Source of the DNA: Desulfobacterales bacterium
Lineage (GTDB): Bacteria; Desulfobacterota; Desulfobacteria; Desulfobacterales; UBA2245
Direction: 5' to 3'
Length of the DNA stretch: 64,000 bases
NCBI GenBank assembly: GCA_040771865.1
Contig: JAXGZF010000004.1
Span: 289,916 to 353,915 of the forward strand
The notes beneath the pieces are model-generated. The model saw only the letters and a list, made by a program, of their open reading frames with translations. It was not told the DNA's origin and did not search any database. The position numbers and the translations under genes are program-made. Positions 1-64,000 of this stretch are shown here, piece by piece (the first letter of the stretch is position 1; each line of letters begins with the position of its first letter).

Positions 1-1
1 G

Positions 2-169
2 AGAATGCTTCATGATCTTGACAAAATCGCCTATGTCCGGTTTGCTTCGGTTTACAGGGAGTTCAAAGATGTCAACGACTTTGTATCCGAGGTCAGAAAG
101 CTTCCCTCTCATTCAGGGGCAAGCGGCGACTTGATTCAGAAGAATGAACCCGACGACTCAGGCAGATGA
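2..169 (+). CDS. nrdR: NrdR transcriptional repressor, C-terminal part (5' end outside window)
   Basis: Frame 2 is open from the window edge to TGA at 167-169. The translation ...[25 protein letters not shown]... looks like the conserved NrdR C-terminus. The gene sits directly upstream of ribD, as in many bacteria. Confidence 0.7.
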
Positions 170-1265
170 ATCCTTCATGGCCGTGGCCCTGGAGCTGGCG
201 GCTCGAGGCCGGGGCCGCACCTCTCCGAATCCCATGGTCGGTGCGGTGGTGGTCAGAAACGGAAAGATCGTGGGCCGGGGATTCCATGAGGCCGTTGGAA
301 AGCCCCATGCAGAGGTCAATGCCATAGAGGATGCCGGCGACCAGGCCTTGGGAGCCGACCTGTATGTAACCCTGGAGCCCTGCAATCATACGGGCAGAAC
401 CCCTCCCTGTACCGAAAAAATACTTCAGGCCGGCATTCGGCGGGTGGTGGCGGCCATGAAAGATCCGAACCCACGGGTTGCCGGCGGGGGGATGGACTAT
501 CTGAGCCGATCTGGTGTACAGACGGTTGTAGGGATTATGGAGACCGATGCTCAAAGGCTTAATGAAAGTTTTATCAAGTTTGTTCAGACCGGCAGACCCT
601 TTGTCATTCTGAAGTGCGCCGCCACTTTGGATGGACGCATCGCGACGCGAACCGGCGATTCAAAGTGGATCTCAAATGAACGGTCCCGGGCTTATGTCCA
701 TGAGTTGCGGAATGCTGTTGATGCGGTTCTGGTGGGCATCAATACCATCCGGTGCGATGACCCGCTTCTGACCGCGCGGCCTGAAACCGGAAAGGGAAAG
801 GATCCGGCGCGCATTGTTCTGGATACCGGGCTTTCCATCGATCCGCGGGCCAGTGTCCTTTCGGTTGAATCCGAGGCGCAAACCCTTGTCGTGTGCGGAT
901 GCCCTGCGAATGCTGGCAAGAAAGCCGCCATCGAAAATAAAGGAGCACGCATTTTAGAAGCGCCGGTCAAAGATTTTCATATCGATATTCAGGCTTTGAT
1001 GCCGCTTCTGGGACAGATGGAAATCACTTCCGTTCTCATTGAAGGCGGGGGGCACGTCAGCGCCGCCGCGATGGCGGCCGGCATCGTGGACAAGATCGTA
1101 TTTTTCTATGCGCCCAAAATTATGGGGGGAGACGATGGTGTTCCGATTTTTCGGGGCGTCGGGCCCCGCCTGATGAGTGAATGCATTCGCATCAGAGACA
1201 TTCGAACGCAGAGATTCGGGGATGATGTGATGATAGAGGGTTATGTCGATTCAAACGCTTTTTGA
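144..1265 (+). CDS. ribD: Bifunctional riboflavin biosynthesis protein RibD (pyrimidine deaminase / uracil reductase)
   Basis: 373-aa ORF with the zinc deaminase motifs HAEVNAI and [11 protein letters not shown]. The C-terminal reductase half contains [11 protein letters not shown]. It is the first gene of a rib operon. Confidence 0.93.
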
Positions 1266-1275
1266 CGGAAAGCCT

Positions 1276-1917
1276 ATGTTTACCGGCATTATTGAGGGAT
1301 TGGGAACCATCGTCGCCATGCGGTCTGCAGCCCAGGGAAAGCGGATCGCGCTGACGTCGGATTTTGATCTTGAGGGCGCCAAAATTGGCGACAGCATCGC
1401 GGTCAACGGGGCGTGTCTGACGGTGGTCGTCCTTCAGGGGAGCCGGTTTGAGGCGGATGTATCTCCGGAAACCCTTCAAAGAACCGCCTTTTCGCGATCC
1501 TTGGTCGGAGACCGGGTGAATCTCGAACGGGCTTTGCGTTTTTCGGACCGGCTGGACGGTCATCTGGTTTCCGGACATATTGACGGAATGGGGTTTCTTC
1601 GCGGCCGCCAGCCCCAGGGCAATTCGATCATTGTGACGATCGAGGCGCCGCGGTCCCTGACCCGCTATATTATCGAGAAAGGATCCGTTGCCGTGGATGG
1701 AATCAGTTTGACCGTCAATCGCGTGGAATCCGATCGTTTCCAGCTCAGCATCATTCCCCATACGGCAAAATTAACGACGATCGGCTTTAAAAAAATCGGC
1801 GACCCTGTTAACATTGAAACCGACCTGATCGGTAAATACGTTGAGCGGTTTGTTTCGACCCGATCCGATGGTTCATCCATTGACAGGGACTTTCTGGCAA
1901 GAAACGGATTTATCTGA
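1276..1917 (+). CDS. ribE: Riboflavin synthase alpha chain
   Basis: Canonical MFTGIIE start at the internal ATG 1276 of ORF 1243..1917. The lumazine-binding repeat is duplicated (GDSIAVNGACLTV / GSVAVDGISLTV). Confidence 0.92.
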   Translation: MFTGIIEGLGTIVAMRSAAQGKRIALTSDFDLEGAKIGDSIAVNGACLTVVVLQGSRFEADVSPETLQRTAFSRSLVGDRVNLERALRFSDRLDGHLVSGHIDGMGFLRGRQPQGNSIIVTIEAPRSLTRYIIEKGSVAVDGISLTVNRVESDRFQLSIIPHTAKLTTIGFKKIGDPVNIETDLIGKYVERFVSTRSDGSSIDRDFLARNGFI

Positions 1918-1957
1918 AATTCTTGCCCAAGATAATTATAGGAGATGAACGAAGAGT

Positions 1958-3211
1958 ATGGCGTTGATTACCATTGAACAGGCGCTTGAGGACATTCGGG
2001 CCGGCCGCATGGTTATTCTTGTGGATGACGAGGATCGTGAAAACGAGGGCGACCTGACGGTTGCCGCGGAAAAAGTAACGCCTGAGATTATCAATTTCAT
2101 GGCCAAATACGGCCGGGGGTTGATCTGCCTTTCAATGACGCGGGAGAAGATTGAATCTCTGGAGCTGCCGATGATGGTTGAAAACAACACCTCGCAGTTT
2201 CAGACGGGATTTACCGTTTCCATCGAGGCCAGAAAGGGCGTTTCGACCGGAATATCCGCCGCAGACAGGGCCACGACCATTCTGACGGCAATTGCGGATG
2301 ACGCCGAACCGCACGATCTGGTTCGCCCCGGTCACGTATTTCCCCTTCGCGCCCAGGATGGAGGCGTCATGGTTCGCACCGGTCAGACCGAAGGCTCCGT
2401 GGATCTGGCCAGGCTGGCGGGGCTGAAACCGGCGGGCGTGATCTGTGAGATCATGAACGAGGACGGCACCATGGCCCGCATGCCGAGCCTTCAGCGGTTC
2501 AGCGAAGAACACGGCATCGGAATCTGTACGATTGCGGATCTGATCGAATACCGCATGCACAGGGAAAGCTTTGTGCACAGGGCGGCCGAGACGGTTATTC
2601 CCACAAGCTTTGCCGGTGAATTCAAGGCGGTGGTGTATGAGAACGATGTGGACGATCTGCTCCACCTGGCCATGGTCAAGGGAAAGATTGATTCCGACAA
2701 GCCCGTCCTGGTTCGAGTTCACTCGGAATGCCTGACCGGCGATATTTTTGGTTCCCTGCGCTGCGATTGCGGAGATCAGCTTCACAAGGCCATGGAGATG
2801 ATGGATCAGGAAGGGTCCGGAATCCTGCTGTACATCCGTCAGGAAGGGCGGGGCATCGGACTGGTCAACAAACTCAGAGCCTATGCGCTGCAGGATCAGG
2901 GACGCGACACGGTCGAAGCCAACATAGAACTGGGATTCAAGCCGGATCTTCGAAATTACGGCCTGGGCGCTCAGATTCTCGTGGATCTTGGGGTCCGGAA
3001 AATGAGACTGCTGACCAACAATCCCAAGAAGATCATCGGTCTTCAGGGATATGGGCTGAGCATTGTGGAACAGGTTCCCATCGAGATTGCGCCCAATGAG
3101 TTCAATCGTTATTATTTGGAATGCAAGAAGAAGAAAATGGGGCACCTGCTGGAAATGAACGAAAATCAATCATGCTGTTCGCCGAATGCCAAAAAGCCGC
3201 CGGAGGAATAA
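1958..3211 (+). CDS. ribBA: Bifunctional 3,4-dihydroxy-2-butanone-4-phosphate synthase / GTP cyclohydrolase II
   Basis: 417-aa ORF. The DHBP synthase half has [11 protein letters not shown] and [11 protein letters not shown]. The GCH-II half has [18 protein letters not shown]. Confidence 0.95.
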
Positions 3212-3214
3212 ATC

Positions 3215-3688
3215 ATGCCGAAAATTGTTGAAGGAAAACTGCTGGCACAGAATAAGAAGTTTGGAATCGTGGTGAGTCGTTTCAATGATTTTATCACCGA
3301 GAAGCTGGTCGGCGGCGCCATAGACGCCCTGATGCGATGCGGGGCTGCCGATGCGGATATTGAGGTCGTCAAGGTTCCCGGCGCGTTTGAGATTCCTATG
3401 ATCGCAAGGAAGATGGCGGGCAAGAAGCAATATGATGCCATCATCTGTCTGGGCGCGGTGATCCGGGGGTCCACGCCGCATTTTGACTATGTGAGCGCCG
3501 AGGTTTCCAAGGGAGTCGCCCAGGTGGGCATGGAAGCCGGGGTACCGGTGATTTTTGGCATTCTGACCACGGACAATATTGAACAGGCGATTGAACGGGC
3601 AGGCTCCAAGGCGGGCAACAAGGGCTGGAGTGCAGCTGTTTCAGCCGTTGAGATGGCGAACCTGGTTTCGGAGCTGGATAAAAAATAA
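3215..3688 (+). CDS. ribH: 6,7-dimethyl-8-ribityllumazine synthase
   Basis: 157-aa ORF containing FGIVVSRFN and GAFEIP...[14 protein letters not shown], the typical RibH signatures. Confidence 0.95.
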
Positions 3689-3689
3689 C

Positions 3690-4166
3690 ATGGGCGTGCG
3701 TCGCAAATCCCGAGAGCTTGCCATGCAAGCTCTTTTTTATATGGACATGCAAAAAGACATTTCTTCAGAGATGCTGGCCGTTTTTTGCCGGAATTTCACT
3801 CCGGCAAAAAAGGTTTTTCCGTTTTTCAAAGAGTTAACCGAAGGGGTGATTGCCCATCGCCGGCAAATCGACCAGCTCATCGAACAGTTTTCCAGCAACT
3901 GGAAAATCAGCCGCATGTCCTGTGTGGATCGCAACATCATGCGCATGGCTGTTTACGAGCTTCTGTTCTGCACCGAAATTCCGCCGAAAGTATCGATCAA
4001 CGAGGCCATTGACGTCGGAAAACGTTTCGGCACGGAAGAATCCGGGGCCTTTATCAATGGCATTCTCGATACGATTCGAATAGCCATTGAAGAAGGCAAG
4101 ATTGTTCGAATGGCGGATCCCCACTCTGGCCACAATCCTGAAGGCGGGGTTCGCGAATATTCCTGA
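3690..4166 (+). CDS. nusB: Transcription antitermination factor NusB
   Basis: The internal ATG at 3690 gives MGVRRKSRELAMQALFYMD..., a typical NusB N-terminus. The gene follows ribH, as in many genomes. The longer ORF start at 3579 would overlap ribH. Confidence 0.9.
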   Translation: MGVRRKSRELAMQALFYMDMQKDISSEMLAVFCRNFTPAKKVFPFFKELTEGVIAHRRQIDQLIEQFSSNWKISRMSCVDRNIMRMAVYELLFCTEIPPKVSINEAIDVGKRFGTEESGAFINGILDTIRIAIEEGKIVRMADPHSGHNPEGGVREYS

Positions 4167-4186
4167 AGAAATCGCATTTAGAGGAG

Positions 4187-4822
4187 GTGTTTGCATTGAT
4201 CATCAAGGAAATGGCTGTCGGGCCGATCATGGCCAACTGTTTTATTCTCGGGTGCGAGACCAGCAAAGAGGCCGTTGTAATTGATCCGGGAGATGATGTT
4301 GACCGGATCCTGATTTCCCTCGCCGAGTCAAAGCTCACGGTCAAATATATCATCAATACGCACGGACATTTTGATCATACCGGCGGAAACCGGAAACTCA
4401 AGGCTGCCACGGGTGCGCAGCTTCTGATTCATGAGATGGATGTTCCCATGCTCAGCCAGATTGCTGCCAGTGCGGCGGCATGGGGCCTTTATGCGGAAGA
4501 TTCCCCGCCCCCGGACCGCACCCTGAAAGATGGGGATTCCATCACCTGTGGAACCATTCGCCTTCAGGTGCTTCATACGCCCGGACACAGCCCCGGCGGT
4601 ATTTCGCTTTATACCGACGACATGGTGTTTGTTGGAGACACCCTTTTTGCAGGGTCCATCGGCCGAACCGATTTGCCGGGCGGAAATTACGATACGCTGA
4701 TCGGCATGATACAAAAGAAGCTGTTCCCCCTGGGAGATAAGGTTGCGGTCTATGCCGGCCATGGACCGGCCACAACCATCGGCAGGGAGAGGCGGTATAA
4801 CCCTTTTGTGGGAGAACGTTGA
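4187..4822 (+). CDS. MBL-fold metallo-hydrolase (glyoxalase II-like)
   Basis: Contains the HxHxDH motif (NTHGHFDHTGG), HTPGHSPG, and the GDTLFAGSIGRTD pattern of the beta-lactamase fold family. The start is either GTG 4187 or TTG 4196; GAGGAGG at 4181-4187 favours 4196. Confidence 0.8.
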   Translation: MFALIIKEMAVGPIMANCFILGCETSKEAVVIDPGDDVDRILISLAESKLTVKYIINTHGHFDHTGGNRKLKAATGAQLLIHEMDVPMLSQIAASAAAWGLYAEDSPPPDRTLKDGDSITCGTIRLQVLHTPGHSPGGISLYTDDMVFVGDTLFAGSIGRTDLPGGNYDTLIGMIQKKLFPLGDKVAVYAGHGPATTIGRERRYNPFVGER

Positions 4823-4844
4823 AAGTTTCAACGTGCGGTGCAAA

Positions 4845-6218
4845 TCAGACGTCCGGAGAAGAATCGGGGATCTGAGTGACGTACTGGATGTCCTTGTGTT
4901 TGAGGACATCGTAATAAACCATGATCTGTTCGATATATTTGACCGCCTCGCTTCCCCGGCAGTATCCGTGACGAGCGTCCTTGTAGTAGGTTCTTTGCTC
5001 CAGCAGAGGAAGGACTTCGACCATGGAAGCCCACTTGTCTGGGGGCAACTTCAATTTCCGGGCGAGATTCCGTGCATCAAAAATGTGTCCCAGGCCGACG
5101 TTGTAGGCGGCAAGGGCCATGAACAGGCGGTCCTGTTCCGGAATTCCTGAGAAATAGTCGTAAAGCTTTTTGAGATACCGTGCTCCTGCGGAAATATTCT
5201 GCCAGGGATTCAGCACGTCCTTCACGTTAAACCTTTCGGCCGTGGAGGAAGTCAACTGCATCAGCCCGAAGGCTCCGGCCGGACTCTGGGCGTCGGGATC
5301 GAACTGGGATTCCTGGTACATCTGAGCCGTGATCAGCCGCCAGTCCAGGTTGTGTTTTTCGGCAGCCCGCTGAACGATTTTTTTGAACGGGGGGAACCGG
5401 GTTTTCAGCCGGAAGTGAAACATGCTTAAGTCCATGTAATCGATCGATTCCAGGTTTGCATAATATCGCTCGTAAATTTCGTCGAACACTCCGTTTTCCT
5501 GAATCGTCTCAAAAAAGGAATTGATCTGGTTCAAGAGCTTCCGGGAATTTTTTTTGACCGCCCAGCCAAGGAAGAATGTTGAACTGATGGGTTCTGAGAT
5601 CACCACCTGATGGTAGTGCCGGCGGGTACGAAGGGCGATGTTGGTGGCGGCGATGGTTGCTTCCAGTTTGCCTGCGGCGACCAGCCGAATGAACTCTTCG
5701 GGCGGAGTATTGGCATGCAGTTTGATTTTCAGATCGTATCCCTGACGCTTGAGTTCCCTCAAATGGTCGTGATATACGGAGCCGATGGATACATGGATCT
5801 TATTCCCGCCGAAATCGTCCAAACTGCCGGCCGATGAATTCTTTCGATGGGCGACAAGATGCTGTTGAATCGCCAGATAGCCGTTTGAAAACAAAATTTC
5901 CTTCGAGTTCCGATTGGTTATGGGGATATTGGCCGCAATAAATGCGGCTTTGTCTTTCTGCAAAGCGATCAGCATGGATTTCCATGTTTCGGCCGTGCGC
6001 ACTTTGAGCCGGACACCGAGGTATTCAGCAAAAGCCTCTGCCAGATCATATTCAAAGCCCATGGGCTGACCGCGGTAAGAATAATAACAATCCGCATCAT
6101 TGCGGGTGATCATGGTGATTTCACCGGCTTGAAGAATTTCATCCAGCAGGCAGCGCGGGTTTGCCCGTTCACAACTGGAGAAAAACACGGACGGCAATAT
6201 CACCAGGCACAAGAGCAT
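4845..6218 (-). CDS. Membrane-bound lytic murein transglycosylase F-like lipoprotein (solute-binding domain + SLT domain)
   Basis: The N-terminus MLLCLVILPSVFFSSC looks like a lipobox, using the internal start at 6218. A family-3 solute-binding-like domain follows. The C-terminal SLT catalytic motif is AQMYQESQFDPDAQSPAGAFGLMQL. Confidence 0.8.
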   Translation of the reverse strand: MLLCLVILPSVFFSSCERANPRCLLDEILQAGEITMITRNDADCYYSYRGQPMGFEYDLAEAFAEYLGVRLKVRTAETWKSMLIALQKDKAAFIAANIPITNRNSKEILFSNGYLAIQQHLVAHRKNSSAGSLDDFGGNKIHVSIGSVYHDHLRELKRQGYDLKIKLHANTPPEEFIRLVAAGKLEATIAATNIALRTRRHYHQVVISEPISSTFFLGWAVKKNSRKLLNQINSFFETIQENGVFDEIYERYYANLESIDYMDLSMFHFRLKTRFPPFKKIVQRAAEKHNLDWRLITAQMYQESQFDPDAQSPAGAFGLMQLTSSTAERFNVKDVLNPWQNISAGARYLKKLYDYFSGIPEQDRLFMALAAYNVGLGHIFDARNLARKLKLPPDKWASMVEVLPLLEQRTYYKDARHGYCRGSEAVKYIEQIMVYYDVLKHKDIQYVTQIPDSSPDV

Positions 6219-6280
6219 CTTGACCCAGCCTGGCAATGATTTGAAGTCCGGATAACCTTTTGGCGTCAACCGCAACAAAA

Positions 6281-6706
6281 TTAAAAGGCTCCCAACTGAC
6301 AAGGCCCGATTCTGATGCCGATCGATTCGCATACTCCGCTGACGGTCATCTTGGCCACCTTGAATTTTCGAGCGATATTCCATGCGGCACGACAGGGCAG
6401 GCGCTGTTCAACCAGAGCGGCCCGGATCGCATCTTCGAGGCCGTCAACCGGTGAATCCACCGGTTGAACGATCTTCTTACGGGCTCCGAATCCAAAAATT
6501 CCAAGCTGGCACCGCGCCAGCCGAACATTCATCAGATCCGCGGTCTTTCCCACCTCACCTGCGGACACATCAAGCGCCCTGGCGATTTTAAATGCCGAGG
6601 CGCACCACAGCTCATCATTTTGAAGGCGATTTTCGATCTGGTGACGGATCAGGGGGGACGGCACAACTCCCGGTCCGTGTTTTTCTGAAAAGACTTTTGA
6701 ACTCAT
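6281..6706 (-). CDS. Hypothetical protein built of two tandem ~55-aa repeats, each ending C-Q-L-G-x-F
   Basis: 141-aa ORF. Repeat 1 is LWCASAFKIARALDVSAGEVGKTADLMNVRLARCQLGIFG. Repeat 2 is LPCRAAWNIARKFKVAKMTVSGVCESIGIRIGPCQLGAF. I did not recognise a family. Confidence 0.5.
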   Translation of the reverse strand: MSSKVFSEKHGPGVVPSPLIRHQIENRLQNDELWCASAFKIARALDVSAGEVGKTADLMNVRLARCQLGIFGFGARKKIVQPVDSPVDGLEDAIRAALVEQRLPCRAAWNIARKFKVAKMTVSGVCESIGIRIGPCQLGAF

Positions 6707-7226
6707 TTTCCGAATCCTTTGAATAGGTGAATATTCTCTTCTTGAAAAACAGAGATACAGGCCTCCAATGAGGCTTCATGTGAATATGAAAAATTCCGCC
6801 TGACTTTAAATGCATACGCATCAATCATTTTATTCAACCCTGAATTCAGGCGGCATGAAAACCTTTAGCAAGCTGCCGTTTCAATCCGTTTCACTCCGGC
6901 TGTGTGCCGCCGCTATTTTTCTTGAACAAAGCCAACGGGTCTGATAGAGAAATAGCCGGTTGAACATTGACCTTGGCCGGTGAATCCTTTGCTGGCGAAG
7001 ATCTGCGGTCTGATGCCATGTTCATGTGCTCCTTGCCGGGCGCGTTGCCCAATGCGCCCTCCTGCTGCACATTCAATCAGTCGGGTTGTCAAATCACAGA
7101 GGTGTTTTGCCGATGCTTCGCGCCTTAACTGTTAACAGCCTTATAAATATGGGCTTTGGGTGGAATTTTGTCAACCCATTTCCGGCAAAAGACGGCGGCG
7201 TTCCGGTGTGAAGGAAAGCAGGATCA

Positions 7227-8312
7227 ATGGATTCAGGCATAATTCGAAGAGTTACCCGCGAGATCCGCGTTGGTCAGGTTGCTATCGGCGGAAATGCTCC
7301 TGTCAGCGTTCAGTCCATGACCAATACCTTCACCGAGGATGCTCAGGCGACGATTGATCAGATCCACCGTCTGGAAAACGCCGGATGCGAGATCGTTCGC
7401 CTTGCGATTCCCAATGAGGCGGCTGCTGAGGCCCTGTCTGTCGTCAAGTCCGGCGTTTCGATTCCCATCATCGCGGACATTCATTTTGATTACCGTCTCG
7501 CGATCGCTGCCGCCCGTTTTGGCGCTGACGCTTTGAGAATTAATCCCGGCAACATCGGCGGCCGGAGGCAAATTCAGGCCGTGGTCAACTGCGCCAGGGA
7601 TCATGGAATTCCGATTCGCATCGGGGTGAATTCGGGATCTCTGGAAAAAGATCTGATTGAAAAACATCGGGGGGCGACCGTGGATGCGATGGTGGAAAGC
7701 GCGATGCGTCATATCTCGGTGCTCGAATCGATGAATTTTGAAGCCATCAAGGTTTCCATCAAAACCTCGAATGTGGGGCGGACCGTTGCAGCCTACCGGC
7801 GTCTTTCCCAGCTTACGAATTATCCGCTGCATCTGGGTGTTACCGAAGCCGGAACCCTGTATTCCGGGATCGTGAAATCCGCTCTCGGCATCGGAATGCT
7901 GCTGTCCGAAGGCATCGGTGATACGCTTCGCGTGTCTCTGACCCGTGATCCGGTCGAAGAGGTGCGCGTGGGTTACGAGATTCTGAAGGCCCTGAATATT
8001 CGACGCCGCGGGCCGGAGATCATATCCTGCCCGACCTGCGGCCGTTGCCGGATCGATCTGTTCGGCATCGTCGAACAGGTGGAAAAAGCCCTGGAAAATT
8101 TCAAAGCGCCGATCAAGATCGCCATCATGGGGTGTGTGGTCAACGGACCCGGCGAGGCCAGGGAGGCCGATATCGGAATCGCCGGCGGGGACGGGATCGG
8201 CGTTTTGTTTAAAAAAGGCAGGGTGGTTGAAAAGTTTCCCCAGGAAAAACTGGTCCATGTACTGATGGAACATCTTGCGGACTACGAGGATTATGATAAC
8301 AATATTAATTGA
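7227..8312 (+). CDS. ispG: 4-hydroxy-3-methylbut-2-en-1-yl diphosphate synthase (flavodoxin)
   Basis: 361-aa ORF with the typical IspG/GcpE N-terminus (RRVTREIRVGQVAIGGNAPVSVQSMTNT) and the Fe-S Cys motif SCPTCGRC...GCVVNGPGE. Confidence 0.95.
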   Translation: MDSGIIRRVTREIRVGQVAIGGNAPVSVQSMTNTFTEDAQATIDQIHRLENAGCEIVRLAIPNEAAAEALSVVKSGVSIPIIADIHFDYRLAIAAARFGADALRINPGNIGGRRQIQAVVNCARDHGIPIRIGVNSGSLEKDLIEKHRGATVDAMVESAMRHISVLESMNFEAIKVSIKTSNVGRTVAAYRRLSQLTNYPLHLGVTEAGTLYSGIVKSALGIGMLLSEGIGDTLRVSLTRDPVEEVRVGYEILKALNIRRRGPEIISCPTCGRCRIDLFGIVEQVEKALENFKAPIKIAIMGCVVNGPGEAREADIGIAGGDGIGVLFKKGRVVEKFPQEKLVHVLMEHLADYEDYDNNIN

Positions 8313-8375
8313 ATCATCGGTTTTGAAAGACGGCATATATGCCGTCGGGCAAAGCTTTCATACGAGAGGGATCTT

Positions 8376-9896
8376 ATGACAAAACAGGCGAAAACGGCAA
8401 TATCTCCGACGCGGCAGGAGGATTATCCGGAATGGTACCAGCAGGTGGTCAAAGCTTCGGATATGGCCGAACGCTCTCCGGTTCGCGGGTGTATGGTGAT
8501 CAAGCCCTGGGGGTATGCCATCTGGGAAAGGATTGTTCGGGAACTCGACGACATGTTCAAGGCCACAGGGGTGAAGAATGCCTATTTCCCCCTCTTTATT
8601 CCCCTGAGTTTTCTTGAAAAGGAAGCCGAGCACGTCGAAGGATTTGCCAAGGAGTGCGCCGTTGTGACGCACCACCGTCTGGAAAAGTGCTCCGAAGGCG
8701 GTCTGGCGCCCGCCGGACCGCTTCAGGAACCTCTCGTGGTAAGGCCCACCAGCGAGACCATCATTGGAGATGCTTTTGCCCGATGGGTGACCAGTTACCG
8801 GGATCTTCCCGTTTTGATCAATCAGTGGGCCAACGTGGTCCGCTGGGAAATGCGCACCCGGATATTTCTGCGCACCAGTGAATTTCTCTGGCAGGAGGGA
8901 CATACGGCTCACGCCAGCCAGGCAGAGGCTGTCGAGCGTACCCGAATGATGCTCGATGTTTATGCCCGGCTGGCCGAGGAGATTCTGGCCATACCGGTGA
9001 TTCAGGGGAGAAAAACTCCGGCGGAACGCTTTCCCGGCGCGGTGGATACCCTGTGCATCGAAGCCATGATGCAGGATCGCAAGGCCCTTCAGGCCGGAAC
9101 CTCGCATTTTCTGGGCCAGAATTTTTCAAAAGCATCGGGCATTAAATTTCAAAACCCCGAGGAAAAAGAGGAATATGCCTGGACCACTTCATGGGGGGTT
9201 TCTACCCGGCTGATCGGAGGGCTGATCATGACCCATGCCGATGATGACGGTCTGGTTTTGCCTCCCAGAGTCGCCGCCGCCCATGTGGCGCTGATGCCCA
9301 TATTCCGCAGCGAGCAGGAAAAATCATCGGTTATGGAATACACGCAAAACCTGGCTCGCCAGCTTCAGGACGTTTCGTATCATAACCGCCCTCTGGTTGT
9401 GGAAATCGATGACCGTGAAATCGGCGGGGTCCGGGGCTGGGACTGGATCAGAAAGGGGATTCCAATCCGGGTGGAGATCGGTCCCCGGGACATGGCTGCC
9501 GAATCGGTGTTCATGGCCCGGCGGGATAGGCCCCACAAGGACAGAGTTTCGATCACCCGCAACGAATTTGTCGCCCGTATTCCCGAAATATTGGATGAGA
9601 TGCAGAAAAATCTTTTTGAACGGGCTCTGGCCTTTCAAAAGGAAAATACGGTCAAAATCGATGGAAAGGATGCGTTTTACGCATATTTTACACCCAAGAA
9701 CTCCGAGCAGCCGGAAATTCATGGAGGGTTTGCCCTCGCCCACTGGTGCTCCTCAAACGCATGCGAATCTAGAATCAAAGAAGATCTGAGCGTCACGATC
9801 CGAAGCATTCCTTTTGCCGCTGAATCCGAGACAGGACGCTGCGTTTGCTGCGGAAAACCGAGCAATGGGCGGGTGATTTTTGCCAAGTCCTATTGA
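8376..9896 (+). CDS. proS: Proline--tRNA ligase (short archaeal/eukaryote-like type)
   Basis: 506-aa ORF. The N-terminus ...DYPEWYQQVVKASDMAERSPVRGCMVIKPWGYAIWE and class II motifs (FRxE-like WEMRTRIFLRTSEFLWQEGH) are present. The C-terminal Zn-like CCG is typical of this ProRS type. Confidence 0.92.
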   Translation: MTKQAKTAISPTRQEDYPEWYQQVVKASDMAERSPVRGCMVIKPWGYAIWERIVRELDDMFKATGVKNAYFPLFIPLSFLEKEAEHVEGFAKECAVVTHHRLEKCSEGGLAPAGPLQEPLVVRPTSETIIGDAFARWVTSYRDLPVLINQWANVVRWEMRTRIFLRTSEFLWQEGHTAHASQAEAVERTRMMLDVYARLAEEILAIPVIQGRKTPAERFPGAVDTLCIEAMMQDRKALQAGTSHFLGQNFSKASGIKFQNPEEKEEYAWTTSWGVSTRLIGGLIMTHADDDGLVLPPRVAAAHVALMPIFRSEQEKSSVMEYTQNLARQLQDVSYHNRPLVVEIDDREIGGVRGWDWIRKGIPIRVEIGPRDMAAESVFMARRDRPHKDRVSITRNEFVARIPEILDEMQKNLFERALAFQKENTVKIDGKDAFYAYFTPKNSEQPEIHGGFALAHWCSSNACESRIKEDLSVTIRSIPFAAESETGRCVCCGKPSNGRVIFAKSY

Positions 9897-9962
9897 CGGT
9901 TATTCGTGCTGCATTCACCACTCTGAAATCAGGGCTGTTTTTATTTCAAATTCGAGCATTAT

Positions 9963-12107
9963 ATGATCCGCATCAACGACATTATCGATAAAATGCTTGA
10001 ATATACCTCCGAGGCTGATCTGGGTATCGTTGAACGGGCCTATATCTATTCCGCCCGCGTTCACGAGGGGCAGGTGCGGTTGTCCGGCGAGCCGTATCTC
10101 TCGCATCCGCTGGAGGTGGCCGGTATTCTTGCCGATATGAGACTCGATGCGGTCAGCGTTGCTTCGGCCCTGCTTCACGATGTGATCGAGGATACGCATA
10201 CCACCGAGGAAAATATCCGGGAGATGTTTGGTCCTGAAGTGGCGCACATTGTATCCGGGGTCACCAAGCTCAGCGCGCTGCCTTATGACAGTGCGCAGGC
10301 GCGGGAGGCTGAAAGCATTCGAAAGATGCTTCTGGCGATGGCGGACGACATACGGGTGGTTCTGATCAAACTCGCCGACCGTCTGCACAACATGCGGACA
10401 CTTCAGTTTCATAAAAGTGCCGGCAAACAGCGCAGGATCGCCCGGGAGACGCTTGACATCTATGCCTCCATCGCGGCTCGGCTCGGGATTTACTGGATCA
10501 AGAACGAGCTGGAGGATCTCTCTTTCAAATATATCCTTCCGGAAGATTATGAAAGAATCAAAAACCTGGTCAGCAAGGATCAGGTGGAACGCGAAGAGTT
10601 TGTCGAAACCGTCAAGCACTACATCAAGAAAAAGATGGATGAAAACCATCTGCAATGCGAAGTCCTGGGTAGATACAAACGCTATTACAGCATTTTTCAG
10701 AAGATGCAGAAGCAGAATCTTGCTTTTGAGGATGTCTATGACATCATTGCATTTCGAATCATTTTAAACACCATTTCACAATGCTATGAAGCCCTCGGCC
10801 TGCTGCATTCCCTCTGGAAGCCGGTTCCTCATAAATTCAAGGATTATATCGGCATGCCCAAGCCCAACATGTATCAATCCCTGCACACCACCGTCATCGG
10901 ACCGGCCGGCGAGCGAATCGAGATTCAGATTCGTACCCATGAAATGGACCGGGTGGCCAAGTCTGGAATTGCGGCTCACTGGAGTTATAAAGAAGGCGGG
11001 AAGGCCGATCAGGGTATGACAAAGACCTTTGCATGGCTTCAGACGCTGATCGAAAATCAGGAGAACATCAAGGACCCGAAGGAATTTCTCGAAAATGTCC
11101 GGATCGATCTGTTCCCCGATGAGGTTTATGTTTTTACCCCCCGGGGTGAGATCAGGTCGCTTCCCAGGGGCGCTACTCCGGTGGATTTTGCCTATATGAT
11201 TCATTCGGAAGTGGGCCATCAGTGCGTGGGGGCCAAGGTCAACAACCGTATGGTGCCTTTGCAGTACAAGCTTGGAACCGGCGATGTGATTGAGATTACG
11301 ACCGCCAAAGGTCATCGACCCAGCAAAGACTGGCTGAATTTTGTTAAAACCATCAAGGCGCGTTCCCGTATCCGCCAATGGATCAAGACCCAGGAAAAAG
11401 ACCGCAGCGTCAGCCTCGGCAGGGAGATGTGCGAGAAGGCGTTTCGTAAGCACAAGCTGAATTTCAATACGCTCTCGAAATCCGAACAGATGGATAGGGT
11501 GGTCGAGGAATTCGGTTTCAAGACGATGGACGACCTGATCGCCAGTGTAGGATACGGCAAGATTACACCGCTTCAGATCGTCCGAAAGTTCAGCCAGAAA
11601 CCCGATGCCGAACCGGAACCGTCTCCTGTTTCACGAATCATGGAGCGTGAAGACAGGAAAAAACACAGAACCGGGGTCGTCGTCAAAGGTGTGGATGATA
11701 TTCTGATCCGTTACGGGAAGTGCTGCCAGCCGGTTCCCGGAGATTCGATTATCGGGTACATCACACGGGGGCACGGAGTGACCGTGCACCGCACCTCATG
11801 CATAAATGCGCTGAAGATGAATCCGGAAAGGCAGATTGAGGTGGAATGGCCGGATGAGATTTCCGCGACGTATCCGGTGAAAATTCATATTCGAGCTTTT
11901 GACCGGGTCGGGCTGCTGGCGGATGTTGCCGCCAGTATCAGCAAGAGTGGCGCAAACATCATCAGCGTCGACACCGAAACCCGGTCAAAGGAAATGGCTT
12001 ATCTGAATTTCACCCTTTCGGTGAATGACACCGAGCATCTGAACAGTGTGATTTCGGCTGTCAAGGGGGTCAAATTCGTTCAGGAGGTCAGCCGTATCGA
12101 AGGCTAG
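9963..12107 (+). CDS. rel: Bifunctional (p)ppGpp synthetase/hydrolase (RelA/SpoT homolog)
   Basis: 714-aa ORF. The HD hydrolase domain has HPLEVA...LLHDVIEDT. The synthetase domain has [21 protein letters not shown] ([22 protein letters not shown]) and C-terminal ACT regions follow. Confidence 0.93.
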
Positions 12108-12298
12108 GCTGCTTTAATAACGCTTCCTGACTTGATGCAGTTGGTGCAAACGGTCATTTTTTTCACCTGCCCGTTTTTTTGAAGTACGCGGACATGCTGC
12201 AGATTCGGATTAAAACGCCGTTTGGTTACATTGTGGGCATGGCTGACGTTGCTGCCGACCATGGGCTTTTTGCCGCAGATTTCGCATATTTTAGACAT
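12104..12298 (-). CDS. rpmB: 50S ribosomal protein L28
   Basis: The internal ATG at 12298 gives [34 protein letters not shown]..., the canonical L28 sequence. Its stop overlaps the rel stop by 4 nt (convergent genes). Confidence 0.9.
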
Positions 12299-12413
12299 CG
12301 TTGATCTCTCTCCCGTTGGTTTCAATATTCAAACAGTGTGCGCTTGTACATCAAATTTCCGAAGGTGTAAAGAAACTTTTTAAATCAGACGGTTTTTCCG
12401 GACCGTCCCACCT

Positions 12414-13121
12414 TTATTGAACGCCGCTCAAACCTTCTTTGTTCTGGCCCTGCATTGTCACAACCGAGTCTGTCGGCGTGTCGGGCATCATTGCCTCGCA
12501 CCGGGCGATGTATCCCATGGCCTCTTTATGAATGCCCACATCCGGGTATTCGGTCAGCACGGTTTTGAAACGGCTCAGGGCTGCTTTGTAATGTTTTGAT
12601 TTAAAATAAAAGACCCCCACATAGAATTCGTGCCCGGCGAGGCTGCTGTTGCACTTGAAAATATTGGCCTCAGCCTTTAGGGCATACGGATCATTCGAAT
12701 AGGTTTTCTTCAGGCGCTGAAAGCTTTCCAGGGCCTTTCTGGCCGTGGTCTGATCCCGGTCCACCGTATCGATGCGCTCAAAATTGCACAGACCGATCTG
12801 GTAGACGACGTAGGGCATGGCATCATTCTTCGGGTGCAAATTTTCGAATTCTTCATAGGCGAAAATGGCATCCTCGTATTCCTTCAGATAATAATGGGAA
12901 TCGGCAATCTTGAGTTCAGCCAGAATGGCGAACTTGCTGAAAGGATACCAGTCTTTGAGCTTCTGAAAATGTTCGATGGCTTCCCGGTAATCGCCCTGGG
13001 AAAAGGCTTCCATGCCGAGGCTTGCCAGCTGGTCGGAGGATCTTTCGGTCTTGGAACCGAACCAGGCGCAACCCCAACCTGAAAGGCAAAACAAAAGACA
13101 AACGACAATGATCTTTTTCAT
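12414..13121 (-). CDS. bamD: Outer membrane protein assembly factor BamD-like TPR lipoprotein
   Basis: 235-aa ORF with a signal peptide ending ...LSGWGC. TPR-like repeats are visible (YREAIEHFQKL, YEDAIFAYEEF, YKAALSRFKTVL). Size and architecture fit BamD/YfiO. Confidence 0.65.
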   Translation of the reverse strand: MKKIIVVCLLFCLSGWGCAWFGSKTERSSDQLASLGMEAFSQGDYREAIEHFQKLKDWYPFSKFAILAELKIADSHYYLKEYEDAIFAYEEFENLHPKNDAMPYVVYQIGLCNFERIDTVDRDQTTARKALESFQRLKKTYSNDPYALKAEANIFKCNSSLAGHEFYVGVFYFKSKHYKAALSRFKTVLTEYPDVGIHKEAMGYIARCEAMMPDTPTDSVVTMQGQNKEGLSGVQ

Positions 13122-13124
13122 AAT

Positions 13125-14048
13125 TTATAAACTCTCAATGTAGTGGGCTGCCGAAGTGGCGGCAATGGCGCCGTCGCCGACAGCCGTCGCCACCTGGCGC
13201 AAAGGAGTGTTTCGAACGTCTCCGGCGGCAAAAACGCCCGGCGCCGAGGTTTCCATGCGGGCGTTGGCTACGATAAAACCGGAATCGTCAAGTTTCAGGG
13301 AATTTTCTAGAAATCCGGTGTTTGGCTGGATGCCGACCCAGATAAAGCATCCTTCGACGTCCAGTTGCCGCATCTCGCCGGTTTTTAAATTGTTAACGAA
13401 CACTTTTTCCAGGTTAAACAAGCCGTCAAATCCGGTAACCACCGAATTCCAGATAAATTCTATCTGGTTATTGGAAAAAGCGCGTTCCTGCAAGATCTTG
13501 GTGGCGCGGAGCTGATCCCTTCGATGAATCAGATAAACCTTCTTAACGAATTTGGTCAGATACAAACTTTCCTGAACGGCCGTATCTCCGCCGCCGACCG
13601 CCGCTACCACGGCATCCTTGAAAAACGGCGCATCACAGGTTGCACAGGTTGAAATTCCCCTGCCTAAAAAATTTTCTTCCTTATCGGCGCCGAGCTTTTT
13701 GGGTGAGGCTCCGGTTGCAATGATCACGGTGCGGGCGGTTATGGTTGTCTTTTCGAGCACTATTTTTTTGACCGGTCCGGAAAGGTCCAGGGAAGCCACC
13801 TCGCCGGTTTCAATCTTCAGACCAAGGCCTTTGGCCTGTTCAATGAATTTTTCGACGAGATCAGCGCCGGGCAGGCCTTTGGGGAATCCCGGGTAGTTTT
13901 CGATCCAGTCGGTCACGATGATCTGGCCGCCGGGAACGAGCTTTTCAAGCATCAGAACGTTGAGACGCGCGCGAGCGGCATAAATCCCGGCGGTCAGTCC
14001 GGCCGGACCGCCGCCGATGATGACCAGATCGTAGTCAGCGGTGTTCAT
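13125..14048 (-). CDS. trxB: Thioredoxin-disulfide reductase
   Basis: 307-aa ORF with the FAD motif IIGGGPAG, the redox-active CATCD, the NADPH motif GGGDTA and the C-terminal GDV...QVATAVGDG. Confidence 0.93.
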   Translation of the reverse strand: MNTADYDLVIIGGGPAGLTAGIYAARARLNVLMLEKLVPGGQIIVTDWIENYPGFPKGLPGADLVEKFIEQAKGLGLKIETGEVASLDLSGPVKKIVLEKTTITARTVIIATGASPKKLGADKEENFLGRGISTCATCDAPFFKDAVVAAVGGGDTAVQESLYLTKFVKKVYLIHRRDQLRATKILQERAFSNNQIEFIWNSVVTGFDGLFNLEKVFVNNLKTGEMRQLDVEGCFIWVGIQPNTGFLENSLKLDDSGFIVANARMETSAPGVFAAGDVRNTPLRQVATAVGDGAIAATSAAHYIESL

Positions 14049-14059
14049 CTTTTCAATTC

Positions 14060-14383
14060 CTAAACCAGCTTTTTCAGGGATTCTTCAATCTTGTCCTTTG
14101 GCACCATGCCCCGGACCTGGTCCACCAGGTCGCCACCCTTGAAGAAAAGCAGTGTGGGGATGGCCTTGATGCCGTATTTCCCGGGAGTTGCGGGATTTTC
14201 ATCCACATTGCATTTGGTGATTTTTATTCGGCCGCCGTATTCCGTCGCCAATTCCTCGATCGCCGGGGCAATGGCCTTGCAAGGCCCGCACCAGGGCGCC
14301 CAAAAGTCCACCAGAACCGGTTTGTCGGATTTCAGGACCTCGGTTTCGAAATTGCTGTCGTTGACTTCCTTTGCATTTGACAT
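14060..14383 (-). CDS. trxA: Thioredoxin
   Basis: 107-aa ORF with the WCGPC active site and a typical thioredoxin length. It lies immediately upstream of trxB in the same operon. Confidence 0.93.
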   Translation of the reverse strand: MSNAKEVNDSNFETEVLKSDKPVLVDFWAPWCGPCKAIAPAIEELATEYGGRIKITKCNVDENPATPGKYGIKAIPTLLFFKGGDLVDQVRGMVPKDKIEESLKKLV

Positions 14384-14855
14384 AACGATTCCTTTCTTTG
14401 GGCCGTTAAATTATGATCGGTTACGGGTTGCCGGCCAAGGCCGGATGTCTTCTGATTTCAACCGTCAACCGAAAATCTGAACTGAAAACGAGTTTGTCGC
14501 ATAATAGTGACGCGGATTGACTTTGTCAAAATGGATGTTCCTGAAGCAAAACGACATAAAATCCGGTTGAGCTCGATAAAAGACCATTGTGAAATACCAA
14601 TGGATTGCGTAATGGTTTATATAAAATGTCCGGGCGACTGTCAATGCTTTGTAAAAATGACCTTCGGTGATTACATGCAGATCAGAGTGGACGTTATTCA
14701 ACGTGAAGCATGATGCGGGCCATTGTTCTTAAAACGTCTTGCACAATGCCCTTTCAGCGGCTATTGTGCATCTGGCACCGCAGAGAATCAGGGCGCATCC
14801 GGCCGGTGTCCGATCCGCCGTCTTTTCGTGACCGGCATCCAATTTTTCCTGACGG

Positions 14856-16922
14856 GTGAATGATATGTCCAGAAATTTTCATTCGATTTATTCTCACGGT
14901 TTCCTGCGCGTGACGGTAGCCGTTCCGAATGTTCGCGTGGCGGACTGCGCCTACAACGTTGAGCGCGCTTTGCAACTGGCCCGCCGCGCTTCCGAGAGCC
15001 ACGCGGCGATCGCGCTTTTTCCGGAACTGTGCATTTCGGCCTATTCCAACGAGGACCTGTTTCATCAGGACGCACTTTTGGATGCCGTTCTGTCCGCACT
15101 GTCTTTTCTGATTCAGGAAAGCCGCACCCTTTCACCCGTGCTTCTCGTGGGCGCTCCGCTCAGATTCGAGGAAAAACTATTCAACTGCGCCCTCGTGATT
15201 TACCGGGGCCGAGTGCTTGGAATCGTTCCCAAGACCTATATTCCCAATTATCGGGAGTTTTACGAGAAGCGGCAGTTTACCTCGGGACGGGATGCCGTTG
15301 GAAAGGAAGTGCAATTCCTGGGAGAAACCGTTCCCTTCGGAAATGACCTGATTTTTCAGGCGTCCAACATGCCGGGTTTTGCCCTTCATGTGGAAATATG
15401 CGAGGACATCTGGACCCCGATTCCGCCGAGCACCTTTGGCGCGCTCGCCGGCGCAACGATTCTTGCCAATCTTTCGGCCAGCAATATTACTGTGGGAAAG
15501 ACGGACTACCGGAAAGTGCTGTGCGCCTCGCAGTCGGCCAAGTGTATTTCGGCCTATCTTTATTCCGCCGCCGGGCCGGGAGAATCCACCACGGATCTGG
15601 CCTGGGACGGATACGCCGTCATTTATGAAAACAACGACCGGCTGGCGGAATCTCAGCGGTTTGCCGGAGAGGAACAGCTGATTGCGGCGGACATCGATCT
15701 GGATCGACTGGTGCAGGAACGCATGCGCCTGACCAGTTTCAACGATTCGGCCGGCGAGCACCGCCGGCGGCTTGCCCGTATGCGGCGCGTTTTGTTTGAA
15801 TTTCAGATTCCAGAGTCAAGCGTGGGGTTGATGCGTCGCGTGCCCCGTTTTCCGTATGTGCCCAGCGAGGCCGCGGTGCTCGACGAGCGCTGCTTCGAGG
15901 TTTACAATATTCAGGTCCACAGCCTGATGAAACGCCTTTCCGCAGTTGGTTTAAAGCATCTGGTCATCGGCATTTCCGGCGGGCTGGATTCCACCCAGTC
16001 GCTGATCGTCGCCGCTAAAACCATGGACCGGCTGGGGCTTCCCCGGACGAATATTCTGGGATACACCTTGCCGGGATTCGCTACCAGCGCGATTACGAAC
16101 CAGAATGCCCACCGGCTGATGAACAGCCTTGGCGTTACGGCGGACGAAATCGACATCCGCCCTTCCTGCATGCAGATGTTCCGGGATATCGGACACCCCT
16201 ATGCCGAGGGCGAACCGGTCTACGATATTACCTTTGAAAACGTTCAGGCCGGGGAAAGAACCTCCCATCTGTTCCGCCTGGCGAACCTGAATCATGCCAT
16301 CGTGCTGGGCACCGGCGACCTGAGCGAACTGGCCCTGGGCTGGACAACCTACGGGGTAGGCGACCAGATGTCGCATTACAATGTCAACGCCTCTGTGCCT
16401 AAGACCCTGATTCAGCACCTGATTCGATGGATCATTCGAACCGGCCAGTTTGACGAGGATACCGGCAGGGTGCTTCAGTCCATTGTGGACACCGAGATAT
16501 CCCCCGAACTGATTCCGGATGAAAACGGCGCCTGCGACAGGCCGGCACAGCGGACGGAGTCGGTGATCGGGCCTTACGAGCTTCAGGATTTCAATCTGTA
16601 TTATATCCTTCGATTCGGGTTCAGGCCAAGCAAGGTGGCGTTTCTGGCGCAGCATGCGTGGGGTGATAAATCAATCGGTTCCTGGCCGGAATTTCTGCCC
16701 GCGGACAAGCGCAACGAATATGATCTGACAGCCATCAAGAAATGGCTTGAGGTTTTTCTCTATCGGTTTTTCAAGATCAGCCAGTTCAAACGAACGGCCA
16801 TGCCCAATGGCCCCAAGGTGGGATCGGGCGGCTCGCTTTCTCCGCGCAGCGACTGGCGTGCGCCAAGCGATTCCGAGGCTATTGTGTGGCTGGACGAATT
16901 ACGGAACAATGTGCCCGAATAG
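14856..16922 (+). CDS. nadE: Glutamine-dependent NAD+ synthetase (long form: CN-hydrolase domain + NAD synthetase domain)
   Basis: 688-aa ORF. The N-terminal nitrilase-like domain contains FPELCISAY and EICEDIW. The C-terminal ATP-PPase domain has the GISGGLDS P-loop. Confidence 0.9.
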
Positions 16923-17197
16923 TCGTTGAGGAGTTGATGGATATCATTTTTTCGGATAAAGTTGTAATTCGGCTCTCAGAGATGGACTGCTGTGTTTAAA
17001 CCGCTTCTTCAGTGCCCGGTTTCGGCGTTTTTTGAGAACCAATGCAAGCATGATGATCTCTTTAAAATTGAAAAACAAAATTTCAGACGTTTTAAATTAT
17101 CGATGCCCTCCACCACCGGAGCATATACTCGGGGTGGCGGAGAGCATGCGGGGAAGATCGGTTGCAGGGACTGAAATCATGGCAAAAAGCGAGCAGA

Positions 17198-17401
17198 TCA
17201 CTCCGCCTTTTCTTCTTTGCTGGTTTCAAGGTACATTACCTCGGCGCCGACCGCTTTGGCGATCTGCTCAATCTCCTGCTTCCGGATATGCTCGACGTAG
17301 AGTTTCAGATCTGCGCCGCAGACGCCGATCACCCGGAACCGGGGTTTTTTTTCACCCTTTTCAACCTTGCGACGTTCACGAACAAAAATTTTTGCACTCA
17401 T
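17198..17401 (-). CDS. Small conserved basic/acidic protein, paralog A (67 aa), function unknown
   Basis: MSAKIFVRERRKVEKGEKKPRF... aligns without gaps to the 71-aa ORF at 28500..28715, with 38 of the first 58 positions identical by manual count. Conservation of a paralog pair argues that it is a real gene. Confidence 0.55.
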   Translation of the reverse strand: MSAKIFVRERRKVEKGEKKPRFRVIGVCGADLKLYVEHIRKQEIEQIAKAVGAEVMYLETSKEEKAE

Positions 17402-17509
17402 GACGCTCTCCTTTCTTCAAAAATGGATTAAGATTACCGGCTTTTCAACGAAAGCCATTGGCCCGTGTTTCATCAATTGATCTGGATGAAACCAAATTTG
17501 TATATTTAT

Positions 17510-17534
17510 ACATATATCCTCCAAGGATATATGT
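17510..17534. promoter_or_regulatory. Perfect 10-bp inverted repeat with 5-bp spacer (ACATATATCC-TCCAA-GGATATATGT), candidate PadR operator
   Basis: Read directly from the sequence. It lies 8 nt upstream of the padR-like ATG (17542), in the divergent intergenic region shared with the small-protein gene. Confidence 0.45.
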
Positions 17535-17541
17535 CAACATT

Positions 17542-17931
17542 ATGAATCAAAAAAATACAAAAGATCCCGGCTCAGGCAAAAGGCAACGTTATATTCAGCC
17601 GTCAATTCTGATGAGTCTGAAATTAAAGTCTTCCTATGGGTACGAATTAATTCAGGAAATTCAAAAACTGGGGTTTGTGGAAGGTTCGGCGCCTCCGGGC
17701 ATGATCTACCGGCACCTTCGGCAGCTGGAGGAAGAAGGCATGGTCTGCTCCGAATGGCATACCGAAGGCGCAGGGCCGGCCAAGCGGATCTACCGCCTGA
17801 CTCCGGAAGGCGATGACCTGCTATATTCCTGGATTCAGTACATGGAGGATCAGGCCCGAAAACTTAAAGAATTTGCCGAAGTGTACTATCGTGTAGCGGG
17901 CCGGGAAGGTAAAGGCCACCCGACTGAATAG
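17542..17931 (+). CDS. PadR family transcriptional regulator
   Basis: The internal start at 17542 gives MNQKNTK...RYIQPSILMSLKLKSSYGYELIQEIQKLGF...PGMIYRHLRQLEEEGMV...KRIYRLTPEG, the typical PadR winged-helix pattern. The longer ORF start at 17458 would translate the palindrome. Confidence 0.8.
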   Translation: MNQKNTKDPGSGKRQRYIQPSILMSLKLKSSYGYELIQEIQKLGFVEGSAPPGMIYRHLRQLEEEGMVCSEWHTEGAGPAKRIYRLTPEGDDLLYSWIQYMEDQARKLKEFAEVYYRVAGREGKGHPTE

Positions 17932-18575
17932 GGGGGATGAAGACTGCAAGCAGGCTGTTTTCGAGACTGCATTTTAACACTCCCGTTATTTTTTCCTTCG
18001 GAGTCTGTTTTTTGAATCACCTTGCGTTCCCGCAGTGGGATGAAACAGCCTGTTTGAATGCCATTATGGTGCACATTGGCGATCACATTTTCAATGAAAA
18101 CCCAACCCCACCCTATTCATGCAAGCATGAAAAGCCCGTTTAACCCCACCCTTCCATTCGGAGAGTCGAAACATTTGTCCGCATCTGTCAGCATCGAATA
18201 CTGATGTATGCTTTCCTGCCGAATAGCATTCCAGAAATACCTTCCAACAACAGACACATCACCCATTCTTTCAAACGGTTCAGAAAAATTTCTGAGTATT
18301 CCGACTCTATTTGCCCAACAGTGAGCCTGATTTCACCGGAACATTCAATGGATGATAATTTCAAGTCATTATTGGTAATTTAGGGTATTTTTAAAACTTT
18401 GCATTGACACGGATGATCATATAAGTTTAAAAAAACACGAATATCGGCATGTATTGATGGCGTGTCCGCTGCTATAGCCTTTCAGCCGAATTGAAAAAAC
18501 AGGCGGCATGTCATCCGCGAATGGGTTTGAACCCGAGACATCTAAACCGAAGATTTTGGTTTGCGGGAGGGAAAA

Positions 18576-20585
18576 ATGAGATTTTCGTGCAAGACAGGGG
18601 TGGCTTTGATTCTCGGATGGTTCCTGGCGTTTCCGGTGCCGGGTTTTTCGAAAACAGCGGAGGAGCAGCCGGAAGCCTACACTTTGGGAGAGGTGGTGGT
18701 CACCGGAGAGCGGGAAGGCGTCGAGGCTGTGGGAACGGTCCGGGAAATTACGGCTGAGGATATTCAGCGCAATGGGGCCAGAACACTGGACGAGGCCCTT
18801 GACCTCCTGCCGGGAATTCAGGTCCGCACAGGCAATGACGGAGTTCCCCGCGTCGATATGAGGGGCTTCCGTTCCAGGCACGTACTCCTGCTGCTCGACG
18901 GCATTCCCTTCAACTCCACTTCCGACGGTCAGTTCGACCCGACGATGATTCCCACGGAAAATATCGCCAGGATCAAGATTTCATACGGAAACCATTCGGT
19001 GCTTTACGGAGAGGGCGGACTCGGCGGAGTCATCAACATCATCACCAAGAAGGGGACCGAAGGCATTCAGGGAAAGGTGTCGGGCGAAGCCTCCGAACGC
19101 AACAAATGGCTGGGCCGTTTCAACCTTTCCGGGGCAAAAGATTCGGTGGATTTCTTTCTCGGCGGCAGCCTGATGGAATCGGACGGGTACCGGCTGTCGG
19201 ATGATTTTGAAGAGACGCCCTATGAGGACGGGGGACTGAGGGAAAACAGCGACCGGAAATACGGAAATCTGTTTGCGAATTTAGGTTACAAGGCCACGGA
19301 CAGCCTGTCGCTGGGTCTTGTGTACAATTACCTGAAGGGCGAATATGGCAAGCCGCCGTCGACCATCGACAAGGCCATGGATCCGGTTTTTGCCAAGAAC
19401 CTCAAGTATGAGCGGGTGGATGACGTCGAAGGAAACAGCGGCCAAGTATCTTTCAACTGGGATAACGGATCGCCTTTGAGTCTGCGGGGTTGGGCATATG
19501 CCAACCAGCAGGACGAGGAAACCAACCGTTACGATGACGACCGGTACAACAGCCAGAAAGCCAAGGGCGCATTTCACGAGGAAGCCAGAACGACCATCTC
19601 CGGGGCGAACCTTCAGAGCGGATGGGACATGGGTTCGGCCGGAAGGCTGACGATGGGGCTCTCCCTGGCCGGTCAGGAATTTGAATCCTCCGGATATGAA
19701 ATTCTGGATAAAAAGGGAACCAAAGGGGTTTTGGCGCTGGATAAAGAGCTCGATACTTATTCCTTAGCTCTGGAATACGAGGTCAATCCGCTGGATTCGC
19801 TTGGAATCACGATCGGGTACGGGCATCACTGGCTCAACAAGGAGGAAGGCAACGACGACGATGACGGATCATTCCTGATCGGCGCCTACTATGATCTTTT
19901 GAAGGATACAAGGCTTCGGGCATCCGTTGCCAGAAAAATTCGTTTTCCGTCCATCAAGCAGCTTTACGATGCGCCCAACGGCGGCAACATCGATCTGACT
20001 ACGGAAAGGTCGATGAATTACGAACTGGGCATCGAGCAGAATCTGCCGATGAACAGCCGGCTGACGCTGACCGGATTCTGGATCGATGTGGATGATTATA
20101 TTGAAAAAAACATTTACGCATCGGATCTCTATGAGAACTACGAAGAATACCGCTTCAAGGGGTTTGAGCTGACGGCGGAAACCCGCTTCATCGAGAACCT
20201 CATGCTCAGGGCCGGATATACCTATATGGAGACGGAGGACCGTTCGGAAGGTACTTTAAAGGACGAACTTCAGTACCGCCCGGAACATAAGATCTCGCTG
20301 GAGGCAGGCTATGATTTTGATTTCGGTCTGTCGGTTTATGCGGCCCTGCTGTATGTGACCGACCAGTATTTTTATTCCGAGGAGGCTACAGTAACACCGC
20401 CGGATAACAAAAAGGCGCTCAACGACTATACCGTGGTGAACCTCAGGCTCAATCAGAAGCTGTCGAGCAGCGGTGTGAGCCTGTACGCGGGAGCGGACAA
20501 TCTGTTTGACGAAGACTACGAGGAAAGCTACGGGTCCCCTCGGGAAGGACGGACGATGTATGCCGGAATTGAATTCGAGTTCTGA
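18576..20585 (+). CDS. TonB-dependent outer membrane receptor
   Basis: Has a signal peptide and a TonB-box/plug region (YTLGEVVVTGERE...EDIQRNGARTLDEALDLLPGIQV...MRGF). A long beta-barrel ends in the aromatic terminus ...YAGIEFEF. The start at 18576 is preceded by GGGAGGG. Confidence 0.88.
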   Translation: MRFSCKTGVALILGWFLAFPVPGFSKTAEEQPEAYTLGEVVVTGEREGVEAVGTVREITAEDIQRNGARTLDEALDLLPGIQVRTGNDGVPRVDMRGFRSRHVLLLLDGIPFNSTSDGQFDPTMIPTENIARIKISYGNHSVLYGEGGLGGVINIITKKGTEGIQGKVSGEASERNKWLGRFNLSGAKDSVDFFLGGSLMESDGYRLSDDFEETPYEDGGLRENSDRKYGNLFANLGYKATDSLSLGLVYNYLKGEYGKPPSTIDKAMDPVFAKNLKYERVDDVEGNSGQVSFNWDNGSPLSLRGWAYANQQDEETNRYDDDRYNSQKAKGAFHEEARTTISGANLQSGWDMGSAGRLTMGLSLAGQEFESSGYEILDKKGTKGVLALDKELDTYSLALEYEVNPLDSLGITIGYGHHWLNKEEGNDDDDGSFLIGAYYDLLKDTRLRASVARKIRFPSIKQLYDAPNGGNIDLTTERSMNYELGIEQNLPMNSRLTLTGFWIDVDDYIEKNIYASDLYENYEEYRFKGFELTAETRFIENLMLRAGYTYMETEDRSEGTLKDELQYRPEHKISLEAGYDFDFGLSVYAALLYVTDQYFYSEEATVTPPDNKKALNDYTVVNLRLNQKLSSSGVSLYAGADNLFDEDYEESYGSPREGRTMYAGIEFEF

Positions 20586-20606
20586 AGATCAATTTTCCGG
20601 AGGTTT

Positions 20607-22019
20607 GTGTCCGTGAAACCGGTTCTGAATATGGACTGTGTCTCATTTACCTATCCCGGTTCATCCGTTCCCGCCCTCAGTGATCTGTCATTGTCCATGA
20701 CTGCGGGTGAATGCGTCTGCATCTCGGGGCCTACCGGATGCGGCAAAACCACGATGCTGATGGCGGTCCAGGGACTGTTGAAAGATGGCGACAGGCAGGG
20801 TTCGATTTCCATCCAACCGGTGCTGCCGGGGCTGGATTCCGGAATGGTGTTTCAAAATGCGGAAACCCAGATCCTGTGCAGCACGGTGGAGGATGAGGCG
20901 GCATTCTGGCCGGAAAATTGCGGAATGTCCGCAGACGATATCCGTTTCGCGGTCGAAGACGCCCTGGATGCGGTGGGGTTGGCGGGACTGCGAAATCGAA
21001 ATGTTGAAGCGCTTTCCGCCGGACAGAAACATCGGCTTACCATCGCGTCCGTCCTGTCGATGAAGCCGGGTTTGATTCTCATGGACGAACCCTGCGGACA
21101 GCTCGACGCCCCCGGAAAGCGGCGGCTCATCGAGATACTGGAGAATCTCAAACACAGGGGTCATTCCCTGCTGATCGCGGATCATGAACTGGAGCCCTAT
21201 CGATCGATTGCCGATCGATTCGTGCTGATGGAAAACGGCCGCATTCAACGGATTTCACGGGAGTTTCCTTCCGAGTACGAAATGTCCCGGGTTTTCGAAG
21301 GAATCAGCTCGGATCCGAACTCCCGGTCTTTCGGGCCTCCGGCCGTGGAGATCGGGAACCTTCAGGTGGCCGGGCCGGAAGGGAATCTACTGATCGATCA
21401 GCTGGATCTAACAGTCAGGCGCGGAGAGTTCGTTCATATTTACGGGATTAACGGATCCGGCAAGTCCACCTTTCTCAAGTGCGTCTGCGGATTTGTTCGT
21501 ACGGAATCCGGAATGATCCGGATTGCCGGAATCAATCGCCCCCGGCCCTGGCAGCTGGCAGGCAAGGCGGCCTTGCTGATGCAGAATCCGCAGCGCCAGC
21601 TCTTTGAAGACAGTGTGTTCGATGAGGTCGCCTTTGCGTTGAAAAGAACGGGAATGGGGGCGGATCAGGTTCGAGAGCGGGTCATGGAGACCCTGGAGGG
21701 TTGCGCCTTGAGTCATCTTGCCGATCGTTCTCCTCTGACTTTGAGCTTCGGCGAACAGCATCGCGTGGCGCTGGCATCCGTGATCGTTTCCGAACCGGAG
21801 GTGCTGCTGCTGGACGAGCCTTTTGCCGGTCTGGACGTCAACCGGCGACGTCAGACCATTCGGCAGATTGAAACGATTTGCCGGGACCGGAAAACGGCCG
21901 TGATAATGGCATCTCACAATCCCTTATACGCCGGGCATTGCGCAGATCAATCTCTGGTTCTGGAAAACGGCCGTTTCAGTCCGGTGGTTTTCAATAATCA
22001 GGATATGTCTCTTTCATGA
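20607..22019 (+). CDS. Duplicated ABC ATPase of the ECF/CbiO type (two fused nucleotide-binding domains)
   Basis: 470-aa ORF with two Walker A motifs (GPTGCGKTT, GINGSGKST), two signature motifs (LSAGQKHR, LSFGEQHR) and two Walker B motifs (LILMDEP, VLLLDEP). Confidence 0.85.
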   Translation: MSVKPVLNMDCVSFTYPGSSVPALSDLSLSMTAGECVCISGPTGCGKTTMLMAVQGLLKDGDRQGSISIQPVLPGLDSGMVFQNAETQILCSTVEDEAAFWPENCGMSADDIRFAVEDALDAVGLAGLRNRNVEALSAGQKHRLTIASVLSMKPGLILMDEPCGQLDAPGKRRLIEILENLKHRGHSLLIADHELEPYRSIADRFVLMENGRIQRISREFPSEYEMSRVFEGISSDPNSRSFGPPAVEIGNLQVAGPEGNLLIDQLDLTVRRGEFVHIYGINGSGKSTFLKCVCGFVRTESGMIRIAGINRPRPWQLAGKAALLMQNPQRQLFEDSVFDEVAFALKRTGMGADQVRERVMETLEGCALSHLADRSPLTLSFGEQHRVALASVIVSEPEVLLLDEPFAGLDVNRRRQTIRQIETICRDRKTAVIMASHNPLYAGHCADQSLVLENGRFSPVVFNNQDMSLS

Positions 22020-22705
22020 GTCTGAGTGCGTTTCAAGGAATCGGCTGGCAGTTCAGCGCCGTTGATTCCATGCTTCACCGAATCAGCGCGGGCTGGAAAA
22101 TGGCGGGCATGCTCGCGATGTGCTGCGCGGCTTTTATCGGGAAAAGCTTTCCAACCCTGCTGGCGCTGCTGGCTCTCAATGTTATCGGATACCGTATGGG
22201 ACGCGTGAAAGCCGTTGAGATGTGGAAGGACATGCGGTTTTTCATGATCCAGACGGTGATCGTGGTGGGGCTGTATGTTCTGCGGGATGGAATTTATGAG
22301 GGGGTGTTGCCCGGCCTGCGAACATCTCTACAGATCCTGCTGTTTTTCATGCCGGGCGCTCTTTTTCTTCGCGTGACCCCGTCTTCCCAGCTGATGAGAA
22401 GCCTGCGCCGCTGGCTGCCGGAGCGGATCGCGTTTTTCGTGTTCATCAGTTTTCGTTTTATCCCGTATTTTGCAAGGGAGATATCCGACATATCCATGGC
22501 GCAGCAGTTGCGGGGCGCCCGGATCGACAAGCGTTCCCTTGCCAATCCTAAAAACTGGCCGGGGCTGTTTCACTGTCTGATGGTTCCCCTCATGATACGG
22601 GTTATGAAAACCGCTGAGGATGTGGCGTTGTCTGCAGAGGCCAGAGGCTTTGGAAAAACCCGCCGTCCGCATTCCAGTTTTCCAGTTGCAAAGGAGTGTG
22701 AATGA
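22016..22705 (+). CDS. ECF-transporter T component / CbiQ-family transmembrane protein
   Basis: 229-aa polytopic membrane protein with the C-terminal coupling motifs ...AQQLRGAR... and ...ALSAEARGFG typical of CbiQ/EcfT. Its start overlaps the ATPase stop (ATGA). Confidence 0.72.
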   Translation: MSLSAFQGIGWQFSAVDSMLHRISAGWKMAGMLAMCCAAFIGKSFPTLLALLALNVIGYRMGRVKAVEMWKDMRFFMIQTVIVVGLYVLRDGIYEGVLPGLRTSLQILLFFMPGALFLRVTPSSQLMRSLRRWLPERIAFFVFISFRFIPYFAREISDISMAQQLRGARIDKRSLANPKNWPGLFHCLMVPLMIRVMKTAEDVALSAEARGFGKTRRPHSSFPVAKECE

Positions 22706-23271
22706 AACCATCCGACGATCATCTGCTGTGGGGAATGTTCAGCCTGCGGGAGGCCCTTTACCTGTCCTTCTGTGCGATTTTTATCGTTATCGCCAAGGCG
22801 GTTCTGCGGCTTCATCTGCATGTGACCGGCCACAGCATGGTGTTAACCATGTTTTTTATGATTCTTGCGCGGGGTTGCGTACAGCGCAAAGGCGCAGCGA
22901 CATTTGTCGGGCTGATCGCCGGCCTCATGTGTCTTGTGTTCGGAATGGGCGCAAAGTCCGGACCGCTGGTGGTTCTCAAGTTTCTTCTGCCGGGAATTGT
23001 GATCGATGTCGCTGCAATCCTGTACCCTCTGCTGGCCCAGCGCTATGTTGCCTGCATTATCGTCGGGGCGGTTGCGGCAGGCAGCCGGGTGGTCATACTC
23101 GGCCTGGTCGATTGGCTTGTCGGCATCGACCGGGAAATGATTTTGCAGCATATGGTCCTCTTGTCCGTTATGAATATCGCATTCGGTGCGATCGGAGGCG
23201 CCATGGTTCCGCCGGTGGCAAGACGTCTGGCCGCCCACGGCCTGATTCCATCCGCCGGGCCGAATCCATGA
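22702..23271 (+). CDS. Small polytopic membrane protein, candidate substrate-capture (S) component
   Basis: 189-aa ORF with about 5-6 hydrophobic helices. It is translationally coupled (ATGA overlap) to the T component. It lacks the CbiM/NikM N-terminal MHI motif. The assignment rests on context and topology only. Confidence 0.45.
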   Translation: MKPSDDHLLWGMFSLREALYLSFCAIFIVIAKAVLRLHLHVTGHSMVLTMFFMILARGCVQRKGAATFVGLIAGLMCLVFGMGAKSGPLVVLKFLLPGIVIDVAAILYPLLAQRYVACIIVGAVAAGSRVVILGLVDWLVGIDREMILQHMVLLSVMNIAFGAIGGAMVPPVARRLAAHGLIPSAGPNP

Positions 23272-23358
23272 TCGAGGAAAAGAATAAGAAAAGAGCATTT
23301 ATGATTGACCCGATATCGCCTTCGGCAATGTCGGAACGAATGATGAGGAGACAGTGGT

Positions 23359-24096
23359 ATGAGAGTATTTCTGGGATTTGACGACACCGACACGATTGAT
23401 GCGGACCGGGGAACCGGCAAGCTGTCCAGATGGTTCGGGTATGAACTGCCCGAAGAGGTCCGTCTATGGGCCGTGGTGCGCCAGCAGCTTCTGGTTCATG
23501 AGGATATACCCTACACTTCCCACAACAGTTCGGCCTGCGTGGTCATGGATACGCCCGATGGCTATCCTTCGGACCGCATCATCGACCGGGCGGTCCGCCA
23601 TCTCCAAGCTCATTATCTGGAGGGAAGCGATCCGGGGATCTGCATGGCATGCGAGGATGATCCGGGGCTATCGGAGCTGATGAATTTCGGGATTTCGTGC
23701 ACCCGGCACGTGGTTTCTCAGAAAGATGCTCTAAAGGCGGCTTCGGGCGGCCATATTCATTTGTCCGGCCATGGCGGCACCCATGACGGAATTATTGGAG
23801 CCGCCGCCGCCGTGGGCTTGACGGCATCCGGCTGGGCAGGACGCTTTATAGAATTCGGCAGGCTCCGTGAATTTCCGGATCCAGTGACCGTATCGGAACT
23901 GGAGCAAAAGCAAATCCGGGTCATGTCTCTTGAAAAAAATGCAAACCAGCCGTCTCCCGAAGATCGAGTGATGACCCATGGCTGGCTTCGTCCCCGCCTG
24001 ATCGGCGGATATCCGGTCGTGATGGTCAAACACATTCAAGAAGACCTGTGGGAAATCGTCAGCGGCAGATCCCACAAAAAGAAATCGGAGGAATGA
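23359..24096 (+). CDS. Soluble protein of unknown function; N-terminus reminiscent of the TiaS/DUF1743-type G-x-DDTD motif
   Basis: 245-aa ORF with a good RBS (GAGGAG). The N-terminus is MRVFLGFDDTDTIDADRGTGKL. It is the last gene of the receptor-ECF cluster. The similarity call comes from memory of the motif only. Confidence 0.4.
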   Translation: MRVFLGFDDTDTIDADRGTGKLSRWFGYELPEEVRLWAVVRQQLLVHEDIPYTSHNSSACVVMDTPDGYPSDRIIDRAVRHLQAHYLEGSDPGICMACEDDPGLSELMNFGISCTRHVVSQKDALKAASGGHIHLSGHGGTHDGIIGAAAAVGLTASGWAGRFIEFGRLREFPDPVTVSELEQKQIRVMSLEKNANQPSPEDRVMTHGWLRPRLIGGYPVVMVKHIQEDLWEIVSGRSHKKKSEE

Positions 24097-24360
24097 GAAG
24101 ATAAAGTTTTATCACTTCGCGGCTTTCCGTCGAACCGGCGGAGAGCCGCTCCTGGTTCTCCTTTACCGCTATGTATCTCATGACATAGTTATCTGTATGT
24201 CCGTCATCCGTAAAGGCAGCACCAATCGATCCTTCGCATTCTCGTTATAAATTATCGTTATTTGTCAGTATAAGCTATAATTAACAACTTTCTTGCAAAT
24301 TTTGAATGCCTGAGTATAGAATGTCTTGAAAATGCCTTAAAATAACAGGTGCGGTAGATC

Positions 24361-24600
24361 GTGTCAAAAACACGGATGAATACGCGGGAAGTCGCGGAAT
24401 ATTCGATGTCGCCGATAAACAAGGTCTATGTCCTAGTCAAATCCAAGCTGATTCCGGCCATGCGGATAACCGGAAAGCGGCTTTTCCCCAGAAATCTAAT
24501 TGACGAATATTCCCGGTCCGGTTTTTCCGAGGCGCGGCAGAGAAACCGGAATACGGTGCTGAATCAGAACACTTTTTTGAAAAGTCGGTGCAGGCCTTGA
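24361..24600 (+). CDS. Stand-alone excisionase/MerR-type (HTH_17-like) DNA-binding protein
   Basis: 79-aa ORF. MNTREVAEY...VYVLVKSKLIPAMRITGKRLFPRNLIDEY follows the helix-turn-helix plus wing pattern of excisionase-family HTH domains. The start is GTG 24361 or ATG 24376, and the RBS is weak. Confidence 0.5.
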   Translation: MSKTRMNTREVAEYSMSPINKVYVLVKSKLIPAMRITGKRLFPRNLIDEYSRSGFSEARQRNRNTVLNQNTFLKSRCRP

Positions 24601-24790
24601 TGGAGGTTTTCCATAACCCGGCTTTCCGTATGCGGGTCGGAGGAATGAGCGGCTACGACTTTTCCGATTCCGGACAGATTATTTGTTCTTCCACCTGAAA
24701 TCTTGGATGAAACCGGCGTGTGCCGTCAGCAAAAAGATAATGGGGGACGCATCCAGTTAAAAATTTAACGGAAGAAAGGAGAAGTATTCC

Positions 24791-25645
24791 ATGAAAAGGC
24801 TGCTTATTTGTCTGTTGATGTTTGTCGGGTTTGGGTTTCAAGAAGCGGCAAATGCCCTTGACGGCAGTCAGTTTATTCTTCTGTCCTCAACCATTGGCCC
24901 AATCGATTCCGGCATTGTCGAAGTTCTGGAAAACCAGTTTGAAAAGGAAACCGGCATTCGGGTGCGCCATGTCGGCGCCGGAACAGGGGCGGCGTTGAAT
25001 ATTGCCCGCAAAGGCAGTATCGACCTCGTGATGGTCCATGCCAAATCCCTGGAGGAAAAATTTATTCAGGAAGGGTTCGGAACCCAACGAATTCCTCTGA
25101 TGTACAACGATTTCGTTCTGGTCGGACCCGCCTCGGATCCTGCCGGCATTCGGGGAATGAAAACAGCCGCGGAAGCGCTTCGCCGGATTTCAGAGAAAGG
25201 CGTCGCCTTTATCAGCCGGGGAGACAAGTCGGGAACGAACGTGGCCGAACTGGAACTCTGGGAAAAGGCGGGGCTCAAGCCCTCTGCCCCTTGGTACGCA
25301 ATCTATGAAAAGGGGTCCGAAGGCAATTCCGCGACGTTGAAGTATGCCAGCCAGCAGGAGGCTTATACGGTTATTGACAGGGCCACCTTTCTCGCTCTAA
25401 AGGATCAGATTCAACTGGTTATCCTCGTCGAAGGCGATGAAGCCATGCTGAACTACATCAGCCTTATCCCAGTCGATCAGAAAAAATTCAAAACGGTCAA
25501 CGCGACCGACACGATGCGTTTTGTAACCTGGCTGACCGACCCGAAAAAGGGACAGGCCGTCATTCGGGACTTCGGAAAAGAAAAATACGGAGCTCCGCTG
25601 TTCTTTCCCAATTCGGAAGACTGGCAAAAGTCTAAAGGAAAATAA
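24791..25645 (+). CDS. Periplasmic tungstate/molybdate-binding protein paralog (TupA-like, divergent anion-binding motif)
   Basis: 284-aa ORF with a signal peptide, collinear with the TupA at 25767. Both share the VRHVGAGTGAAL / IAVGSGQAM block, the VHA(K)S/VHSPAAE block, DFVLVGPASDPAGI and FISRGDKSGT. The N-terminal TTTSTQDSG is replaced by SSTIGPIDSG. Confidence 0.75.
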   Translation: MKRLLICLLMFVGFGFQEAANALDGSQFILLSSTIGPIDSGIVEVLENQFEKETGIRVRHVGAGTGAALNIARKGSIDLVMVHAKSLEEKFIQEGFGTQRIPLMYNDFVLVGPASDPAGIRGMKTAAEALRRISEKGVAFISRGDKSGTNVAELELWEKAGLKPSAPWYAIYEKGSEGNSATLKYASQQEAYTVIDRATFLALKDQIQLVILVEGDEAMLNYISLIPVDQKKFKTVNATDTMRFVTWLTDPKKGQAVIRDFGKEKYGAPLFFPNSEDWQKSKGK

Positions 25646-25766
25646 CGGATTCAATTCATCATATTCAAACCTGCGCCAAAAAGGTGCGAACAAACTTGTC
25701 CATTTTGATGTATTACTTGATCAATTTAATTGAACGGATCACAAAAATTTATTAAGGAGGATGAAA

Positions 25767-26654
25767 ATGAAGCTTAAAAAGCGTACAATCTGTTACCGTT
25801 ATCTGGGATTTATTGCACTCCTGTGTCTGATCACGGGTCTGGCAAGCGTCACATCTGCTTTTGCGGCTGAACCGGCGCAGAAAAACATTATTCTGGCCAC
25901 TACGACCAGCACTCAGGATTCCGGTCTTCTGGACGCCCTGATTCCGATTTTCGAAAAGGAAACCGGTTATTTTGTCAAGACGATCGCCGTCGGTTCCGGT
26001 CAGGCCATGGCCATGGGAGAGAAGGGTGAAGCAGATGTCCTGCTGGTCCATTCACCTGCAGCGGAAAAAAAATTTATGGAAGCGCAAAACGGAATCAACC
26101 GCCGCCTCGTCATGCACAATGACTTCGTGATCGTGGGTCCGCCCGCCGATCCTGCCGGCATCAAAGGCTCCAAGACTTCTCCGGAAGCTTTTACGAAGAT
26201 TGCCGGCACCAGTTCCCTGTTTATTTCCCGGGGCGACAACTCAGGAACGCATTCCAAGGAAAAGGGGATCTGGAAAGCCGCGGGGCTTAATCCGGAAGAG
26301 CAGCCTTCGAAATGGTATCAGCAGACCGGACAGGGCATGGGCCATACCCTCAATGTCGCGGCCGAGAAACTGGGTTATACGCTCACTGACAGGGGAACCT
26401 GGCTTTCTCTGCAGAAAAACCTCGGGCTTCCCGTTCTCATGGAGGGCGACCCGATCCTGCTGAACGTCTATCACGTCATCGAGGTCAATCCGGCCAAGTG
26501 GCCGAAAGTCAACGCACCCGGCGCCCGTGCTTTCTCCGACTTCATGGTTTCGCCCGCGACCCAGAGTATCATCAAAACTTTCGGCGTGGACAAGTATGGA
26601 TCTCCTCTGTTTTTCCCGGATGCGGGCAAGAAAGTGGAGGATCTCGGGAAATAA
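25767..26654 (+). CDS. tupA: Tungstate ABC transporter substrate-binding protein
   Basis: Has a signal peptide and ILATTTSTQDSGLLDALIPIFEKETGY, the Thr-rich motif typical of TupA. Also contains FISRGDNSGTH. It is followed by a permease and an ATPase. ATG 25767 has better RBS spacing than 25761. Confidence 0.85.
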   Translation: MKLKKRTICYRYLGFIALLCLITGLASVTSAFAAEPAQKNIILATTTSTQDSGLLDALIPIFEKETGYFVKTIAVGSGQAMAMGEKGEADVLLVHSPAAEKKFMEAQNGINRRLVMHNDFVIVGPPADPAGIKGSKTSPEAFTKIAGTSSLFISRGDNSGTHSKEKGIWKAAGLNPEEQPSKWYQQTGQGMGHTLNVAAEKLGYTLTDRGTWLSLQKNLGLPVLMEGDPILLNVYHVIEVNPAKWPKVNAPGARAFSDFMVSPATQSIIKTFGVDKYGSPLFFPDAGKKVEDLGK

Positions 26655-27353
26655 ATGGATCTGATTCTTGAAGGCATCCTGAAGGCCGTAGCGCTGCTTG
26701 TTTCCCTGGATCCGGAAGTCCTGGGAATCACCGCGCTATCATTGAAAATTTCAGGAACAGCCACCCTGATCAGTCTTTTTCTTGGCGTTTCAACGGGAAC
26801 CGTGGTGGCCCTCACCCGGTTCCCGGGCCGCAAGATTGTCGTCAGTCTGATCAATACCGGCATGGGGTTGCCGCCGGTGGTTGTGGGTCTCTTTGTCACG
26901 ATCTTCCTCTGGCGAAACGGGCCGTTGGGCTTTCTGCAAATCCTCTACACGCCCACGGCGATTATTCTTGCCCAGGCGATCATTGCTACCCCCATCATCA
27001 GCGGAATCAGCCTGGCCGCGATGCAGAACCTTCCCGCCAACCTCCGTCTTCAGATCCTGGCGCTCGGGGCCACCAGACTGCAGATGCTCTGGCTTCTCAT
27101 ACGGGAAGCCCGCCTGCCCCTGCTGGCCGCCGTCATGGCCGGATTCGGCGGCATCATTTCCGAGGTGGGGGCTTCCATCATGGTGGGCGGCAACATCAAG
27201 GGCTATTCACGGGTTCTCACCACAGCCACGGTCATGGAAACGGGTCGGGGAAACTTTGACGTGGCCATTGCGCTGAGCGCTATTCTCTTGCTGCTGGCCT
27301 TTCTGATCAACTACCTGCTGACACGGATTCAGCAACGGGAGCGTCCCCGATGA
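26655..27353 (+). CDS. tupB: Tungstate ABC transporter permease
   Basis: 232-aa polytopic membrane protein with an EAA-like loop (ALGATRLQMLWLLIREARLPL), located between tupA and tupC. Confidence 0.85.
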   Translation: MDLILEGILKAVALLVSLDPEVLGITALSLKISGTATLISLFLGVSTGTVVALTRFPGRKIVVSLINTGMGLPPVVVGLFVTIFLWRNGPLGFLQILYTPTAIILAQAIIATPIISGISLAAMQNLPANLRLQILALGATRLQMLWLLIREARLPLLAAVMAGFGGIISEVGASIMVGGNIKGYSRVLTTATVMETGRGNFDVAIALSAILLLLAFLINYLLTRIQQRERPR

Positions 27354-28450
27354 CGGCCGCCAGTCCCCTTCTTCAGGTCAAAAATATTGTGGTCAAGCGG
27401 GGCGGAATTACTGTTCTGGATATCCCCGACTTTACGCTCAAGCAGGGGGAGGTTCTGTCCCTGCTCGGGCCGAACGGCTCCGGGAAATCCACGCTGCTTC
27501 TGACCTTGTCCAGCCTTTTGAAGCTGCACCAGGGCAAACTGATCTTCAAGGGCCGGGAGATTGACAGCCGCCGGAATGCGCTGGACTATCGACGGCAGAT
27601 CGCCGTCGTATTTCAGGACCCGCTTCTTTTGGATACGACGGTGCTGGACAATGTGGCTTCCGGCCTGAAAATCCGGGGAGTAGAGAATATGAAACGTTTG
27701 CGGATCGCGGAAGAATACCTGGAACGCCTGGGAATTGCCCATCTGGCCAAACGATCCGCATCCAAACTCTCCGGAGGAGAAGCCCAGAGAACCAGTATCG
27801 CCCGGGCCTTTGCGACTCGCCCCACCATCCTTTTTCTCGATGAACCCTTTTCCGCTCTGGATCCGCCCACGCGCGAAGCTTTGATCTCGGATCTCACCCG
27901 CATTCTTCGGGAAACGGACACCACGGCGGTGATTGCCACGCATGATCAGATGGAGGCCCTGCGCCTTTCCAGCCGCATGGCCATTATTCAGCAAGGAAAG
28001 ATCGCTCAGACGGGCTCTGCAGAAGAGGTGATGAATCATCCGGTTAATGAATTTGTCGCCTCCTTTGTCGGAATGGACACGGTCCTGGCCGGCAGGGTCC
28101 GGGAAAACCACGACAAGAACAGAATGATGATTGCCGTCGGCGATCGGGAGATCGAGGCCGTGGGGAATTTCCCTCCGGGAGAGCAGCTCATCTGTTGCAT
28201 TCGTCCCGAGAACGTAACTCTCTCCACGGATTCACCCGAAGAACAGAGCAGCGCTCGAAACAATTTTTCGGGCCGGATTGTGCGCATCGCACCCCACGGA
28301 CTTTTTTACCGCGTTGATCTGGACTGCGGTTTTGAGCTCACTTCTTACATCACCCGTACATCACTGGACAGCCTGGCGCTTCGGGAAGGTATGAAGGTCA
28401 AGGCCTCCTTCAAGGCCACCGCCGTTCATGTGATCCGGAAAACGACATGA
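27350..28450 (+). CDS. tupC: Tungstate ABC transporter ATP-binding protein with C-terminal TOBE-like domain
   Basis: 366-aa ORF with Walker A GPNGSGKST, signature LSGGEAQR and Walker B ILFLDEP. A C-terminal extension of about 120 aa ends ...GMKVKASFKATAVHVI, which is TOBE-like. Confidence 0.85.
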   Translation: MTAASPLLQVKNIVVKRGGITVLDIPDFTLKQGEVLSLLGPNGSGKSTLLLTLSSLLKLHQGKLIFKGREIDSRRNALDYRRQIAVVFQDPLLLDTTVLDNVASGLKIRGVENMKRLRIAEEYLERLGIAHLAKRSASKLSGGEAQRTSIARAFATRPTILFLDEPFSALDPPTREALISDLTRILRETDTTAVIATHDQMEALRLSSRMAIIQQGKIAQTGSAEEVMNHPVNEFVASFVGMDTVLAGRVRENHDKNRMMIAVGDREIEAVGNFPPGEQLICCIRPENVTLSTDSPEEQSSARNNFSGRIVRIAPHGLFYRVDLDCGFELTSYITRTSLDSLALREGMKVKASFKATAVHVIRKTT

Positions 28451-28499
28451 AGCGCTTTTAACGGACTAAATTTGAATTTAACATTAAGGAGGCACGGCC

Positions 28500-28715
28500 A
28501 TGGCAGGCAAAATTTTTTATCGGGAACGCCGGAAAGTCGCCGAAGGGGAAAAGAAGCCGCGGTTTACTCTCGTCGCCGTCACGGGTCTTGATCTCACCTT
28601 GTATCCGAAACACATGCGCAAACAGGAACTGGAACAGATTGCCGAAGCGGTCGGCGCGGAATTGATTCTGCTGAAAGACGTCGAAAAAGGCGAGGAAGTG
28701 GAAGTTAAGGCATAA
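28500..28715 (+). CDS. Small conserved protein, paralog B (71 aa), function unknown
   Basis: MAGKIFYRERRKVAEGEKKPRF... is a paralog of 17198..17401. It sits 49 nt after tupC and 15 nt before the Mos-like gene. AAGGAGG lies upstream. Confidence 0.55.
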   Translation: MAGKIFYRERRKVAEGEKKPRFTLVAVTGLDLTLYPKHMRKQELEQIAEAVGAELILLKDVEKGEEVEVKA

Positions 28716-28730
28716 ACGGAGGGGATTATC

Positions 28731-29561
28731 ATGGGGCTTTGGCGCGAAAGAGACGGTCGACGTCTGCATGTTAAGAGTAAACTGATGGGGGAAAGCCTGA
28801 TCAGCAAATCGTTCATAAAAAGTCTCACCGTTGCTCCGCAGCGGAGGCTTTTCCCGGATGTGAATATTATCAAGATCGGAGGCCAGTCCATCTGCGACCG
28901 GGGCGTCAAGGCCCTTCCCCCGATAATTGAAGAAATTGTGGCGAACAAGAAAGCGCACAAGATGCTCATTACGACAGGGGGCGGGACCCGCAGCCGGCAT
29001 ATTTATTCCATCGGCCTCGAGCTGGGTATGCCGACGGGCATCATTGCCAAATTCGGCAGTTCCATCTCGGAACAGAACGCATTGCTGGTGTCCACACTGC
29101 TGTCCTCCTGGGGCGGAATCAAGATCGGACATGATGAGGTCATCAAACTGTCAACCTACTTCGCTCAGGGCTGCATCCCCGTCATGCACGGGATGCCCCC
29201 CTATGATTATTTCGCTTTGCCGGCAAAAGGATGGCGCATCCCCATTCACCGAACGGATGTGGGCACCCTGATTCTGGCGGATCTGATCGGCGCACGCAGC
29301 TGCATCTACGTAAAGGATGAAGAGGGTCTCTATACGGATGACCCCAAAAAGAATTCCGACGCTAAATTTATCTCCAAAATCAGCGCGTCGGAACTTCTGG
29401 CACATGACTTTGACGATTTGATCATTGAACGGCCCTGCCTTGAGATTCTGCAGAACAGCGAGGTCATAAACAGCATTCAGGTTATCAATGGTCAGAATGC
29501 AGGCAACATCACCCGGGCATTGAAGGGTGAACATGTGGGAACCATCATTCATAAAGGATAG
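28731..29561 (+). CDS. Molybdenum storage protein subunit homolog (MosA/MosB-like, amino-acid-kinase/UMP-kinase fold)
   Basis: 276-aa ORF. IIKIGGQSICDRG, TTGGGTRSRHIYS, GMPPYDYF, HRTDVG, YVKDEEGLYTDDPKKN and GNITRALKGEHVGTIIH match my recollection of the conserved blocks of Azotobacter MosA/MosB. The length also matches. Confidence 0.75.
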   Translation: MGLWRERDGRRLHVKSKLMGESLISKSFIKSLTVAPQRRLFPDVNIIKIGGQSICDRGVKALPPIIEEIVANKKAHKMLITTGGGTRSRHIYSIGLELGMPTGIIAKFGSSISEQNALLVSTLLSSWGGIKIGHDEVIKLSTYFAQGCIPVMHGMPPYDYFALPAKGWRIPIHRTDVGTLILADLIGARSCIYVKDEEGLYTDDPKKNSDAKFISKISASELLAHDFDDLIIERPCLEILQNSEVINSIQVINGQNAGNITRALKGEHVGTIIHKG

Positions 29562-29932
29562 CGTATTCCGCTGGAAATAAATTCAGAACACCCGATATTT
29601 TCTCTGAAACCAACTCTGCGACATCTGTGGCGATCAAGCGGTCAGATGGAAAACTCATTCGTGTAACATGCAAACTGATGGGGAAAAAAAGTCTATCAGT
29701 TCATGGAAAGGCGCTGACGTACCGAACATCGAGATTGCCGTTTTGATAATTGCTAATAAGCTGTTGCATTGTAAACCAATTCATACCCCTTGATTGCGCT
29801 CAATTCCACAAATCCAGTTGACAAACAGATTCGAAGCGCAACCGGCTCAGCCGGTACTTTCACGGCTGACGGCATGTGCGTCAGCAATGGCGGTGTAACC
29901 GCCGCAATCGAAGTGCGACCCTGGTTGCCGAA

Positions 29933-31051
29933 TTAGAGCTCGGCGACGATTTTGCCCGTGACGGCGGCTTCGTAGCCGGGAATCGCGTCGATCTCTCTGC
30001 GCAGCGCTGCGGACTGGAGAACGTCCAGAAGGATCTTGACCGTGGGGTGGCCGATCAAGTCGCCGGGAATGACCAGATCGCATCTGACGGCTGTAATGGA
30101 CACAAAATCCAGGCCAAAGGCTTCGGCAATGGCCCTTAATCCCAGGGCGGCATCGGCTACGTTGCAGGCAACGCGGTAGGCGCCTTCTCGGTGGGAGGTC
30201 ACCTCGTTCCGATATCCATTGATGGCGTGTGCATTCACACCGGCGCGCTGCAGACAGTCGTCCAGCAGAATCCGCAGGGCCGCGCCCGGCTCTCGGTTGA
30301 CAAAGCGAACCACGGGCCTGGCGAGATCTGCTGCGGAATGAATGCCCAGGGGGTTGCCCCTGGCCACCATCAGGCCCTCTTCCAGAAGAGAAAATCCCAG
30401 AATGCTTCCGCGCACTCCAGCCAGTTTCTGGCCGGCCAGGACCACATTGGACTCTGTTTTACCCGTGTTGTGCAGGTGGATTCCCGCCACGTGAGTCAAG
30501 CCTTCGGCCAGAGCGTTGAGGGCGCGATGAGTTGAGGCGAACCGGCAGTGTACGCGCGCATCGGGCGCCATACGGGAAACGTAATGGGCGAGGATCTCAA
30601 AGGCCGGATCGCAGCCCATCAGAATGAGGGTTTTATCGAGACAGTTCGCAGGTGAAAAAATCTGAGCGCTTTTTCCGTCCCGGGTCAACACGCCGTCCGC
30701 CGGGCGCAGTCCGAATCCAACGGACTCGGGGCCCTGCAGAGAAATACCCACCAGTCGATCACGGACCATCCCCAAAGCCAGCCGGGATGATGGCGCCTTT
30801 TGACCGTTGATTATATGGACGGGCCGTGTGTCCGGCGGTTCCTGCTCGGCGAACAGGTCTTCCACCCGGCAGTTGAAAATGCGGGCCAGCCGAAGCGCGA
30901 TGGCGGTATTGGGCAGATAGCGCCCGGATTCAATGTCGTAAACCGCCTGGCGCCGGACGTTGATTTCCTCGGCCAGCTTTTCCTGAGACCATCCCCTGGC
31001 CAGTCGGTACTGCTTGACCTTGCACGTAATGGTATTGTTTTGTCGGGTCAT
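29933..31051 (-). CDS. Transcriptional regulator: N-terminal XRE-type HTH + C-terminal periplasmic-binding-protein-like (molybdate/tungstate-type) sensor domain
   Basis: The HTH is VKQYRLARGWSQEKLAEEINVRRQAVYDIESGR. The C-terminal domain of about 270 aa resembles PBP-like domains fused to HTHs near Mo/W genes (assigned from memory of the PF12727-type architecture). The start is ATG 31051 (alternative 31078). Confidence 0.72.
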   Translation of the reverse strand: MTRQNNTITCKVKQYRLARGWSQEKLAEEINVRRQAVYDIESGRYLPNTAIALRLARIFNCRVEDLFAEQEPPDTRPVHIINGQKAPSSRLALGMVRDRLVGISLQGPESVGFGLRPADGVLTRDGKSAQIFSPANCLDKTLILMGCDPAFEILAHYVSRMAPDARVHCRFASTHRALNALAEGLTHVAGIHLHNTGKTESNVVLAGQKLAGVRGSILGFSLLEEGLMVARGNPLGIHSAADLARPVVRFVNREPGAALRILLDDCLQRAGVNAHAINGYRNEVTSHREGAYRVACNVADAALGLRAIAEAFGLDFVSITAVRCDLVIPGDLIGHPTVKILLDVLQSAALRREIDAIPGYEAAVTGKIVAEL

Positions 31052-31315
31052 AGGCCCTTTCTGTTCAAGTTTTCTCATCTATCTGATGAAATCTTATAAA
31101 ATTGTATTGACCAATTTCTTTTCGTATGCAATGAGTTTGTGTCAAATGACAATTAAAAACGTCATAATTGCTTAAATTATACTTTAAACATTGTATAACG
31201 TTATTTGGATACATATTGCAACAGCGGTTTTCAAGCGGTCAGCCCGAATGGCATCGAATATCGCAACAGATGCCGCATGTCATTCAGACTGTCTCAATGT
31301 AGAAATTCACAGGAA

Positions 31316-32041
31316 ATGAACGATATTTACAATGAATTGAGGCAAAGAGCGGTAAATGTTCTGGCGGCCCATCATCTGCTCGGAGACAAGGTGACCGTCA
31401 AAGCCCACGCACTGAGTCCGACGGAGGCCATCGGTAATCCGGAGGCAGATGATTTTCCGATTCAGAAAGGCAAGGAGCGATTGATGCAGGCGGATATTCG
31501 GGGCTCTTTGGGCCAGGCGTTCACCGATCAGTTTGGTGATTTCGAGGGAACTCTGGAGGAGATTCTGGCCGCTGCACTGAACAGCAATTACCGCCGGGCG
31601 ATTTTTGTGGCCGCTTTGAACGCCGCTTTGCGGCATCTCAAGCTGATCGACGGCACCATTCACTGCCGCGACGAAGAACCCACAAAGTGCGCCAAAGCAG
31701 TGGCGGACCATATTCAAAAACATCATGGGAACGTAAAAATTGTTCAGATCGGCTTTCAGCCGCGAATGGTGGAGTCTCTGGCTTCCCGATTCACGATTCG
31801 GGTTCTGGATATGGACCAGGACAATATCGGCGCCCGCAAGTACGGCGCAGTTATCGAATCTCCCGAGGCCGCTGATACGGCCGTGGATTGGGCTGACCTG
31901 CTGCTGGTGACCGGAACGACCCTTGTCAACGGCACGCTTCCGGCCTATTTGGGCTCAAGGCCGGTTGTCTTTTACGGAACAACCATTGCCGGAGCGGCTC
32001 ATTTGATGGGGTGGGAGCGTTTCTGCCCGCACAGCGTCTGA
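31316..32041 (+). CDS. DUF364/DUF4213-like Rossmann protein (putative heavy-metal chelation domain family)
   Basis: The start at 31316 has the RBS AGGAA. The architecture is an N-terminal alpha/beta region followed by IVQIGFQP...VLDMD...ADLLLVTGTTLVNGTL. This fits my memory of the family, with moderate certainty. Confidence 0.55.
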   Translation: MNDIYNELRQRAVNVLAAHHLLGDKVTVKAHALSPTEAIGNPEADDFPIQKGKERLMQADIRGSLGQAFTDQFGDFEGTLEEILAAALNSNYRRAIFVAALNAALRHLKLIDGTIHCRDEEPTKCAKAVADHIQKHHGNVKIVQIGFQPRMVESLASRFTIRVLDMDQDNIGARKYGAVIESPEAADTAVDWADLLLVTGTTLVNGTLPAYLGSRPVVFYGTTIAGAAHLMGWERFCPHSV

Positions 32042-32199
32042 GGGCAAAAATACCGAATAAATATCGGCATTATTCGAAATGATCGTCTGACGAATTACCC
32101 GAATTTTCCGGATATCAACCATGGACTACCTGTTATTGGTAATCAGAAGTTGAATGCCAAGAATCGGCAAAATTTAATTTCACAGAAGAGGTTGAAAAA

Positions 32200-33000
32200 A
32201 TGAAATCAAAAAAGTGGGCGTTATATTTTTTGGCAGTGGTATTGCTGGCGCTGACCGTCATAGGGCTGGGCAATTTTGCAGGAAGCAGTGCTGCTGCGGA
32301 AACCGAGCTGCTCGTATTTGCCGCTGCTTCCACCACCGATGCCATCACTGAAATCGGAGACCTGTATGCAGCCCGGAATATAGGTCGCATCAAACCCTCA
32401 TTTGCTTCATCATCCACGCTGGCCAAGCAGATTGCCAGCGGAGCGCCGGCCGATGTATTTCTTTCGGCCAATCCAAAGTGGATGGACTTTCTTGAAGAAA
32501 AAAATTTACTGTTCAAAGAGACTCGATTCGATCTCTTGGGCAACCGGATTGTCCTGATTGCACCCTTGGACAGCATGATGGGCCAGATCGATGTGAAGCC
32601 CGGATTTTCACTGTCTGCATTGCTGGGCAAGGATGGCCGTTTATCCGTGGGTGATCCGGACCATGTGCCGGCCGGCATGTACGGGAAAGAAGCCCTGCAA
32701 AACCTCGGCGTCTGGGATCAGGTCAAGGATCGTCTGGCGCCGATGAAGGATGTTCGAGCGGCCCTGGTGCTGGTGGAACGCGGAGAAGCGCCCCTGGGAC
32801 AGGTTTATGCCACCGATGCCGCTGTTTCCAAGAAAGTGCGCGTGGTGGGCACTTTTCCGGCCGACTGCCACGCACCCATAGTCTATCCTGTGGCTGCGGT
32901 GTCCGGCGGAAAGACTTCAGAGGTAAAACAGTTTATGGATTTTCTGAAATCACCGGAGGCCCGGGCGGTCTTTGAAAAACATGGTTTTGAAGTGCGTTGA
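32200..33000 (+). CDS. modA: Molybdate ABC transporter substrate-binding protein
   Basis: 266-aa ORF with a signal peptide. LLVFAAASTTDAITEI, FASSSTLAKQIASGAPADVFLSAN, VGDPDHVPAGMYGKEAL and YATDA are typical ModA blocks. Confidence 0.9.
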   Translation: MKSKKWALYFLAVVLLALTVIGLGNFAGSSAAAETELLVFAAASTTDAITEIGDLYAARNIGRIKPSFASSSTLAKQIASGAPADVFLSANPKWMDFLEEKNLLFKETRFDLLGNRIVLIAPLDSMMGQIDVKPGFSLSALLGKDGRLSVGDPDHVPAGMYGKEALQNLGVWDQVKDRLAPMKDVRAALVLVERGEAPLGQVYATDAAVSKKVRVVGTFPADCHAPIVYPVAAVSGGKTSEVKQFMDFLKSPEARAVFEKHGFEVR

Positions 33001-33698
33001 TGGATTTTTTTCACCTGACAGAGGTGGAACTGGAAGCCCTGAGGTTGAGCCTGTGGGTGTCCGGGTGGGCCGTGGCCGCCAGTCTGCCCTTTGGCATACT
33101 GGCGGCCTGGGTTCTGGCCCGCCTGCACTTTCCAGGGAAAAGCCTTCTGGACGGTTTGGTGCATCTGCCGCTGGTATTGCCTCCGGTTGTGACTGGATAT
33201 CTGCTGTTGGTGATGCTCGGCCGCAACGGAATCATCGGCGCGCTGCTGTACAAGTATCTGGGCGTTGTTTTGGCTTTTAACTGGAAAGGGGCCGCGTTGG
33301 CCGCCGCCGTCATGTCTTTCCCTCTGATGGTCCGCGCGGTTCGACTATCTCTGGAAAGTGTGGACCCTGGGTTGGAAGCCGCGGCCCGCACGCTTGGGGC
33401 CGGTCCGGTGCGTGTATTTTTTACGGTTACGCTTCCCCTGATGGCGCCGGGAATTATAACCGGCATTATTCTTGCTTTTGCGCGCAGTCTGGGAGAATTC
33501 GGTGCCACCATCACCTTTGCATCCAACATCCGTGGACAGACCCAGACCCTGCCGCTGGCCCTTTACACGCTGACCCAGGTTCCGGACGGCGAGATGGGGG
33601 CCATGCGGCTGTGCATTCTGTCGGTTTTGATCGCCATAGCCGCGCTGATATGCTCTGAAATATTGGCCCGGCGCTTTGACGCCCGAATGAAAGGATGA
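32997..33698 (+). CDS. modB: Molybdate ABC transporter permease
   Basis: 233-aa polytopic protein with the EAA loop LEAAARTLGAGPVRVFFTVTLPL. Its start overlaps the modA stop. Confidence 0.9.
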   Translation: MMDFFHLTEVELEALRLSLWVSGWAVAASLPFGILAAWVLARLHFPGKSLLDGLVHLPLVLPPVVTGYLLLVMLGRNGIIGALLYKYLGVVLAFNWKGAALAAAVMSFPLMVRAVRLSLESVDPGLEAAARTLGAGPVRVFFTVTLPLMAPGIITGIILAFARSLGEFGATITFASNIRGQTQTLPLALYTLTQVPDGEMGAMRLCILSVLIAIAALICSEILARRFDARMKG

Positions 33699-33704
33699 TT
33701 CGCT

Positions 33705-34820
33705 TTGGAGATCAGCGTGAGGCGCAAACAGGGCGTTTTCAGTATAGACGCCTCTTTTCGGGGGGCCGGATCCGGAGTTACGGCTCTGTTCGGGCCCTCG
33801 GGCTCGGGAAAAACCTCGATCGTCAACATGGTGGCCGGATTGATGCGACCCGATGCCGGCCGCATCGCCATCAACGGTCTTTGCCTGTTTGATTCATCCC
33901 GGGGCATCGATCTGCCGCCGGAAAAGCGTCGCATCGGCTATATTTTTCAGGACGGCCGTCTGCTCCCCCATCTTTCGGTGCGTTCCAACCTGACCTACGG
34001 AATGCACCAGACCCCTATCGGCCGGCGTTTAGTGAATTTTGACCAGGTGGTGGATCTTCTCGGCATCGGTCACCTGCTCCATCGAAGACCGGCCAAGCTT
34101 TCCGGCGGTGAGAAACAGCGCGTGGCCATCGGCCGCGCCCTTTTGACCAGCCCGGCCATGCTGCTCATGGATGAACCGCTGGCCTCCCTGGATGGAGCGC
34201 GCAAGGCAGAGGTGCTGCCCTTTATCATGCGGTTGGGCCGCGAGTTCGCCATTCCCATTCTCTACGTCAGTCATGCTCTGGATGAAATACTCAATCTGGC
34301 GACGCACATGGCGATAATGGAAGAAGGCCGCGTTCTGGCTTGCGGAAACATCGAGGATCTTTTGTCCCGCTCGGACCTGCATACCTTTTTCGGAAGAACG
34401 GAAATCGGAACGGTTATTTCAACAGTGGCCGAAAATCCGAAAGATTCCTTCGGCCTGGCCCATCTGCGTTTTGGCGGCAAGATCCTTAAAGTTCAGGGCA
34501 TTCAGGCAGCCCCGGGCGCCCTGGTACGGGTGCGCATTCCGGCCAGTCATGTAGCCATTGCGCTGGAAGCGCCCGAACATACCAGCCTGCAGAACATATT
34601 CCCCGGAACAATTTGCGAGATACTGGATCAGGGCGAACATTTTGTGGAAGTGCGTCTAGATATCGGATGCTCCCTGTGGGCCCGAATCACCCGGCAATCC
34701 TGTGTGAATCTGGATCTGAAGCCCGGTCTGCCCGTTTTTGCATTGATCAAGAGCGTTGCGGTTTCTCTGGGCGCATCCACCAGAATCGGAACACCGGACT
34801 TCCTGACATCCTGTTTATAG
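33705..34820 (+). CDS. modC: Molybdate ABC transporter ATP-binding protein (with C-terminal TOBE/Mop-like domain)
   Basis: 371-aa ORF with a TTG start. Walker A is GPSGSGKTS, the signature is LSGGEKQR and Walker B is MLLMDEP. The C-terminal ...LVRVRIPASHVAIAL... region is TOBE-like. Confidence 0.88.
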   Translation: MEISVRRKQGVFSIDASFRGAGSGVTALFGPSGSGKTSIVNMVAGLMRPDAGRIAINGLCLFDSSRGIDLPPEKRRIGYIFQDGRLLPHLSVRSNLTYGMHQTPIGRRLVNFDQVVDLLGIGHLLHRRPAKLSGGEKQRVAIGRALLTSPAMLLMDEPLASLDGARKAEVLPFIMRLGREFAIPILYVSHALDEILNLATHMAIMEEGRVLACGNIEDLLSRSDLHTFFGRTEIGTVISTVAENPKDSFGLAHLRFGGKILKVQGIQAAPGALVRVRIPASHVAIALEAPEHTSLQNIFPGTICEILDQGEHFVEVRLDIGCSLWARITRQSCVNLDLKPGLPVFALIKSVAVSLGASTRIGTPDFLTSCL

Positions 34821-35111
34821 CCGGGCGTTTGAGAAATATTAAGATTCAAACCTTTCTCGGACGCAATTTGCATTGGATGCAATGCATCCGAATGTATTGA
34901 TCTTCAGCTATCCCTCTCCAATCGATTCCTGATTTCTCGATCCATTTTTTATTATGTTTTTTATTGACATCGAGGGATTGTATGATATTTAACTGTGCCT
35001 TAAATGACATATATCAGGATCGGCATATCATGACTTCATTCAGGCCGCAAATTTGGTTTTGCACCCTGATGAAATGAATCGGCAATAAATGTGTTGCAAA
35101 AGGAGTTTCCA

Positions 35112-36785
35112 ATGTTTAACGGCAATACCCGCATAATTTCGGAAAATCATCAAATCGGTTCGTATTCCTTTGAAGAGTATATGGATCTGGTCAAGTCATT
35201 TCACGGGTATGCTGCACCCGGCGTTATCATTGGAGGCTTCATGGTCGATCTGGCGCTGAAAAATCTTCCGGACGGAGAGTTTTTCGATGCCGTCTGCGAA
35301 ACAACCGCATGCCTGCCGGACGCTATTCAGCTGCTGACGCCCTGCACGTTCGGCAACGGCTGGCTCAAGGTTCTCGACTTCAACCGGTATGCGCTGACGA
35401 TGTACAACAAGGAGAACGGAAAGGGCGTGAGAGTTGCCCTGAGCACTTCGGCGGTTCGCGCCTGGCCCGATATCAACAATTGGTTTTTCAAGCTTAAAAC
35501 CAAGAAGGAACAGGACCCGCAGCGACTGAACGAGGCGATCAAGAATGCAGGCCATAGCATATGCAAGATGGAACAGGTCGAGGTGAATTCCGAGGTTCTG
35601 AAGCGCAAATCCAGAGGAAACGTCGCCGTTTGCGCCATATGTGGGGAATCCTTTCGAACGAACGGGGGAACCGTCTGCCGTGCCTGTCACGGGGAGATAT
35701 ATTACCGTATTTTCAGCGGCGCCGACCAGACCCAGGCGCCGCTCGAAATGCCCGCGCTCAAATCCACACCCGTTGAACAGGCCGTGGGGCTCGCCGCACT
35801 TCATGACATGACGGAAATCATTCCCGGCAAGTTGAAGAAACCGGCTTTTAAACGGGGACAGGAGCTTTCCATCGGAGACGTCTGCCACCTGCAGCGGATG
35901 GGGAAAAATCATGTTTATCTGAGTCAGGAAAATCCGGTCGGAGATGAATGGGTCAACGAGGATCAGGCGGCAATAGCCTTTGCCGCGGCCATGACAGGGC
36001 CTGGCGTTGCCGTCGGCGGCAAGCCCAGCGAAGGCAAGGTGAATCTGGAAGCGACCTTGGACGGGCTTCTGGCGGTTGAGGTCGAGCAGTTGAAACGGTT
36101 TAATCTGGTTCCGGAAGTCATTTGCGGATGCCTGAAAAACTTTACTCAGGTCTCCCGGGGCCAGAAATTTGCGGCCACCCGGGCCATTCCTTTGTTCATG
36201 CGGCGGGAAAATTATACCCGGGCTATAGACGTTCTGGCTGAAAAGCCGTTGTTTAAAGTCCTTCCAATGCGCAAGGCGTCCGTCGGCCTGCTGGTGACCG
36301 GCGAGGAAGTGGCCAAGGGGCTGATTGAAGACAGATTCATTCCGATTCTGGAAAAGAAGCTCAAACGGTATGACTGCCGGATTGTCGGAAAGGAAATCGT
36401 ACCTGACGATCGCGGAAAAATTTCATCCGCCGTAACTCGCATGATTCAGTCCGGTGCCGATATGGTGATCGCAACAGCGGGTATGTCGGTGGATCCGGAT
36501 GATTGCACGCGTCAGGGAATTATCGATGCCGGCGCCACCCAGATTCTCTACGGCGCTCCGATTATTCCCGGCGCCATGATTATGCTGGCTCAGATCAACT
36601 CGGTTCAGGTTTTTGGCGTTCCGGCATGCGCCCTGTATTTCGATGTCACCAGCTTCGATCTCCTGTTGCCCCGGCTTCTGGCGGGCGTTCCTGTCACAAG
36701 GGAGGATCTGGCGCAGATGGGACACGGGTCTTTCTGCCAGGAATGCAAGGTCTGCGTCTTTCCCCGTTGTCCGGTCGGCAGATAA
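35112..36785 (+). CDS. Fusion protein: FmdE-like domain with zinc ribbon + MoeA/MoCF-type molybdopterin-binding domain
   Basis: The N-terminal FHGYAAPGVIIGGFMVDLAL...CLPDAIQLLTPCTFGNGWL is FmdE-like. It is followed by CAICGESF...CRAC. The C-terminal LLVTGEEV...IVPDD...IATAGMSVDPDD is the MoCF-biosynthesis fold signature. The start at 35112 has an AAGGAG RBS. Confidence 0.68.
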   Translation: MFNGNTRIISENHQIGSYSFEEYMDLVKSFHGYAAPGVIIGGFMVDLALKNLPDGEFFDAVCETTACLPDAIQLLTPCTFGNGWLKVLDFNRYALTMYNKENGKGVRVALSTSAVRAWPDINNWFFKLKTKKEQDPQRLNEAIKNAGHSICKMEQVEVNSEVLKRKSRGNVAVCAICGESFRTNGGTVCRACHGEIYYRIFSGADQTQAPLEMPALKSTPVEQAVGLAALHDMTEIIPGKLKKPAFKRGQELSIGDVCHLQRMGKNHVYLSQENPVGDEWVNEDQAAIAFAAAMTGPGVAVGGKPSEGKVNLEATLDGLLAVEVEQLKRFNLVPEVICGCLKNFTQVSRGQKFAATRAIPLFMRRENYTRAIDVLAEKPLFKVLPMRKASVGLLVTGEEVAKGLIEDRFIPILEKKLKRYDCRIVGKEIVPDDRGKISSAVTRMIQSGADMVIATAGMSVDPDDCTRQGIIDAGATQILYGAPIIPGAMIMLAQINSVQVFGVPACALYFDVTSFDLLLPRLLAGVPVTREDLAQMGHGSFCQECKVCVFPRCPVGR

Positions 36786-36875
36786 CCGGTGGCCGGGTTG
36801 CGTTTGGTTTTATTGGCATGGAAGAAAATGTTCAGGCTATATTTGTGCCTGAGCGGTTATTAAGGAGTGAATTTA

Positions 36876-37295
36876 ATGCAATCGATCAGGCCTGTTTTAC
36901 GGCTGCACCTGTGGCTGGAAACCGATGACGGACTGGTGTTTGGTTTCGGCCGCGCCAAGCTGTTGCAGAATGTTGAGGAATGCGGTTCCCTGAAAAAAGC
37001 TGCCGAGGCCCTGGGGATGTCCTACCGGGCGGCCTGGGGAAAGATAAAACAGTCCGAGGCGGTTCTGGGAAGCCAGTTAATTCAAAAGACCGGGAGCAAC
37101 CGCAGCGGGTATGAGCTGACGCCTTTTGGCAAGGGCATCACTGAAAAATTCATGTCCTGGTTTGACAGGGTTGAAAAGAATGCACTGCAGGAAGCGGCCG
37201 CTATTTTCCCTTGGATGTCCGAACCCTATCAGGAAGAGCGTGTTTCGGAAGAAAGCGCCGCGGCTTCAGGCGGTGATGAAAAGTTTTCCGACTGA
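36876..37295 (+). CDS. ModE N-terminal-domain-only winged-helix regulator (no Mop/TOBE sensor domain), paralog 1
   Basis: LRLHLWLETDDGLVFGFGRAKLLQNVEECGSLKKAAEALGMSYRAAWGKIKQSE follows the ModE/LysR-type HTH pattern (GSI..AA..LGMSYR.AW). The ORF ends after about 140 aa, with no di-Mop domain. Confidence 0.7.
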   Translation: MQSIRPVLRLHLWLETDDGLVFGFGRAKLLQNVEECGSLKKAAEALGMSYRAAWGKIKQSEAVLGSQLIQKTGSNRSGYELTPFGKGITEKFMSWFDRVEKNALQEAAAIFPWMSEPYQEERVSEESAAASGGDEKFSD

Positions 37296-37424
37296 TTATT
37301 TCGCGTCGGCGCAGAAGGCCGGTAGGACTCCGTTCCTTCTGCCCGCGCGCGGATCTGTTATTAAAAACCAACCTCTATGCCGCTTTAAGATCCGGCCGGA
37401 GGATGAATCGGTACTTTCGGGCAT
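37296..37424 (-). pseudogene. 5' remnant of fdhE left downstream of fdhB copy 1
   Basis: The minus-strand ATG at 37424 gives MPESTDSSSGRILKR..., versus MPESTESSSGRILKG... at the start of the intact fdhE (42734). Similarity then disappears and the frame stops after 42 codons. The flanking DNA is near-identical to 42700-42820. Confidence 0.55.
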
Positions 37425-37453
37425 AAAACACTCCAATCTCGTGGATGCATGTG

Positions 37454-37487
37454 AAAAAGGGAGGGAGATTCACATCTCCCTCCCTTT
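37454..37487 (-). terminator. Rho-independent terminator-like hairpin after fdhB copy 1
   Basis: GGGAGGGAGAT-(4 nt loop)-ATCTCCCTCCC forms a perfect 11-bp GC-rich stem at 37459-37484. On the minus strand it is followed by TTTTT. Confidence 0.7.
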
Positions 37488-37508
37488 CTGATGATGGATC
37501 CTATCGGG

Positions 37509-38252
37509 TTATCCCAACAGGTTTCTGACAGTCCGCTTCAGGGGCGCCGTCATCTTGGAGATGGCGGCCATTCGAGAGATGCCCGCCGGACCCTGAGCTA
37601 CCAGATTCTTGTGATAGAATTCCGGTTTGTCCGTGATCAGGTAAATGACCCGGACCTCTTCCGCGTCGATCAACTGGGCTTCGGGAAATTCTTTCTTTAC
37701 AATGGCGAGCCGTTTTTGCGCCTCTTCAAGCATCTTCTCCCGGTCTCCAAAAAGGATCGCCCTGGTGATGCAGACCTTTGCGCACATGGGAATAAGCCCG
37801 GCAGCCACCCGCTCGAAGCACATGTCGCATTTGTTAATGACTCCGGTGGCGTCGTCGCGTCTCGGAATATCATAGGGGCATGCGCTTTTCATCTCGTCGA
37901 AGGCTTCCTTGGGCAATTCCTTGATCTTTTCGGTATAAACCACCGCGCCTGTGGCTTCGTCGATGATGACAGCGCCCTGCACATATTGGTTGGCAATATC
38001 CTTGCAAGGCGGCTGGAGGCAGTGGCGGCACTGGTCGCTCAAGAAATTCCACGTGACGCGATCGCCGATTTTATGCTCCTGAAAACGAACGATCTTGTAG
38101 TTCCTGGGATTCAGATCGGGCGGATTCTGATGGCTTCCCCAACCCAGCTGTGTTGTTTTGTTAGCCTGGAAGCCCTGCCATTCCTTACAGGCGACCTGGC
38201 ATCCACGGCACGCCGTGCACCGGGTTACATCAATGAAAAATGATTTTGACAT
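37509..38252 (-). CDS. fdhB: Formate dehydrogenase iron-sulfur (beta) subunit, copy 1
   Basis: 247-aa ORF with multiple ferredoxin-type Cys clusters (CTACRGCQVACKEW, CRHCLQPPC, CPYDIP, CDMCFERV...PMCAKVC). It lies immediately downstream of fdhA. Confidence 0.9.
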   Translation of the reverse strand: MSKSFFIDVTRCTACRGCQVACKEWQGFQANKTTQLGWGSHQNPPDLNPRNYKIVRFQEHKIGDRVTWNFLSDQCRHCLQPPCKDIANQYVQGAVIIDEATGAVVYTEKIKELPKEAFDEMKSACPYDIPRRDDATGVINKCDMCFERVAAGLIPMCAKVCITRAILFGDREKMLEEAQKRLAIVKKEFPEAQLIDAEEVRVIYLITDKPEFYHKNLVAQGPAGISRMAAISKMTAPLKRTVRNLLG

Positions 38253-38312
38253 ATTGTTCCTCCCTTTTTAATAAGCGGGCGAGCATGGGTCCGTCCGCCC
38301 GCTTTTTCATTT

Positions 38313-41300
38313 TTATGACAGTTCGGTCACCTTGTCCGCCTTCCGGATATTGACGAGGCAGGCCTTTGATTCTTGAATGGTGGTATTCGGATCGCCCGCC
38401 GAGATACACAGACGGTTGGTTGAATCGCCACACCCCGGAGTTGTCCAGCCGAAGCAGAACGGCATTCCGATCAGGTGGACGGTCTTGCCCTGAATCTTGA
38501 ACGGAGTGATGCGCATGGTGACCATGGCCGCAGCTTCAACCCGGCCTCTCGCGCTTTCGATAATCACGCCGTCGCCGTTCTTGATCCCCTTTTCCTTGGC
38601 CAGCTCCTCGCTCATCTCCACATAAAGCATGGGCTCGGCTTCAAGCAGGGGGGGAGTGTTTCTCGTTTCACTGCCGCTGCACCAGTGCTCTGTCAGGCTG
38701 TAGGTGGTCAGAACAATCGGATACTTGGGATCTCCCGGAACGGCAAGCTTGTCCATATCGCTTTGGATGACCTTTGCGCACGGGTTGTTCAGTTGATTTG
38801 AGAACAGATGCTTCTTAACAGGGGTTTCAATCGGCTCATAATGCTCCGGAAACGGACCGTCAACAAGTCCGGGGCCGAAAAGGCGTCCAAATCCCTCCGT
38901 CTGCATGATAAACGGATGTGTGCTTTTTCCTGATGAGACCGGCGGCGCTCCGCCATCGGGGACATCGCCGATCCATTTGCTTCCGTCCCATTCGATAACG
39001 GCACGAGAAGGGTCCCACGGTTTCCCGTTTAAATCAACCGATGCCCGGTTGTACAGAATTCTGCGGTTGACCGGCCAGCACCATGAAAATTTTGGAAAGA
39101 GTCCCAATTTGGCTTCCCTCTCGTTCTGCGTCAGATCGCGGTTTTTCGTCTGGTTGCCCTGTTCCGTAAAACTGCCGGCATATATCCAGTTTGGACAAGC
39201 CGTTGAACCGTCATCTGCGAATTCGGTAAAACTGGACACCTGGGTTCCCTTTTTGGGGCCGCTTACATAATAGCCGTTGCATTTTTTCGCAATTAATTCA
39301 GCATCGTATCTGTCATAAAAATCCATGTTCACAATAGGTCCAGGGAATGCACCGCCCTTTTCCTTGTACAGTCTCTTCACTTCGTTCATAATATCGATCA
39401 TGGTCTGTCCCATGGCTCTCGAGTCGCCCCTGGGTTTCGTGGCCTGATAGTGCCACATTATCCATCTTCCGCTGTTGGCGACAGAGCCTTCTTTCTCAAC
39501 GCGGTGGCTTGACGGGAAAAGGAAAACCTCTGTTTTGATATCTTTCGGATTAATGCCCGGACCATGCCAGAAATCCGTTGTTTCGTTGTGAAAGATGTCC
39601 GCAATAAACACCCAGTCGAGATTCCCCATGGCTTTCCTTATCTTGTGGATGTTTGGAAGGGACTGCGCGGGATTGGAGCCGAAAATTGAACCACCTTTCA
39701 TCCCGCCTTTATACATTCTGTCAAAATAAAACATAAAGGAATTGTCGCCCGCGTCCCAGCTTGCAGCCGCATCGAGTTTCGGAAGCCAGCTGTATCTAAA
39801 ATCGTTTTCCCTGGTTGCCGCGTCGCCGTACCAGGCTTTCAGCAGGCTGACCACGTATTTCGGGCGGTTCTGCCACCAGTTGACGCTTGCAGGATCTTTG
39901 GAGATCGGAGTAAACTTTTTATTGTAATCCGCAAGCGTAGGAAGATCGGCACGGGGCATCGGGTGATAGCCCGGAAGCTTATCGTACAGTATGGCATAGT
40001 CTGTTGCTCCCTGCACGTTGGGTTCGCCTCTCATGGCGTTGACGCCGCCGCCGGCGATGCCGATGTTGCCGAGCAGAAGCTGGACGATGCCGCCCGTGCG
40101 GATGTACTGAACGCCTACGGTATGCTGGGTCCAGCCAAGGGCATACAGGATGGTTCCGGCTTTGTCGGGTTTTCCAGTTGCTGTGTATAATTCATAGACT
40201 TTATTAATTTTTTCAACAGGTACGCCTGTAACCTCGGATACCTTTTTGATGTCGTATCTGGAATAATGCTTCTTCAGCAGCTGGAAAACACATCGGGGAT
40301 CCTGAAGGGTTTTATCCTTTTTCGGAATGCCGTTGGCGTCGTACTCGAATTTCCAGCTCGATTTGTCATACAGTTTCTTCTTTGCATCATATCCCGAGAA
40401 CAATCCGTCGTTGAATTTAAATTTATCGCTGACGATAAATGCCGCGTTCGTATAATTGACTACATAATCTTTAAAGTATTTGCCGTTGTCGATTATATAT
40501 TTGATCATGCCACCCACAAAAGCAATGTCGGTGCCCGAACGAATCGGCACATGGAGGTCCGCTCTCGCAGAGGTCCTTGAAAATTTGGGGTCGACGTGAA
40601 TGATTTTTGCGCCTCTTTCTTCCTTTGCCCGCATTATCCATCGAAAAACCATGGGATGATGCTCGGCCGCGTTGCTGCCGATGATTAAACAGCAATCCGT
40701 ATTCTTTACATCAATATAGTGATTTGTCATCGCACCGCGGCCGAAACATTGCGCAAGTGCCGGGACGGTTGAACTGTGGCACACGCGCGCCTGATGGTCC
40801 ATATTTACAATGCCAAGACAAGCCACCGCCTGACGTGTAACGGATAGTTCTTCATTGGTCATTTGCGATGAACCCATGTGGAACATTTCATCCACGCGGT
40901 TTACGACCTGACCTGCCGCATTCTTTTCTTTAAAATATTTGTCTCTTGTATCTTTAATGCGCCTGGCGACTTCCTTAACCATCCAGTCGTAATCCCTCTC
41001 CACCCATTGGTCGCTGTTCGGCGCGCGGTACAAAGGCTTGAGCAATCTGTTATCGCTGTTGATCTGGGACAGCATTGCCGCGCCTTTTGCGCACAGGGCG
41101 CCTTCGCTGACCGGATAGTCGGCGTCGCCTTCCGTACTGACAACCTTGCCGTTTCTGACATGGGCTATATACTGGCAAATGACCGAACAATAAGGACAGC
41201 TTGTGAGGACTTCCGTAGCGCCCCTGATCTTCAGCTCCTTTGCATAGGCTGTCGCGGGCCCCAGACCGAAACCCACCTGGCTCAGGGCGATTGCTGCCGC

Positions 41301-41345
41301 CCCGGCGCCCGTTACCTTCATAAAACCCCGCCGTGTAACTTCCAT
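38313..41345 (-). CDS. fdhA: Periplasmic formate dehydrogenase catalytic (alpha) subunit, Cys-type, copy 1
   Basis: Has a Tat signal (MEVTRRGFMKVTGAGAAAIAL) and an N-terminal 4Fe-4S motif (CPYCSVIC...LCAKG). The bis-MGD family blocks are present. The active-site stretch is HQARVCHSSTV, with TGC (Cys) where copy 2 has TGA. The start at 41345 is preceded by GAAGGAGG. Confidence 0.92.
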   Translation of the reverse strand: MEVTRRGFMKVTGAGAAAIALSQVGFGLGPATAYAKELKIRGATEVLTSCPYCSVICQYIAHVRNGKVVSTEGDADYPVSEGALCAKGAAMLSQINSDNRLLKPLYRAPNSDQWVERDYDWMVKEVARRIKDTRDKYFKEKNAAGQVVNRVDEMFHMGSSQMTNEELSVTRQAVACLGIVNMDHQARVCHSSTVPALAQCFGRGAMTNHYIDVKNTDCCLIIGSNAAEHHPMVFRWIMRAKEERGAKIIHVDPKFSRTSARADLHVPIRSGTDIAFVGGMIKYIIDNGKYFKDYVVNYTNAAFIVSDKFKFNDGLFSGYDAKKKLYDKSSWKFEYDANGIPKKDKTLQDPRCVFQLLKKHYSRYDIKKVSEVTGVPVEKINKVYELYTATGKPDKAGTILYALGWTQHTVGVQYIRTGGIVQLLLGNIGIAGGGVNAMRGEPNVQGATDYAILYDKLPGYHPMPRADLPTLADYNKKFTPISKDPASVNWWQNRPKYVVSLLKAWYGDAATRENDFRYSWLPKLDAAASWDAGDNSFMFYFDRMYKGGMKGGSIFGSNPAQSLPNIHKIRKAMGNLDWVFIADIFHNETTDFWHGPGINPKDIKTEVFLFPSSHRVEKEGSVANSGRWIMWHYQATKPRGDSRAMGQTMIDIMNEVKRLYKEKGGAFPGPIVNMDFYDRYDAELIAKKCNGYYVSGPKKGTQVSSFTEFADDGSTACPNWIYAGSFTEQGNQTKNRDLTQNEREAKLGLFPKFSWCWPVNRRILYNRASVDLNGKPWDPSRAVIEWDGSKWIGDVPDGGAPPVSSGKSTHPFIMQTEGFGRLFGPGLVDGPFPEHYEPIETPVKKHLFSNQLNNPCAKVIQSDMDKLAVPGDPKYPIVLTTYSLTEHWCSGSETRNTPPLLEAEPMLYVEMSEELAKEKGIKNGDGVIIESARGRVEAAAMVTMRITPFKIQGKTVHLIGMPFCFGWTTPGCGDSTNRLCISAGDPNTTIQESKACLVNIRKADKVTELS

Positions 41346-41574
41346 TTGTTGCCTCCTTCGATTTGTTTTCATGATTTATTGCCTGCAACCTTTTCAGCGC
41401 TTGTTCGGAGATCACGTTGCCGCTTCCATTCGATGCCGGCTGAAATTTCCTCGCAAGCCCTGATATGTAAATTTCGTCGAGCCATTTATATAATCAATTA
41501 TTCAAATTGAAGGAATAAATGACATAATGCAGTACGGTTGTCAATAGATTTTATAGAAAAATGCTATAATATTA

Positions 41575-41594
41575 ATATGTTATGGCAAACATAT
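41575..41594. promoter_or_regulatory. Near-palindrome ATATGTTA-N4-AAACATAT upstream of fdhA copy 1 (candidate operator)
   Basis: Read from the sequence. It occupies the same position and has the same 8-4-8 architecture as the perfect palindrome upstream of fdhA copy 2. It lies within an otherwise partly diverged leader/promoter region. Confidence 0.35.
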
Positions 41595-41757
41595 AAAAAA
41601 GGGCATCCGGCGTGGTGGGAAAAATATTACGCGGAAATTTCCCGGCGAACAGGAAACGATCCTTGCGGGGGTTTTACAGAAGAAAGCGGTTTATTGAAAA
41701 TAGGGCGAAGATTGTTGTTGGTGAGATCGCTCTTTTACGGCCGCTTGCCGCAAAATT

Positions 41758-41786
41758 ATAAGCTCGCCTTTGAACGGCGAGCTTAT
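41758..41786 (-). terminator. Hairpin downstream of fdhE (possible terminator)
   Basis: ATAAGCTCGCC-(7 nt)-GGCGAGCTTAT forms a perfect 11-bp stem about 70 nt after the fdhE stop. On the minus strand it is followed by AATTTTG, a weak U-tract. Confidence 0.4.
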
Positions 41787-41855
41787 GAAATTCAAATCGA
41801 ATGGGGTGGGTTGATCCGGCTCTTACAGAAGATCCGATCCGGTTCGTATTTGGTA

Positions 41856-42734
41856 TTAAAACCCAACCTCTATACCGCTTTTAAATCCGGTTTCCGCTGC
41901 CTTGATATCCAGATGCGGAGTGGAAATATATTCCAGGGGCGGATAAATTTCCCGGTCTGTTTTCCGGGTGTCCACGGTCTTGATGTATTTTCCGCACTTG
42001 TCGCAGACGTCCAGACGGTGCTCTTCCTCGCTCTCAATTTCGAAATAGTGAAGGGCGTTGTGGTCCGTATTGTCGCAGAAGGGGCAGAATATTCTTTTCG
42101 TGGCCCATTTGTGCCAGCAGAAGCTGCAGCAGAAGAACCGCTTCCCGTTTTCCTCGAATATCGAAATCGCCGGGAGCGACCCGCAGATCGGGCAGTATCC
42201 CTTTTCCCAGGGCTGGTTCTTGTCCAGATAACTTGAAAGCTGCTTTGCGCACCGGGCCAGCGAGGGTTTCACGCTGCTGTAGACAATGAAGCCCAGCGTT
42301 TTTTTATCGATTTTAAGCTCGTCTGAGACTTTTTGAAAAAAAGTTTCGTCCGATTTCAGAAACGCGGCAAAAAGCGCGTTTAAATCCAGTTTCCCGGCTT
42401 CCACGGCTTCGGCAATCTTTTTGGCGGATTCAGACATTGCTCCGGACGCCTGCTGAACGATTTCGCACAGATTTTTGAACAGCGCCGCGGCTGCCCTGGA
42501 ATCGATTGCAAACTGCGAAATGTCGATGAGCGGAAATCCTTCTTTTACTTTTAGAGCCAGGGCGTCTGCGGAAATTTCCAAGGGTTCGATACGGGTCTGA
42601 TTTGCCGAATCCTCCTGAGCGATAAAAATCTTTTCATAGAAATCGATCAGGTCGGAATAATTCGGCTTCAGCTTTCGGATTTCTTCCAGCCCCTTTAAGA
42701 TACGGCCGGAGGATGACTCTGTGCTTTCGGGCAT
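41856..42734 (-). CDS. fdhE: Formate dehydrogenase accessory protein FdhE
   Basis: Has four CxxC pairs in the FdhE arrangement (CPICGS, CSFCWHKW, CPFCDN, CDKCGKY). The start at 42734 (MPESTESSSG) has the RBS GGAG. Confidence 0.88.
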   Translation of the reverse strand: MPESTESSSGRILKGLEEIRKLKPNYSDLIDFYEKIFIAQEDSANQTRIEPLEISADALALKVKEGFPLIDISQFAIDSRAAAALFKNLCEIVQQASGAMSESAKKIAEAVEAGKLDLNALFAAFLKSDETFFQKVSDELKIDKKTLGFIVYSSVKPSLARCAKQLSSYLDKNQPWEKGYCPICGSLPAISIFEENGKRFFCCSFCWHKWATKRIFCPFCDNTDHNALHYFEIESEEEHRLDVCDKCGKYIKTVDTRKTDREIYPPLEYISTPHLDIKAAETGFKSGIEVGF

Positions 42735-42763
42735 AAAACACTCCAATCTCGTTGATGCATGTG

Positions 42764-42797
42764 AAAAAGGGAGGGAGATTCACATCTCCCTCCCTTT
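42764..42797 (-). terminator. Terminator-like hairpin after fdhB copy 2, identical to the copy-1 hairpin, only ~30 nt upstream of the fdhE start
   Basis: The same GGGAGGGAGAT-TCAC-ATCTCCCTCCC stem occurs at 42769-42794, with TTTTT on the minus strand. Confidence 0.6.
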
Positions 42798-42818
42798 CTG
42801 ATGACTGAGCCTATCGGG

Positions 42819-43562
42819 TTATCCCAATAGATTTCTGACGGACCGCTTCAGGGGTGCCGTCAGTTTGGCGATGGCGGCCATCCGTGAGATGCCCGCCGGC
42901 CCCTGCGCTACCAGATTCTTGTGATAGAATTCCGGTTTGTCCGTGATCAGGTAAATGACCCGGACCTCTTCCGCGTCGATCAACTGGGCTTCGGGATAGT
43001 CTTTCTTGACAACGGCGAGCCGTTTCTTCGCCTCATCCATCATCTTCTCCCGGTCTCCAAAGGTGATCGCCGAGGTGGGGCAGGACTTTGCACACATGGG
43101 AATGAGTCCGGCGGCCACCCGCTCGTAGCACATGTCGCATTTGTTAATGACTCCGGTGGCGTCGTCGCGTCTCGGAATATCATAGGGGCATGCGCTTCTC
43201 ATCTCGTCGAACGCTTCCTTGGGCAGCTGCTTGGCTTTGTCGGTATAAATTACCGCACCCGTGGCATCGTCGAAGACGACGGCGCCCTGCATATAGCCGT
43301 CGGCCATGTCCTTGCAGGGCGGCTGGAGGCAGTGGCGGCACTGGTCGCTCATGAAGTTCCACGTAACCTTGTCGCCGATTTTATGCTCCTGAAAACGAAC
43401 GATCTTAAAGTTTTTGGGATTCAGATCGGGCGGATTCTGATGGCTTCCCCAGCCGATCTGCGTGGTCTTGTTTGCAGCGAATCCCTGCCATTCCTTGCAG
43501 GCGACCTGGCATCCCCGGCACGCCGTGCATCGTGTTACATCGATCAAAAATGTCTTTGACAT
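42819..43562 (-). CDS. fdhB: Formate dehydrogenase iron-sulfur (beta) subunit, copy 2
   Basis: 247-aa ORF, collinear with copy 1 and identical to it at most positions. The same Cys clusters are present. Confidence 0.9.
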   Translation of the reverse strand: MSKTFLIDVTRCTACRGCQVACKEWQGFAANKTTQIGWGSHQNPPDLNPKNFKIVRFQEHKIGDKVTWNFMSDQCRHCLQPPCKDMADGYMQGAVVFDDATGAVIYTDKAKQLPKEAFDEMRSACPYDIPRRDDATGVINKCDMCYERVAAGLIPMCAKSCPTSAITFGDREKMMDEAKKRLAVVKKDYPEAQLIDAEEVRVIYLITDKPEFYHKNLVAQGPAGISRMAAIAKLTAPLKRSVRNLLG

Positions 43563-43621
43563 GTCGTTTCTCCCTTTTTAATAAACGGGCGGACAGGAAT
43601 CGCCCGCCCGTTTTTCGCATC

Positions 43622-46600
43622 TTATGACAGTTCGGTCAACTTGTCCGCCTTTTTGATGTTGACAAGGCAGGCTTTGTATTCAGGAATGGAGGTGTTCGGA
43701 TCGCCCGCCGAGACGCACAGACGGTTGGTGGCGTCGCCCACTCCGGGAGTAGTCCAGCCAAAGGCAAAGGGCATTCCGATTTCATGAACGGTCTTGCCCT
43801 GAATCTTGAACGGGGTCATGCGCATAGTGACCATGGCCACGGCCTCGACCCTTCCTCTGGCGCTTTCGACAATCACGCCGTCGCCGTTCTTGATTCCCTT
43901 TTCCTTGGCCAGTTCCTCGCTCATCTCTACGTAAAGCTGGGGTTCGGCTTCCAGCAAAGAGGGCACGTTTCTCGTCTCCCCGCCGCCGCACCAGTGTTCC
44001 GTCAGGCTGTAGGTGGTTAGAACGATGGGATACTTCGAATCGCCCGGGACTGCCCGCTTGTCGAGTTCGCTTTCAATCACCTTGGCGCAGGGGTTGTTGA
44101 GCTGTTTGGAGAAGGGGTGCTTCTTGACCGGGGTTTCGATCGGTTCGTAATGCTCGGAGAACGGCCCTTCCTCGCGTCCGGGGCCGTAAAGCGCGCCGTG
44201 CCCTTCCTTCTGCATGATGAAGGGGTATTTGCCCTGTCCGGTTGCCATCGGAGGCCAGCCGCCGTCAGGCACGTCGCCGATCCACTTGTTGCCATCCCAC
44301 TCGATGACAACTCGGGTCGGATCCCAGGGCTTGCCGTTCAGGTCGACCGAAGCCCGGTTGTACAGGACTCTCCGGTTGACCGGCCAGCACCACGAATAGC
44401 CTGGGAAGAGGCCGATTTTGGCCTGCAGGTCGGTCTGGGACAGGCCGCGATTCTTCATCTTGTTGCCCGCCTCTTCAGTATAGCTTCCGGTGTAGAGCCA
44501 GTTCCGGGAGCTGGTCGATCCGTCGTCGGCCAGATTGGCGAAGCTGGGCACAAGGGACCCTGCCTTGTATGTCTTGTCTTTAATGGTGGTGTCTTTGAGG
44601 AAGAAACCGTTGCATTCTTTCGCGATTTGTTCCGCATCGAAATGGGAGGGCCAGTTCAGGTTCACAATCGGTTCCGGAAATACGCCGCCTTCTTCCCTGT
44701 AAAGCTTTCGCACCGCGTTCATGATTTCCACCATGGTCTCGCCCATGGATTTGGATTCGCCTGCCGGTTCGGCGGCCTTGTAATGCCACAATACCCAGCG
44801 TCCGCTGTTGCTGATGCTGCCTTCCTTTTCCACGCGGTGGCAGGCTGGGAACAGGAACACTTCGGTTTTGATGTCCTTGGGGTTGACCCCGGGCCGGTGC
44901 CAGAAATCGGTGGTCTCATTTTGATGGATTTCGGAGATGTACAGCCAGTCCAGGTTGTCCATCGCTTTCCGGACCTTGGTTGTGTTGGGTATGCTCTGGG
45001 CCGGGTTGTGCGCCCAGACCGAGCCGCCCTTGATTTTCCCCTTGTACATCCGGTCGAATATATGCAGGTGTGAATAGTCGCCCTGCACGAGACCTTTTGG
45101 CGTATCGCCCTTCGGAACCCAGCTATAGGCGAAATCGTTTTCCTTTGTCGCTGCGTCGCCGAACCAGGATTTCAGCAGGCTGACCACGTATTTCGGGCGG
45201 TTCTGCCACCAGTTGGCGCTCAGGGGATCCTTGGTGACCGGTGTGTTGGCCTTGTTGTAATCGGCCAGGGTGGGCCAGTGTGACCGGGGTACCGAATGAT
45301 AGCCGGGCAGGATATGATAGAGAATGCAGTGGTCGGTGGAACCCTGAACGTTGGGCTCGCCGCGCAGCGCGTTGATGCCGCCGCCGGCAACGCCGATGTT
45401 GCCCAGCAGCAGCTGAACGATCGCGCTGGTCCGGATGTTCTGAACGCCGACCGTATGCTGGGTCCATCCCAGGGCGTACATGACCGTTCCGGCCTTGTTC
45501 TTTTGTCCGGTCGCGGCATACGTTTCATACACCTTGAGCAGATTTTTTTCTGAAACGCCGGTGATCGCCGAAACATTCTTTAAATCGTACCGGGAGTAGT
45601 GTTTCTTCAGAAGCTGGAAAACGCATCTTTTATTCTTGAGAGTCTTGTCTCTTTTCGGAACTCCGTTGGCGTCCACATCAAACGCCCAGGCTTTTTTGTC
45701 GTAGGTGCTCAAATTCTTGTCAAAGCCGGAAAACAGGCCGTCTTTGAAACCGAATTTTTCGCCGACGATAAACGATGCGTTGGTGTATTCCGTTACGTAT
45801 TCCTTGAAGTATTTTTCTTTGTCGATAATGTACTTGATCATGCCGCCCAGAAACGCGATATCCGTTCCGGAGCGAAGGGGCACGTGAAAATCGGCCCGTG
45901 CCGAGGTTCTGGAGAATTTGGGGTCCACATGGATGATGGTCGCGCCTCTTTCCTCCCTGGCCTTCATAACCCATTTGAAACAGATGGGGTGATGCTCGGC
46001 GGCATTGCTGCCCATAATCAAGGCACAGTCCGTGTTTTTAATATCAATCCAGTGATTGGTCATCGCGCCGCGTCCGAACGACTCTCCCAGAGCCGCAACA
46101 GTTGCGCTGTGTCAGATACGGGCCTGATGATCCATGTGGACGACGCCCATGGCTCGCAGCGCCTGATGAACGATGGCGCATTCCTCGTTGCTCATCTGGG
46201 AGGAGCCCAGGTGAAAAATTTCCTCCACCCGGTTGACGACCTGTCCGCTTTCATTGGTGGCTTTAAAGTTTTTGTCGCGGGTGTCCTTGATCCGCCGCGC
46301 CAAATTTTCCAGCATCCACTCCCAGCTCTTTTCTTCCCACTTGTCGCTGTACGGAGCGCGGTACTTGGGCTTCAGGACTCTGTGGTGGCTGTTGATCATG
46401 GAATTCATGGTCGCGCCTTTTGCGCACAGGGCGCCTTCGCTGACCGGATAGCCCGGATCGCCTTCGGTGCTCACAACCTTGCCGTCCCTCACATGCGCAA
46501 TGTAATGGCAGCAGACTGAACAGAACGGGCAGATCGAGATGACTTCCTTGGCGCCCTTGATCTTCAGCTCCTTTGCATAGGCTTTCGCGGGTCCCAGACC

Positions 46601-46678
46601 GAAACCCAGCTGGCTCAGGGCGATTGTCGCCGCCCCGGCGCCGGTTACCTTCATAAAAACTCGCCGTGTTACATCCAT
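43622..46678 (-). CDS. fdhA: Periplasmic formate dehydrogenase catalytic (alpha) subunit, selenocysteine-type, copy 2 (in-frame UGA at 46114..46112)
   Basis: Track ORFs 46112..46678 and 43622..46063 are in the same frame, separated only by TGA. Reading through gives ...HMDHQARI-U-HSATVAALGESFGRGAMTNHW. This aligns with HQARVCHSSTV...GRGAMTNHY of copy 1 and with the known Sec position of FDH-type enzymes. A Tat signal (MDVTRRVFMKV) is present and the RBS is AAGGAGG. Confidence 0.9.
46078..46111 (-). promoter_or_regulatory. Candidate bacterial SECIS hairpin immediately 3' of the UGA codon
   Basis: The mRNA after the UGA reads CACAGCGCAACUGUUGCGGCUCUGGGAGAGUCGUUCGG. GCGGCUCU-GGG-AGAGUCGU can form a stem of about 8 bp (including G-U pairs) with a G-rich apical loop, starting 15 nt after the UGA. 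I folded this by eye only, and an alternative smaller hairpin (CGCAA-CUG-UUGCG) exists. Confidence 0.4.
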
Positions 46679-46925
46679 TAGTTGCCTCCTTCGATTGTCT
46701 TACTGATGATTTGTAACCTGCAACCTTTTCAGCGCTTTTACCAGGATCACGCAGCTTCCGTTTGTTGCCGGAGAAGGTTTTCCTCCTGAATAGACTTGCC
46801 GCAAGCTCTGATATTAAAAAGCGTCGAGTTATAATTTACGGAATCGATCATTCCAGTTTCTATCTTATTTGATATAGAGGGATCGAATTGTCAAGGCTTT
46901 TTGAAATAAAAATGTAATAATTTTA

Positions 46926-46945
46926 ATATGTTACGAATAACATAT
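46926..46945. promoter_or_regulatory. Perfect palindrome ATATGTTA-CGAA-TAACATAT upstream of fdhA copy 2 (candidate operator)
   Basis: Read from the sequence; the 8-bp arms are perfectly complementary. It lies about 250 nt upstream of the fdhA2 start, and a counterpart sits at 41575-41594. Confidence 0.35.
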
Positions 46946-47099
46946 ATCGGGGCGGCTGGCAGAACAATATGTGCTTTCGGAAAATAATTTGACATCAGTT
47001 AAGCAATATGTCATTTATGACATAAATAAAAAACAACTTCCGCTCTTGGAAAGCTGAATATCGAAATGAAGGACCCGCATCTTCAGAAAGGAGGCGACG

Positions 47100-47438
47100 A
47101 TGCATATGATCCGGCAGGACAAAATAAGAGCGACGGACATCGGAGTCGCGGCGTCTATTATAGGGCGTCTGGGTTTTGATATGAAGCCGGCCGCGGCTTA
47201 TGCATCGAGCCTTAAATTCCAGGGTGTCCGGGAGATGAGCTGCATCTGCCCGCTTTGCTCCGCTGGCTGTCGCTGTATTGCCCACGTGCAAGGCGGTGAG
47301 GTTGTCCGAACCGAAGGCGCCGGTGATCTGGTCAGAAACGGTGATCCGGTCAGAAACAGCGAATGCGCTCTGCGCTCAAAAGGCGCCGCCATGCTGCCGG
47401 TGATCGCGGCGGAACTGAACATCCTTGACGGGAAATAA
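47100..47438 (+). pseudogene. Degenerate N-terminal fragment of a third fdhA (Tat-signal and 4Fe-4S domain region only)
   Basis: The 112-aa ORF aligns with the first ~95 residues of FdhA. LGFDMKPAAAYASSLKFQGVREMSCICPLCSAGCRCIAHVQGGEVVRTEG matches LGFGLGPAKAYAKELKIKGAKEVISICPFCSVCCHYIAHVRDGKVVSTEG. The twin-arginine motif is lost (IRQDKIRA). The LCAKG Cys position is Arg. An 18-bp tandem duplication is present and the frame ends soon after. A strong RBS (AAAGGAGG) is retained. Confidence 0.55.
47322..47357 (+). repeat. 18-bp tandem direct repeat inside the fdhA fragment
   Basis: GGTGATCTGGTCAGAAAC / GGTGATCCGGTCAGAAAC differ at one position and encode GDLVRN-GDPVRN. The intact paralogs have a single unit at this place. 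Confidence 0.9.
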
Positions 47439-47800
47439 GTTCCGGTCCGAAAATGATCATGAGAACAGGTCGGCCTTGAAAATGCAAGAATCCGTGCAGT
47501 GGAGCCCGCCCGTATTATGATAAAAAATTTCGGAACGTCCACAGGAATGACTCCCCGCCAGCTGCTTTCGATCTGTCAAGATTTCAGAACGTCCCTCTCT
47601 TGCGACCTCATAGAGTTTGAAAAACATTTTTGTTTATGCTAATTTGAACATAATTTTATTCGCTGCCTTTTTGAACTCAGGTTGAGCGCGGCATTCAAGA
47701 AAACAGCCAGGCTTTGGCCGGCGCTCGACAGCGGGCATGTTTGAATTGCCGAATTTATGTGCTCGATTAATCGAATGATTCCGTTAACAGAGGGCCGTAA

Positions 47801-48181
47801 ATGAAAAATATCGATACTACGATGCGGATCCGTTTGTGGTTTGAGACCGACAGGCAGATGCTGTTCGGCCTGGGCCGGGTTCTGCTGTTGAAAAAGGTCG
47901 ATGAGTGCGGATCGCTTTACAGGGCGGCAAAGGAAATGGGGATGTCCTACCGGGCCGCCTGGGGAAAAATCAAGGCCACCGAAAACGAACTCGGCGTCGA
48001 ACTGCTCACGAAAGCTCCAGGTGAAAAGCGGTACCGCCTGTCCGAAAACGGCCAGCTGCTGCTCGATAGTTTTGATCGGTGGTGCCGCGACATCGAGGAG
48101 ATGGCGCTTCAAAAGGCCCGGAATATCTTCCCCTGGCAAATCCGAAAGTATGACGCAAAGGAAATCAATAACGCCCCCTGA
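47801..48181 (+). CDS. ModE N-terminal-domain-only winged-helix regulator, paralog 2
   Basis: MRIRLWFETDRQMLFGLGRVLLLKKVDECGSLYRAAKEMGMSYRAAWGKIKATE is clearly paralogous to 36876..37295. The 126-aa ORF has no Mop/TOBE domain. Confidence 0.7.
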   Translation: MKNIDTTMRIRLWFETDRQMLFGLGRVLLLKKVDECGSLYRAAKEMGMSYRAAWGKIKATENELGVELLTKAPGEKRYRLSENGQLLLDSFDRWCRDIEEMALQKARNIFPWQIRKYDAKEINNAP

Positions 48182-48501
48182 GAAGCCGCGTGTGCGAACT
48201 TTCCACTTTTATATGGGCAAAGTCGGCCCTAGCATTGAGGGTGGTTGAGGTTCCGGGATAAAGCGCAAACCATCGATGCCTGTGGTTTTATACCGTAAAT
48301 TTGTTTGTTCTGCTTGAAGTGCCCGCCAGAAATCCGGAAACCCTTACCGGTTCATCCTCTGTATGGTGGTTTGAAAAAAATCTGGCCTTCTGAAGACGGC
48401 AACGTTATTCTGAAAGCATCGAACCATATCCTGATTTTCATCCTGTCCATTCCAGACGCTTTTGATTGATTGACGCTCTTTTTCCGCGAAGGAGCCGTTT
48501 G

Positions 48502-49236
48502 ATGAAAAAAGCTCCATTTTTTGTCTTTGCGCTTCTTTTGATCGGGCTTCCTGTGCCTTACGCGTCGGACGACGAAGCCGGATACCTGAAAGCCAGAGAG
48601 AATATGGTCCGGATCCAGATCGAGGCCCGGGGAATTTCCGACGCCAGGGTGCTCAAAGCCATGCGGGAGGTACCCCGTCATCTCTTTGTGCCGGCTCAAC
48701 TCAGGGGCAGGGCCTATTCCGACTCCCCGCTTCCCATCGGAGGCGGTCAGACGATCTCCCAGCCCTATATCGTGGCCCTGATGACGGAAAGCCTCGGTCT
48801 GAAAGGCGATGAACGGGTTCTTGAAATCGGAACCGGTTCAGGCTACCAGGCCGCGGTTCTCGCTCGAATCGTAAAAGCGGTTTATTCCATCGAGATTCGA
48901 AAAGACCTTTACGAAAACGCTTCGCAAACCCTTGAGTCCCTGAATTTCACAGGCATCCAGACCCGCCATGGGGACGGCTACTTCGGCTGGAAGGAGGCGG
49001 CCCCGTATGACGCCATCATGATCACGGCGGCCGTGGATCACATTCCCCCGCCGCTTTTGGGCCAGCTCAAGGAAAACGGAAAGCTGATTCTGCCGCTGGG
49101 AAATCCCTTCAGCTATCAGAACCTTGCTCTGGTCACCCGGAAGGGAGAGAACTATTCGATTCGGCAGATCACCGGCGTGCTGTTTGTGCCAATGACCGGG
49201 CGCGCATCTGATCCGGACGCGGGCAGGAAGCGATGA
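48502..49236 (+). CDS. pcm: Protein-L-isoaspartate O-methyltransferase with N-terminal signal/anchor sequence
   Basis: The start at 48502 (RBS AAGGAG) gives [24 protein letters not shown]. The PIMT blocks [23 protein letters not shown] and the SAM motif [15 protein letters not shown] follow. Confidence 0.85.
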
Positions 49237-51650
49237 TTCTGGCGGCCGTATTTCTCCTGTCCGCATCCTCCCTCGCGTTCGAGGTTCTGCTGACCCGGAT
49301 ATTTTCCATTTCCCAGTGGAATCATCTTTCCTTCATGGTCATCAGCATCGCCCTGTTCGGATTTGCTGCAAGCGGAACCTTTCTCGGCATTCTGAATGCG
49401 CGGAAACAAGGATGGGAAAAACACCTTTCCTCGGATCATTCGCACAAGATCCTGTCGCTGCTTTACAGCCTGACGGCGATCCTTTCCTATATCGTCCTGA
49501 ACCGGATGCCGCTGGACTATTTCCGCCTTGCCCTTGAACCCGTTCAGGCGCTGTATCTTCTTTCCGCCTATCTGATTCTGTGTCTTCCTTTTTTTCTGGC
49601 CGGCCTGATCGTATCTCTGGCCTATGTTCTGATGCCGGATAAAACCGGCCGCACATATCTTGCCACCATGACCGGTTCGGCCGTCGGCGCATTTGCGCCA
49701 TTTATCCTGGTTCCTTTTTGCGGAGAAGGGCCTTTGATGGTTCTGGTTTCCCTGATTCCCCTGGTGATTCTGCCGTTTTCCGGCCGGGGCTTGAAATTCC
49801 GCCCTCCCCATAATCGTCATTTCGGAAAACCGTATTTCATGATGCTGCTGGTCGGAATCGGATGGACGCTGACGGCGGTTTTCTTCATGTTTCACGACAA
49901 CGGCGCGATGATTCACGTCCGGCCCTCGGCTTACAAGTCCCTGAGCCAGATGCTGAAGTATCCCGATACGCACATTACCGAAACAGCCTTCAGCCTGAAG
50001 GGGAGAATCGACCAGGTGACAAGCCCGTATGTGCGTTTTGCGCCCGGGTTGAGCCTCAAATACACCGAAAAGCTGCCCGATCAGTGGGTCGCTTTCAAGG
50101 ACGCCGATGATCCGTTCGTCTTTTTCGATTCAGATCAGGTCCGGAAAACCCGTTTCGTCGCCGGTACGCTTTCCTTTGCCGGCTATCATCTGATGCCGAA
50201 TGCCGAAAAGACGCTGATCATTCAAAGCGGCGGCGGATCGGCGATTGCCTGCGCCATCGCCTCCGGCGTGCGGAACATCCAGGTGGTCGAAAACAATCCC
50301 CATATTGCCGAGCTGATCCGCCGTCATTACGGACTTGCGGTGATCGACGGGAATTCAAAAACCTTTTTCAGGCATACGGACAAGAAATTCGACGTGATTC
50401 ATATTGAAAACTGGGGCCCGTCCATTCCTGGAACCGCGGCACTGAACCAGAACCATCTCTTTACCGTCGGCTCCCTCAAATCCTGCCTGGAACATCTTTC
50501 TTCCCAAGGGGTTCTGATTGTATCCCGAAAGCTGCTGCTGCCGCCGGCGGACAGCCTGCGTCTGTGGAGTAGTGCATATGAAAGCCTGAAGATGATGAAT
50601 GCCGCAAATCCCGGCCAGCACATCGCCATGCTGAGAAACTGGGATACCTTTACCCTGATCGTTTCCCTGTTTCCACTGGGCCCGCGTGCTGAAAAATTAG
50701 AGGATTTTGCGCGGCAATGGAATTTTGACCTGGTTTATCTGCCCGTTCTTTCCGAAGCATTGGCAAACCGGTACAGCATGTTCGACCAGCCGTTTCATTT
50801 CCTTGAAATCAACCGGCTTGCCAGGGCCTATGAAACCGGAGAACAGAATGGGTATTTCACCGAATACTTTCTGGACGTGAAACCGCAGACCGACGACCGG
50901 CCCTTTCCCAGCCGGTTTTTGAAATGGTCCGGATTTAAAAAAAGCTACCAGGTTTCCGGAAGCAGGTTCTACCCGCTGTTTTTGTCCGGCGAGATCGTGG
51001 TCTGGGTCGTCTTTATCGAGGCCCTTGTCGTCTCCGCCGTGCTGATGTTGCTGCCGCTTCTGGCGATACCCGCCAAAGAACGAAGCCTTCCTGCTAGCAG
51101 TTCGATCTTTTTTCTGTCCGTGGGCGCGGGCTTCATGTTTGTCGAAATGTTTTTCATCAAGGTCTATACTCTGCTTTTCGCTGATCCCGTGATCAGCTTT
51201 ACGATCGTCATCACGGGCGTTCTGGTCTATTCCGGCGTGGGCGGCTATTTTTCAGAACGCATCGATATGCCTCGCCTGCGCTATGGGCTGGCGGGACTGA
51301 TTGCCTGCCTGGTTATCGGGTATTTTTCGGTTTACGCCTTTGTGGACAGGCTTTTTGCGCTTTCCCTGGCGGCGCAGTATGCATGGGCTTTTGTTATGCT
51401 GATTCCCCCGGGCCTGTTGATGGGCCTGCCCTTTCCCGTCGCCATGCGGCGCGGTCTGAAGACCCCTTTTCAGCGGGCTTATGCGTGGGCGGCCAACGGG
51501 TGCGCCTCGGTGCTGGCCTCGATTGTCTCGGTTCAGATCGCCCTGAATTTTGGAATATTGACCATCATGCTGGCCGCGGCATGTTCCTATGCGATTTCCT
51601 GGATCAGCGCAAAAGGACCGGTCAAGGCAACCGGCCGAAAGGACGAATGA
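49233..51650 (+). CDS. Large polytopic membrane protein with central spermidine-synthase/class-I-methyltransferase-like domain
   Basis: 805-aa ORF with many hydrophobic helices at both ends. The central soluble region contains [19 protein letters not shown]...VVENNP...FDVIHIENW, a Rossmann SAM-fold-like pattern. Its start overlaps the pcm stop (ATGA). Confidence 0.55.
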
Positions 51651-51857
51651 CCCGTAAAGGGCTGATTTTGTCCGGTCCTGCATATGATGTTGGCAATGCC
51701 GCAGGGTTTATGATATTGGGCGGCGAGCGGCTGAGTAATTCGGAATGTTTCCCGCAGGCAACAGCATTGCCGAATGCGCCGGTTAAGACCGACGGAAGAA
51801 CCTTTGCCGCGGCATGCCTGAATTGAACGGATGCTTGAAACGAAAGGCGGTTTCACC

Positions 51858-54356
51858 ATGTTTTTAAGGCGTCATGAAAAGACGGCCATCATCTGGAAAG
51901 ATCAACGTATCAGCTATGATGAGCTTCTGGGGCGTATTGATTTTTTTGCCGATGCGTTTTCCTCGAAAAATTACCGGAAGGCGGCGATTTTTTCCGAAAA
52001 CAGGCCGGAGTGGGCCTATGCGTTTTATGCGGCATGGCGCAACGGCTGCATTGCGGTGCCTGTTGATTTCATGAGCACGGCGGAGGATCTGGCCTATATT
52101 CTCGAAGACTGCCGGCCGGAACTGATCTTCTGCTCTAGCGGAACCCGCCCCGTGCTGGAAGCGGTCTGCGGTAAAATTCCATATGATATCGATATCCGCG
52201 TTTTTGAGGACATGAAGCAACCCGCTGAAATACAATCAGGAAACACGTTTCCGGAATTCGACTCGAAGGAAACCGCCGCGATCATCTATACCTCCGGCAC
52301 CACGGGAAGCCCCAAGGGCGTGATGCTCTCTTATGACAACCTGCTTGCCAATATTGAATCCGTATCCGAGGAGGTCAGGATATTCACTCCCGGCGACAGG
52401 GTCATGGTCCTGCTGCCGCTGAACCATATTTTCCCCCTGCTCGGCTCCCTGATTCTGCCCCTGTATGTGGGGGGAACCTCCGTGTTCTGTCCTTCCATGG
52501 CTTCCGAAGACCTGATGGATACTCTGCAGCGGCACGGCATCACGATTATCATCGGCGTGCCCAGGCTCTACAACCTCATTCGAAAATCCATCAAGGGCAA
52601 GATTCAGGCAAGCCTTTTGGCAAGGGGGCTGTTCGCCCTCGCCGGAGCAATCGGATCTTTTCGTTTTTCAAGAATTCTGTTTAAAAAGGTTCACGAGAAA
52701 CTGGGCGGACAGATCCGGTTTCTGGTCAGCGGTGGTGCGAAACTCGACGAGGAGGTGGGCCGGGATCTGAAAACGCTGGGTTTTGAAGTGCTCGAAGGGT
52801 TCGGCATGACCGAGGCGGCGCCCATGATCTCCTTTACCCGTCCCGGAGAGGTTCTGGTCGGTTCTGCGGGAAGGCCCATGACGTGCAACGAGGTGAAAAT
52901 CGCGGACGGGGAGATACTGGCAAAGGGCCGCAACATCATGCAGGGCTATTACAACCGGCCTGAAGAGACCCTTGCGGTTGTAAAAGACGGATGGCTTCAC
53001 ACCGGAGACCTGGGCTATCTGGACGGTATGGGGTTGATTCATATTACCGGAAGAAAAAAAGAGATCATCGTGCTTCCCAACGGTAAAAACATCAATCCCG
53101 TGGAGATCGAAGGCAGAATAGTGGCCATGTCCGAGTGCATCGCCGAGGTTGGCGTGTATTTCAGCGATAATATGCTTCAGGCCGTGGTGCTGCCGGATTT
53201 CAGAAAGGTCAGGGAACTGGGGATTTCGAACCTGAATGAAACCCTGAGACAGGAGGTGTTTGATCCCTACAACCGGTCCGAGGCGCCCTACCGGCGGATC
53301 ATGCGGTATCATGTTCTGACCGGGGATCTTCCGAAAACCCGGCTGGGCAAGATCAAGCGCTTCATGCTGTCGTCTCTGGCCGGCGATGCTTCCCGCGGCA
53401 GGGATAAGGGAAAGGAACCGGATTTCGAGGAATACGCCGCAATTCGGGATTTCCTTCGGGAACAGACGGAAAAGGACATATTCCCCGAAGACCATTTCGA
53501 AATCGATCTGGGGCTGGATTCTCTCGATCGGGTCGGCCTACAGGCCTTTCTTCAGGCCAGTTTCGGCATCGAGGTGGGGGAGGAGGACCTTCTGAATCAC
53601 CCGACCGTAAAGAAGCTCTCGCTCTACATTCGGGAAAAGAAGAAAAAGATCAGCGTTTCGGTGGTTCAATGGGCCGAGATATTCCGGGAAAATGCGGATG
53701 TCATTCTTCCCCGAAGCTGGCCAGCGCACAATTTCATCAAAAATTTTGCACGATACGTACTGGGGTCATACTTCAGACTCAGGGTCAAAGGCCTTGAAAA
53801 ACTGCCCAAAGAACCCTTTATCGTTGCGTCGAACCACCAGAGTTTTCTGGACGGGTTGTTTGTAATTTCGTTTCTCAAGAACAGCCTGAACAAAAACACT
53901 TATTTCTATGCCAAACAAAGGCACGTTCAGAAAAACTGGCTAAAGTTTCTGGCGAACCGGAACAACGTGATCGTAATGGACATCAACAAGGACCTGAAGG
54001 CCTCTCTGCAGAAGCTTGCCGAGGTGCTCAGGCAGGGCAAGAACATGATCATATTTCCCGAGGGAACCCGGACGAGAGACGGCCGGATTGGCAGTTTTAA
54101 AAAAACCTTTGCCATTCTGAGCCGCGAGCTCAAGGTCCCGGTGATTCCTGTGGCGATACAGGGCGCCTTTGAGGCGCTTCCGGCCGGCAGCGTTTTTCCG
54201 AGACCGTTTCGGAAGATTCAGGTCAGCTTTCTGGATGCGATCTATCCGGATGGCCATACCTATGATTCGCTCAATGAACAGGTGTTTCAGAAAATTTCGT
54301 CGGAACTGGCGTCACTGGCCGGTCAATCCATAGCCGCGACGCCGCAACATCATTGA
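51858..54356 (+). CDS. Tri-domain acyl-activating enzyme: AMP-dependent ligase + phosphopantetheine carrier domain + lysophospholipid (PlsC-type) acyltransferase
   Basis: The AMP-binding motifs are YTSGTTGSPKGV, GDLGYLD..GRKKEIIV and KIKRF. The carrier motif is LGLDSLDRV. The acyltransferase motifs are NHQSFLDG (HX4D) and FPEGTRT. Confidence 0.8.
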   Translation: MFLRRHEKTAIIWKDQRISYDELLGRIDFFADAFSSKNYRKAAIFSENRPEWAYAFYAAWRNGCIAVPVDFMSTAEDLAYILEDCRPELIFCSSGTRPVLEAVCGKIPYDIDIRVFEDMKQPAEIQSGNTFPEFDSKETAAIIYTSGTTGSPKGVMLSYDNLLANIESVSEEVRIFTPGDRVMVLLPLNHIFPLLGSLILPLYVGGTSVFCPSMASEDLMDTLQRHGITIIIGVPRLYNLIRKSIKGKIQASLLARGLFALAGAIGSFRFSRILFKKVHEKLGGQIRFLVSGGAKLDEEVGRDLKTLGFEVLEGFGMTEAAPMISFTRPGEVLVGSAGRPMTCNEVKIADGEILAKGRNIMQGYYNRPEETLAVVKDGWLHTGDLGYLDGMGLIHITGRKKEIIVLPNGKNINPVEIEGRIVAMSECIAEVGVYFSDNMLQAVVLPDFRKVRELGISNLNETLRQEVFDPYNRSEAPYRRIMRYHVLTGDLPKTRLGKIKRFMLSSLAGDASRGRDKGKEPDFEEYAAIRDFLREQTEKDIFPEDHFEIDLGLDSLDRVGLQAFLQASFGIEVGEEDLLNHPTVKKLSLYIREKKKKISVSVVQWAEIFRENADVILPRSWPAHNFIKNFARYVLGSYFRLRVKGLEKLPKEPFIVASNHQSFLDGLFVISFLKNSLNKNTYFYAKQRHVQKNWLKFLANRNNVIVMDINKDLKASLQKLAEVLRQGKNMIIFPEGTRTRDGRIGSFKKTFAILSRELKVPVIPVAIQGAFEALPAGSVFPRPFRKIQVSFLDAIYPDGHTYDSLNEQVFQKISSELASLAGQSIAATPQHH

Positions 54357-54493
54357 CAATTTGCGGCGGCTGCCTTAAAAACCGATTGTCGGGTGGCGGT
54401 CAGACCGCTTCGGACGGCGCTCAAAGGTTGTCCGCCGGTGAAAAGACATATAAAAGCCGTTCATCCGGATTTGAATCAGAAAGGAGACCGATT

Positions 54494-54994
54494 TTGGTAA
54501 GATTAGAAACCAGCATGGGTGAAATTTTTCTAGAGCTTTACGAGGACAAGGCCCCCAAAACCGTGGCCAACTTTCTGGACTACGTGAATCAGGGCCATTA
54601 CGACGGTACGATTTTTCACCGGGTCATCGACGGATTCATGATTCAGGGCGGCGGGCATACCGCCGACATGAAGGAGAAACCCACCGGAAGCTCCATTGAA
54701 AACGAGGCGGACAACGGACTTAAAAACGAGGCCTATACCGTGGCCATGGCCCGCACCATGGCCCCTCACAGCGCAACGGCCCAGTTTTTCATCAATGTGA
54801 AGAACAACGCCTTTCTCAATCACACCGCAAAAACCGACAAGGGCTGGGGGTATGCGGTTTTCGGCAAGGTGGTCAAGGGACACGGCGTGGTGAACAAGAT
54901 CAAGGGCGTGCCTACCGGAAAGTCGGGAATGATGGCCGACGTGCCCAGGGAACCTGTCGTGATTATCAAGGCCGAGGTGGTGGCGGAACCCTAG
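54494..54994 (+). CDS. ppiB: Peptidyl-prolyl cis-trans isomerase (cyclophilin type)
   Basis: The TTG start at 54494 lies 7 nt after AAGGAG. (M)VRLETSMGEIFLELYEDKAPKTVANFLDY...FHRVIDGFMIQGGG is canonical cyclophilin sequence. The longer ORF from 54353 has no support. Confidence 0.88.
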   Translation: MVRLETSMGEIFLELYEDKAPKTVANFLDYVNQGHYDGTIFHRVIDGFMIQGGGHTADMKEKPTGSSIENEADNGLKNEAYTVAMARTMAPHSATAQFFINVKNNAFLNHTAKTDKGWGYAVFGKVVKGHGVVNKIKGVPTGKSGMMADVPREPVVIIKAEVVAEP

Positions 54995-55009
54995 CGCCTT
55001 TTATTTTTT

Positions 55010-55039
55010 GCCGTCCGTATTTTCTGAAATGCGGACGGC
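55010..55039. terminator. Hairpin between convergent ppiB and the Fe-S protein gene
   Basis: GCCGTCCG-(14 nt)-CGGACGGC forms an 8-bp stem. A T-run lies on the 5' side and GGTTCTTTC on the 3' side, so terminator features are weak. Confidence 0.35.
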
Positions 55040-55068
55040 GGTTCTTTCGGAAACCGGTCCGGTTTCCA

Positions 55069-55824
55069 TTAATCCGTCGCGCCTTCGTCCGACACAACCC
55101 TTCCCCTTGCGCTGATCCTTATCTCCCGCATGGGAATCCGGGTTTCGGCCAGGGCCATCGCCTTTTTCAGAATAACCGGAAGGCCCGAACAGCAGGGGAC
55201 TTCCATGAAAACTGCCGTGATGCTTCTAATGCCGGCGGTCTTGAAGATTTCGGCGAACTTTACAATGTAATCCTGGGCCGAATCAAACTTGGGGCATCCC
55301 ATCAGAACGGCCCTGCCAGGAAGCAGATCCCGGTGAAGATGGGCGTAAGCCACCGCGCTGCAGTCCGCCAGAACCAGAAGATCCGCTCCCTTTAAAAACA
55401 AAGCGCCGGCAGGCGCCAGCCGAATTTGAATCGGCCAGTGGGAAAGTGCGGATTCTTCTTGCGCATTTGAAAGGTTTCGGGCCACGCTGGCCGAGCGGCA
55501 GGCGTTCGGCCCGTCAAAAATTTGAATGTGCGTCGAAGGGCATCCGCAGGCCATGGTTTTTTCAGCGGGTATCTCGGATTTCGGAGCAAGATGAAGTTTT
55601 ACGGCTTCTTCGTCAAATGCTTCGACCTCTCTATTCACGACCCGGAGCGCGCCGGTGGGGCAGTGGCCGATGCAAGCGCCCAGTCCGTCGCAGTATCGCT
55701 CGGAAACCAGACGGGCCTTTCCGTCGATGATTTTCAGGGCGTCCTCCTTGCATCCGGGAACGCACTGGCCGCATCCATCACACAGATTTTCATCGATTTC
55801 GATGATTTTTCGCAAAACTTTCAT
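55069..55824 (-). CDS. 4Fe-4S dicluster domain protein (FrdX-like ferredoxin-type protein)
   Basis: 251-aa ORF. The N-terminal CDGCGQCVPGC...CDGLGACIGHCP contains two ferredoxin-type clusters. The C-terminal domain has further Cys residues (CPKF..., VPCCSG). The gene is divergent from a CRP/FNR regulator. Confidence 0.7.
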   Translation of the reverse strand: MKVLRKIIEIDENLCDGCGQCVPGCKEDALKIIDGKARLVSERYCDGLGACIGHCPTGALRVVNREVEAFDEEAVKLHLAPKSEIPAEKTMACGCPSTHIQIFDGPNACRSASVARNLSNAQEESALSHWPIQIRLAPAGALFLKGADLLVLADCSAVAYAHLHRDLLPGRAVLMGCPKFDSAQDYIVKFAEIFKTAGIRSITAVFMEVPCCSGLPVILKKAMALAETRIPMREIRISARGRVVSDEGATD

Positions 55825-55903
55825 GATGCCTCCTTTATATTAATACGGGCCGATGGTATTTTGAGTCTTGATTCATATCTACTGCATTCAAATCGTTGTT
55901 GCC

Positions 55904-55917
55904 TTGACTTATGTCAA
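55904..55917. promoter_or_regulatory. Perfect FNR/CRP-family box TTGAC-TTAT-GTCAA
   Basis: Read directly from the sequence. It is centred in the divergent intergenic region between the Fe-S protein gene (start 55824) and the CRP/FNR regulator gene (start 55970). Confidence 0.6.
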
Positions 55918-55969
55918 GTGCGGGTGATAATTTTTGGCGATTTTGCGTATTTGAAACCGGAGAAGGATC

Positions 55970-56659
55970 ATGCCTGAAATCCTCAAAATGCTGAAACAGA
56001 GCCAGTTGTTCGGCGGTCTGGATGCATCCGGTCTTCGCTGCATTCGAGAGATAGCGACGGACCAGGATTTCAGCAAGGGCGGAATAATTTTTTCGGACGG
56101 CGAACCGGGCCGGGGATTCTATCTGGTTGCCGGAGGCCGGGTGAAGATTTACAAGATGTCGGCCGAGGGGAAGGAGCAGATTCTTCACGTTGTCGGGCCT
56201 GGCGAGGCGATCGGCGCGGTGGCGGTTTTTTCCGGGAAATCCTATCCGGCCAATGCCCAGGCGATTATAGATAGCCGCCTGCTGTTTTTCCCCAGATCCC
56301 GCTTTGTGGCGCTTCTGGCTGAAAACCCCGAGCTGACCATGAATCTTCTGGCAATCTTCGCAAAACGCCTTCGGGAATTCACACTGCAGATCGAAAGCCT
56401 TTCCTTGAAGGAAATTCCCGGACGCCTTGCATCCTATCTGCTGGATCAGTCCGAAAAACAGAAAACGCCGGACGCCGTTTGCCTGGAGGTTTCCAGATCT
56501 CAGCTGGCCGATATTCTCGGGGCGGCACCCGAGTCTCTGTCCAGAGCCTTTGCCGGCTTGACCCGATGGGGGCTCATCGATGCGAGGGGCGATCAGATCC
56601 AATTTCTGGACCCTTGCGGGCTTCAGGATCTTGCGGAATATGGAAAGGGGCCGAGGTAA
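55970..56659 (+). CDS. CRP/FNR family transcriptional regulator (HcpR-like)
   Basis: 229-aa ORF. The cNMP-binding-like beta-barrel has FSDGEPGRGFYLVAGGRVKIYK...GPGEAIG. The C-terminal HTH is SRSQLADILGAAPESLSRAFAGL. Confidence 0.8.
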   Translation: MPEILKMLKQSQLFGGLDASGLRCIREIATDQDFSKGGIIFSDGEPGRGFYLVAGGRVKIYKMSAEGKEQILHVVGPGEAIGAVAVFSGKSYPANAQAIIDSRLLFFPRSRFVALLAENPELTMNLLAIFAKRLREFTLQIESLSLKEIPGRLASYLLDQSEKQKTPDAVCLEVSRSQLADILGAAPESLSRAFAGLTRWGLIDARGDQIQFLDPCGLQDLAEYGKGPR

Positions 56660-56787
56660 TTTTTCAGTTTGATCATAAAATTTACACGCAAAGAAGTCTA
56701 TTCCAATTACGCAACAATTGCGGTATTAAAAATTTTTATTGGTGCGGGCTGTCGCCAAGCGCAAAGAATTTTCAAGGAGAGTGAATC

Positions 56788-57171
56788 ATGCTGGAACCTT
56801 TAACCAAAGCCGGTCCGGATGCGGTGCGCGTCGGGGTGCTGGAGGTCATTGATTATCAATATGCCGGACGCCGGGATATCGACATTACAATCTCTCAGCC
56901 CGAATTCACCTCGGTATGTCCGAAGACCGGGCTGCCGGATTTCGGAACTCTCATCATCCAGTATCGACCCAACGATAAAATCATCGAGCTCAAATCCTTG
57001 AAGTATTACCTGCTTCAGTACCGGAATGTCGGAATTTTTTATGAGCATGTGGTCAACCGGATTCTCGATGATCTTGTCTCCGTTGTTCACCCGAGATGGA
57101 TGAAACTCACCGGTGAATTTACCGCGCGGGGAGGCATTGCAACCCGGGTCGTAGCTGCATACGAGGAATAA
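56788..57171 (+). CDS. queF: NADPH-dependent 7-cyano-7-deazaguanine (preQ0) reductase, type I
   Basis: 127-aa ORF containing [21 protein letters not shown], which includes the catalytic Cys. The QueF motif ELKSLKYYL is also present. Confidence 0.9.
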
Positions 57172-57172
57172 T

Positions 57173-58099
57173 ATGAAAACCAACCGCCTGCGAGTCTTTT
57201 TTCAATTTGTCGTTCTTTTTATCATGGTCAGCGCCATCATCGGGTGCGGCGTGTTTTCCGGAATCAAGAAAACGACCGGCAGAATCGCCCGTGATATCAC
57301 CGGGTCCAACTCCGGATTAAAAAAGAAGGTGGCCATGGGGTGGGTTCAGGATGCCACAAGGTTTTCCGGAACGGACCTTGGAACTTATTTCGGCATGCGT
57401 CTGACCGAGAATGTGGGCAGGGCCTGTCCAGACATTCTGCTGGCCGGCGCCGGAGAATCGGAGGGTCTGAAGGTATTTTTTGCCAGGACTTCCAGCCGCC
57501 CGGAACCGGTCGAGCTGGCCGATGCCGGAAGAGCCATGGGCCTTAATGCCGTTTTGTCCGCCCGTATTCTCGAGATCGGTTCATTTATCAAGCCTGCGGG
57601 ATGGCTCTGGTTCAAAGGAAATGAAACCTGGTTGCGGATGATTTTTAATATCGAGGTTTATGATACGGAAACCGGCGCCAAGCTGATGGCCGAAAATCTG
57701 GTCCATGAAATGGAGCTTGAAGGCGAACAGTCTCAGCCTGTCGACGGAAAAAAGCCGGAGGCCGTGCCTTTTCTCAAATCGGCCATGGACGAGCCCCTGT
57801 CCGATCTGGCTGAAAAAATCTGCGACGCGCTTCACGCCGAACCATGGAAAGCTTATGTTGCCTCGGTTTCCGGAGATGCGGTCGTGCTGTCCGCGGGGAA
57901 GAATTCGGGTTTGATTCCGGGCGACGTCCTGGTCGTTTATCAAAGTCATAGGGTGATCACCGGTGTGGAAGGCCGGTATTATCTGCCCGGCGTCAAGATC
58001 GGCGAGATTCGAATCACCAGCGTGCATGCAAATCGGTCCGAAGCCCTCAGGGTGTCCGGCGAGGCGGGAGCTGTCGGAGATATGGTCAAAAAACGCTGA
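57173..58099 (+). CDS. Putative lipoprotein, function unknown
   Basis: 308-aa ORF with a signal peptide and lipobox (VSAIIGC). It starts 2 nt after the queF stop. I did not recognise a family. Confidence 0.55.
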   Translation: MKTNRLRVFFQFVVLFIMVSAIIGCGVFSGIKKTTGRIARDITGSNSGLKKKVAMGWVQDATRFSGTDLGTYFGMRLTENVGRACPDILLAGAGESEGLKVFFARTSSRPEPVELADAGRAMGLNAVLSARILEIGSFIKPAGWLWFKGNETWLRMIFNIEVYDTETGAKLMAENLVHEMELEGEQSQPVDGKKPEAVPFLKSAMDEPLSDLAEKICDALHAEPWKAYVASVSGDAVVLSAGKNSGLIPGDVLVVYQSHRVITGVEGRYYLPGVKIGEIRITSVHANRSEALRVSGEAGAVGDMVKKR

Positions 58100-58176
58100 A
58101 TTCTTTCCTCCGGCTCAGCAACAGGATTTGCATTTCCGGCAGGGGACTCGAGCAACGAGTTCCTGCCGGAATTTTT

Positions 58177-59178
58177 TTATAAGCGCTCCCGGCTGTTTTC
58201 CATTGATTCAAGCGTCTTCCGGTAGCAATCGATCAGTTCAATGGCCTGGTCCCTGGAGAAGATCCGGCTGATGGCCTGGCGGAACCGGCTGCTGCCGGGC
58301 AAGCCCTTGGCAAACCAGCTCAGACGGCTGCGCATCATCCGGCATGCACGGCTTTCCCCGAAATACTCCACCGACATGCCGAGAAAATCGATCATGGTTT
58401 GAAATCTCAATTCCATGTTTGCTTCAAATTCGGGTTCGGCATTGAGTTGTCGACGGATCTGCTCGAAAATCCATGGGTTGACGATGGCGCTTCGGCCGAT
58501 CATGACCCCGTCGCAGCCGGTCTGCTCCATCATGTCAACGGCGTCCCGGGCGCTTTGAACATCGCCGTTTCCGATGACCGGAATCCGCAGTCGGTTTTTC
58601 AAGGCGCCGATCAGCGGATGGAAGGCTTTCCCGGAAAACCCCTGAGTCGCGGTGCGCGGATGGATGGCAACCGCGTCCACGCCGCAGTCCTGAGCGATTT
58701 GGGCGATGCGGATCGCCTGATCTCCGGAGGGATTCCATCCGGTCCGGATTTTAATGGTCAGGGGAATGGAAACCGACTTGCGGACGGCTTTCATGATGGC
58801 TTCCGCCTTCTCAGGGATTTTCATCAGAGCGGCGCCGGCGCCGGATTTAAGAATTTTTCTGACGGAACAGCCGAAATTGATGTCCAGAATATCTGCGCCC
58901 GAGTCCTGAACCATGACGGCGGCCTCGGCCATGATGGCCGGATCGGCCCCGAAGATCTGGACGGACACAGGTTTTTCTTCGGGGCGGCTGATCAAAAGCG
59001 AACGGGTTTTTTCAGAGCCGTATACCAGGCCGTTTGAACTGATCATTTCAGAGCAGACCAGTCCGCAGCCGAATGTCCTGACCAGAAGCCGAAAGGGAAG
59101 ATCGGTAATTCCGGCCATCGGCGCCATGACTGTCGGCGGATTTACGATCAGGGGGCCGATTTTAAGCAAGGGTTCCAT
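58177..59178 (-). CDS. dusB: tRNA-dihydrouridine synthase
   Basis: MAPMAGITDLPFRLL, FGADP, DINFGC and the TIM-barrel blocks typical of Dus enzymes are present. The start is taken at ATG 59178 (MEPLLKIGPL...), with 59211 as an alternative. Confidence 0.85.
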   Translation of the reverse strand: MEPLLKIGPLIVNPPTVMAPMAGITDLPFRLLVRTFGCGLVCSEMISSNGLVYGSEKTRSLLISRPEEKPVSVQIFGADPAIMAEAAVMVQDSGADILDINFGCSVRKILKSGAGAALMKIPEKAEAIMKAVRKSVSIPLTIKIRTGWNPSGDQAIRIAQIAQDCGVDAVAIHPRTATQGFSGKAFHPLIGALKNRLRIPVIGNGDVQSARDAVDMMEQTGCDGVMIGRSAIVNPWIFEQIRRQLNAEPEFEANMELRFQTMIDFLGMSVEYFGESRACRMMRSRLSWFAKGLPGSSRFRQAISRIFSRDQAIELIDCYRKTLESMENSRERL

Positions 59179-60082
59179 CGCTTTGAAAATGTTCGTGATT
59201 TGCGCCGGCATTCATGGCCGGGCTGGCGTAACAGTACAGACAGCCGTGACGGCAGGGTTGATGACGGTAGGATCCGATATCTCTGGACCAGGTGCATTGG
59301 CAGCCAGCCGCAACGCGCTGTCCGGCGTCTTTTTTCAGGCAGGGCGAGCCCCCGAAAAGTTCCGCCAGCAATGACCCGGAAATGCAGGAGCTCGGGCCGG
59401 CATTGGCATTTCGTCCCAATTGCGCCAGCACCTGGGGTTCGCAGCATGCCTCCAGCGTCATTCCGCGGTCTTCTAAAATTTTTCCGAGTTTCGTCAGAAT
59501 CTCCATTTTGGTTTCAAGGGGCGGGTCAACCAGTTTTACTTCTGAATTCAGACGGTTTCTTTGGCGAATCTTGGGGTAATGGTCCATGAAGCTGGTGATG
59601 CAGCGTCTGACGCCCAAATGGGCAGCTGTATCGGCGATCTGCGTAAAATCATGCAGATTGTTCTTCGGTTCGTTGTCCCGGTTCCGGTAGAAACAGATCG
59701 GATCGAATCTCCAGGCAACGGTTGCCGGGTTGAAATGCCGGCAAATATATTCAAGCTGTTCAAGCCGCTGCTGCAGAGGCGGAATGCCGGGTTCCAGCAG
59801 CGGGGTCCGCGAATTGACGGTGAACTGAAAGTAGAGGCGATAGCCCTGGCGGGTCAGTTTTTCTCCGGCTTCGGATTGAACGAATGGGCCGAAATTCTTG
59901 GACCAGAATACGATGGAATGGACCTTGTCGGAAGTGGCCTGAATTCTGTAAATTCTGCCGTTGTACGGATTGGGCGTTTCAAAGAAACCCAGACGGATCC
60001 GTTCCATGAACCAGTCCATGTAGAAGGCGGGAATATCGGTCCGCCGGGAGGCTGAGATTACGATTTTTTTATAAGAGCTCAT
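59162..60082 (-). CDS. DUF1848-like protein with C-terminal CX3CX2C cysteine cluster
   Basis: 306-aa ORF. The N-terminus IVISASRRTDIPAFYMDWF matches my memory of DUF1848. The C-terminus is ...CQC...PCRHGCLYCYA. Confidence 0.55.
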   Translation of the reverse strand: MSSYKKIVISASRRTDIPAFYMDWFMERIRLGFFETPNPYNGRIYRIQATSDKVHSIVFWSKNFGPFVQSEAGEKLTRQGYRLYFQFTVNSRTPLLEPGIPPLQQRLEQLEYICRHFNPATVAWRFDPICFYRNRDNEPKNNLHDFTQIADTAAHLGVRRCITSFMDHYPKIRQRNRLNSEVKLVDPPLETKMEILTKLGKILEDRGMTLEACCEPQVLAQLGRNANAGPSSCISGSLLAELFGGSPCLKKDAGQRVAAGCQCTWSRDIGSYRHQPCRHGCLYCYASPAMNAGANHEHFQSDGTLA

Positions 60083-60091
60083 GGTGCGCTG

Positions 60092-60424
60092 CTACTGTTT
60101 TTTAAGATCCGCCAGAGAGATGATTTTTGCCTGCGGCTTTTTATTGGAATTTGTATCGGCATCGGCGCCGGAAATGCGCGGCTGAGGCGATTCGGGGCTT
60201 TCGACTTTTTCCAGGCGCATCTTTCGCCCGCCCATGGTGAATTCCTCGCCGTTGATATAGGTATCCTTCAGTATCCACGAGACGGTTTGCAGGGGAACCC
60301 GAAGCATCAGAAGTTTGACATGGTACCAGTTGGCTTTTTTATCCGCGGCAATATCCTCAATTCTTGCAAAAACCAAGGGCTTGCCTTCGAAGTAAATCAG
60401 TACGAGATCGTTGATCGTGGACAT
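60092..60424 (-). CDS. Hypothetical protein (110 aa)
   Basis: It is the first ORF of the minus-strand operon 60424->58177, 9 nt upstream of the DUF1848-like gene. I did not recognise a family. Confidence 0.4.
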   Translation of the reverse strand: MSTINDLVLIYFEGKPLVFARIEDIAADKKANWYHVKLLMLRVPLQTVSWILKDTYINGEEFTMGGRKMRLEKVESPESPQPRISGADADTNSNKKPQAKIISLADLKKQ

Positions 60425-60848
60425 GCGGACGGTGCGCTATGCCTTTCTTTTTGTTATATATCCGGAAAGCTACTATGACACAGGAGAAATTTTCTGTAAA
60501 GCGCTTCACACAGTTCGAGGACCCCGCAGAATATTTGTCACAGCAGAATAAACCTCTTGACAAAAAATTATGGGCCGATTTAACTGTTAAATAGTATTCA
60601 ATATTTAATGATCAAATAGATACATGCCTGAACGGAGCCGGTTGATTTGCCTTGATTTCAGCACTTCCGGCGCCTTCCGAAAAAGTTCCGCGTTTTGACC
60701 TGACAACATATTGCTCATCTGAGCTTCGTTCAGAGTTCGTTGAGGCAGTGGCTGCTCCATCCTGTCTGAAAGATAAATTTTCGGCGTATATCCCCGTCTC
60801 AAAGGGCGGGCGCGACAACATTGACGATGATAAAAGAAAGGAGGAGTT

Positions 60849-61382
60849 ATGATCAACAAGGAAATACTGTCAAAAATGAAAATCTTTTCAGGCGTTCAAA
60901 GCGAAAAACTTTTAGAAATCGCCTCAAACTGCAGCCTGATGGAGACAAAGGTCAATGATGTCATTTTCAGGCAGGGCGATGAGGCCAGGGATTTTTATGG
61001 TCTGATTGAAGGGGAGGTGGAACTGAGCCTGGTTTTCAAGGAAGAATTTCTCAGGCTGGATATTCGATACGAAGAATCCATTGTTGCCAAACGTGAAATC
61101 ATTGAAAAGCCGATCGTGGTGGAAACCATTCATCCGGGCGAGATATTCGGATGGTCTTCGGTTGTCACCGACGGAATATGGACCGCCGGTGCCCGTTGTT
61201 CCAGGGCAGGACGGATTTTTGCGGTTCCGGCCAAGATTTTTAAATCAATTCTGGATAAAGATCGCGTTCTCGGGTATGCGGTGATGCAAAACCTGAACGA
61301 GGTTGTCTCCAACCGCCTGCAGCATCGAACGGACAAGTTGATAGAGGCTTGGGGAGAGGCCTTTGGCTTGAACAAAATATAG
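60849..61382 (+). CDS. Stand-alone cyclic-nucleotide-binding domain protein
   Basis: 177-aa ORF with a strong RBS (AAAGGAGGAG). IFRQGDEARDFYGLIEGEVELS...GEIFGWSS fits the cNMP-binding beta-barrel pattern. No output domain is present. Confidence 0.72.
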   Translation: MINKEILSKMKIFSGVQSEKLLEIASNCSLMETKVNDVIFRQGDEARDFYGLIEGEVELSLVFKEEFLRLDIRYEESIVAKREIIEKPIVVETIHPGEIFGWSSVVTDGIWTAGARCSRAGRIFAVPAKIFKSILDKDRVLGYAVMQNLNEVVSNRLQHRTDKLIEAWGEAFGLNKI

Positions 61383-61502
61383 TCGCAAGGCCTGAACCAA
61401 CGCTTTACTCAATGCCGTAATCCGTCAGCCGCCGTCATGATGCATCGATTTCAGGGCCTCATATCCAACATAAATGGGGCCCTGTGTTTTAAGGAGAATT
61501 TT

Positions 61503-62234
61503 ATGTATGCAAATTCCACAGATCCCCTGGGAGATGCACTGAAAGGCTATATACAAGGAGACCTTTTGTCCAAGGTCGTGGTTTACCGGGATGACGGTCT
61601 TTCCGAGGACCTGATGATGAGCCGTTTTTTCCAGGAGCCCTCCAAGTTCACACTGGTGGAAAAAACAGCTCTGGGAAACTGCCGGGGTATGGTTCTGGAT
61701 ATCGGCGGCGGCGCGGGGCGTTACAGTCTGGCGTTGCAGAGCAGAGGCCTTCGTGTATGTGCCATCGACATCAGTCCGGTTGCCGTTGAAATTATGAAAC
61801 GCCGGGGCGTAAGGGATGTGCGGGTTGCCGATATTTTTAAATTTGAACCTGCCCAGGCTTTCGATACCCTGCTGATGATGATGCATGGAATCGGTATTGT
61901 GGAAAATCTGGCCGGGCTGGAGAATTTTTTAAAGCACGCGTCCACCTTGATCAAATTCGGCGGCCAGATTATACTGGATTCTATTGATGTCCGGTGTACC
62001 CGCAATGTCATGCATCATGCCTATCAGGAGGTCTGCCGCCGGCTCGGAAGATACTTTGGAGAAACCCGGCTCCAGTTCGAATACCTCGGCAGAAAAGGGC
62101 CCTCCTTCGGGTGGCTGCAGATTGATCCGAAAACTCTGGCCGATTATGCACACAGGGCCGGATGGGCAAGCGAGGTTCTGTACTGGGACGCCGGCGGCGA
62201 CTATCTGGCCAGACTGACCCGGCTGGAAGGCTGA
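61503..62234 (+). CDS. Class I SAM-dependent methyltransferase
   Basis: The start at 61503 follows AAGGAG. Motif I is VLDIGGGAGRYSLAL, post-I is VCAIDISP, and a LLMMMHG block is present. Confidence 0.75.
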   Translation: MYANSTDPLGDALKGYIQGDLLSKVVVYRDDGLSEDLMMSRFFQEPSKFTLVEKTALGNCRGMVLDIGGGAGRYSLALQSRGLRVCAIDISPVAVEIMKRRGVRDVRVADIFKFEPAQAFDTLLMMMHGIGIVENLAGLENFLKHASTLIKFGGQIILDSIDVRCTRNVMHHAYQEVCRRLGRYFGETRLQFEYLGRKGPSFGWLQIDPKTLADYAHRAGWASEVLYWDAGGDYLARLTRLEG

Positions 62235-62339
62235 GAAAGCCGGACTTCCTGAGACCATTGTTCGGCGAATCGATATGTGACGAGGGTTTTCTTTTCAGCC
62301 CGATGACTTGAAAGCCTGCCAGATGCCGGAAAGACTTGA

Positions 62340-63110
62340 ATGAAGATCGCCAGTTTCAATGCCAACGGAATTCGGGCAAGAATGCCGGTTATTTTACGGT
62401 GGCTTCAGGAACAGGTTCCGGATGTGCTGTGCATTCAGGAAACCAAGGTCCAGGATTTTCAGTTTCCGGTCCGGGCCTTTGAAGATGCCGGCTATTACGC
62501 GGTTTTCAGAGGCCAGAAATCCTACAACGGCGTGGCAATAATCAGTAAAAGCCGTCCGGCGTCTGCAAGCTTTGGCTTCCAGCCGGATGATGATGAGCAG
62601 GTTCGGCTGGCCCGCATCGACTTTGACCGTTACACCGTGGTCAACACCTATGTCCCGCAGGGGCAAAGCCCCGATTCCGAGAAATTCCAGTACAAGCTTG
62701 ACTGGCTGTCCCGACTTCGAAGTTATTTTGAGACCGGGTTCGGCGCATCGGATTTCCTGATATGGGCGGGCGATTTCAATATCGCTCCCCAGCCCATCGA
62801 TGTCTATGATCCAAAGGCGCTGGCAGGCAGCGTATGCTTTCATCCCCTGGAGCACCGGGCACTGGATGCAATTCGCGGACTCGGGTTTACGGATGTATAC
62901 CGCAGGCACAAACCCGATGATCCGGGCTTTTCATTCTGGGATTACCGCATTCCCCATGCCTTTAAGCGCAAGCTGGGGTGGCGGATCGATCATATCTGGG
63001 CCACGGCTTCCGCAGCGGATAAATCCCGCAGCGCCTGGATTGACCCGGAACCCAGAACATGGGAGAAACCTTCGGATCATACCTTTATTGTAGCGGTTTT
63101 TGATCTTTAA
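62340..63110 (+). CDS. xthA: Exodeoxyribonuclease III
   Basis: 256-aa ORF. MKIASFNANGIRAR...DVLCIQETK, AGDFNIAP and the C-terminal SDHTFIV are the AP endonuclease family 1 signatures. Confidence 0.92.
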   Translation: MKIASFNANGIRARMPVILRWLQEQVPDVLCIQETKVQDFQFPVRAFEDAGYYAVFRGQKSYNGVAIISKSRPASASFGFQPDDDEQVRLARIDFDRYTVVNTYVPQGQSPDSEKFQYKLDWLSRLRSYFETGFGASDFLIWAGDFNIAPQPIDVYDPKALAGSVCFHPLEHRALDAIRGLGFTDVYRRHKPDDPGFSFWDYRIPHAFKRKLGWRIDHIWATASAADKSRSAWIDPEPRTWEKPSDHTFIVAVFDL

Positions 63111-63141
63111 ACGGCTGTCATCAACTTTTTAGGAGCGGAAT

Positions 63142-64000
63142 ATGTCCCAGGATCTTCGAGCATTTTTTTACCCGAGGCATGTGGCGGTTATCGGCGCCTC
63201 GGAAAACCCCCGGAAAATCGGCCATGAGATTTTGAAAAACATTCAGGCCGGGGGATTTTCCGGAAATATTTATCCCATCAATCCAACGAGTTCTCAGATT
63301 CTTGGAATCCCCTGTTATTCCGGCATCGACAGAGTTCCGGGACCGGTGGATCTGGCCGTTGTGGTGATTCCGGCAAAATGGGTTCCCCAAGCGATTGCCG
63401 AATGCGGGAAAAAAGGGGTGGTGGCCGCGGTAATCATTACCGGCGGATTCAGCGAGGCTGGCGCTCAGGGAGAGGCGCTTCAGAAACAGACGGTCGAGGC
63501 CGCCAAACGTTACGGCGTCCGGCTGATCGGCCCCAATTGCCAGGGGCTCAACAATCCGCACGCGTCTCTTTGCGCCTCATGGCCTCTGCTGACCCTCAGG
63601 GGCAAGGTGGCGGTGATCAGCCAGAGCGGTACCGTGGGAGCGGCGATGATGGACTGGTTTTCCATTGAAGGCCTGGGAGTTTCCAGCTTCGTGAGCATGG
63701 GAAACCGTGCGGATGTGGATGAATCGGATCTGATTGCCTGGTTTCAGAATGATCCCGGCGCCGAGGTGATCGCCCTTTACCTGGAAGGAATCAAGGATGT
63801 GGGACGTTTTCAGCGCGCCGTGGCGAACATGACAAAGCCGCTGGTGGTCCTCAAATCGGGGCGAACCGCAGGCGGAAAGGTGGCCGCGGAATCGCACACA
63901 CGCTCTCTGGCCGGCGCCGATGCGGTCTACGATGCGCTTTTCAGGCAAAGCGGGATCTGCCGGGCGCAAACCATCGATGAATTCTACGATTTTTCAAAGG
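63142..64000 (+). CDS. ADP-forming acetyl/acyl-CoA synthetase family protein, N-terminal CoA-binding part (3' end outside window)
   Basis: ATG 63142 follows AGGAG and the frame stays open to the window end, so it is absent from the ORF track. The translation is MSQDLRAFFYPRHVAVIGASENPRKIGHEILKNI...AVVVIP...IGPNCQGL...VISQSGT...VSMGN. This is the typical succinyl-CoA-synthetase-like CoA-binding/ligase-CoA pattern. Confidence 0.8.
   Translation, partial: MSQDLRAFFYPRHVAVIGASENPRKIGHEILKNIQAGGFSGNIYPINPTSSQILGIPCYSGIDRVPGPVDLAVVVIPAKWVPQAIAECGKKGVVAAVIITGGFSEAGAQGEALQKQTVEAAKRYGVRLIGPNCQGLNNPHASLCASWPLLTLRGKVAVISQSGTVGAAMMDWFSIEGLGVSSFVSMGNRADVDESDLIAWFQNDPGAEVIALYLEGIKDVGRFQRAVANMTKPLVVLKSGRTAGGKVAAESHTRSLAGADAVYDALFRQSGICRAQTIDEFYDFSK

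Follow-up and report, generated by a model that had tools for sequence, protein, structure and literature searches.

A sulfate-reducer-type chromosome carries two adjacent periplasmic formate dehydrogenase (FDH) operons, one of the Sec type and the other of the Cys type, which together are an ordinary, neatly documented instance of the known Sec/Cys isoenzyme pairing and not a fresh local duplication. In the 64,000-nucleotide (nt) stretch of DNA analyzed here (the window), the minus strand carries fdhA2(Sec)-fdhB2-fdhE and, downstream of these, fdhA1(Cys)-fdhB1 with a remnant of fdhE (Table 1). W1 and W2 denote the Cys and Sec copies of the window, L-numbers the comparison loci, and the letters a to d the units within these loci. 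Taken as a whole, we consider it probable that the locus is explained by old Sec and Cys paralog units, an fdhE-bounded block, conversion in fdhB, and one shared fdhE.

Table 1. Features of the two FDH units and their surroundings, with positions in the window
Feature	Position	Strand	Description	Basis
ModE-N-like HTH regulator	36867-37295	+	142 aa; convergent with the array	Pfam HTH_1; NCBIfam ModE_repress below cut-off
GC-rich hairpin	37300-37350	.	Interval between fdhE remnant and convergent ModE-like gene	dG -30.3 kcal/mol, z = -4.3
fdhE remnant	37297-37424	-		Alignment with L002 fdhE 3' end and downstream flank; blastn
Cys-unit terminator hairpin	37459-37484	-		Identical to 42769-42794
fdhB1	37509-38252	-	Mosaic beta subunit	Pfam Fer4_11; sliding identities, informative sites
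fdhA1	38313-41345	-	Cys-type alpha subunit, 1010 aa	Translation
Cys-unit promoter and leader	41346-41595	-		Alignments, blastn
Cys-unit palindrome	41575-41594	-	ATATGTTATGGCAAACATAT	Palindrome search
fdhE-to-Cys-leader spacer	41596-41855	-	260 nt	blastn
fdhE	41856-42734	-	FDH maturation/accessory protein	Pfam FdhE_central and FdhE_C
Terminator hairpin and T5 run	42769-42794	-	Between fdhB2 and fdhE	Fold; 51-nt identical run
fdhB2	42819-43562	-	Iron-sulfur beta subunit, Sec unit	Translation; homology to fdhB1
fdhA2	43622-46678	-	Tat-exported W/Mo-bisPGD FDH alpha subunit, Sec type	Translation
SECIS-like hairpin	46078-46096	-	CGGCUCU-GGG-AGAGUCG; begins ~18 nt past UGA	RNA folds
Sec-unit promoter and leader	46679-46950	-	Leader of ~200 nt; TTGACA box, RBS GAAGGAGG	Alignments
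Sec-unit palindrome	46926-46945	-	ATATGTTACGAATAACATAT	Palindrome search
Second ModE-N-like HTH gene	47801-48181	+	126 aa; upstream of Sec unit	tblastn, Pfam HTH_1

A global nucleotide alignment recovers collinear homology across both units, from ~41595/46945 to ~37385/42695, and together with the translations it bears out the initial annotation's description of two homologous FdhAB units, Sec-type and Cys-type, in direct tandem. Each unit has a palindrome-bearing leader, the RBS GAAGGAGG, an fdhA with a TRRxFMK Tat motif, an fdhB, and an identical terminator hairpin (dG, -27.5 kcal/mol; z = -6.4). These parts had all been listed before as shared; the "first codons of fdhE" on the same list did not hold up as such, as in the Cys unit they belong to a fused remnant. 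At the protein level, the alpha subunits are 71% identical and the beta subunits 86%. There is no membrane subunit gene near either unit, and the composition is that of a two-subunit, alpha-beta enzyme. The tup and mod transporter genes reported earlier are indeed present close to the FDH units, and no mobile-element genes were found near the array. In the preferred explanation, the locus encodes two complete, separately promoted, Tat-exported periplasmic enzymes of the Desulfovibrio vulgaris FdhAB type, with Sec in one and Cys in the other as the predicted ligand to the W/Mo center, and both would share the only intact fdhE of the array. The product of this gene is 89.7% identical to the FdhE of the sister genome L002; the NCBIfam FdhE models are its best matches, yet they score under their cut-offs.

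The translations confirm the proposed ligand difference, ARV-C-HSS (TGC, positions 40779 to 40781) in FdhA1 versus ARI-U-HSA (in-frame TGA, positions 46112 to 46114) in FdhA2. If this TGA were instead a true stop, or an error of sequencing, the second copy would be a pseudogene and the Cys enzyme alone would be made. Two results could be read in this way: all Rfam SECIS matches fall under the gathering score (with SECIS_3, 28.1 bits for the fdhA2 hairpin and 27.1 bits for the Cys copy, far under the score of 63), and the Sec machinery (selABCD, tRNA-Sec) was looked for within the 64-kb window and not found. Against them, the fdhA2 frame stays open for 829 codons beyond the TGA, with an omega of 0.06 relative to the L002 ortholog, which is 96.6% identical in protein sequence; the cognate FdhB proteins are 96% identical. 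The corresponding codon is also TGA in L002, L001a, L025a, and L001d, as well as in 73 of ~105 related loci, and the fdhA2 TGA aligns with the catalytic position of D. vulgaris FdhAB (DvFdhAB), where the best-matching PDB chain has Cys (HQARICHS). Finally, a conserved hairpin lies at the bacterial SECIS distance in each of the five Sec-type copies that were compared (W2, L002, L001a, L025a, and L001d) and is disrupted in the nearest Cys-type copies (W1, L001b, and L026b); the Cys-type L001c, which retains it, aside, it is a feature of TGA copies only. Given these points, we regard a nonfunctional copy 2 as extremely unlikely.

The Cys-type alpha subunit, whose start is the ATG at 41345 and not at 41372, matches TIGR01553 with 1291 bits (cut-off, 814) and evolves with an omega of 0.13 to 0.16. 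With values of 0.06 to 0.16, both FDH units are under purifying selection.

The initial annotation had interpreted the tandem as a segmental duplication within this genome that yielded the Cys and Sec forms. According to this reading, fdhA-fdhB and the 5' end of fdhE were recently duplicated in situ and then diverged with a Sec/Cys switch, conversion having slowed the divergence of the 3' part; the collinearity of the units with both homology end points in common, the single unit of the sister genome, and the fdhE sequence repeated at the block boundary would all be in keeping with it. However, the dS of ~1.6 between fdhA1 and fdhA2 exceeds the window-to-L002 divergence five- to eightfold (baseline dS, 0.22 to 0.37; fdhA2 versus its L002 ortholog, 0.29), whereas fdhA1 is separated from the Cys-type fdhA of L026 and L001 by a dS of only 0.20 to 0.25. 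FdhA1 is 93 to 94% identical in protein sequence to Cys-type genes of other Desulfobacterales, from at least three lineages (L001b, L025b, L026b, and L024b), and the leader of its unit is 86% identical to the L024/L026 Cys-unit leader but only 46 to 77% identical to the Sec-unit leader (73% for the resident one). In a neighbor-joining tree of FdhA, constructed without bootstrap support, FdhA1 falls in a distinct Cys clade nested among Sec-type sequences, and ~20 Sec-type clusters (90% identity) are nearer to FdhA2 than FdhA1 is. Since the two copies are therefore not each other's closest relatives, we consider a recent in situ duplication very unlikely. The dS values, the Cys-type relatives, the closer Sec clusters, and the single Sec unit of the sister genome together indicate that the Sec/Cys paralogy long predates this genome, the two lineages having split long before this genome diverged from related ones. 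A change from Sec to Cys is the most probable origin of the Cys lineage.

The sister genome L002 (UBA2245), a metagenome-assembled genome (MAG) in which a unit flanked by repeats could have been missed during assembly, is collinear with the window at ~90% nucleotide identity but holds a single, Sec-type unit at the orthologous site and lacks the equivalent of window positions 41853 to 37394. This 4.46-kb block comprises the spacer, leader, fdhA1, fdhB1, and fdhE 5' end; it is bounded by fdhE sequence, with the 3'-terminal ~30 to 35 nt of fdhE found at both edges. The difference could represent a gain in the window or a loss in L002, either of which would be the expected outcome of homologous recombination between repeats in fdhE or fdhB. 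In the remnant, an ATG and ~13 to 14 codons (37424 to ~37385) are joined out of frame to the 3'-terminal ~30 nt of fdhE (~37393 to 37361) within a TTAAAG-type microhomology of 4 to 9 nt, at which the blastn segments overlap; the resulting 42-codon open reading frame has no Pfam match. A later deletion probably removed nearly all of this second fdhE. The GC-rich hairpin downstream of the remnant is conserved in L002, where it lies 3' of the intact fdhE.

Related arrays are organized as Sec-Cys-Cys-Sec units with an fdhE after each (L001/L025), as a Cys unit, fdhE, and a c-type unit (L026), or as an independent Cys/Sec tandem (L080), suggesting a modular fdhA-fdhB-fdhE family that forms variable-length arrays in the Desulfobacterales. 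Within the preferred explanation, a variant in which the direction was loss in the sister posits vertical inheritance of a multiunit array. The ancestor shared with the L001 lineage would have had a Sec unit, fdhE, a Cys unit, fdhE, and further units, of which the window retained the first two and lost those downstream. The remnant would then be a deletion scar that connects the Cys-unit fdhE with the array's final fdhE, and in L002 recombination between fdhE copies would have removed or relocated the Cys unit. Such an ancestry is suggested by the Sec-unit/Cys-unit adjacency common to the window and L001/L025, the Cys-unit/c-unit adjacency and b-c spacer common to L026 and L001, the dS of 0.20 between W1 and L026b, which equals the species-level baseline, and a neighborhood without mobile-element genes. 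It fits less well with the nonhomology of the fdhE-to-Cys-leader spacer between the window and L001, the placement of ModE and FmdE at opposite array ends in the two lineages, and the unrelated sequence preceding the Cys unit in L024. Moreover, the Cys-type fdhA of the L001 lineage differs from that of this clade by a dS of 0.25, versus 0.62 to 1.26 for neighboring genes; this anomalous similarity across lineages means that at least one lateral exchange is needed anyway. We therefore entertain vertical inheritance with loss in the sister only as a somewhat doubtful variant. In blastn searches, the spacer had no homolog in any comparison locus, and no donor context was found.

Regardless of the direction of the block difference, the beta subunit gene of the Cys unit is a mosaic. 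Informative sites resolve fdhB1 into alternating tracts of Cys-unit type (like L026b/L001b) and resident type (like fdhB2/L002), in agreement with the mosaic similarity noted previously; the identical run given there as 86 nt is in fact 90 nt long (37597 to 37686 and 42907 to 42996). Further runs identical between the units measure 71, 51, 37, 35, 34, and 29 nt, the 90- and 71-nt runs both lying in fdhB. A run of 90 nt was reached in 4 of 20,000 codon-aware permutations (P of ~2 × 10−4). L001 displays a similar concerted pattern, its units a and b being 91% identical in fdhB, 92% in the leaders, and 99 to 100% at the fdhE 5' end. The patchwork and the run-length test support the gene conversion proposed earlier for the fdhB/terminator junction, which we place in fdhB, the terminator, and the beginning of fdhE; short-tract conversion probably keeps these parts near-identical while the catalytic fdhA genes remain distinct. 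This recombination in their shared parts gives the units the look of a recent duplication. That tandem paralogs in bacteria evolve in concert through gene conversion is a general phenomenon, and the locus resembles other cases in its short identical tracts and in a signal that alternates along the gene between paralog grouping and genome grouping; it differs in that the effect is limited to accessory parts (fdhB, terminator, and 5' end of fdhE), with a divergence of ~28% between the catalytic genes.

The contig probably derives from a metagenome, and the near-identical repeats of fdhB and fdhE might have led the assembler to attach the Cys unit of a coexisting population to the Sec locus of the resident genome; exact repeats extend up to 90 nt, and contigs of other assemblies break precisely there. 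Yet three independent assemblies from different samples cover fdhB2-fdhE-spacer-fdhA1 at 99.1 to 100% identity, and one independent assembly covers fdhA1 and part of the mosaic fdhB1 at 99.8%, its contig L108 reproducing the mosaic up to 37632. Two of the three junctions are confirmed in this manner, the third being fdhB1-remnant-ModE, where the join is a 4- to 9-nt microhomology deletion and not one of repeat length. Because independent assemblies span them, neither the arrangement nor the TGC nor the mosaic fdhB1 is an artifact of this assembly, and we judge a chimeric origin highly improbable. The fdhA2 TGA, outside the independent contigs, is backed by the same TGA in the L002, L001, and L025 orthologs.

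Within the 64 kb, there are exactly two copies of the palindrome ATATGTT-N6-AACATAT, with a chance expectation of none. It may be the operator of a common, possibly Mo/W-responsive, ModE-like regulator, with the ModE-N-like protein encoded convergently to the array as a candidate binder. In the Sec-unit leader, neither a conserved RNA structure nor an Rfam family was found.

The best PDB match of the window FdhA is DvFdhAB (6SDR and related entries; full length, ~1200 bits), the W/Sec periplasmic enzyme of D. vulgaris Hildenborough (Desulfovibrio [Nitratidesulfovibrio]). Shared features include the Tat signal, the N-terminal 4Fe-4S motif, the Sec/Cys-His pair, the active-site Arg, and the alpha-beta composition; in the alignment, the surface Cys845/Cys872 pair of DvFdhAB is absent in both window copies. 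Unlike that system, the window encodes a natural Cys-type enzyme beside the Sec-type one. Precedents exist both for Sec/Cys FDH isoenzymes (PMC3892789) and for Sec-to-Cys changes in FdhA, for which more events of this kind have been detected than for any other selenoprotein family, some of them leaving SECIS-like structures behind (PMC1794560; Zhang, Romero, Salinas, and Gladyshev, 2006). The nesting of the Cys clade among Sec-type sequences and the hairpin kept by L001c recall these conversions; by contrast, the window's Cys clade has lost the hairpin and coexists with a Sec paralog instead of replacing it.

Sec and Cys paralogs also occur in one genome in Treponema primitia (the fdhF pair) and in Methanococcus, where the Cys forms are presumed to be used under selenium scarcity. 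In T. primitia, selenium controls the transcript levels of fdhF(Sec) and fdhF(Cys), and without it the Sec gene undergoes premature termination (PMC3892789). Those enzymes are cytoplasmic and FdhF-type or F420-type, whereas the window pair is a periplasmic FdhAB in direct tandem, with one fdhE and concerted evolution of fdhB. The cost of a Cys form is illustrated by the U192C variant of D. vulgaris FdhAB, which is far less active and less O2 tolerant (PMC13397495). By analogy with T. primitia, the most plausible role of the Cys enzyme would be that of a backup isoenzyme independent of selenium, and a W/Mo choice between the two enzymes is likewise plausible.

The fdh array comprises two homologous collinear units on the minus strand, the first carrying an fdhA with an in-frame TGA (Sec) codon and the second an fdhA with TGC (Cys) at the same place, each with its own leader and promoter region. 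Global nucleotide alignment extends their collinear homology from ~41595/46945 to ~37385/42695, with pairwise protein identities of 71% for FdhA1 versus FdhA2 and 86% for FdhB1 versus FdhB2. The terminator hairpins of the two units are identical (dG -27.5 kcal/mol, z = -6.4); these values come from direct folding, which was used in place of a promoter/terminator consensus scan that missed the fdhB-fdhE hairpin. The initial annotation had described such a pair of units with Cys and Sec ligands and a shared leader palindrome and hairpin, and this description is confirmed with small corrections. The identical run that it reported in fdhB is present but measures 90 nt (37597-37686 = 42907-42996), and it is the longest of a series of identical runs, the others being of 71, 51, 37, 35, 34, and 29 nt.

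Features of the fdh array and the two flanking regulator genes, in window coordinates
Feature	Position	Strand	Basis or remark
Leader, Sec unit	46950-46679	-	Alignment
fdhA2	46678-43622	-	In-frame TGA 46114-46112, motif HQARI-U-HSA
fdhB2	43562-42819	-	Followed by strong hairpin and T-run
fdhE	42734-41856	-	Downstream of Sec unit
Spacer, 260 nt	Between fdhE and second leader	-	blastn
Leader, Cys unit	41595-41346	-	Alignment
fdhA1	41345-38313	-	TGC 40781-40779, motif HQARV-C-HSS
fdhB1	38252-37509	-	Followed by hairpin identical to that after fdhB2
fdhE remnant, short	37424-37297	-	Sequence comparison with sister genome UBA2245 (L002)
ModE-N-like HTH gene, convergent with array	36867-37295	+	HTH domain
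Second ModE-N-like HTH gene, 126 aa	47801-48181	+	42.5% identical to product of 36867-37295

The array is bracketed by the two ModE-N-like regulator genes; the second of these is overlapped by a longer minus-strand ORF (47639-48139), which matches no family and is probably not a real gene. Divergent from fdhA2 lies a 112-codon ORF (47100-47438, plus strand), conserved in L002, whose product is similar to the N-terminal ~100 residues of FdhA (43% identity), with a degenerate Tat region lacking the RR motif followed by CxxCxxxC...C, and which scores just below the Pfam Molybdop_Fe4S4 cut-off (22.0 versus 22.7 bits). An older rearrangement probably left it behind, although it may instead encode a small Fe-S protein.

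FdhA1 matches the formate dehydrogenase-N alpha model TIGR01553 with 1290.9 bits (cut-off, 814.2) and the Pfam domains Molybdop_Fe4S4, Molybdopterin, and Molydop_binding. Both FdhA copies carry a TRRxFMK motif and a hydrophobic stretch ending in AYA, as in a twin-arginine export signal (Pfam TAT_signal, 20.7 bits versus a cut-off of 22.7). The closest solved structures, those of the W/Sec periplasmic formate dehydrogenase of Desulfovibrio vulgaris (DvFdhAB; PDB code 6SDR and many related entries), aligned from end to end, and both the Sec/Cys-His pair and the active-site Arg fall at matching positions [(U/C)HS and RGE(P/S)NVQG]. FdhB matches Fer4_11 but reaches only 131 bits with the FDH-N beta model TIGR01582 (cut-off, 335), and no cytochrome b gamma-subunit gene was found in the 35- to 50-kb region of the window; hence, both units are predicted to encode soluble periplasmic two-subunit FdhAB enzymes. 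In DvFdhAB, a surface disulfide serves as a redox switch that protects against O2. Its cysteines, C845 and C872, are replaced in both window copies, which read IETPV for LECPV and AVPGD for AVCD at the equivalent positions, and the switch would accordingly be absent from both if its role in D. vulgaris holds. FdhB1 departs from the usual cluster motif at residues ~157-166: it has CAKVCITRAILF in place of the CAKSCPTSAITF of that motif and of FdhB2, with loss of the Pro that follows the last cluster cysteine.

We then consider the origin of the pair, which the initial annotation had attributed to a tandem segmental duplication. This attribution fails, as the two copies are not mutual closest relatives: their dS is 1.6 (dN 0.18), and they fall in separate clades of a neighbor-joining tree (136 sequences, residues 215-1005). 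In this tree, FdhA2 lies within a Sec-type clade, with ~20 distinct 90%-identity clusters being 75 to 96% identical to it (versus 72% for FdhA1), and FdhA1 lies in a Cys clade with P0002-P0004 and with the Cys-type copies of two fetched loci, L001b and L026b, to which its dS is 0.25 and 0.20, respectively. The Cys clade branches from within the Sec-type sequences, in agreement with the report that FdhA has undergone Sec-to-Cys but no Cys-to-Sec events (PMC1794560). The sister genome L002 (Desulfobacteraceae bacterium UBA2245) is collinear with the window at ~90% nucleotide identity, with flanking genes at 88 to 95% protein identity (dS 0.22 to 0.37), and has a single unit at the locus, consisting of a Sec-type ortholog (FdhA, 96.6%; fdhA2 dS, 0.29), fdhB, and an intact fdhE directly beside the ModE-like gene. 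Relative to it, the window has an extra 4.46 kb (41853-37394) with the last ~35 nt of fdhE at both edges. The more distant Desulfobacterales bacterium AnMBR.bin174 (L001, of the same type as locus L025; FmdE and ModE at 57 to 59% and FdhE at 68 to 70% protein identity to those of the window) carries a run of four consecutive fdhA-fdhB-fdhE units, whose catalytic codons specify Sec, Cys, Cys, and Sec in that order. The FdhA of its first unit is 84% identical to FdhA2, and that of its second unit is 93% identical to FdhA1. Cys-type relatives at 94% identity in two further loci (L024 and L026) show a unit followed by fdhE and a c-type unit, with unrelated upstream sequence. Since the copies are not each other's closest relatives by dS or in the tree, the paralogy of fdhA1 and fdhA2 predates the divergence of these lineages. 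The first genome scan for relatives used signal-peptide patterns only, and its sampling is narrow; a metagenome scan with FdhA1 gave one further close relative, which duplicates L028, with all others at ≤69% identity, and exact-protein look-ups of FdhA1 (both candidate starts), of P0125, a protein of an NCBI contig that is identical to it, and of FdhB1 returned no record.

The sequence similarity between the units is nonetheless uneven. Sliding-window identity recovered the patchwork that had been claimed and not the uniform divergence of a duplication, with values of 46 to 100% per 60- to 100-nt block. For fdhA1, this range is 46 to 94% against fdhA2 and 88 to 99% against L001b/L026b, apart from three blocks near the ends at 71 to 87%. 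In fdhB1, the sites that separate the resident type (R; fdhB2 = L002) from the Cys-unit type (C; L026b = L001b) form a mosaic, with the string C...C, RRRRR, C, RR, CCC, RR, CCCCCC, RRRRRRRR, and the last ~300 nt, the hairpin, and the 5' end of fdhE are 93 to 100% identical to L002 and fdhB2. With 90 differences over the 741-nt alignment, a run of 90 identical nucleotides was reached in 4 of 20,000 permutations that preserved codon position. The first two units of L001 show a comparable pattern, with identities of 91% in fdhB, 92% in the leader, and 99 to 100% at the 5' end of fdhE as against 72% in fdhA. The informative-site patchwork and the permutation test thus bear out the suggestion of gene conversion at the junction, and the conversion operates between paralogs of long standing and not between recent duplicates. 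All types are 81 to 94% alike in the signal-peptide region, and gene conversion there is not supported. Both units are under purifying selection (omega, 0.06 to 0.16 for fdhA and 0.07 to 0.13 for fdhB).

The array is not an assembly artefact, and other assemblies bear out two of its three junctions. Three contigs from other data sets match the window at 43032-40125 (99.1%), 42996-40188 (99.6%), and 42783-41100 (100%), covering fdhB2, fdhE, the spacer, and fdhA1, and a further contig matches 40192-37632 at 99.8%, covering fdhA1 and most of the mosaic fdhB1. Two contigs end exactly at the 90-nt repeat, as expected if it occurs twice in those genomes. The end of L108 (window 37632) and the start of L110 (window 42996), contigs assembled independently from a metagenome of the same population, are such breaks in or at the edge of the fdhB repeat. 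By the same token, loci of this kind may be fragmented or collapsed in metagenome-assembled genomes, and a Cys unit could have been missed in this way in the L002 assembly.

The distal end of the array preserves a scar. What had been taken for the first codons of a second fdhE does contain the 5' end of the gene but is more than that: the ATG and ~13 codons (37424 to ~37385) are fused out of frame to the final ~30 nt of the gene (~37393-37361), and the fusion point falls in a short microhomology of TTAAAG type. The sequence 3' of this remnant, including a GC-rich hairpin, is orthologous to that following the intact fdhE of L002. Either a second full fdhE once stood here or a longer array ended here, with a subsequent deletion, and the Cys unit would now depend on the one fdhE that follows the Sec unit. 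Head-to-tail units of leader, fdhA, fdhB, hairpin, and fdhE provide long direct repeats in fdhB and fdhE, between which recombination can delete or excise a unit, and the reverse reaction can insert one at any fdhE. The difference between the window and L002 is one unit bounded by fdhE sequence, the form that such recombination would give. It can also be argued that the array is old and that the Cys unit was lost or relocated in L002: the adjacency of the Sec to the Cys unit is common to the window and L001/L025, that of the Cys to the c-type unit, together with its spacer, is common to L026 and L001, and the dS between fdhA1 and L026b corresponds to the species-level baseline. A case can be made for more complex traffic behind the arrangement, as a donor-context search found no homologs of the 260-nt spacer, nor of the upstream region of L024; the Cys leader matches L024/L026, whose upstream context differs; and the Cys-type fdhA core of the L001 lineage is separated from that of the window clade by a within-clade distance (dS 0.25, dN 0.033). 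The same comparison of lineages gives a dS of 0.62 for the a-type fdhA (0.63 for fdhA2 versus L001a), 0.66 for fdhB, 0.84 for fdhE, and 1.26 for the c-type fdhA. This incongruence of the Cys-type fdhA with the neighboring fdh genes indicates at least one lateral replacement of its core, by homologous recombination in the conserved flanks. From this incongruence, we tentatively propose, as a reading that is possible rather than probable, that fdhA-fdhB-fdhE units behave as recombination cassettes, in which the conserved fdhB and fdhE flanks serve as portable homology for the excision, insertion, and deletion of whole units. Lateral exchange through these flanks would also have carried the Cys-type fdhA core from one Desulfobacterales lineage to another.

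The reading of the TGA in fdhA2 as a Sec codon is supported by a frame that stays open for 829 codons beyond it, its alignment with Cys in homologs, an omega of 0.06 against the L002 ortholog, and the presence of TGA at the same codon in L002, L001a, L025a, L001d, and most related loci. Some 18 to 36 nt 3' of the UGA, a hairpin (CGGCUCU-GGG-AGAGUCG) is kept in each of the five Sec-type copies that were compared; in the nearest Cys-type copies, namely, those of the window, L001b, and L026b, it is disrupted. It scores 28 bits with Rfam SECIS_3 (gathering score, 63), with almost the same score for the Cys copy, and the fold is no better than that of shuffled sequence. Given these low and near-equal scores, the hairpin is a candidate SECIS on comparative evidence, without a family match. 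Over the whole window, no Rfam family, including Moco riboswitch and SECIS families, reached its gathering threshold, and a permissive scan gave SECIS_3 alone, below threshold, on both fdhA copies. A tRNA scan of the 64-kb window found no tRNA gene and hence no tRNA-Sec, and selA, selB, and selD were not found among its scanned ORFs. L001 has a second Cys/Sec pair (unit c, 15761-18823; unit d, 21864-23030), of which the Cys member retains a SECIS-like hairpin (GGCUCU-GGC-GGAGUC) that pairs with G-U wobbles. This suggests that its Sec-to-Cys change is younger than that of the Cys clade of the window.

Both leaders carry, upstream of a TTGACA box, the palindrome ATATGTT-N6-AACATAT, which occurs twice in the 64 kb (41575-41594 and 46926-46945), where none is expected by chance. 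It is also found before the first (Sec) unit of L001 (4302-4321) and, in loci L021 (6786-6805) and L022 (233-252), before an unrelated FDH gene of NAD-type appearance; no copy is present in the aligned leaders of L001b and L025b, both Cys units. Its distribution suggests a conserved candidate operator of FDH genes under a common regulator; the ModE-N-like proteins encoded on either side of the array are obvious candidates for this role. A conserved RNA structure in the ~200-nt leaders was rejected (consensus energy of -5 kcal/mol with an unfavorable covariation term). The neighborhood further includes two TupA-like genes with an ABC permease and ATPase, a ModABC set, an FmdE-MoCF fusion, and an HTH_3 plus PBP_like regulator, with the TupA-like and ModA transporter genes 3 to 13 kb from the fdh units. 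The TupA-like genes are a tandem pair of paralogs in this same metal-handling neighborhood (24791-25645 and 25761-26654, plus strand) ahead of one permease and one ATPase, and both score under the NCBIfam TupA cut-off. No transposase or integrase domain was detected among the scanned window ORFs, the remainder of which are housekeeping genes, and a mobile-element explanation was rejected on this ground.

By analogy with the established role of Sec/Cys isoenzymes, the pair most likely combines a highly active selenoenzyme with a selenium-independent alternative. Selenium supplied to Treponema primitia increases its full-length fdhF(Sec) transcript and decreases that of fdhF(Cys) (PMC3892789). 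A division of the two enzymes between W and Mo, also proposed in the initial annotation, is speculation. Should fdhE expression depend chiefly on transcription running on from the Sec operon, polarity at the UGA under selenium starvation could also reduce the fdhE required by the Cys enzyme. Multiple periplasmic FDHs are known in sulfate reducers (PMC2702500), and the tandem Sec/Cys FdhAB arrangement is recurrent, since locus L080 (2963-11780), which belongs to an independent lineage, combines a ModE-like gene with fdhA(Cys)-fdhB, fdhA(Sec)-fdhB, and one fdhE, its units being 72.5% identical in FdhA and 78% in FdhB.

Sec/Cys isoenzyme pairs, Sec-to-Cys conversion in FdhA, and gene conversion between paralogs are all already known, and current understanding is therefore unchanged; what this locus adds is the demonstration of the age and mosaic nature of the pair, together with the scar in fdhE and the hint of cassette-like exchange. 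The locus offers a natural Sec/Cys pair of the biotechnologically important FdhAB-type CO2 reductase in one genetic background, with a near-identical beta subunit and one fdhE, which is convenient for asking what Sec contributes to activity and O2 tolerance and how an organism switches between the two forms. It illustrates that paralogs of long standing, once homogenized at their edges, can pass for a recent duplication, and it gives a hint of exchange of Cys-type catalytic subunits among lineages. If the cassette reading is true, selenium independence could spread in modular form, plugged in next to resident Sec enzymes, with gene conversion keeping the shared parts compatible.

Follow-up and report, generated by a model that had tools for sequence, protein, structure and literature searches.

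Does the second formate dehydrogenase alpha subunit gene (fdhA2) of this Desulfobacterales bacterium encode one selenoprotein, or is it interrupted by a stop codon? In the window, the whole stretch of 64,000 nucleotides that was analysed, the locus appeared as a 188-aa open reading frame (ORF; 46112–46678) and an 813-aa ORF (43622–46063). The two ORFs were in a common frame, and the second started at an internal ATG 16 codons past a TGA. The preliminary description of this DNA had held that the TGA at 46114..46112 alone splits the gene, and its coordinates, the frame and the 1018 sense codons were confirmed. Very probably, fdhA2 is intact and encodes the catalytic subunit of a soluble W/Mo-bis-MGD enzyme of the FdhAB type, which is exported through the Tat pathway and in which UGA189 is read as selenocysteine (Sec) by means of a SelB-bound hairpin. 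The features of the locus are listed in Table 1.

Table 1. Features of the fdhA2 locus and neighbouring formate dehydrogenase (FDH) genes; positions are those of the window.
Feature	Position	Strand	Basis or remarks
fdhA2, periplasmic formate dehydrogenase alpha (catalytic) subunit	43622..46678	-	1018 codons, one internal TGA in single-frame translation
Shine-Dalgarno sequence AAGGAGG, 6 nt 5' of ATG 46678	46685..46691	-	sequence inspection
Predicted N-terminal Tat export signal, MDVTRRVFMKV...AYA	46574..46678	-	read from translation; aligns with D. vulgaris FdhA signal peptide
UGA, predicted Sec codon, residue 189, followed by conserved His	46112..46114	-	aligned to copy-1 Cys and to Sec192 of PDB 8cm4
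Candidate SECIS hairpin	46078..46096	-	5' arm GCGGCUCU 46096-46089, loop GGG 46088-46086, 3' arm AGAGUCGU 46085-46078
Codons +6 to +14 (GCG GCU CUG GGA GAG UCG UUC GGA CGC), nucleotide-level constraint	46070..46096	-	third-position entropy, 45 Sec-type genes
fdhB2, iron-sulfur beta subunit, 247 aa	42819..43562	-	TIGR01582 FDH-beta, E=1e-40
fdhE, FDH accessory protein	41856..42746	-	NF002925 E=1e-19, TIGR01562 E=9e-17; below curated cut-offs
fdhA1, Cys-type paralog, TGC at 40781-40779	38313..41372	-	~72% identical to fdhA2; without hairpin
fdhB1, beta subunit paired with fdhA1	37509..38252	-	TIGR01582, E=5e-38

The single-frame translation of fdhA2 was a full-length member of the NCBIfam family TIGR01553, scoring 1355.3 bits against a curated cut-off of 814.2, with residues 2–1010 aligned to positions 1–1009 of the 1009 in the profile. 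Its N-terminal part contained the Tat motif TRRVFMK and a 4Fe-4S domain (C50-x2-C53-x3-C57...C85). PF04879 is recorded for 188-aa fragments homologous to the fdhA2 N-terminus, and the precomputed Pfam record of such a homologous fragment includes TAT_signal, marked faint. Matches in the PDB were D. vulgaris FdhAB, D. gigas W-FDH and E. coli FdnG (1KQF), with E-values from 0 to 5e-280. The UGA had been said to lie where copy 1 has Cys and FDH enzymes have Sec, and the alignments to copy 1 and to PDB 8cm4 agree with this: the stretch DHQARI-U-HSATV aligned with Sec192-His193 of 8cm4, and the family motif HQAR(I/V)-U/C-H was present. In the W-FdhAB of D. vulgaris, the W atom is bound by the Se of Sec192 (PMC9774666). 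FdhA is a classic bacterial selenoprotein, and selenoproteins are abundant in Deltaproteobacteria (PMC1794560, PMC12013277).

Homologous loci were found in Desulfobacterota, Nitrospirota, Bacillota and others; the best match to fdhA2 in the genome-contig search, among the matches listed, was 70% identical. The Sec/Cys column was occupied by TGA or TGC, and by nothing else, in 79/79 homologues among the matches listed. TGA is not reassigned in this organism, since it was the stop codon of 16 of the 37 other confident genes in the window, and we discarded that explanation. Alternatively, the TGA could be an inactivating nonsense mutation in fdhA2, with the Cys-type fdhA1 doing the work. Such a pseudogene would be in keeping with the gene callers' breaking of fdhA2 into pieces of 188 and 813 aa, with the intact Cys paralog only 2 kb away and with the fact that no sel genes were seen within the 64-kb window. 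Yet this very codon was also TGA in 71 of the 79 homologues among the matches listed (TGC in the other 8), and the same TGA was retained in three relatives at 96%, 86% and 81% identity. In fdhA2 it was followed by 829 codons without a stop or frameshift, for which dN/dS values of 0.06, 0.18 and 0.13 against three relatives indicated purifying selection; values for the N-terminal part were similar. The hairpin discussed below was conserved as well. Inactivation is therefore extremely unlikely. The earlier view of the gene as one 1018-residue selenoprotein and no pseudogene was thus supported, both by the end-to-end match to TIGR01553 and by the low dN/dS (0.06–0.18) past the UGA.

The close relatives showed the same ORF split (188 + 806–813 aa), and the searched protein collection contained hundreds of fragment pairs of 188 aa and ~810 aa like those of fdhA2. 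The presence of both ORFs and their conservation in relatives would also be expected if the UGA terminated translation and the enzyme were assembled from a 188-aa Fe-S domain and an 813-aa protein initiated at ATG 46063. Against such a split gene, the internal ATG lies within the invariant motif FGRGAMTNH, and no Shine-Dalgarno sequence comparable to the strong AAGGAGG site at ATG 46678 was found 5' of it. The 16 codons from the UGA to the ATG (HSATVAALGESFGRGA) would be lost, including that of the catalytic His beside Sec. Moreover, the start of the downstream ORF shifted among relatives (774–820 aa), as is expected of a gene-caller artefact. We regard two separate proteins as next to impossible, and propose that the annotation show a single selenoprotein of 1018 residues, with codon 189 entered as a translation exception, in place of a pseudogene or a pair of ORFs.

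Insertion of Sec would depend on the sequence past the UGA. As the preliminary description had claimed, a stem with a G-rich loop begins 15 nt past the UGA: the hairpin GCGGCUCU-GGG-AGAGUCGU at 46096..46078, with an 8-bp stem and a 3-nt loop, spans 15–33 nt past the codon. As is expected of a bacterial SECIS element, it is a stem-loop in the coding sequence directly 3' of the UGA. In bSECISearch, the distance from UGA to loop is 16–37 nt, the loop has 3–14 nt and G is found in its first two positions. The GGG loop, 23 nt past the UGA, lies within these limits, in line with the claim of roughly the geometry required by bacterial SelB. GG formed the first two loop bases in 46/46 type-A sequences (the window included) among the matches listed, and the third base varied.

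The hairpin was predicted by RNAfold, with −9.1 kcal/mol for the element alone and pair probabilities of 0.63–0.996 in a 210-nt context. Its MFE showed no excess stability over dinucleotide shuffles (z-score 0.16), and among synonymous recodings that preserve the peptide, 23.5% folded at least as well (p = 0.235). An uninterrupted stem of at least 8 bp was present in 5.4% of these recodings; with a loop beginning with G as a further requirement, the share was 0.5%. Sec-type and Cys-type genes were not discriminated by MFE (p = 0.10), and some Cys-type genes had an 8-bp hairpin in another register. Folding energy was uninformative here, owing to these hairpins of Cys-type genes and to the general tendency of GC-rich coding sequence to fold. 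The folding check suggested earlier thus gave the expected hairpin but not a stability above that of shuffled or recoded controls, and since these controls were equally stable, RNAfold alone does not discriminate. By thermodynamics alone the hairpin is not above chance; by comparison with relatives it is.

Among the matches listed, another 45 Sec-type genes, belonging to several phyla, had a stem sequence identical to that of fdhA2. The loop in these 45 genes was GGC, GGG or GGU, its third base being the sole variable position of the hairpin. Third-position entropy over 45 independent Sec-type genes was 0 bits at codons +6, +7, +8, +10 and +11, which encode Ala, Ala, Leu, Glu and Ser in the stem. 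It was 0.15 bits at codon +9 and 0.65–0.80 bits at +12 to +14, compared with 1.2–1.8 bits at degenerate flanking codons of Sec-type genes. In eight Cys-type genes, the same codons had 0.95–1.75 bits. The conservation thus exceeded what the protein needs, as expected of a SECIS, and was kept in Sec forms but relaxed in Cys forms.

A covariance model trained with the window left out gave 84.6 bits for the site (E=2e-19). Over the 64 kb, its second match was the Cys paralog (30.7 bits), in which the hairpin segment was skipped, and all other matches were below 9 bits. The stem changes seen, one one-sided (U-A to U-G) and one both-sided (G-U to C-G), kept the pairing. With six stem pairs out of eight constant, there was almost no covariation with which to separate pairing from plain sequence conservation; the observed covariation score was reached by 61 of 500 shuffles, the stem being too invariant to inform. 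A 3-bp lower stem (GUU/GAC) was also considered and found to be unsupported, being paired in only 77% of cells. Taken as a comparison of sequences, these data support the prediction that the UGA of fdhA2 encodes Sec and is served by a SECIS hairpin.

The UGA might also be read through as Cys or Trp by near-cognate suppression in a host that has lost the Sec machinery, the hairpin being a fossil. In favour of this possibility, selA, selB and selD were not among the 47 ORFs scanned in the 64-kb window, and selC was not found, there being no tRNA gene in the window. Fossil SECIS remnants have been described (PMC1794560), and one homologue (L018) had TGC followed by an intact hairpin. However, the lineages of the FdhA family that abandoned Sec switched to TGC (eight cases among the matches listed). 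In contrast, close relatives of fdhA2 (dS 0.18–0.88) all kept both TGA and hairpin with zero stem changes, which argues for ongoing selection on the element. Read-through without Sec therefore seems very unlikely, and selA, selB, selC and selD are presumably encoded in the genome. Of the same-frame ORF pairs across a TGA in the window, one further selenoprotein candidate, 16960–17931, was translated and rejected; it does not read as one protein.

Directly downstream, fdhA2 is adjoined by fdhB2 and fdhE, both with clear E-values though under the equivalog cut-offs; fdhB2 remained under the curated cut-off of TIGR01582 because the C-terminal end of the profile was unmatched. Genes for tungstate (tupABC-like) and molybdate (modABC) transporters and a MoCF-domain gene were also nearby. 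One of the FdhA paralogs converted from Sec to Cys is fdhA1: its architecture is that of fdhA2, and TGC stands in place of the Sec codon. The hairpin has been lost from fdhA1, whose columns matching it folded at −0.9 kcal/mol. Unlike fdhA1, fdhA2 has kept its Sec codon as well as the hairpin. Cys forms were scattered among predominantly Sec forms in the FdhA tree, a distribution previously described for the family and attributed to conversion of Sec to Cys (Zhang et al. 2006, PMC1794560). The Cys paralog adjoining fdhA2, together with the uptake genes for both tungstate and molybdate, suggests isoenzymes for different trace-element supply.

We hypothesize that, as the ribosome nears the UGA, the in-gene hairpin GCGGCUCU-GGG-AGAGUCGU would be bound by SelB carrying Sec-tRNA(Sec). 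SelB, competing with release factor 2, would bring the Sec-tRNA(Sec) to the UGA, after which translation would proceed across the remaining 829 codons. Selenium would be incorporated at residue 189, making Sec189 the metal-ligating residue of the enzyme, with W or Mo as the metal. The nearby tungstate/molybdate transporter and MoCF-domain genes are consistent with the predicted formate/CO2 activity and W/Mo-bis-MGD cofactor. If fdhA2 is read in this way, the organism decodes Sec and requires selenium for this enzyme. FdhAB-type enzymes are of applied interest in CO2 reduction. fdhA2 is a routine selenoprotein of the best-known bacterial selenoprotein family, and these findings will not surprise a specialist.

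At the gathering threshold, no Rfam model matched in the window or in 10 homologous FdhA loci with three hairpin types. The closest comparison is the SECIS of E. coli FdnG/FdoG (SECIS_3, RF01989), which belongs to the same protein family as fdhA2 and has its UGA at the same codon and its hairpin in the homologous coding stretch. The model aligned to the window over its full 59 positions, but the score of 28.1 bits was below its gathering threshold (63 bits), and many of its consensus pairs were non-canonical in the window. The apical loop GUC of SECIS_3 starts 19 nt past the UGA and the GGG loop of fdhA2 23 nt past it; the stem registers therefore differ. In the SECIS of the Moorella thermoacetica / E. 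coli fdhF type, for which SelB–RNA complexes have been solved, a short hairpin with a GGUCU loop lies just 3' of the UGA. The hairpin of fdhA2 shares with this type its position just past the UGA and an apical loop with G first. Among the matches listed, 18 homologues (Neobacillus, Desulfuromonadales and others) had GCC GGU CUG GCA, folding into GUUGCC-GGUCU-GGCAGC. Unlike this type, fdhA2 and the 45 genes use GCG GCU CUG G(C/G/U)A GAG UCG, which forms an 8-bp stem with a 3-nt, GG-first loop 4–5 nt farther downstream. This hairpin is shifted in register relative to the E. coli/Moorella GGUCU class and is captured by no Rfam model. It is conceivable, if rather doubtful, that GCGGCUCU-GGN-AGAGUCGU represents a distinct, uncatalogued class of bacterial SECIS in the FdhA of Desulfobacterota, Nitrospirota and allied phyla. 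Were this true, its invariance across phyla amid saturated synonymous sites would point either to unusually rigid SelB–RNA recognition or to horizontal transfer that has carried fdhA and its SECIS along together.

At the protein level, the W-FdhAB of D. vulgaris Hildenborough (6SDR, 8CM4) and the W-FDH of D. gigas (1H0H) resemble fdhA2 in alpha subunit length and domain order. The D. vulgaris enzyme aligned with residues 1–1011 (E=0), and its PDB sequence reads HQARIXHS, where X is Sec. The Tat signal and the position of the Sec-His dyad (HQARIUHS) are common to fdhA2 and both enzymes, as is a small soluble FdhB partner; the fdhA2 operon has no gene for a membrane or cytochrome subunit. Unlike these two enzymes, fdhA2 comes from another lineage, the Desulfobacterales, and stands in tandem with a Cys-type paralog.

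Translation of fdhA2, the Sec-type formate dehydrogenase alpha subunit gene, in a single frame gave 1018 sense codons and one internal stop, a TGA at codon 189. The preliminary description had proposed that the 188-aa and 813-aa ORFs share one frame and are split only by this codon, which proved correct. The minus-strand DNA around it reads GAT CAT CAG GCC CGT ATC TGA CAC AGC GCA ACT GTT GCG GCT CTG GGA GAG TCG TTC GGA CGC GGC GCG ATG ACC AAT CAC TGG. The 813-aa ORF is just the portion of fdhA2 that starts at the first ATG 3' of the TGA. The 16 codons between the TGA and that ATG (HSATVAALGESFGRGA) are open and fall in the family's most conserved motif. A strong Shine-Dalgarno sequence (AAGGAGG) was located upstream of the ATG at 46678, and no comparable one was seen ahead of the internal ATG. 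Compared with three close relatives, dN/dS was 0.06, 0.18 and 0.13 over the 829 codons 3' of the UGA, comparable to the values for the N-terminal 188 codons (0.11, 0.30 and 0.13), which indicates that translation extends past the UGA. As originally suggested, fdhA2 should be recorded as a single selenoprotein gene.

Features of the fdh locus and its surroundings (window positions)
Feature	Position	Strand	Remark
fdhA2	43622-46678	-	Sec-type
fdhA2 in-frame TGA	46114..46112	-	sequence read
188-aa ORF	46112-46678	-	fdhA2 N-terminal piece; ORF list
813-aa ORF	43622-46063	-	fdhA2 C-terminal piece; ORF list
Terminator-like hairpin	43586-43610		CGGGCGGGCGATTCCTGTCCGCCCG TTTATT
fdhB (fdhB2)	42819-43562	-	directly downstream of fdhA2
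fdhE	41856-42746	-	downstream of fdhA2, with fdhB
fdhA1	38313-41372	-	Cys-type, paired with fdhB1
Tandem fdh sets	37509-46678	-	fdhA2-fdhB2-fdhE (Sec-type), fdhA1-fdhB1 (Cys-type)
ModE-like regulator	36867-37295		
FmdE + MoCF-biosynthesis fusion gene	35091-36785		
tupA-tupA-tupB-ATPase and modABC	24791-28450 and 32200-37295 (joint span)		tungstate-type ABC transporter (two tupA-like genes) and molybdate transporter, near fdh operons
TonB-dependent receptor	18561-20585	+	

The read-through product (U written as C) matched NCBIfam TIGR01553, formate dehydrogenase-N subunit alpha, end-to-end with 1355 bits (cut-off 814). It was also matched by the solved enzymes D. vulgaris FdhAB (residues 1-1011, E=0), D. 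gigas W-FDH (E=0) and E. coli FdnG (E=5e-280). Its N-terminus contains a twin-arginine motif (TRRVFMK) and an Fe-S cysteine motif, as read from the translation. The UGA aligned to the X (Sec) of HQARIXHS in PDB 8cm4, confirming that it occupies the Sec position of characterised formate dehydrogenases. In D. vulgaris FdhAB, the Se of Sec192 ligates tungsten (PMC9774666). The paralog fdhA1, approximately 72% identical to fdhA2, has Cys at this position, as had been noted (DHQARV-C-HSSTV vs DHQARI-U-HSATV).

A genome scan with one genome per species recovered at least 80 loci encoding relatives. Among the matches listed, the 79 FdhA-type sites (including two in the window) had TGA (71) or TGC (8) at the UGA column and no other codon. 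Four close relatives retrieved as DNA (96%, 86%, 81% and 77% identical) all had TGA here and the same downstream sequence. In the protein search, scores of matches were partial sequences, 774-820 aa long and spanning about 80% of the query; they represent Sec-type genes that gene callers had truncated at the UGA. The 188-aa N-terminal fragment of fdhA2 belonged to a cluster of 20 such fragments. In the 77%-identical relative (L087:9291-12325), the 188-aa and 774-aa pieces were in different frames, 143 nt apart, which may reflect an indel in the assembly or real disruption of this copy. A global reassignment of TGA was rejected, since 16 of the 37 confident genes in the window end in TGA. The TonB-dependent receptor showed weak matches, far below cut-off, to NCBIfam models of selenocysteine-containing TonB receptors (CU, PCPU, FCYXU and PUIUD motif types); neither this gene nor the sequence just upstream of it showed an in-frame TGA.

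RNAfold predicted the hairpin GCGGCUCU-GGG-AGAGUCGU, starting 15 nt 3' of the UGA, with −9.1 kcal/mol when folded alone and inner pair probabilities of 0.94-0.996 in a 210-nt context. The equivalent 19 nt of fdhA1 reached only −0.9 kcal/mol. The expected hairpin was thus predicted, but its stability was indistinguishable from chance against dinucleotide shuffles (z-score 0.16). Among synonymous recodings of the same peptide, 23.5% folded as well as the hairpin region and 5.4% contained a stem of at least 8 bp. The MFE did not differ significantly between Sec-type and Cys-type homologs among the matches listed (p=0.10).

The decisive evidence for the hairpin is comparative. Among the matches listed, the Sec-type homologs had three sequence types 3' of the UGA: type A, GCG GCT CTG G(C/G/T)A GAG TCG (46 genes including the window; Desulfobacterota, Nitrospirota and others); type B, GCC GGT CTG GCA (18 genes), folding as GUUGCC-GGUCU-GGCAGC with a GGUCU loop; and type C, GCC AGT TTG GCG (7 genes; AGUUU region). 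The three are mutually exclusive ways of forming a hairpin from one coding stretch, codons +5 to +11 counted from the Sec codon, in a single protein family (L001-L080). With the window left aside, the 45 type-A genes among these matches had a third-position entropy of 0 bits at codons +6, +7, +8, +10 and +11 (Ala, Ala, Leu, Glu, Ser) and 0.15 bits at codon +9, compared with 1.2-1.8 bits in degenerate codons on either side and 0.95-1.75 bits at the hairpin codons of the eight Cys-type genes. This low-entropy block coincides with the predicted stem-loop. Loop positions 1-2 were always GG in the listed type-A genes, in line with the G-rich apical loop first described; the third was C in 37, G in 6 and U in 1, and G in the window and 4/4 close relatives. 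The window hairpin has the stem sequence common to the other 45 genes, the third loop base being its sole departure from the commonest form. Two stem changes were seen, both retaining pairing (U-A to U-G in L034, G-U to C-G in L080). Since 6/8 stem pairs never varied among the listed type-A genes, covariation is formally uninformative. Trained on the 45 sequences, with the window left out, a covariance model found the hairpin site with 84.6 bits (E=2e-19). The second match in the 64 kb was the homologous Cys-paralog site (30.7 bits, hairpin segment skipped), and all remaining matches were below 9 bits. Together with the codon counts and hairpin conservation, this supports the proposal that the UGA is a Sec codon followed by a SECIS hairpin.

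In a neighbour-joining tree, the eight Cys forms among the matches listed fell in about seven separate places amid Sec forms. One Cys-type gene, in a Candidatus Desulfaltia MAG (L018:498), has TGC followed by an intact type-A sequence (GCG GCT CTG GCA GAG TCG), an apparent fossil SECIS that would point to a recent Sec-to-Cys conversion. Remnant SECIS elements in FdhA were described by Zhang et al. 2006 (PMC1794560). No selA, selB, selD or tRNA genes were found in the 64-kb window; we infer the presence of the Sec machinery in the source genome from the TGA and hairpin maintained in the lineage and from the literature, which ranks Deltaproteobacteria first in the use of Sec (PMC1794560, PMC12013277).

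The Cys-type fdhA1-fdhB1 pair comes after fdhE. In the 96%-identical relative (L084), the Cys pair is absent and fdhE is directly followed by the ModE-like and FmdE/MoCF genes, and a further relative (L086) has two tandem Sec-type fdhAB-fdhE sets instead. The isoenzyme content of the locus therefore differs between close relatives. The tungstate and molybdate uptake, ModE-like and FmdE/MoCF genes beside the fdh operons suggest that the two isoenzymes are controlled in a metal-dependent way. In the 59 nt that separate the stop codon of fdhA2 from the start of fdhB2 there is a GC-rich hairpin with a T-run after it, which resembles a terminator on both strands yet lies inside a presumed single operon.

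The evidence supports fdhA2 as an ordinary, unannotated representative of the best-known family of bacterial selenoproteins. Mildly non-routine are the tandem pairing of a Sec-type with a Cys-type isoenzyme next to uptake systems for both tungstate and molybdate, and the nucleotide invariance of the type-A hairpin across phyla together with its absence from Rfam. At Rfam gathering thresholds, no model matched the window or ten homologous loci covering all three hairpin types. In E-value mode, SECIS_3 (RF01989), in whose consensus the enterobacterial FdnG sequence is recognisable, aligned full-length to the window with 28.1 bits, compared with a gathering score of 63. Many consensus pairs were non-canonical in the window, and the loop GUC of SECIS_3 begins 19 nt after the UGA, whereas the window loop begins 23 nt after it. 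The window element lies outside the SECIS_3 family, with its stem in a different register, but it occupies the homologous coding stretch and would probably work in a SECIS-like manner.
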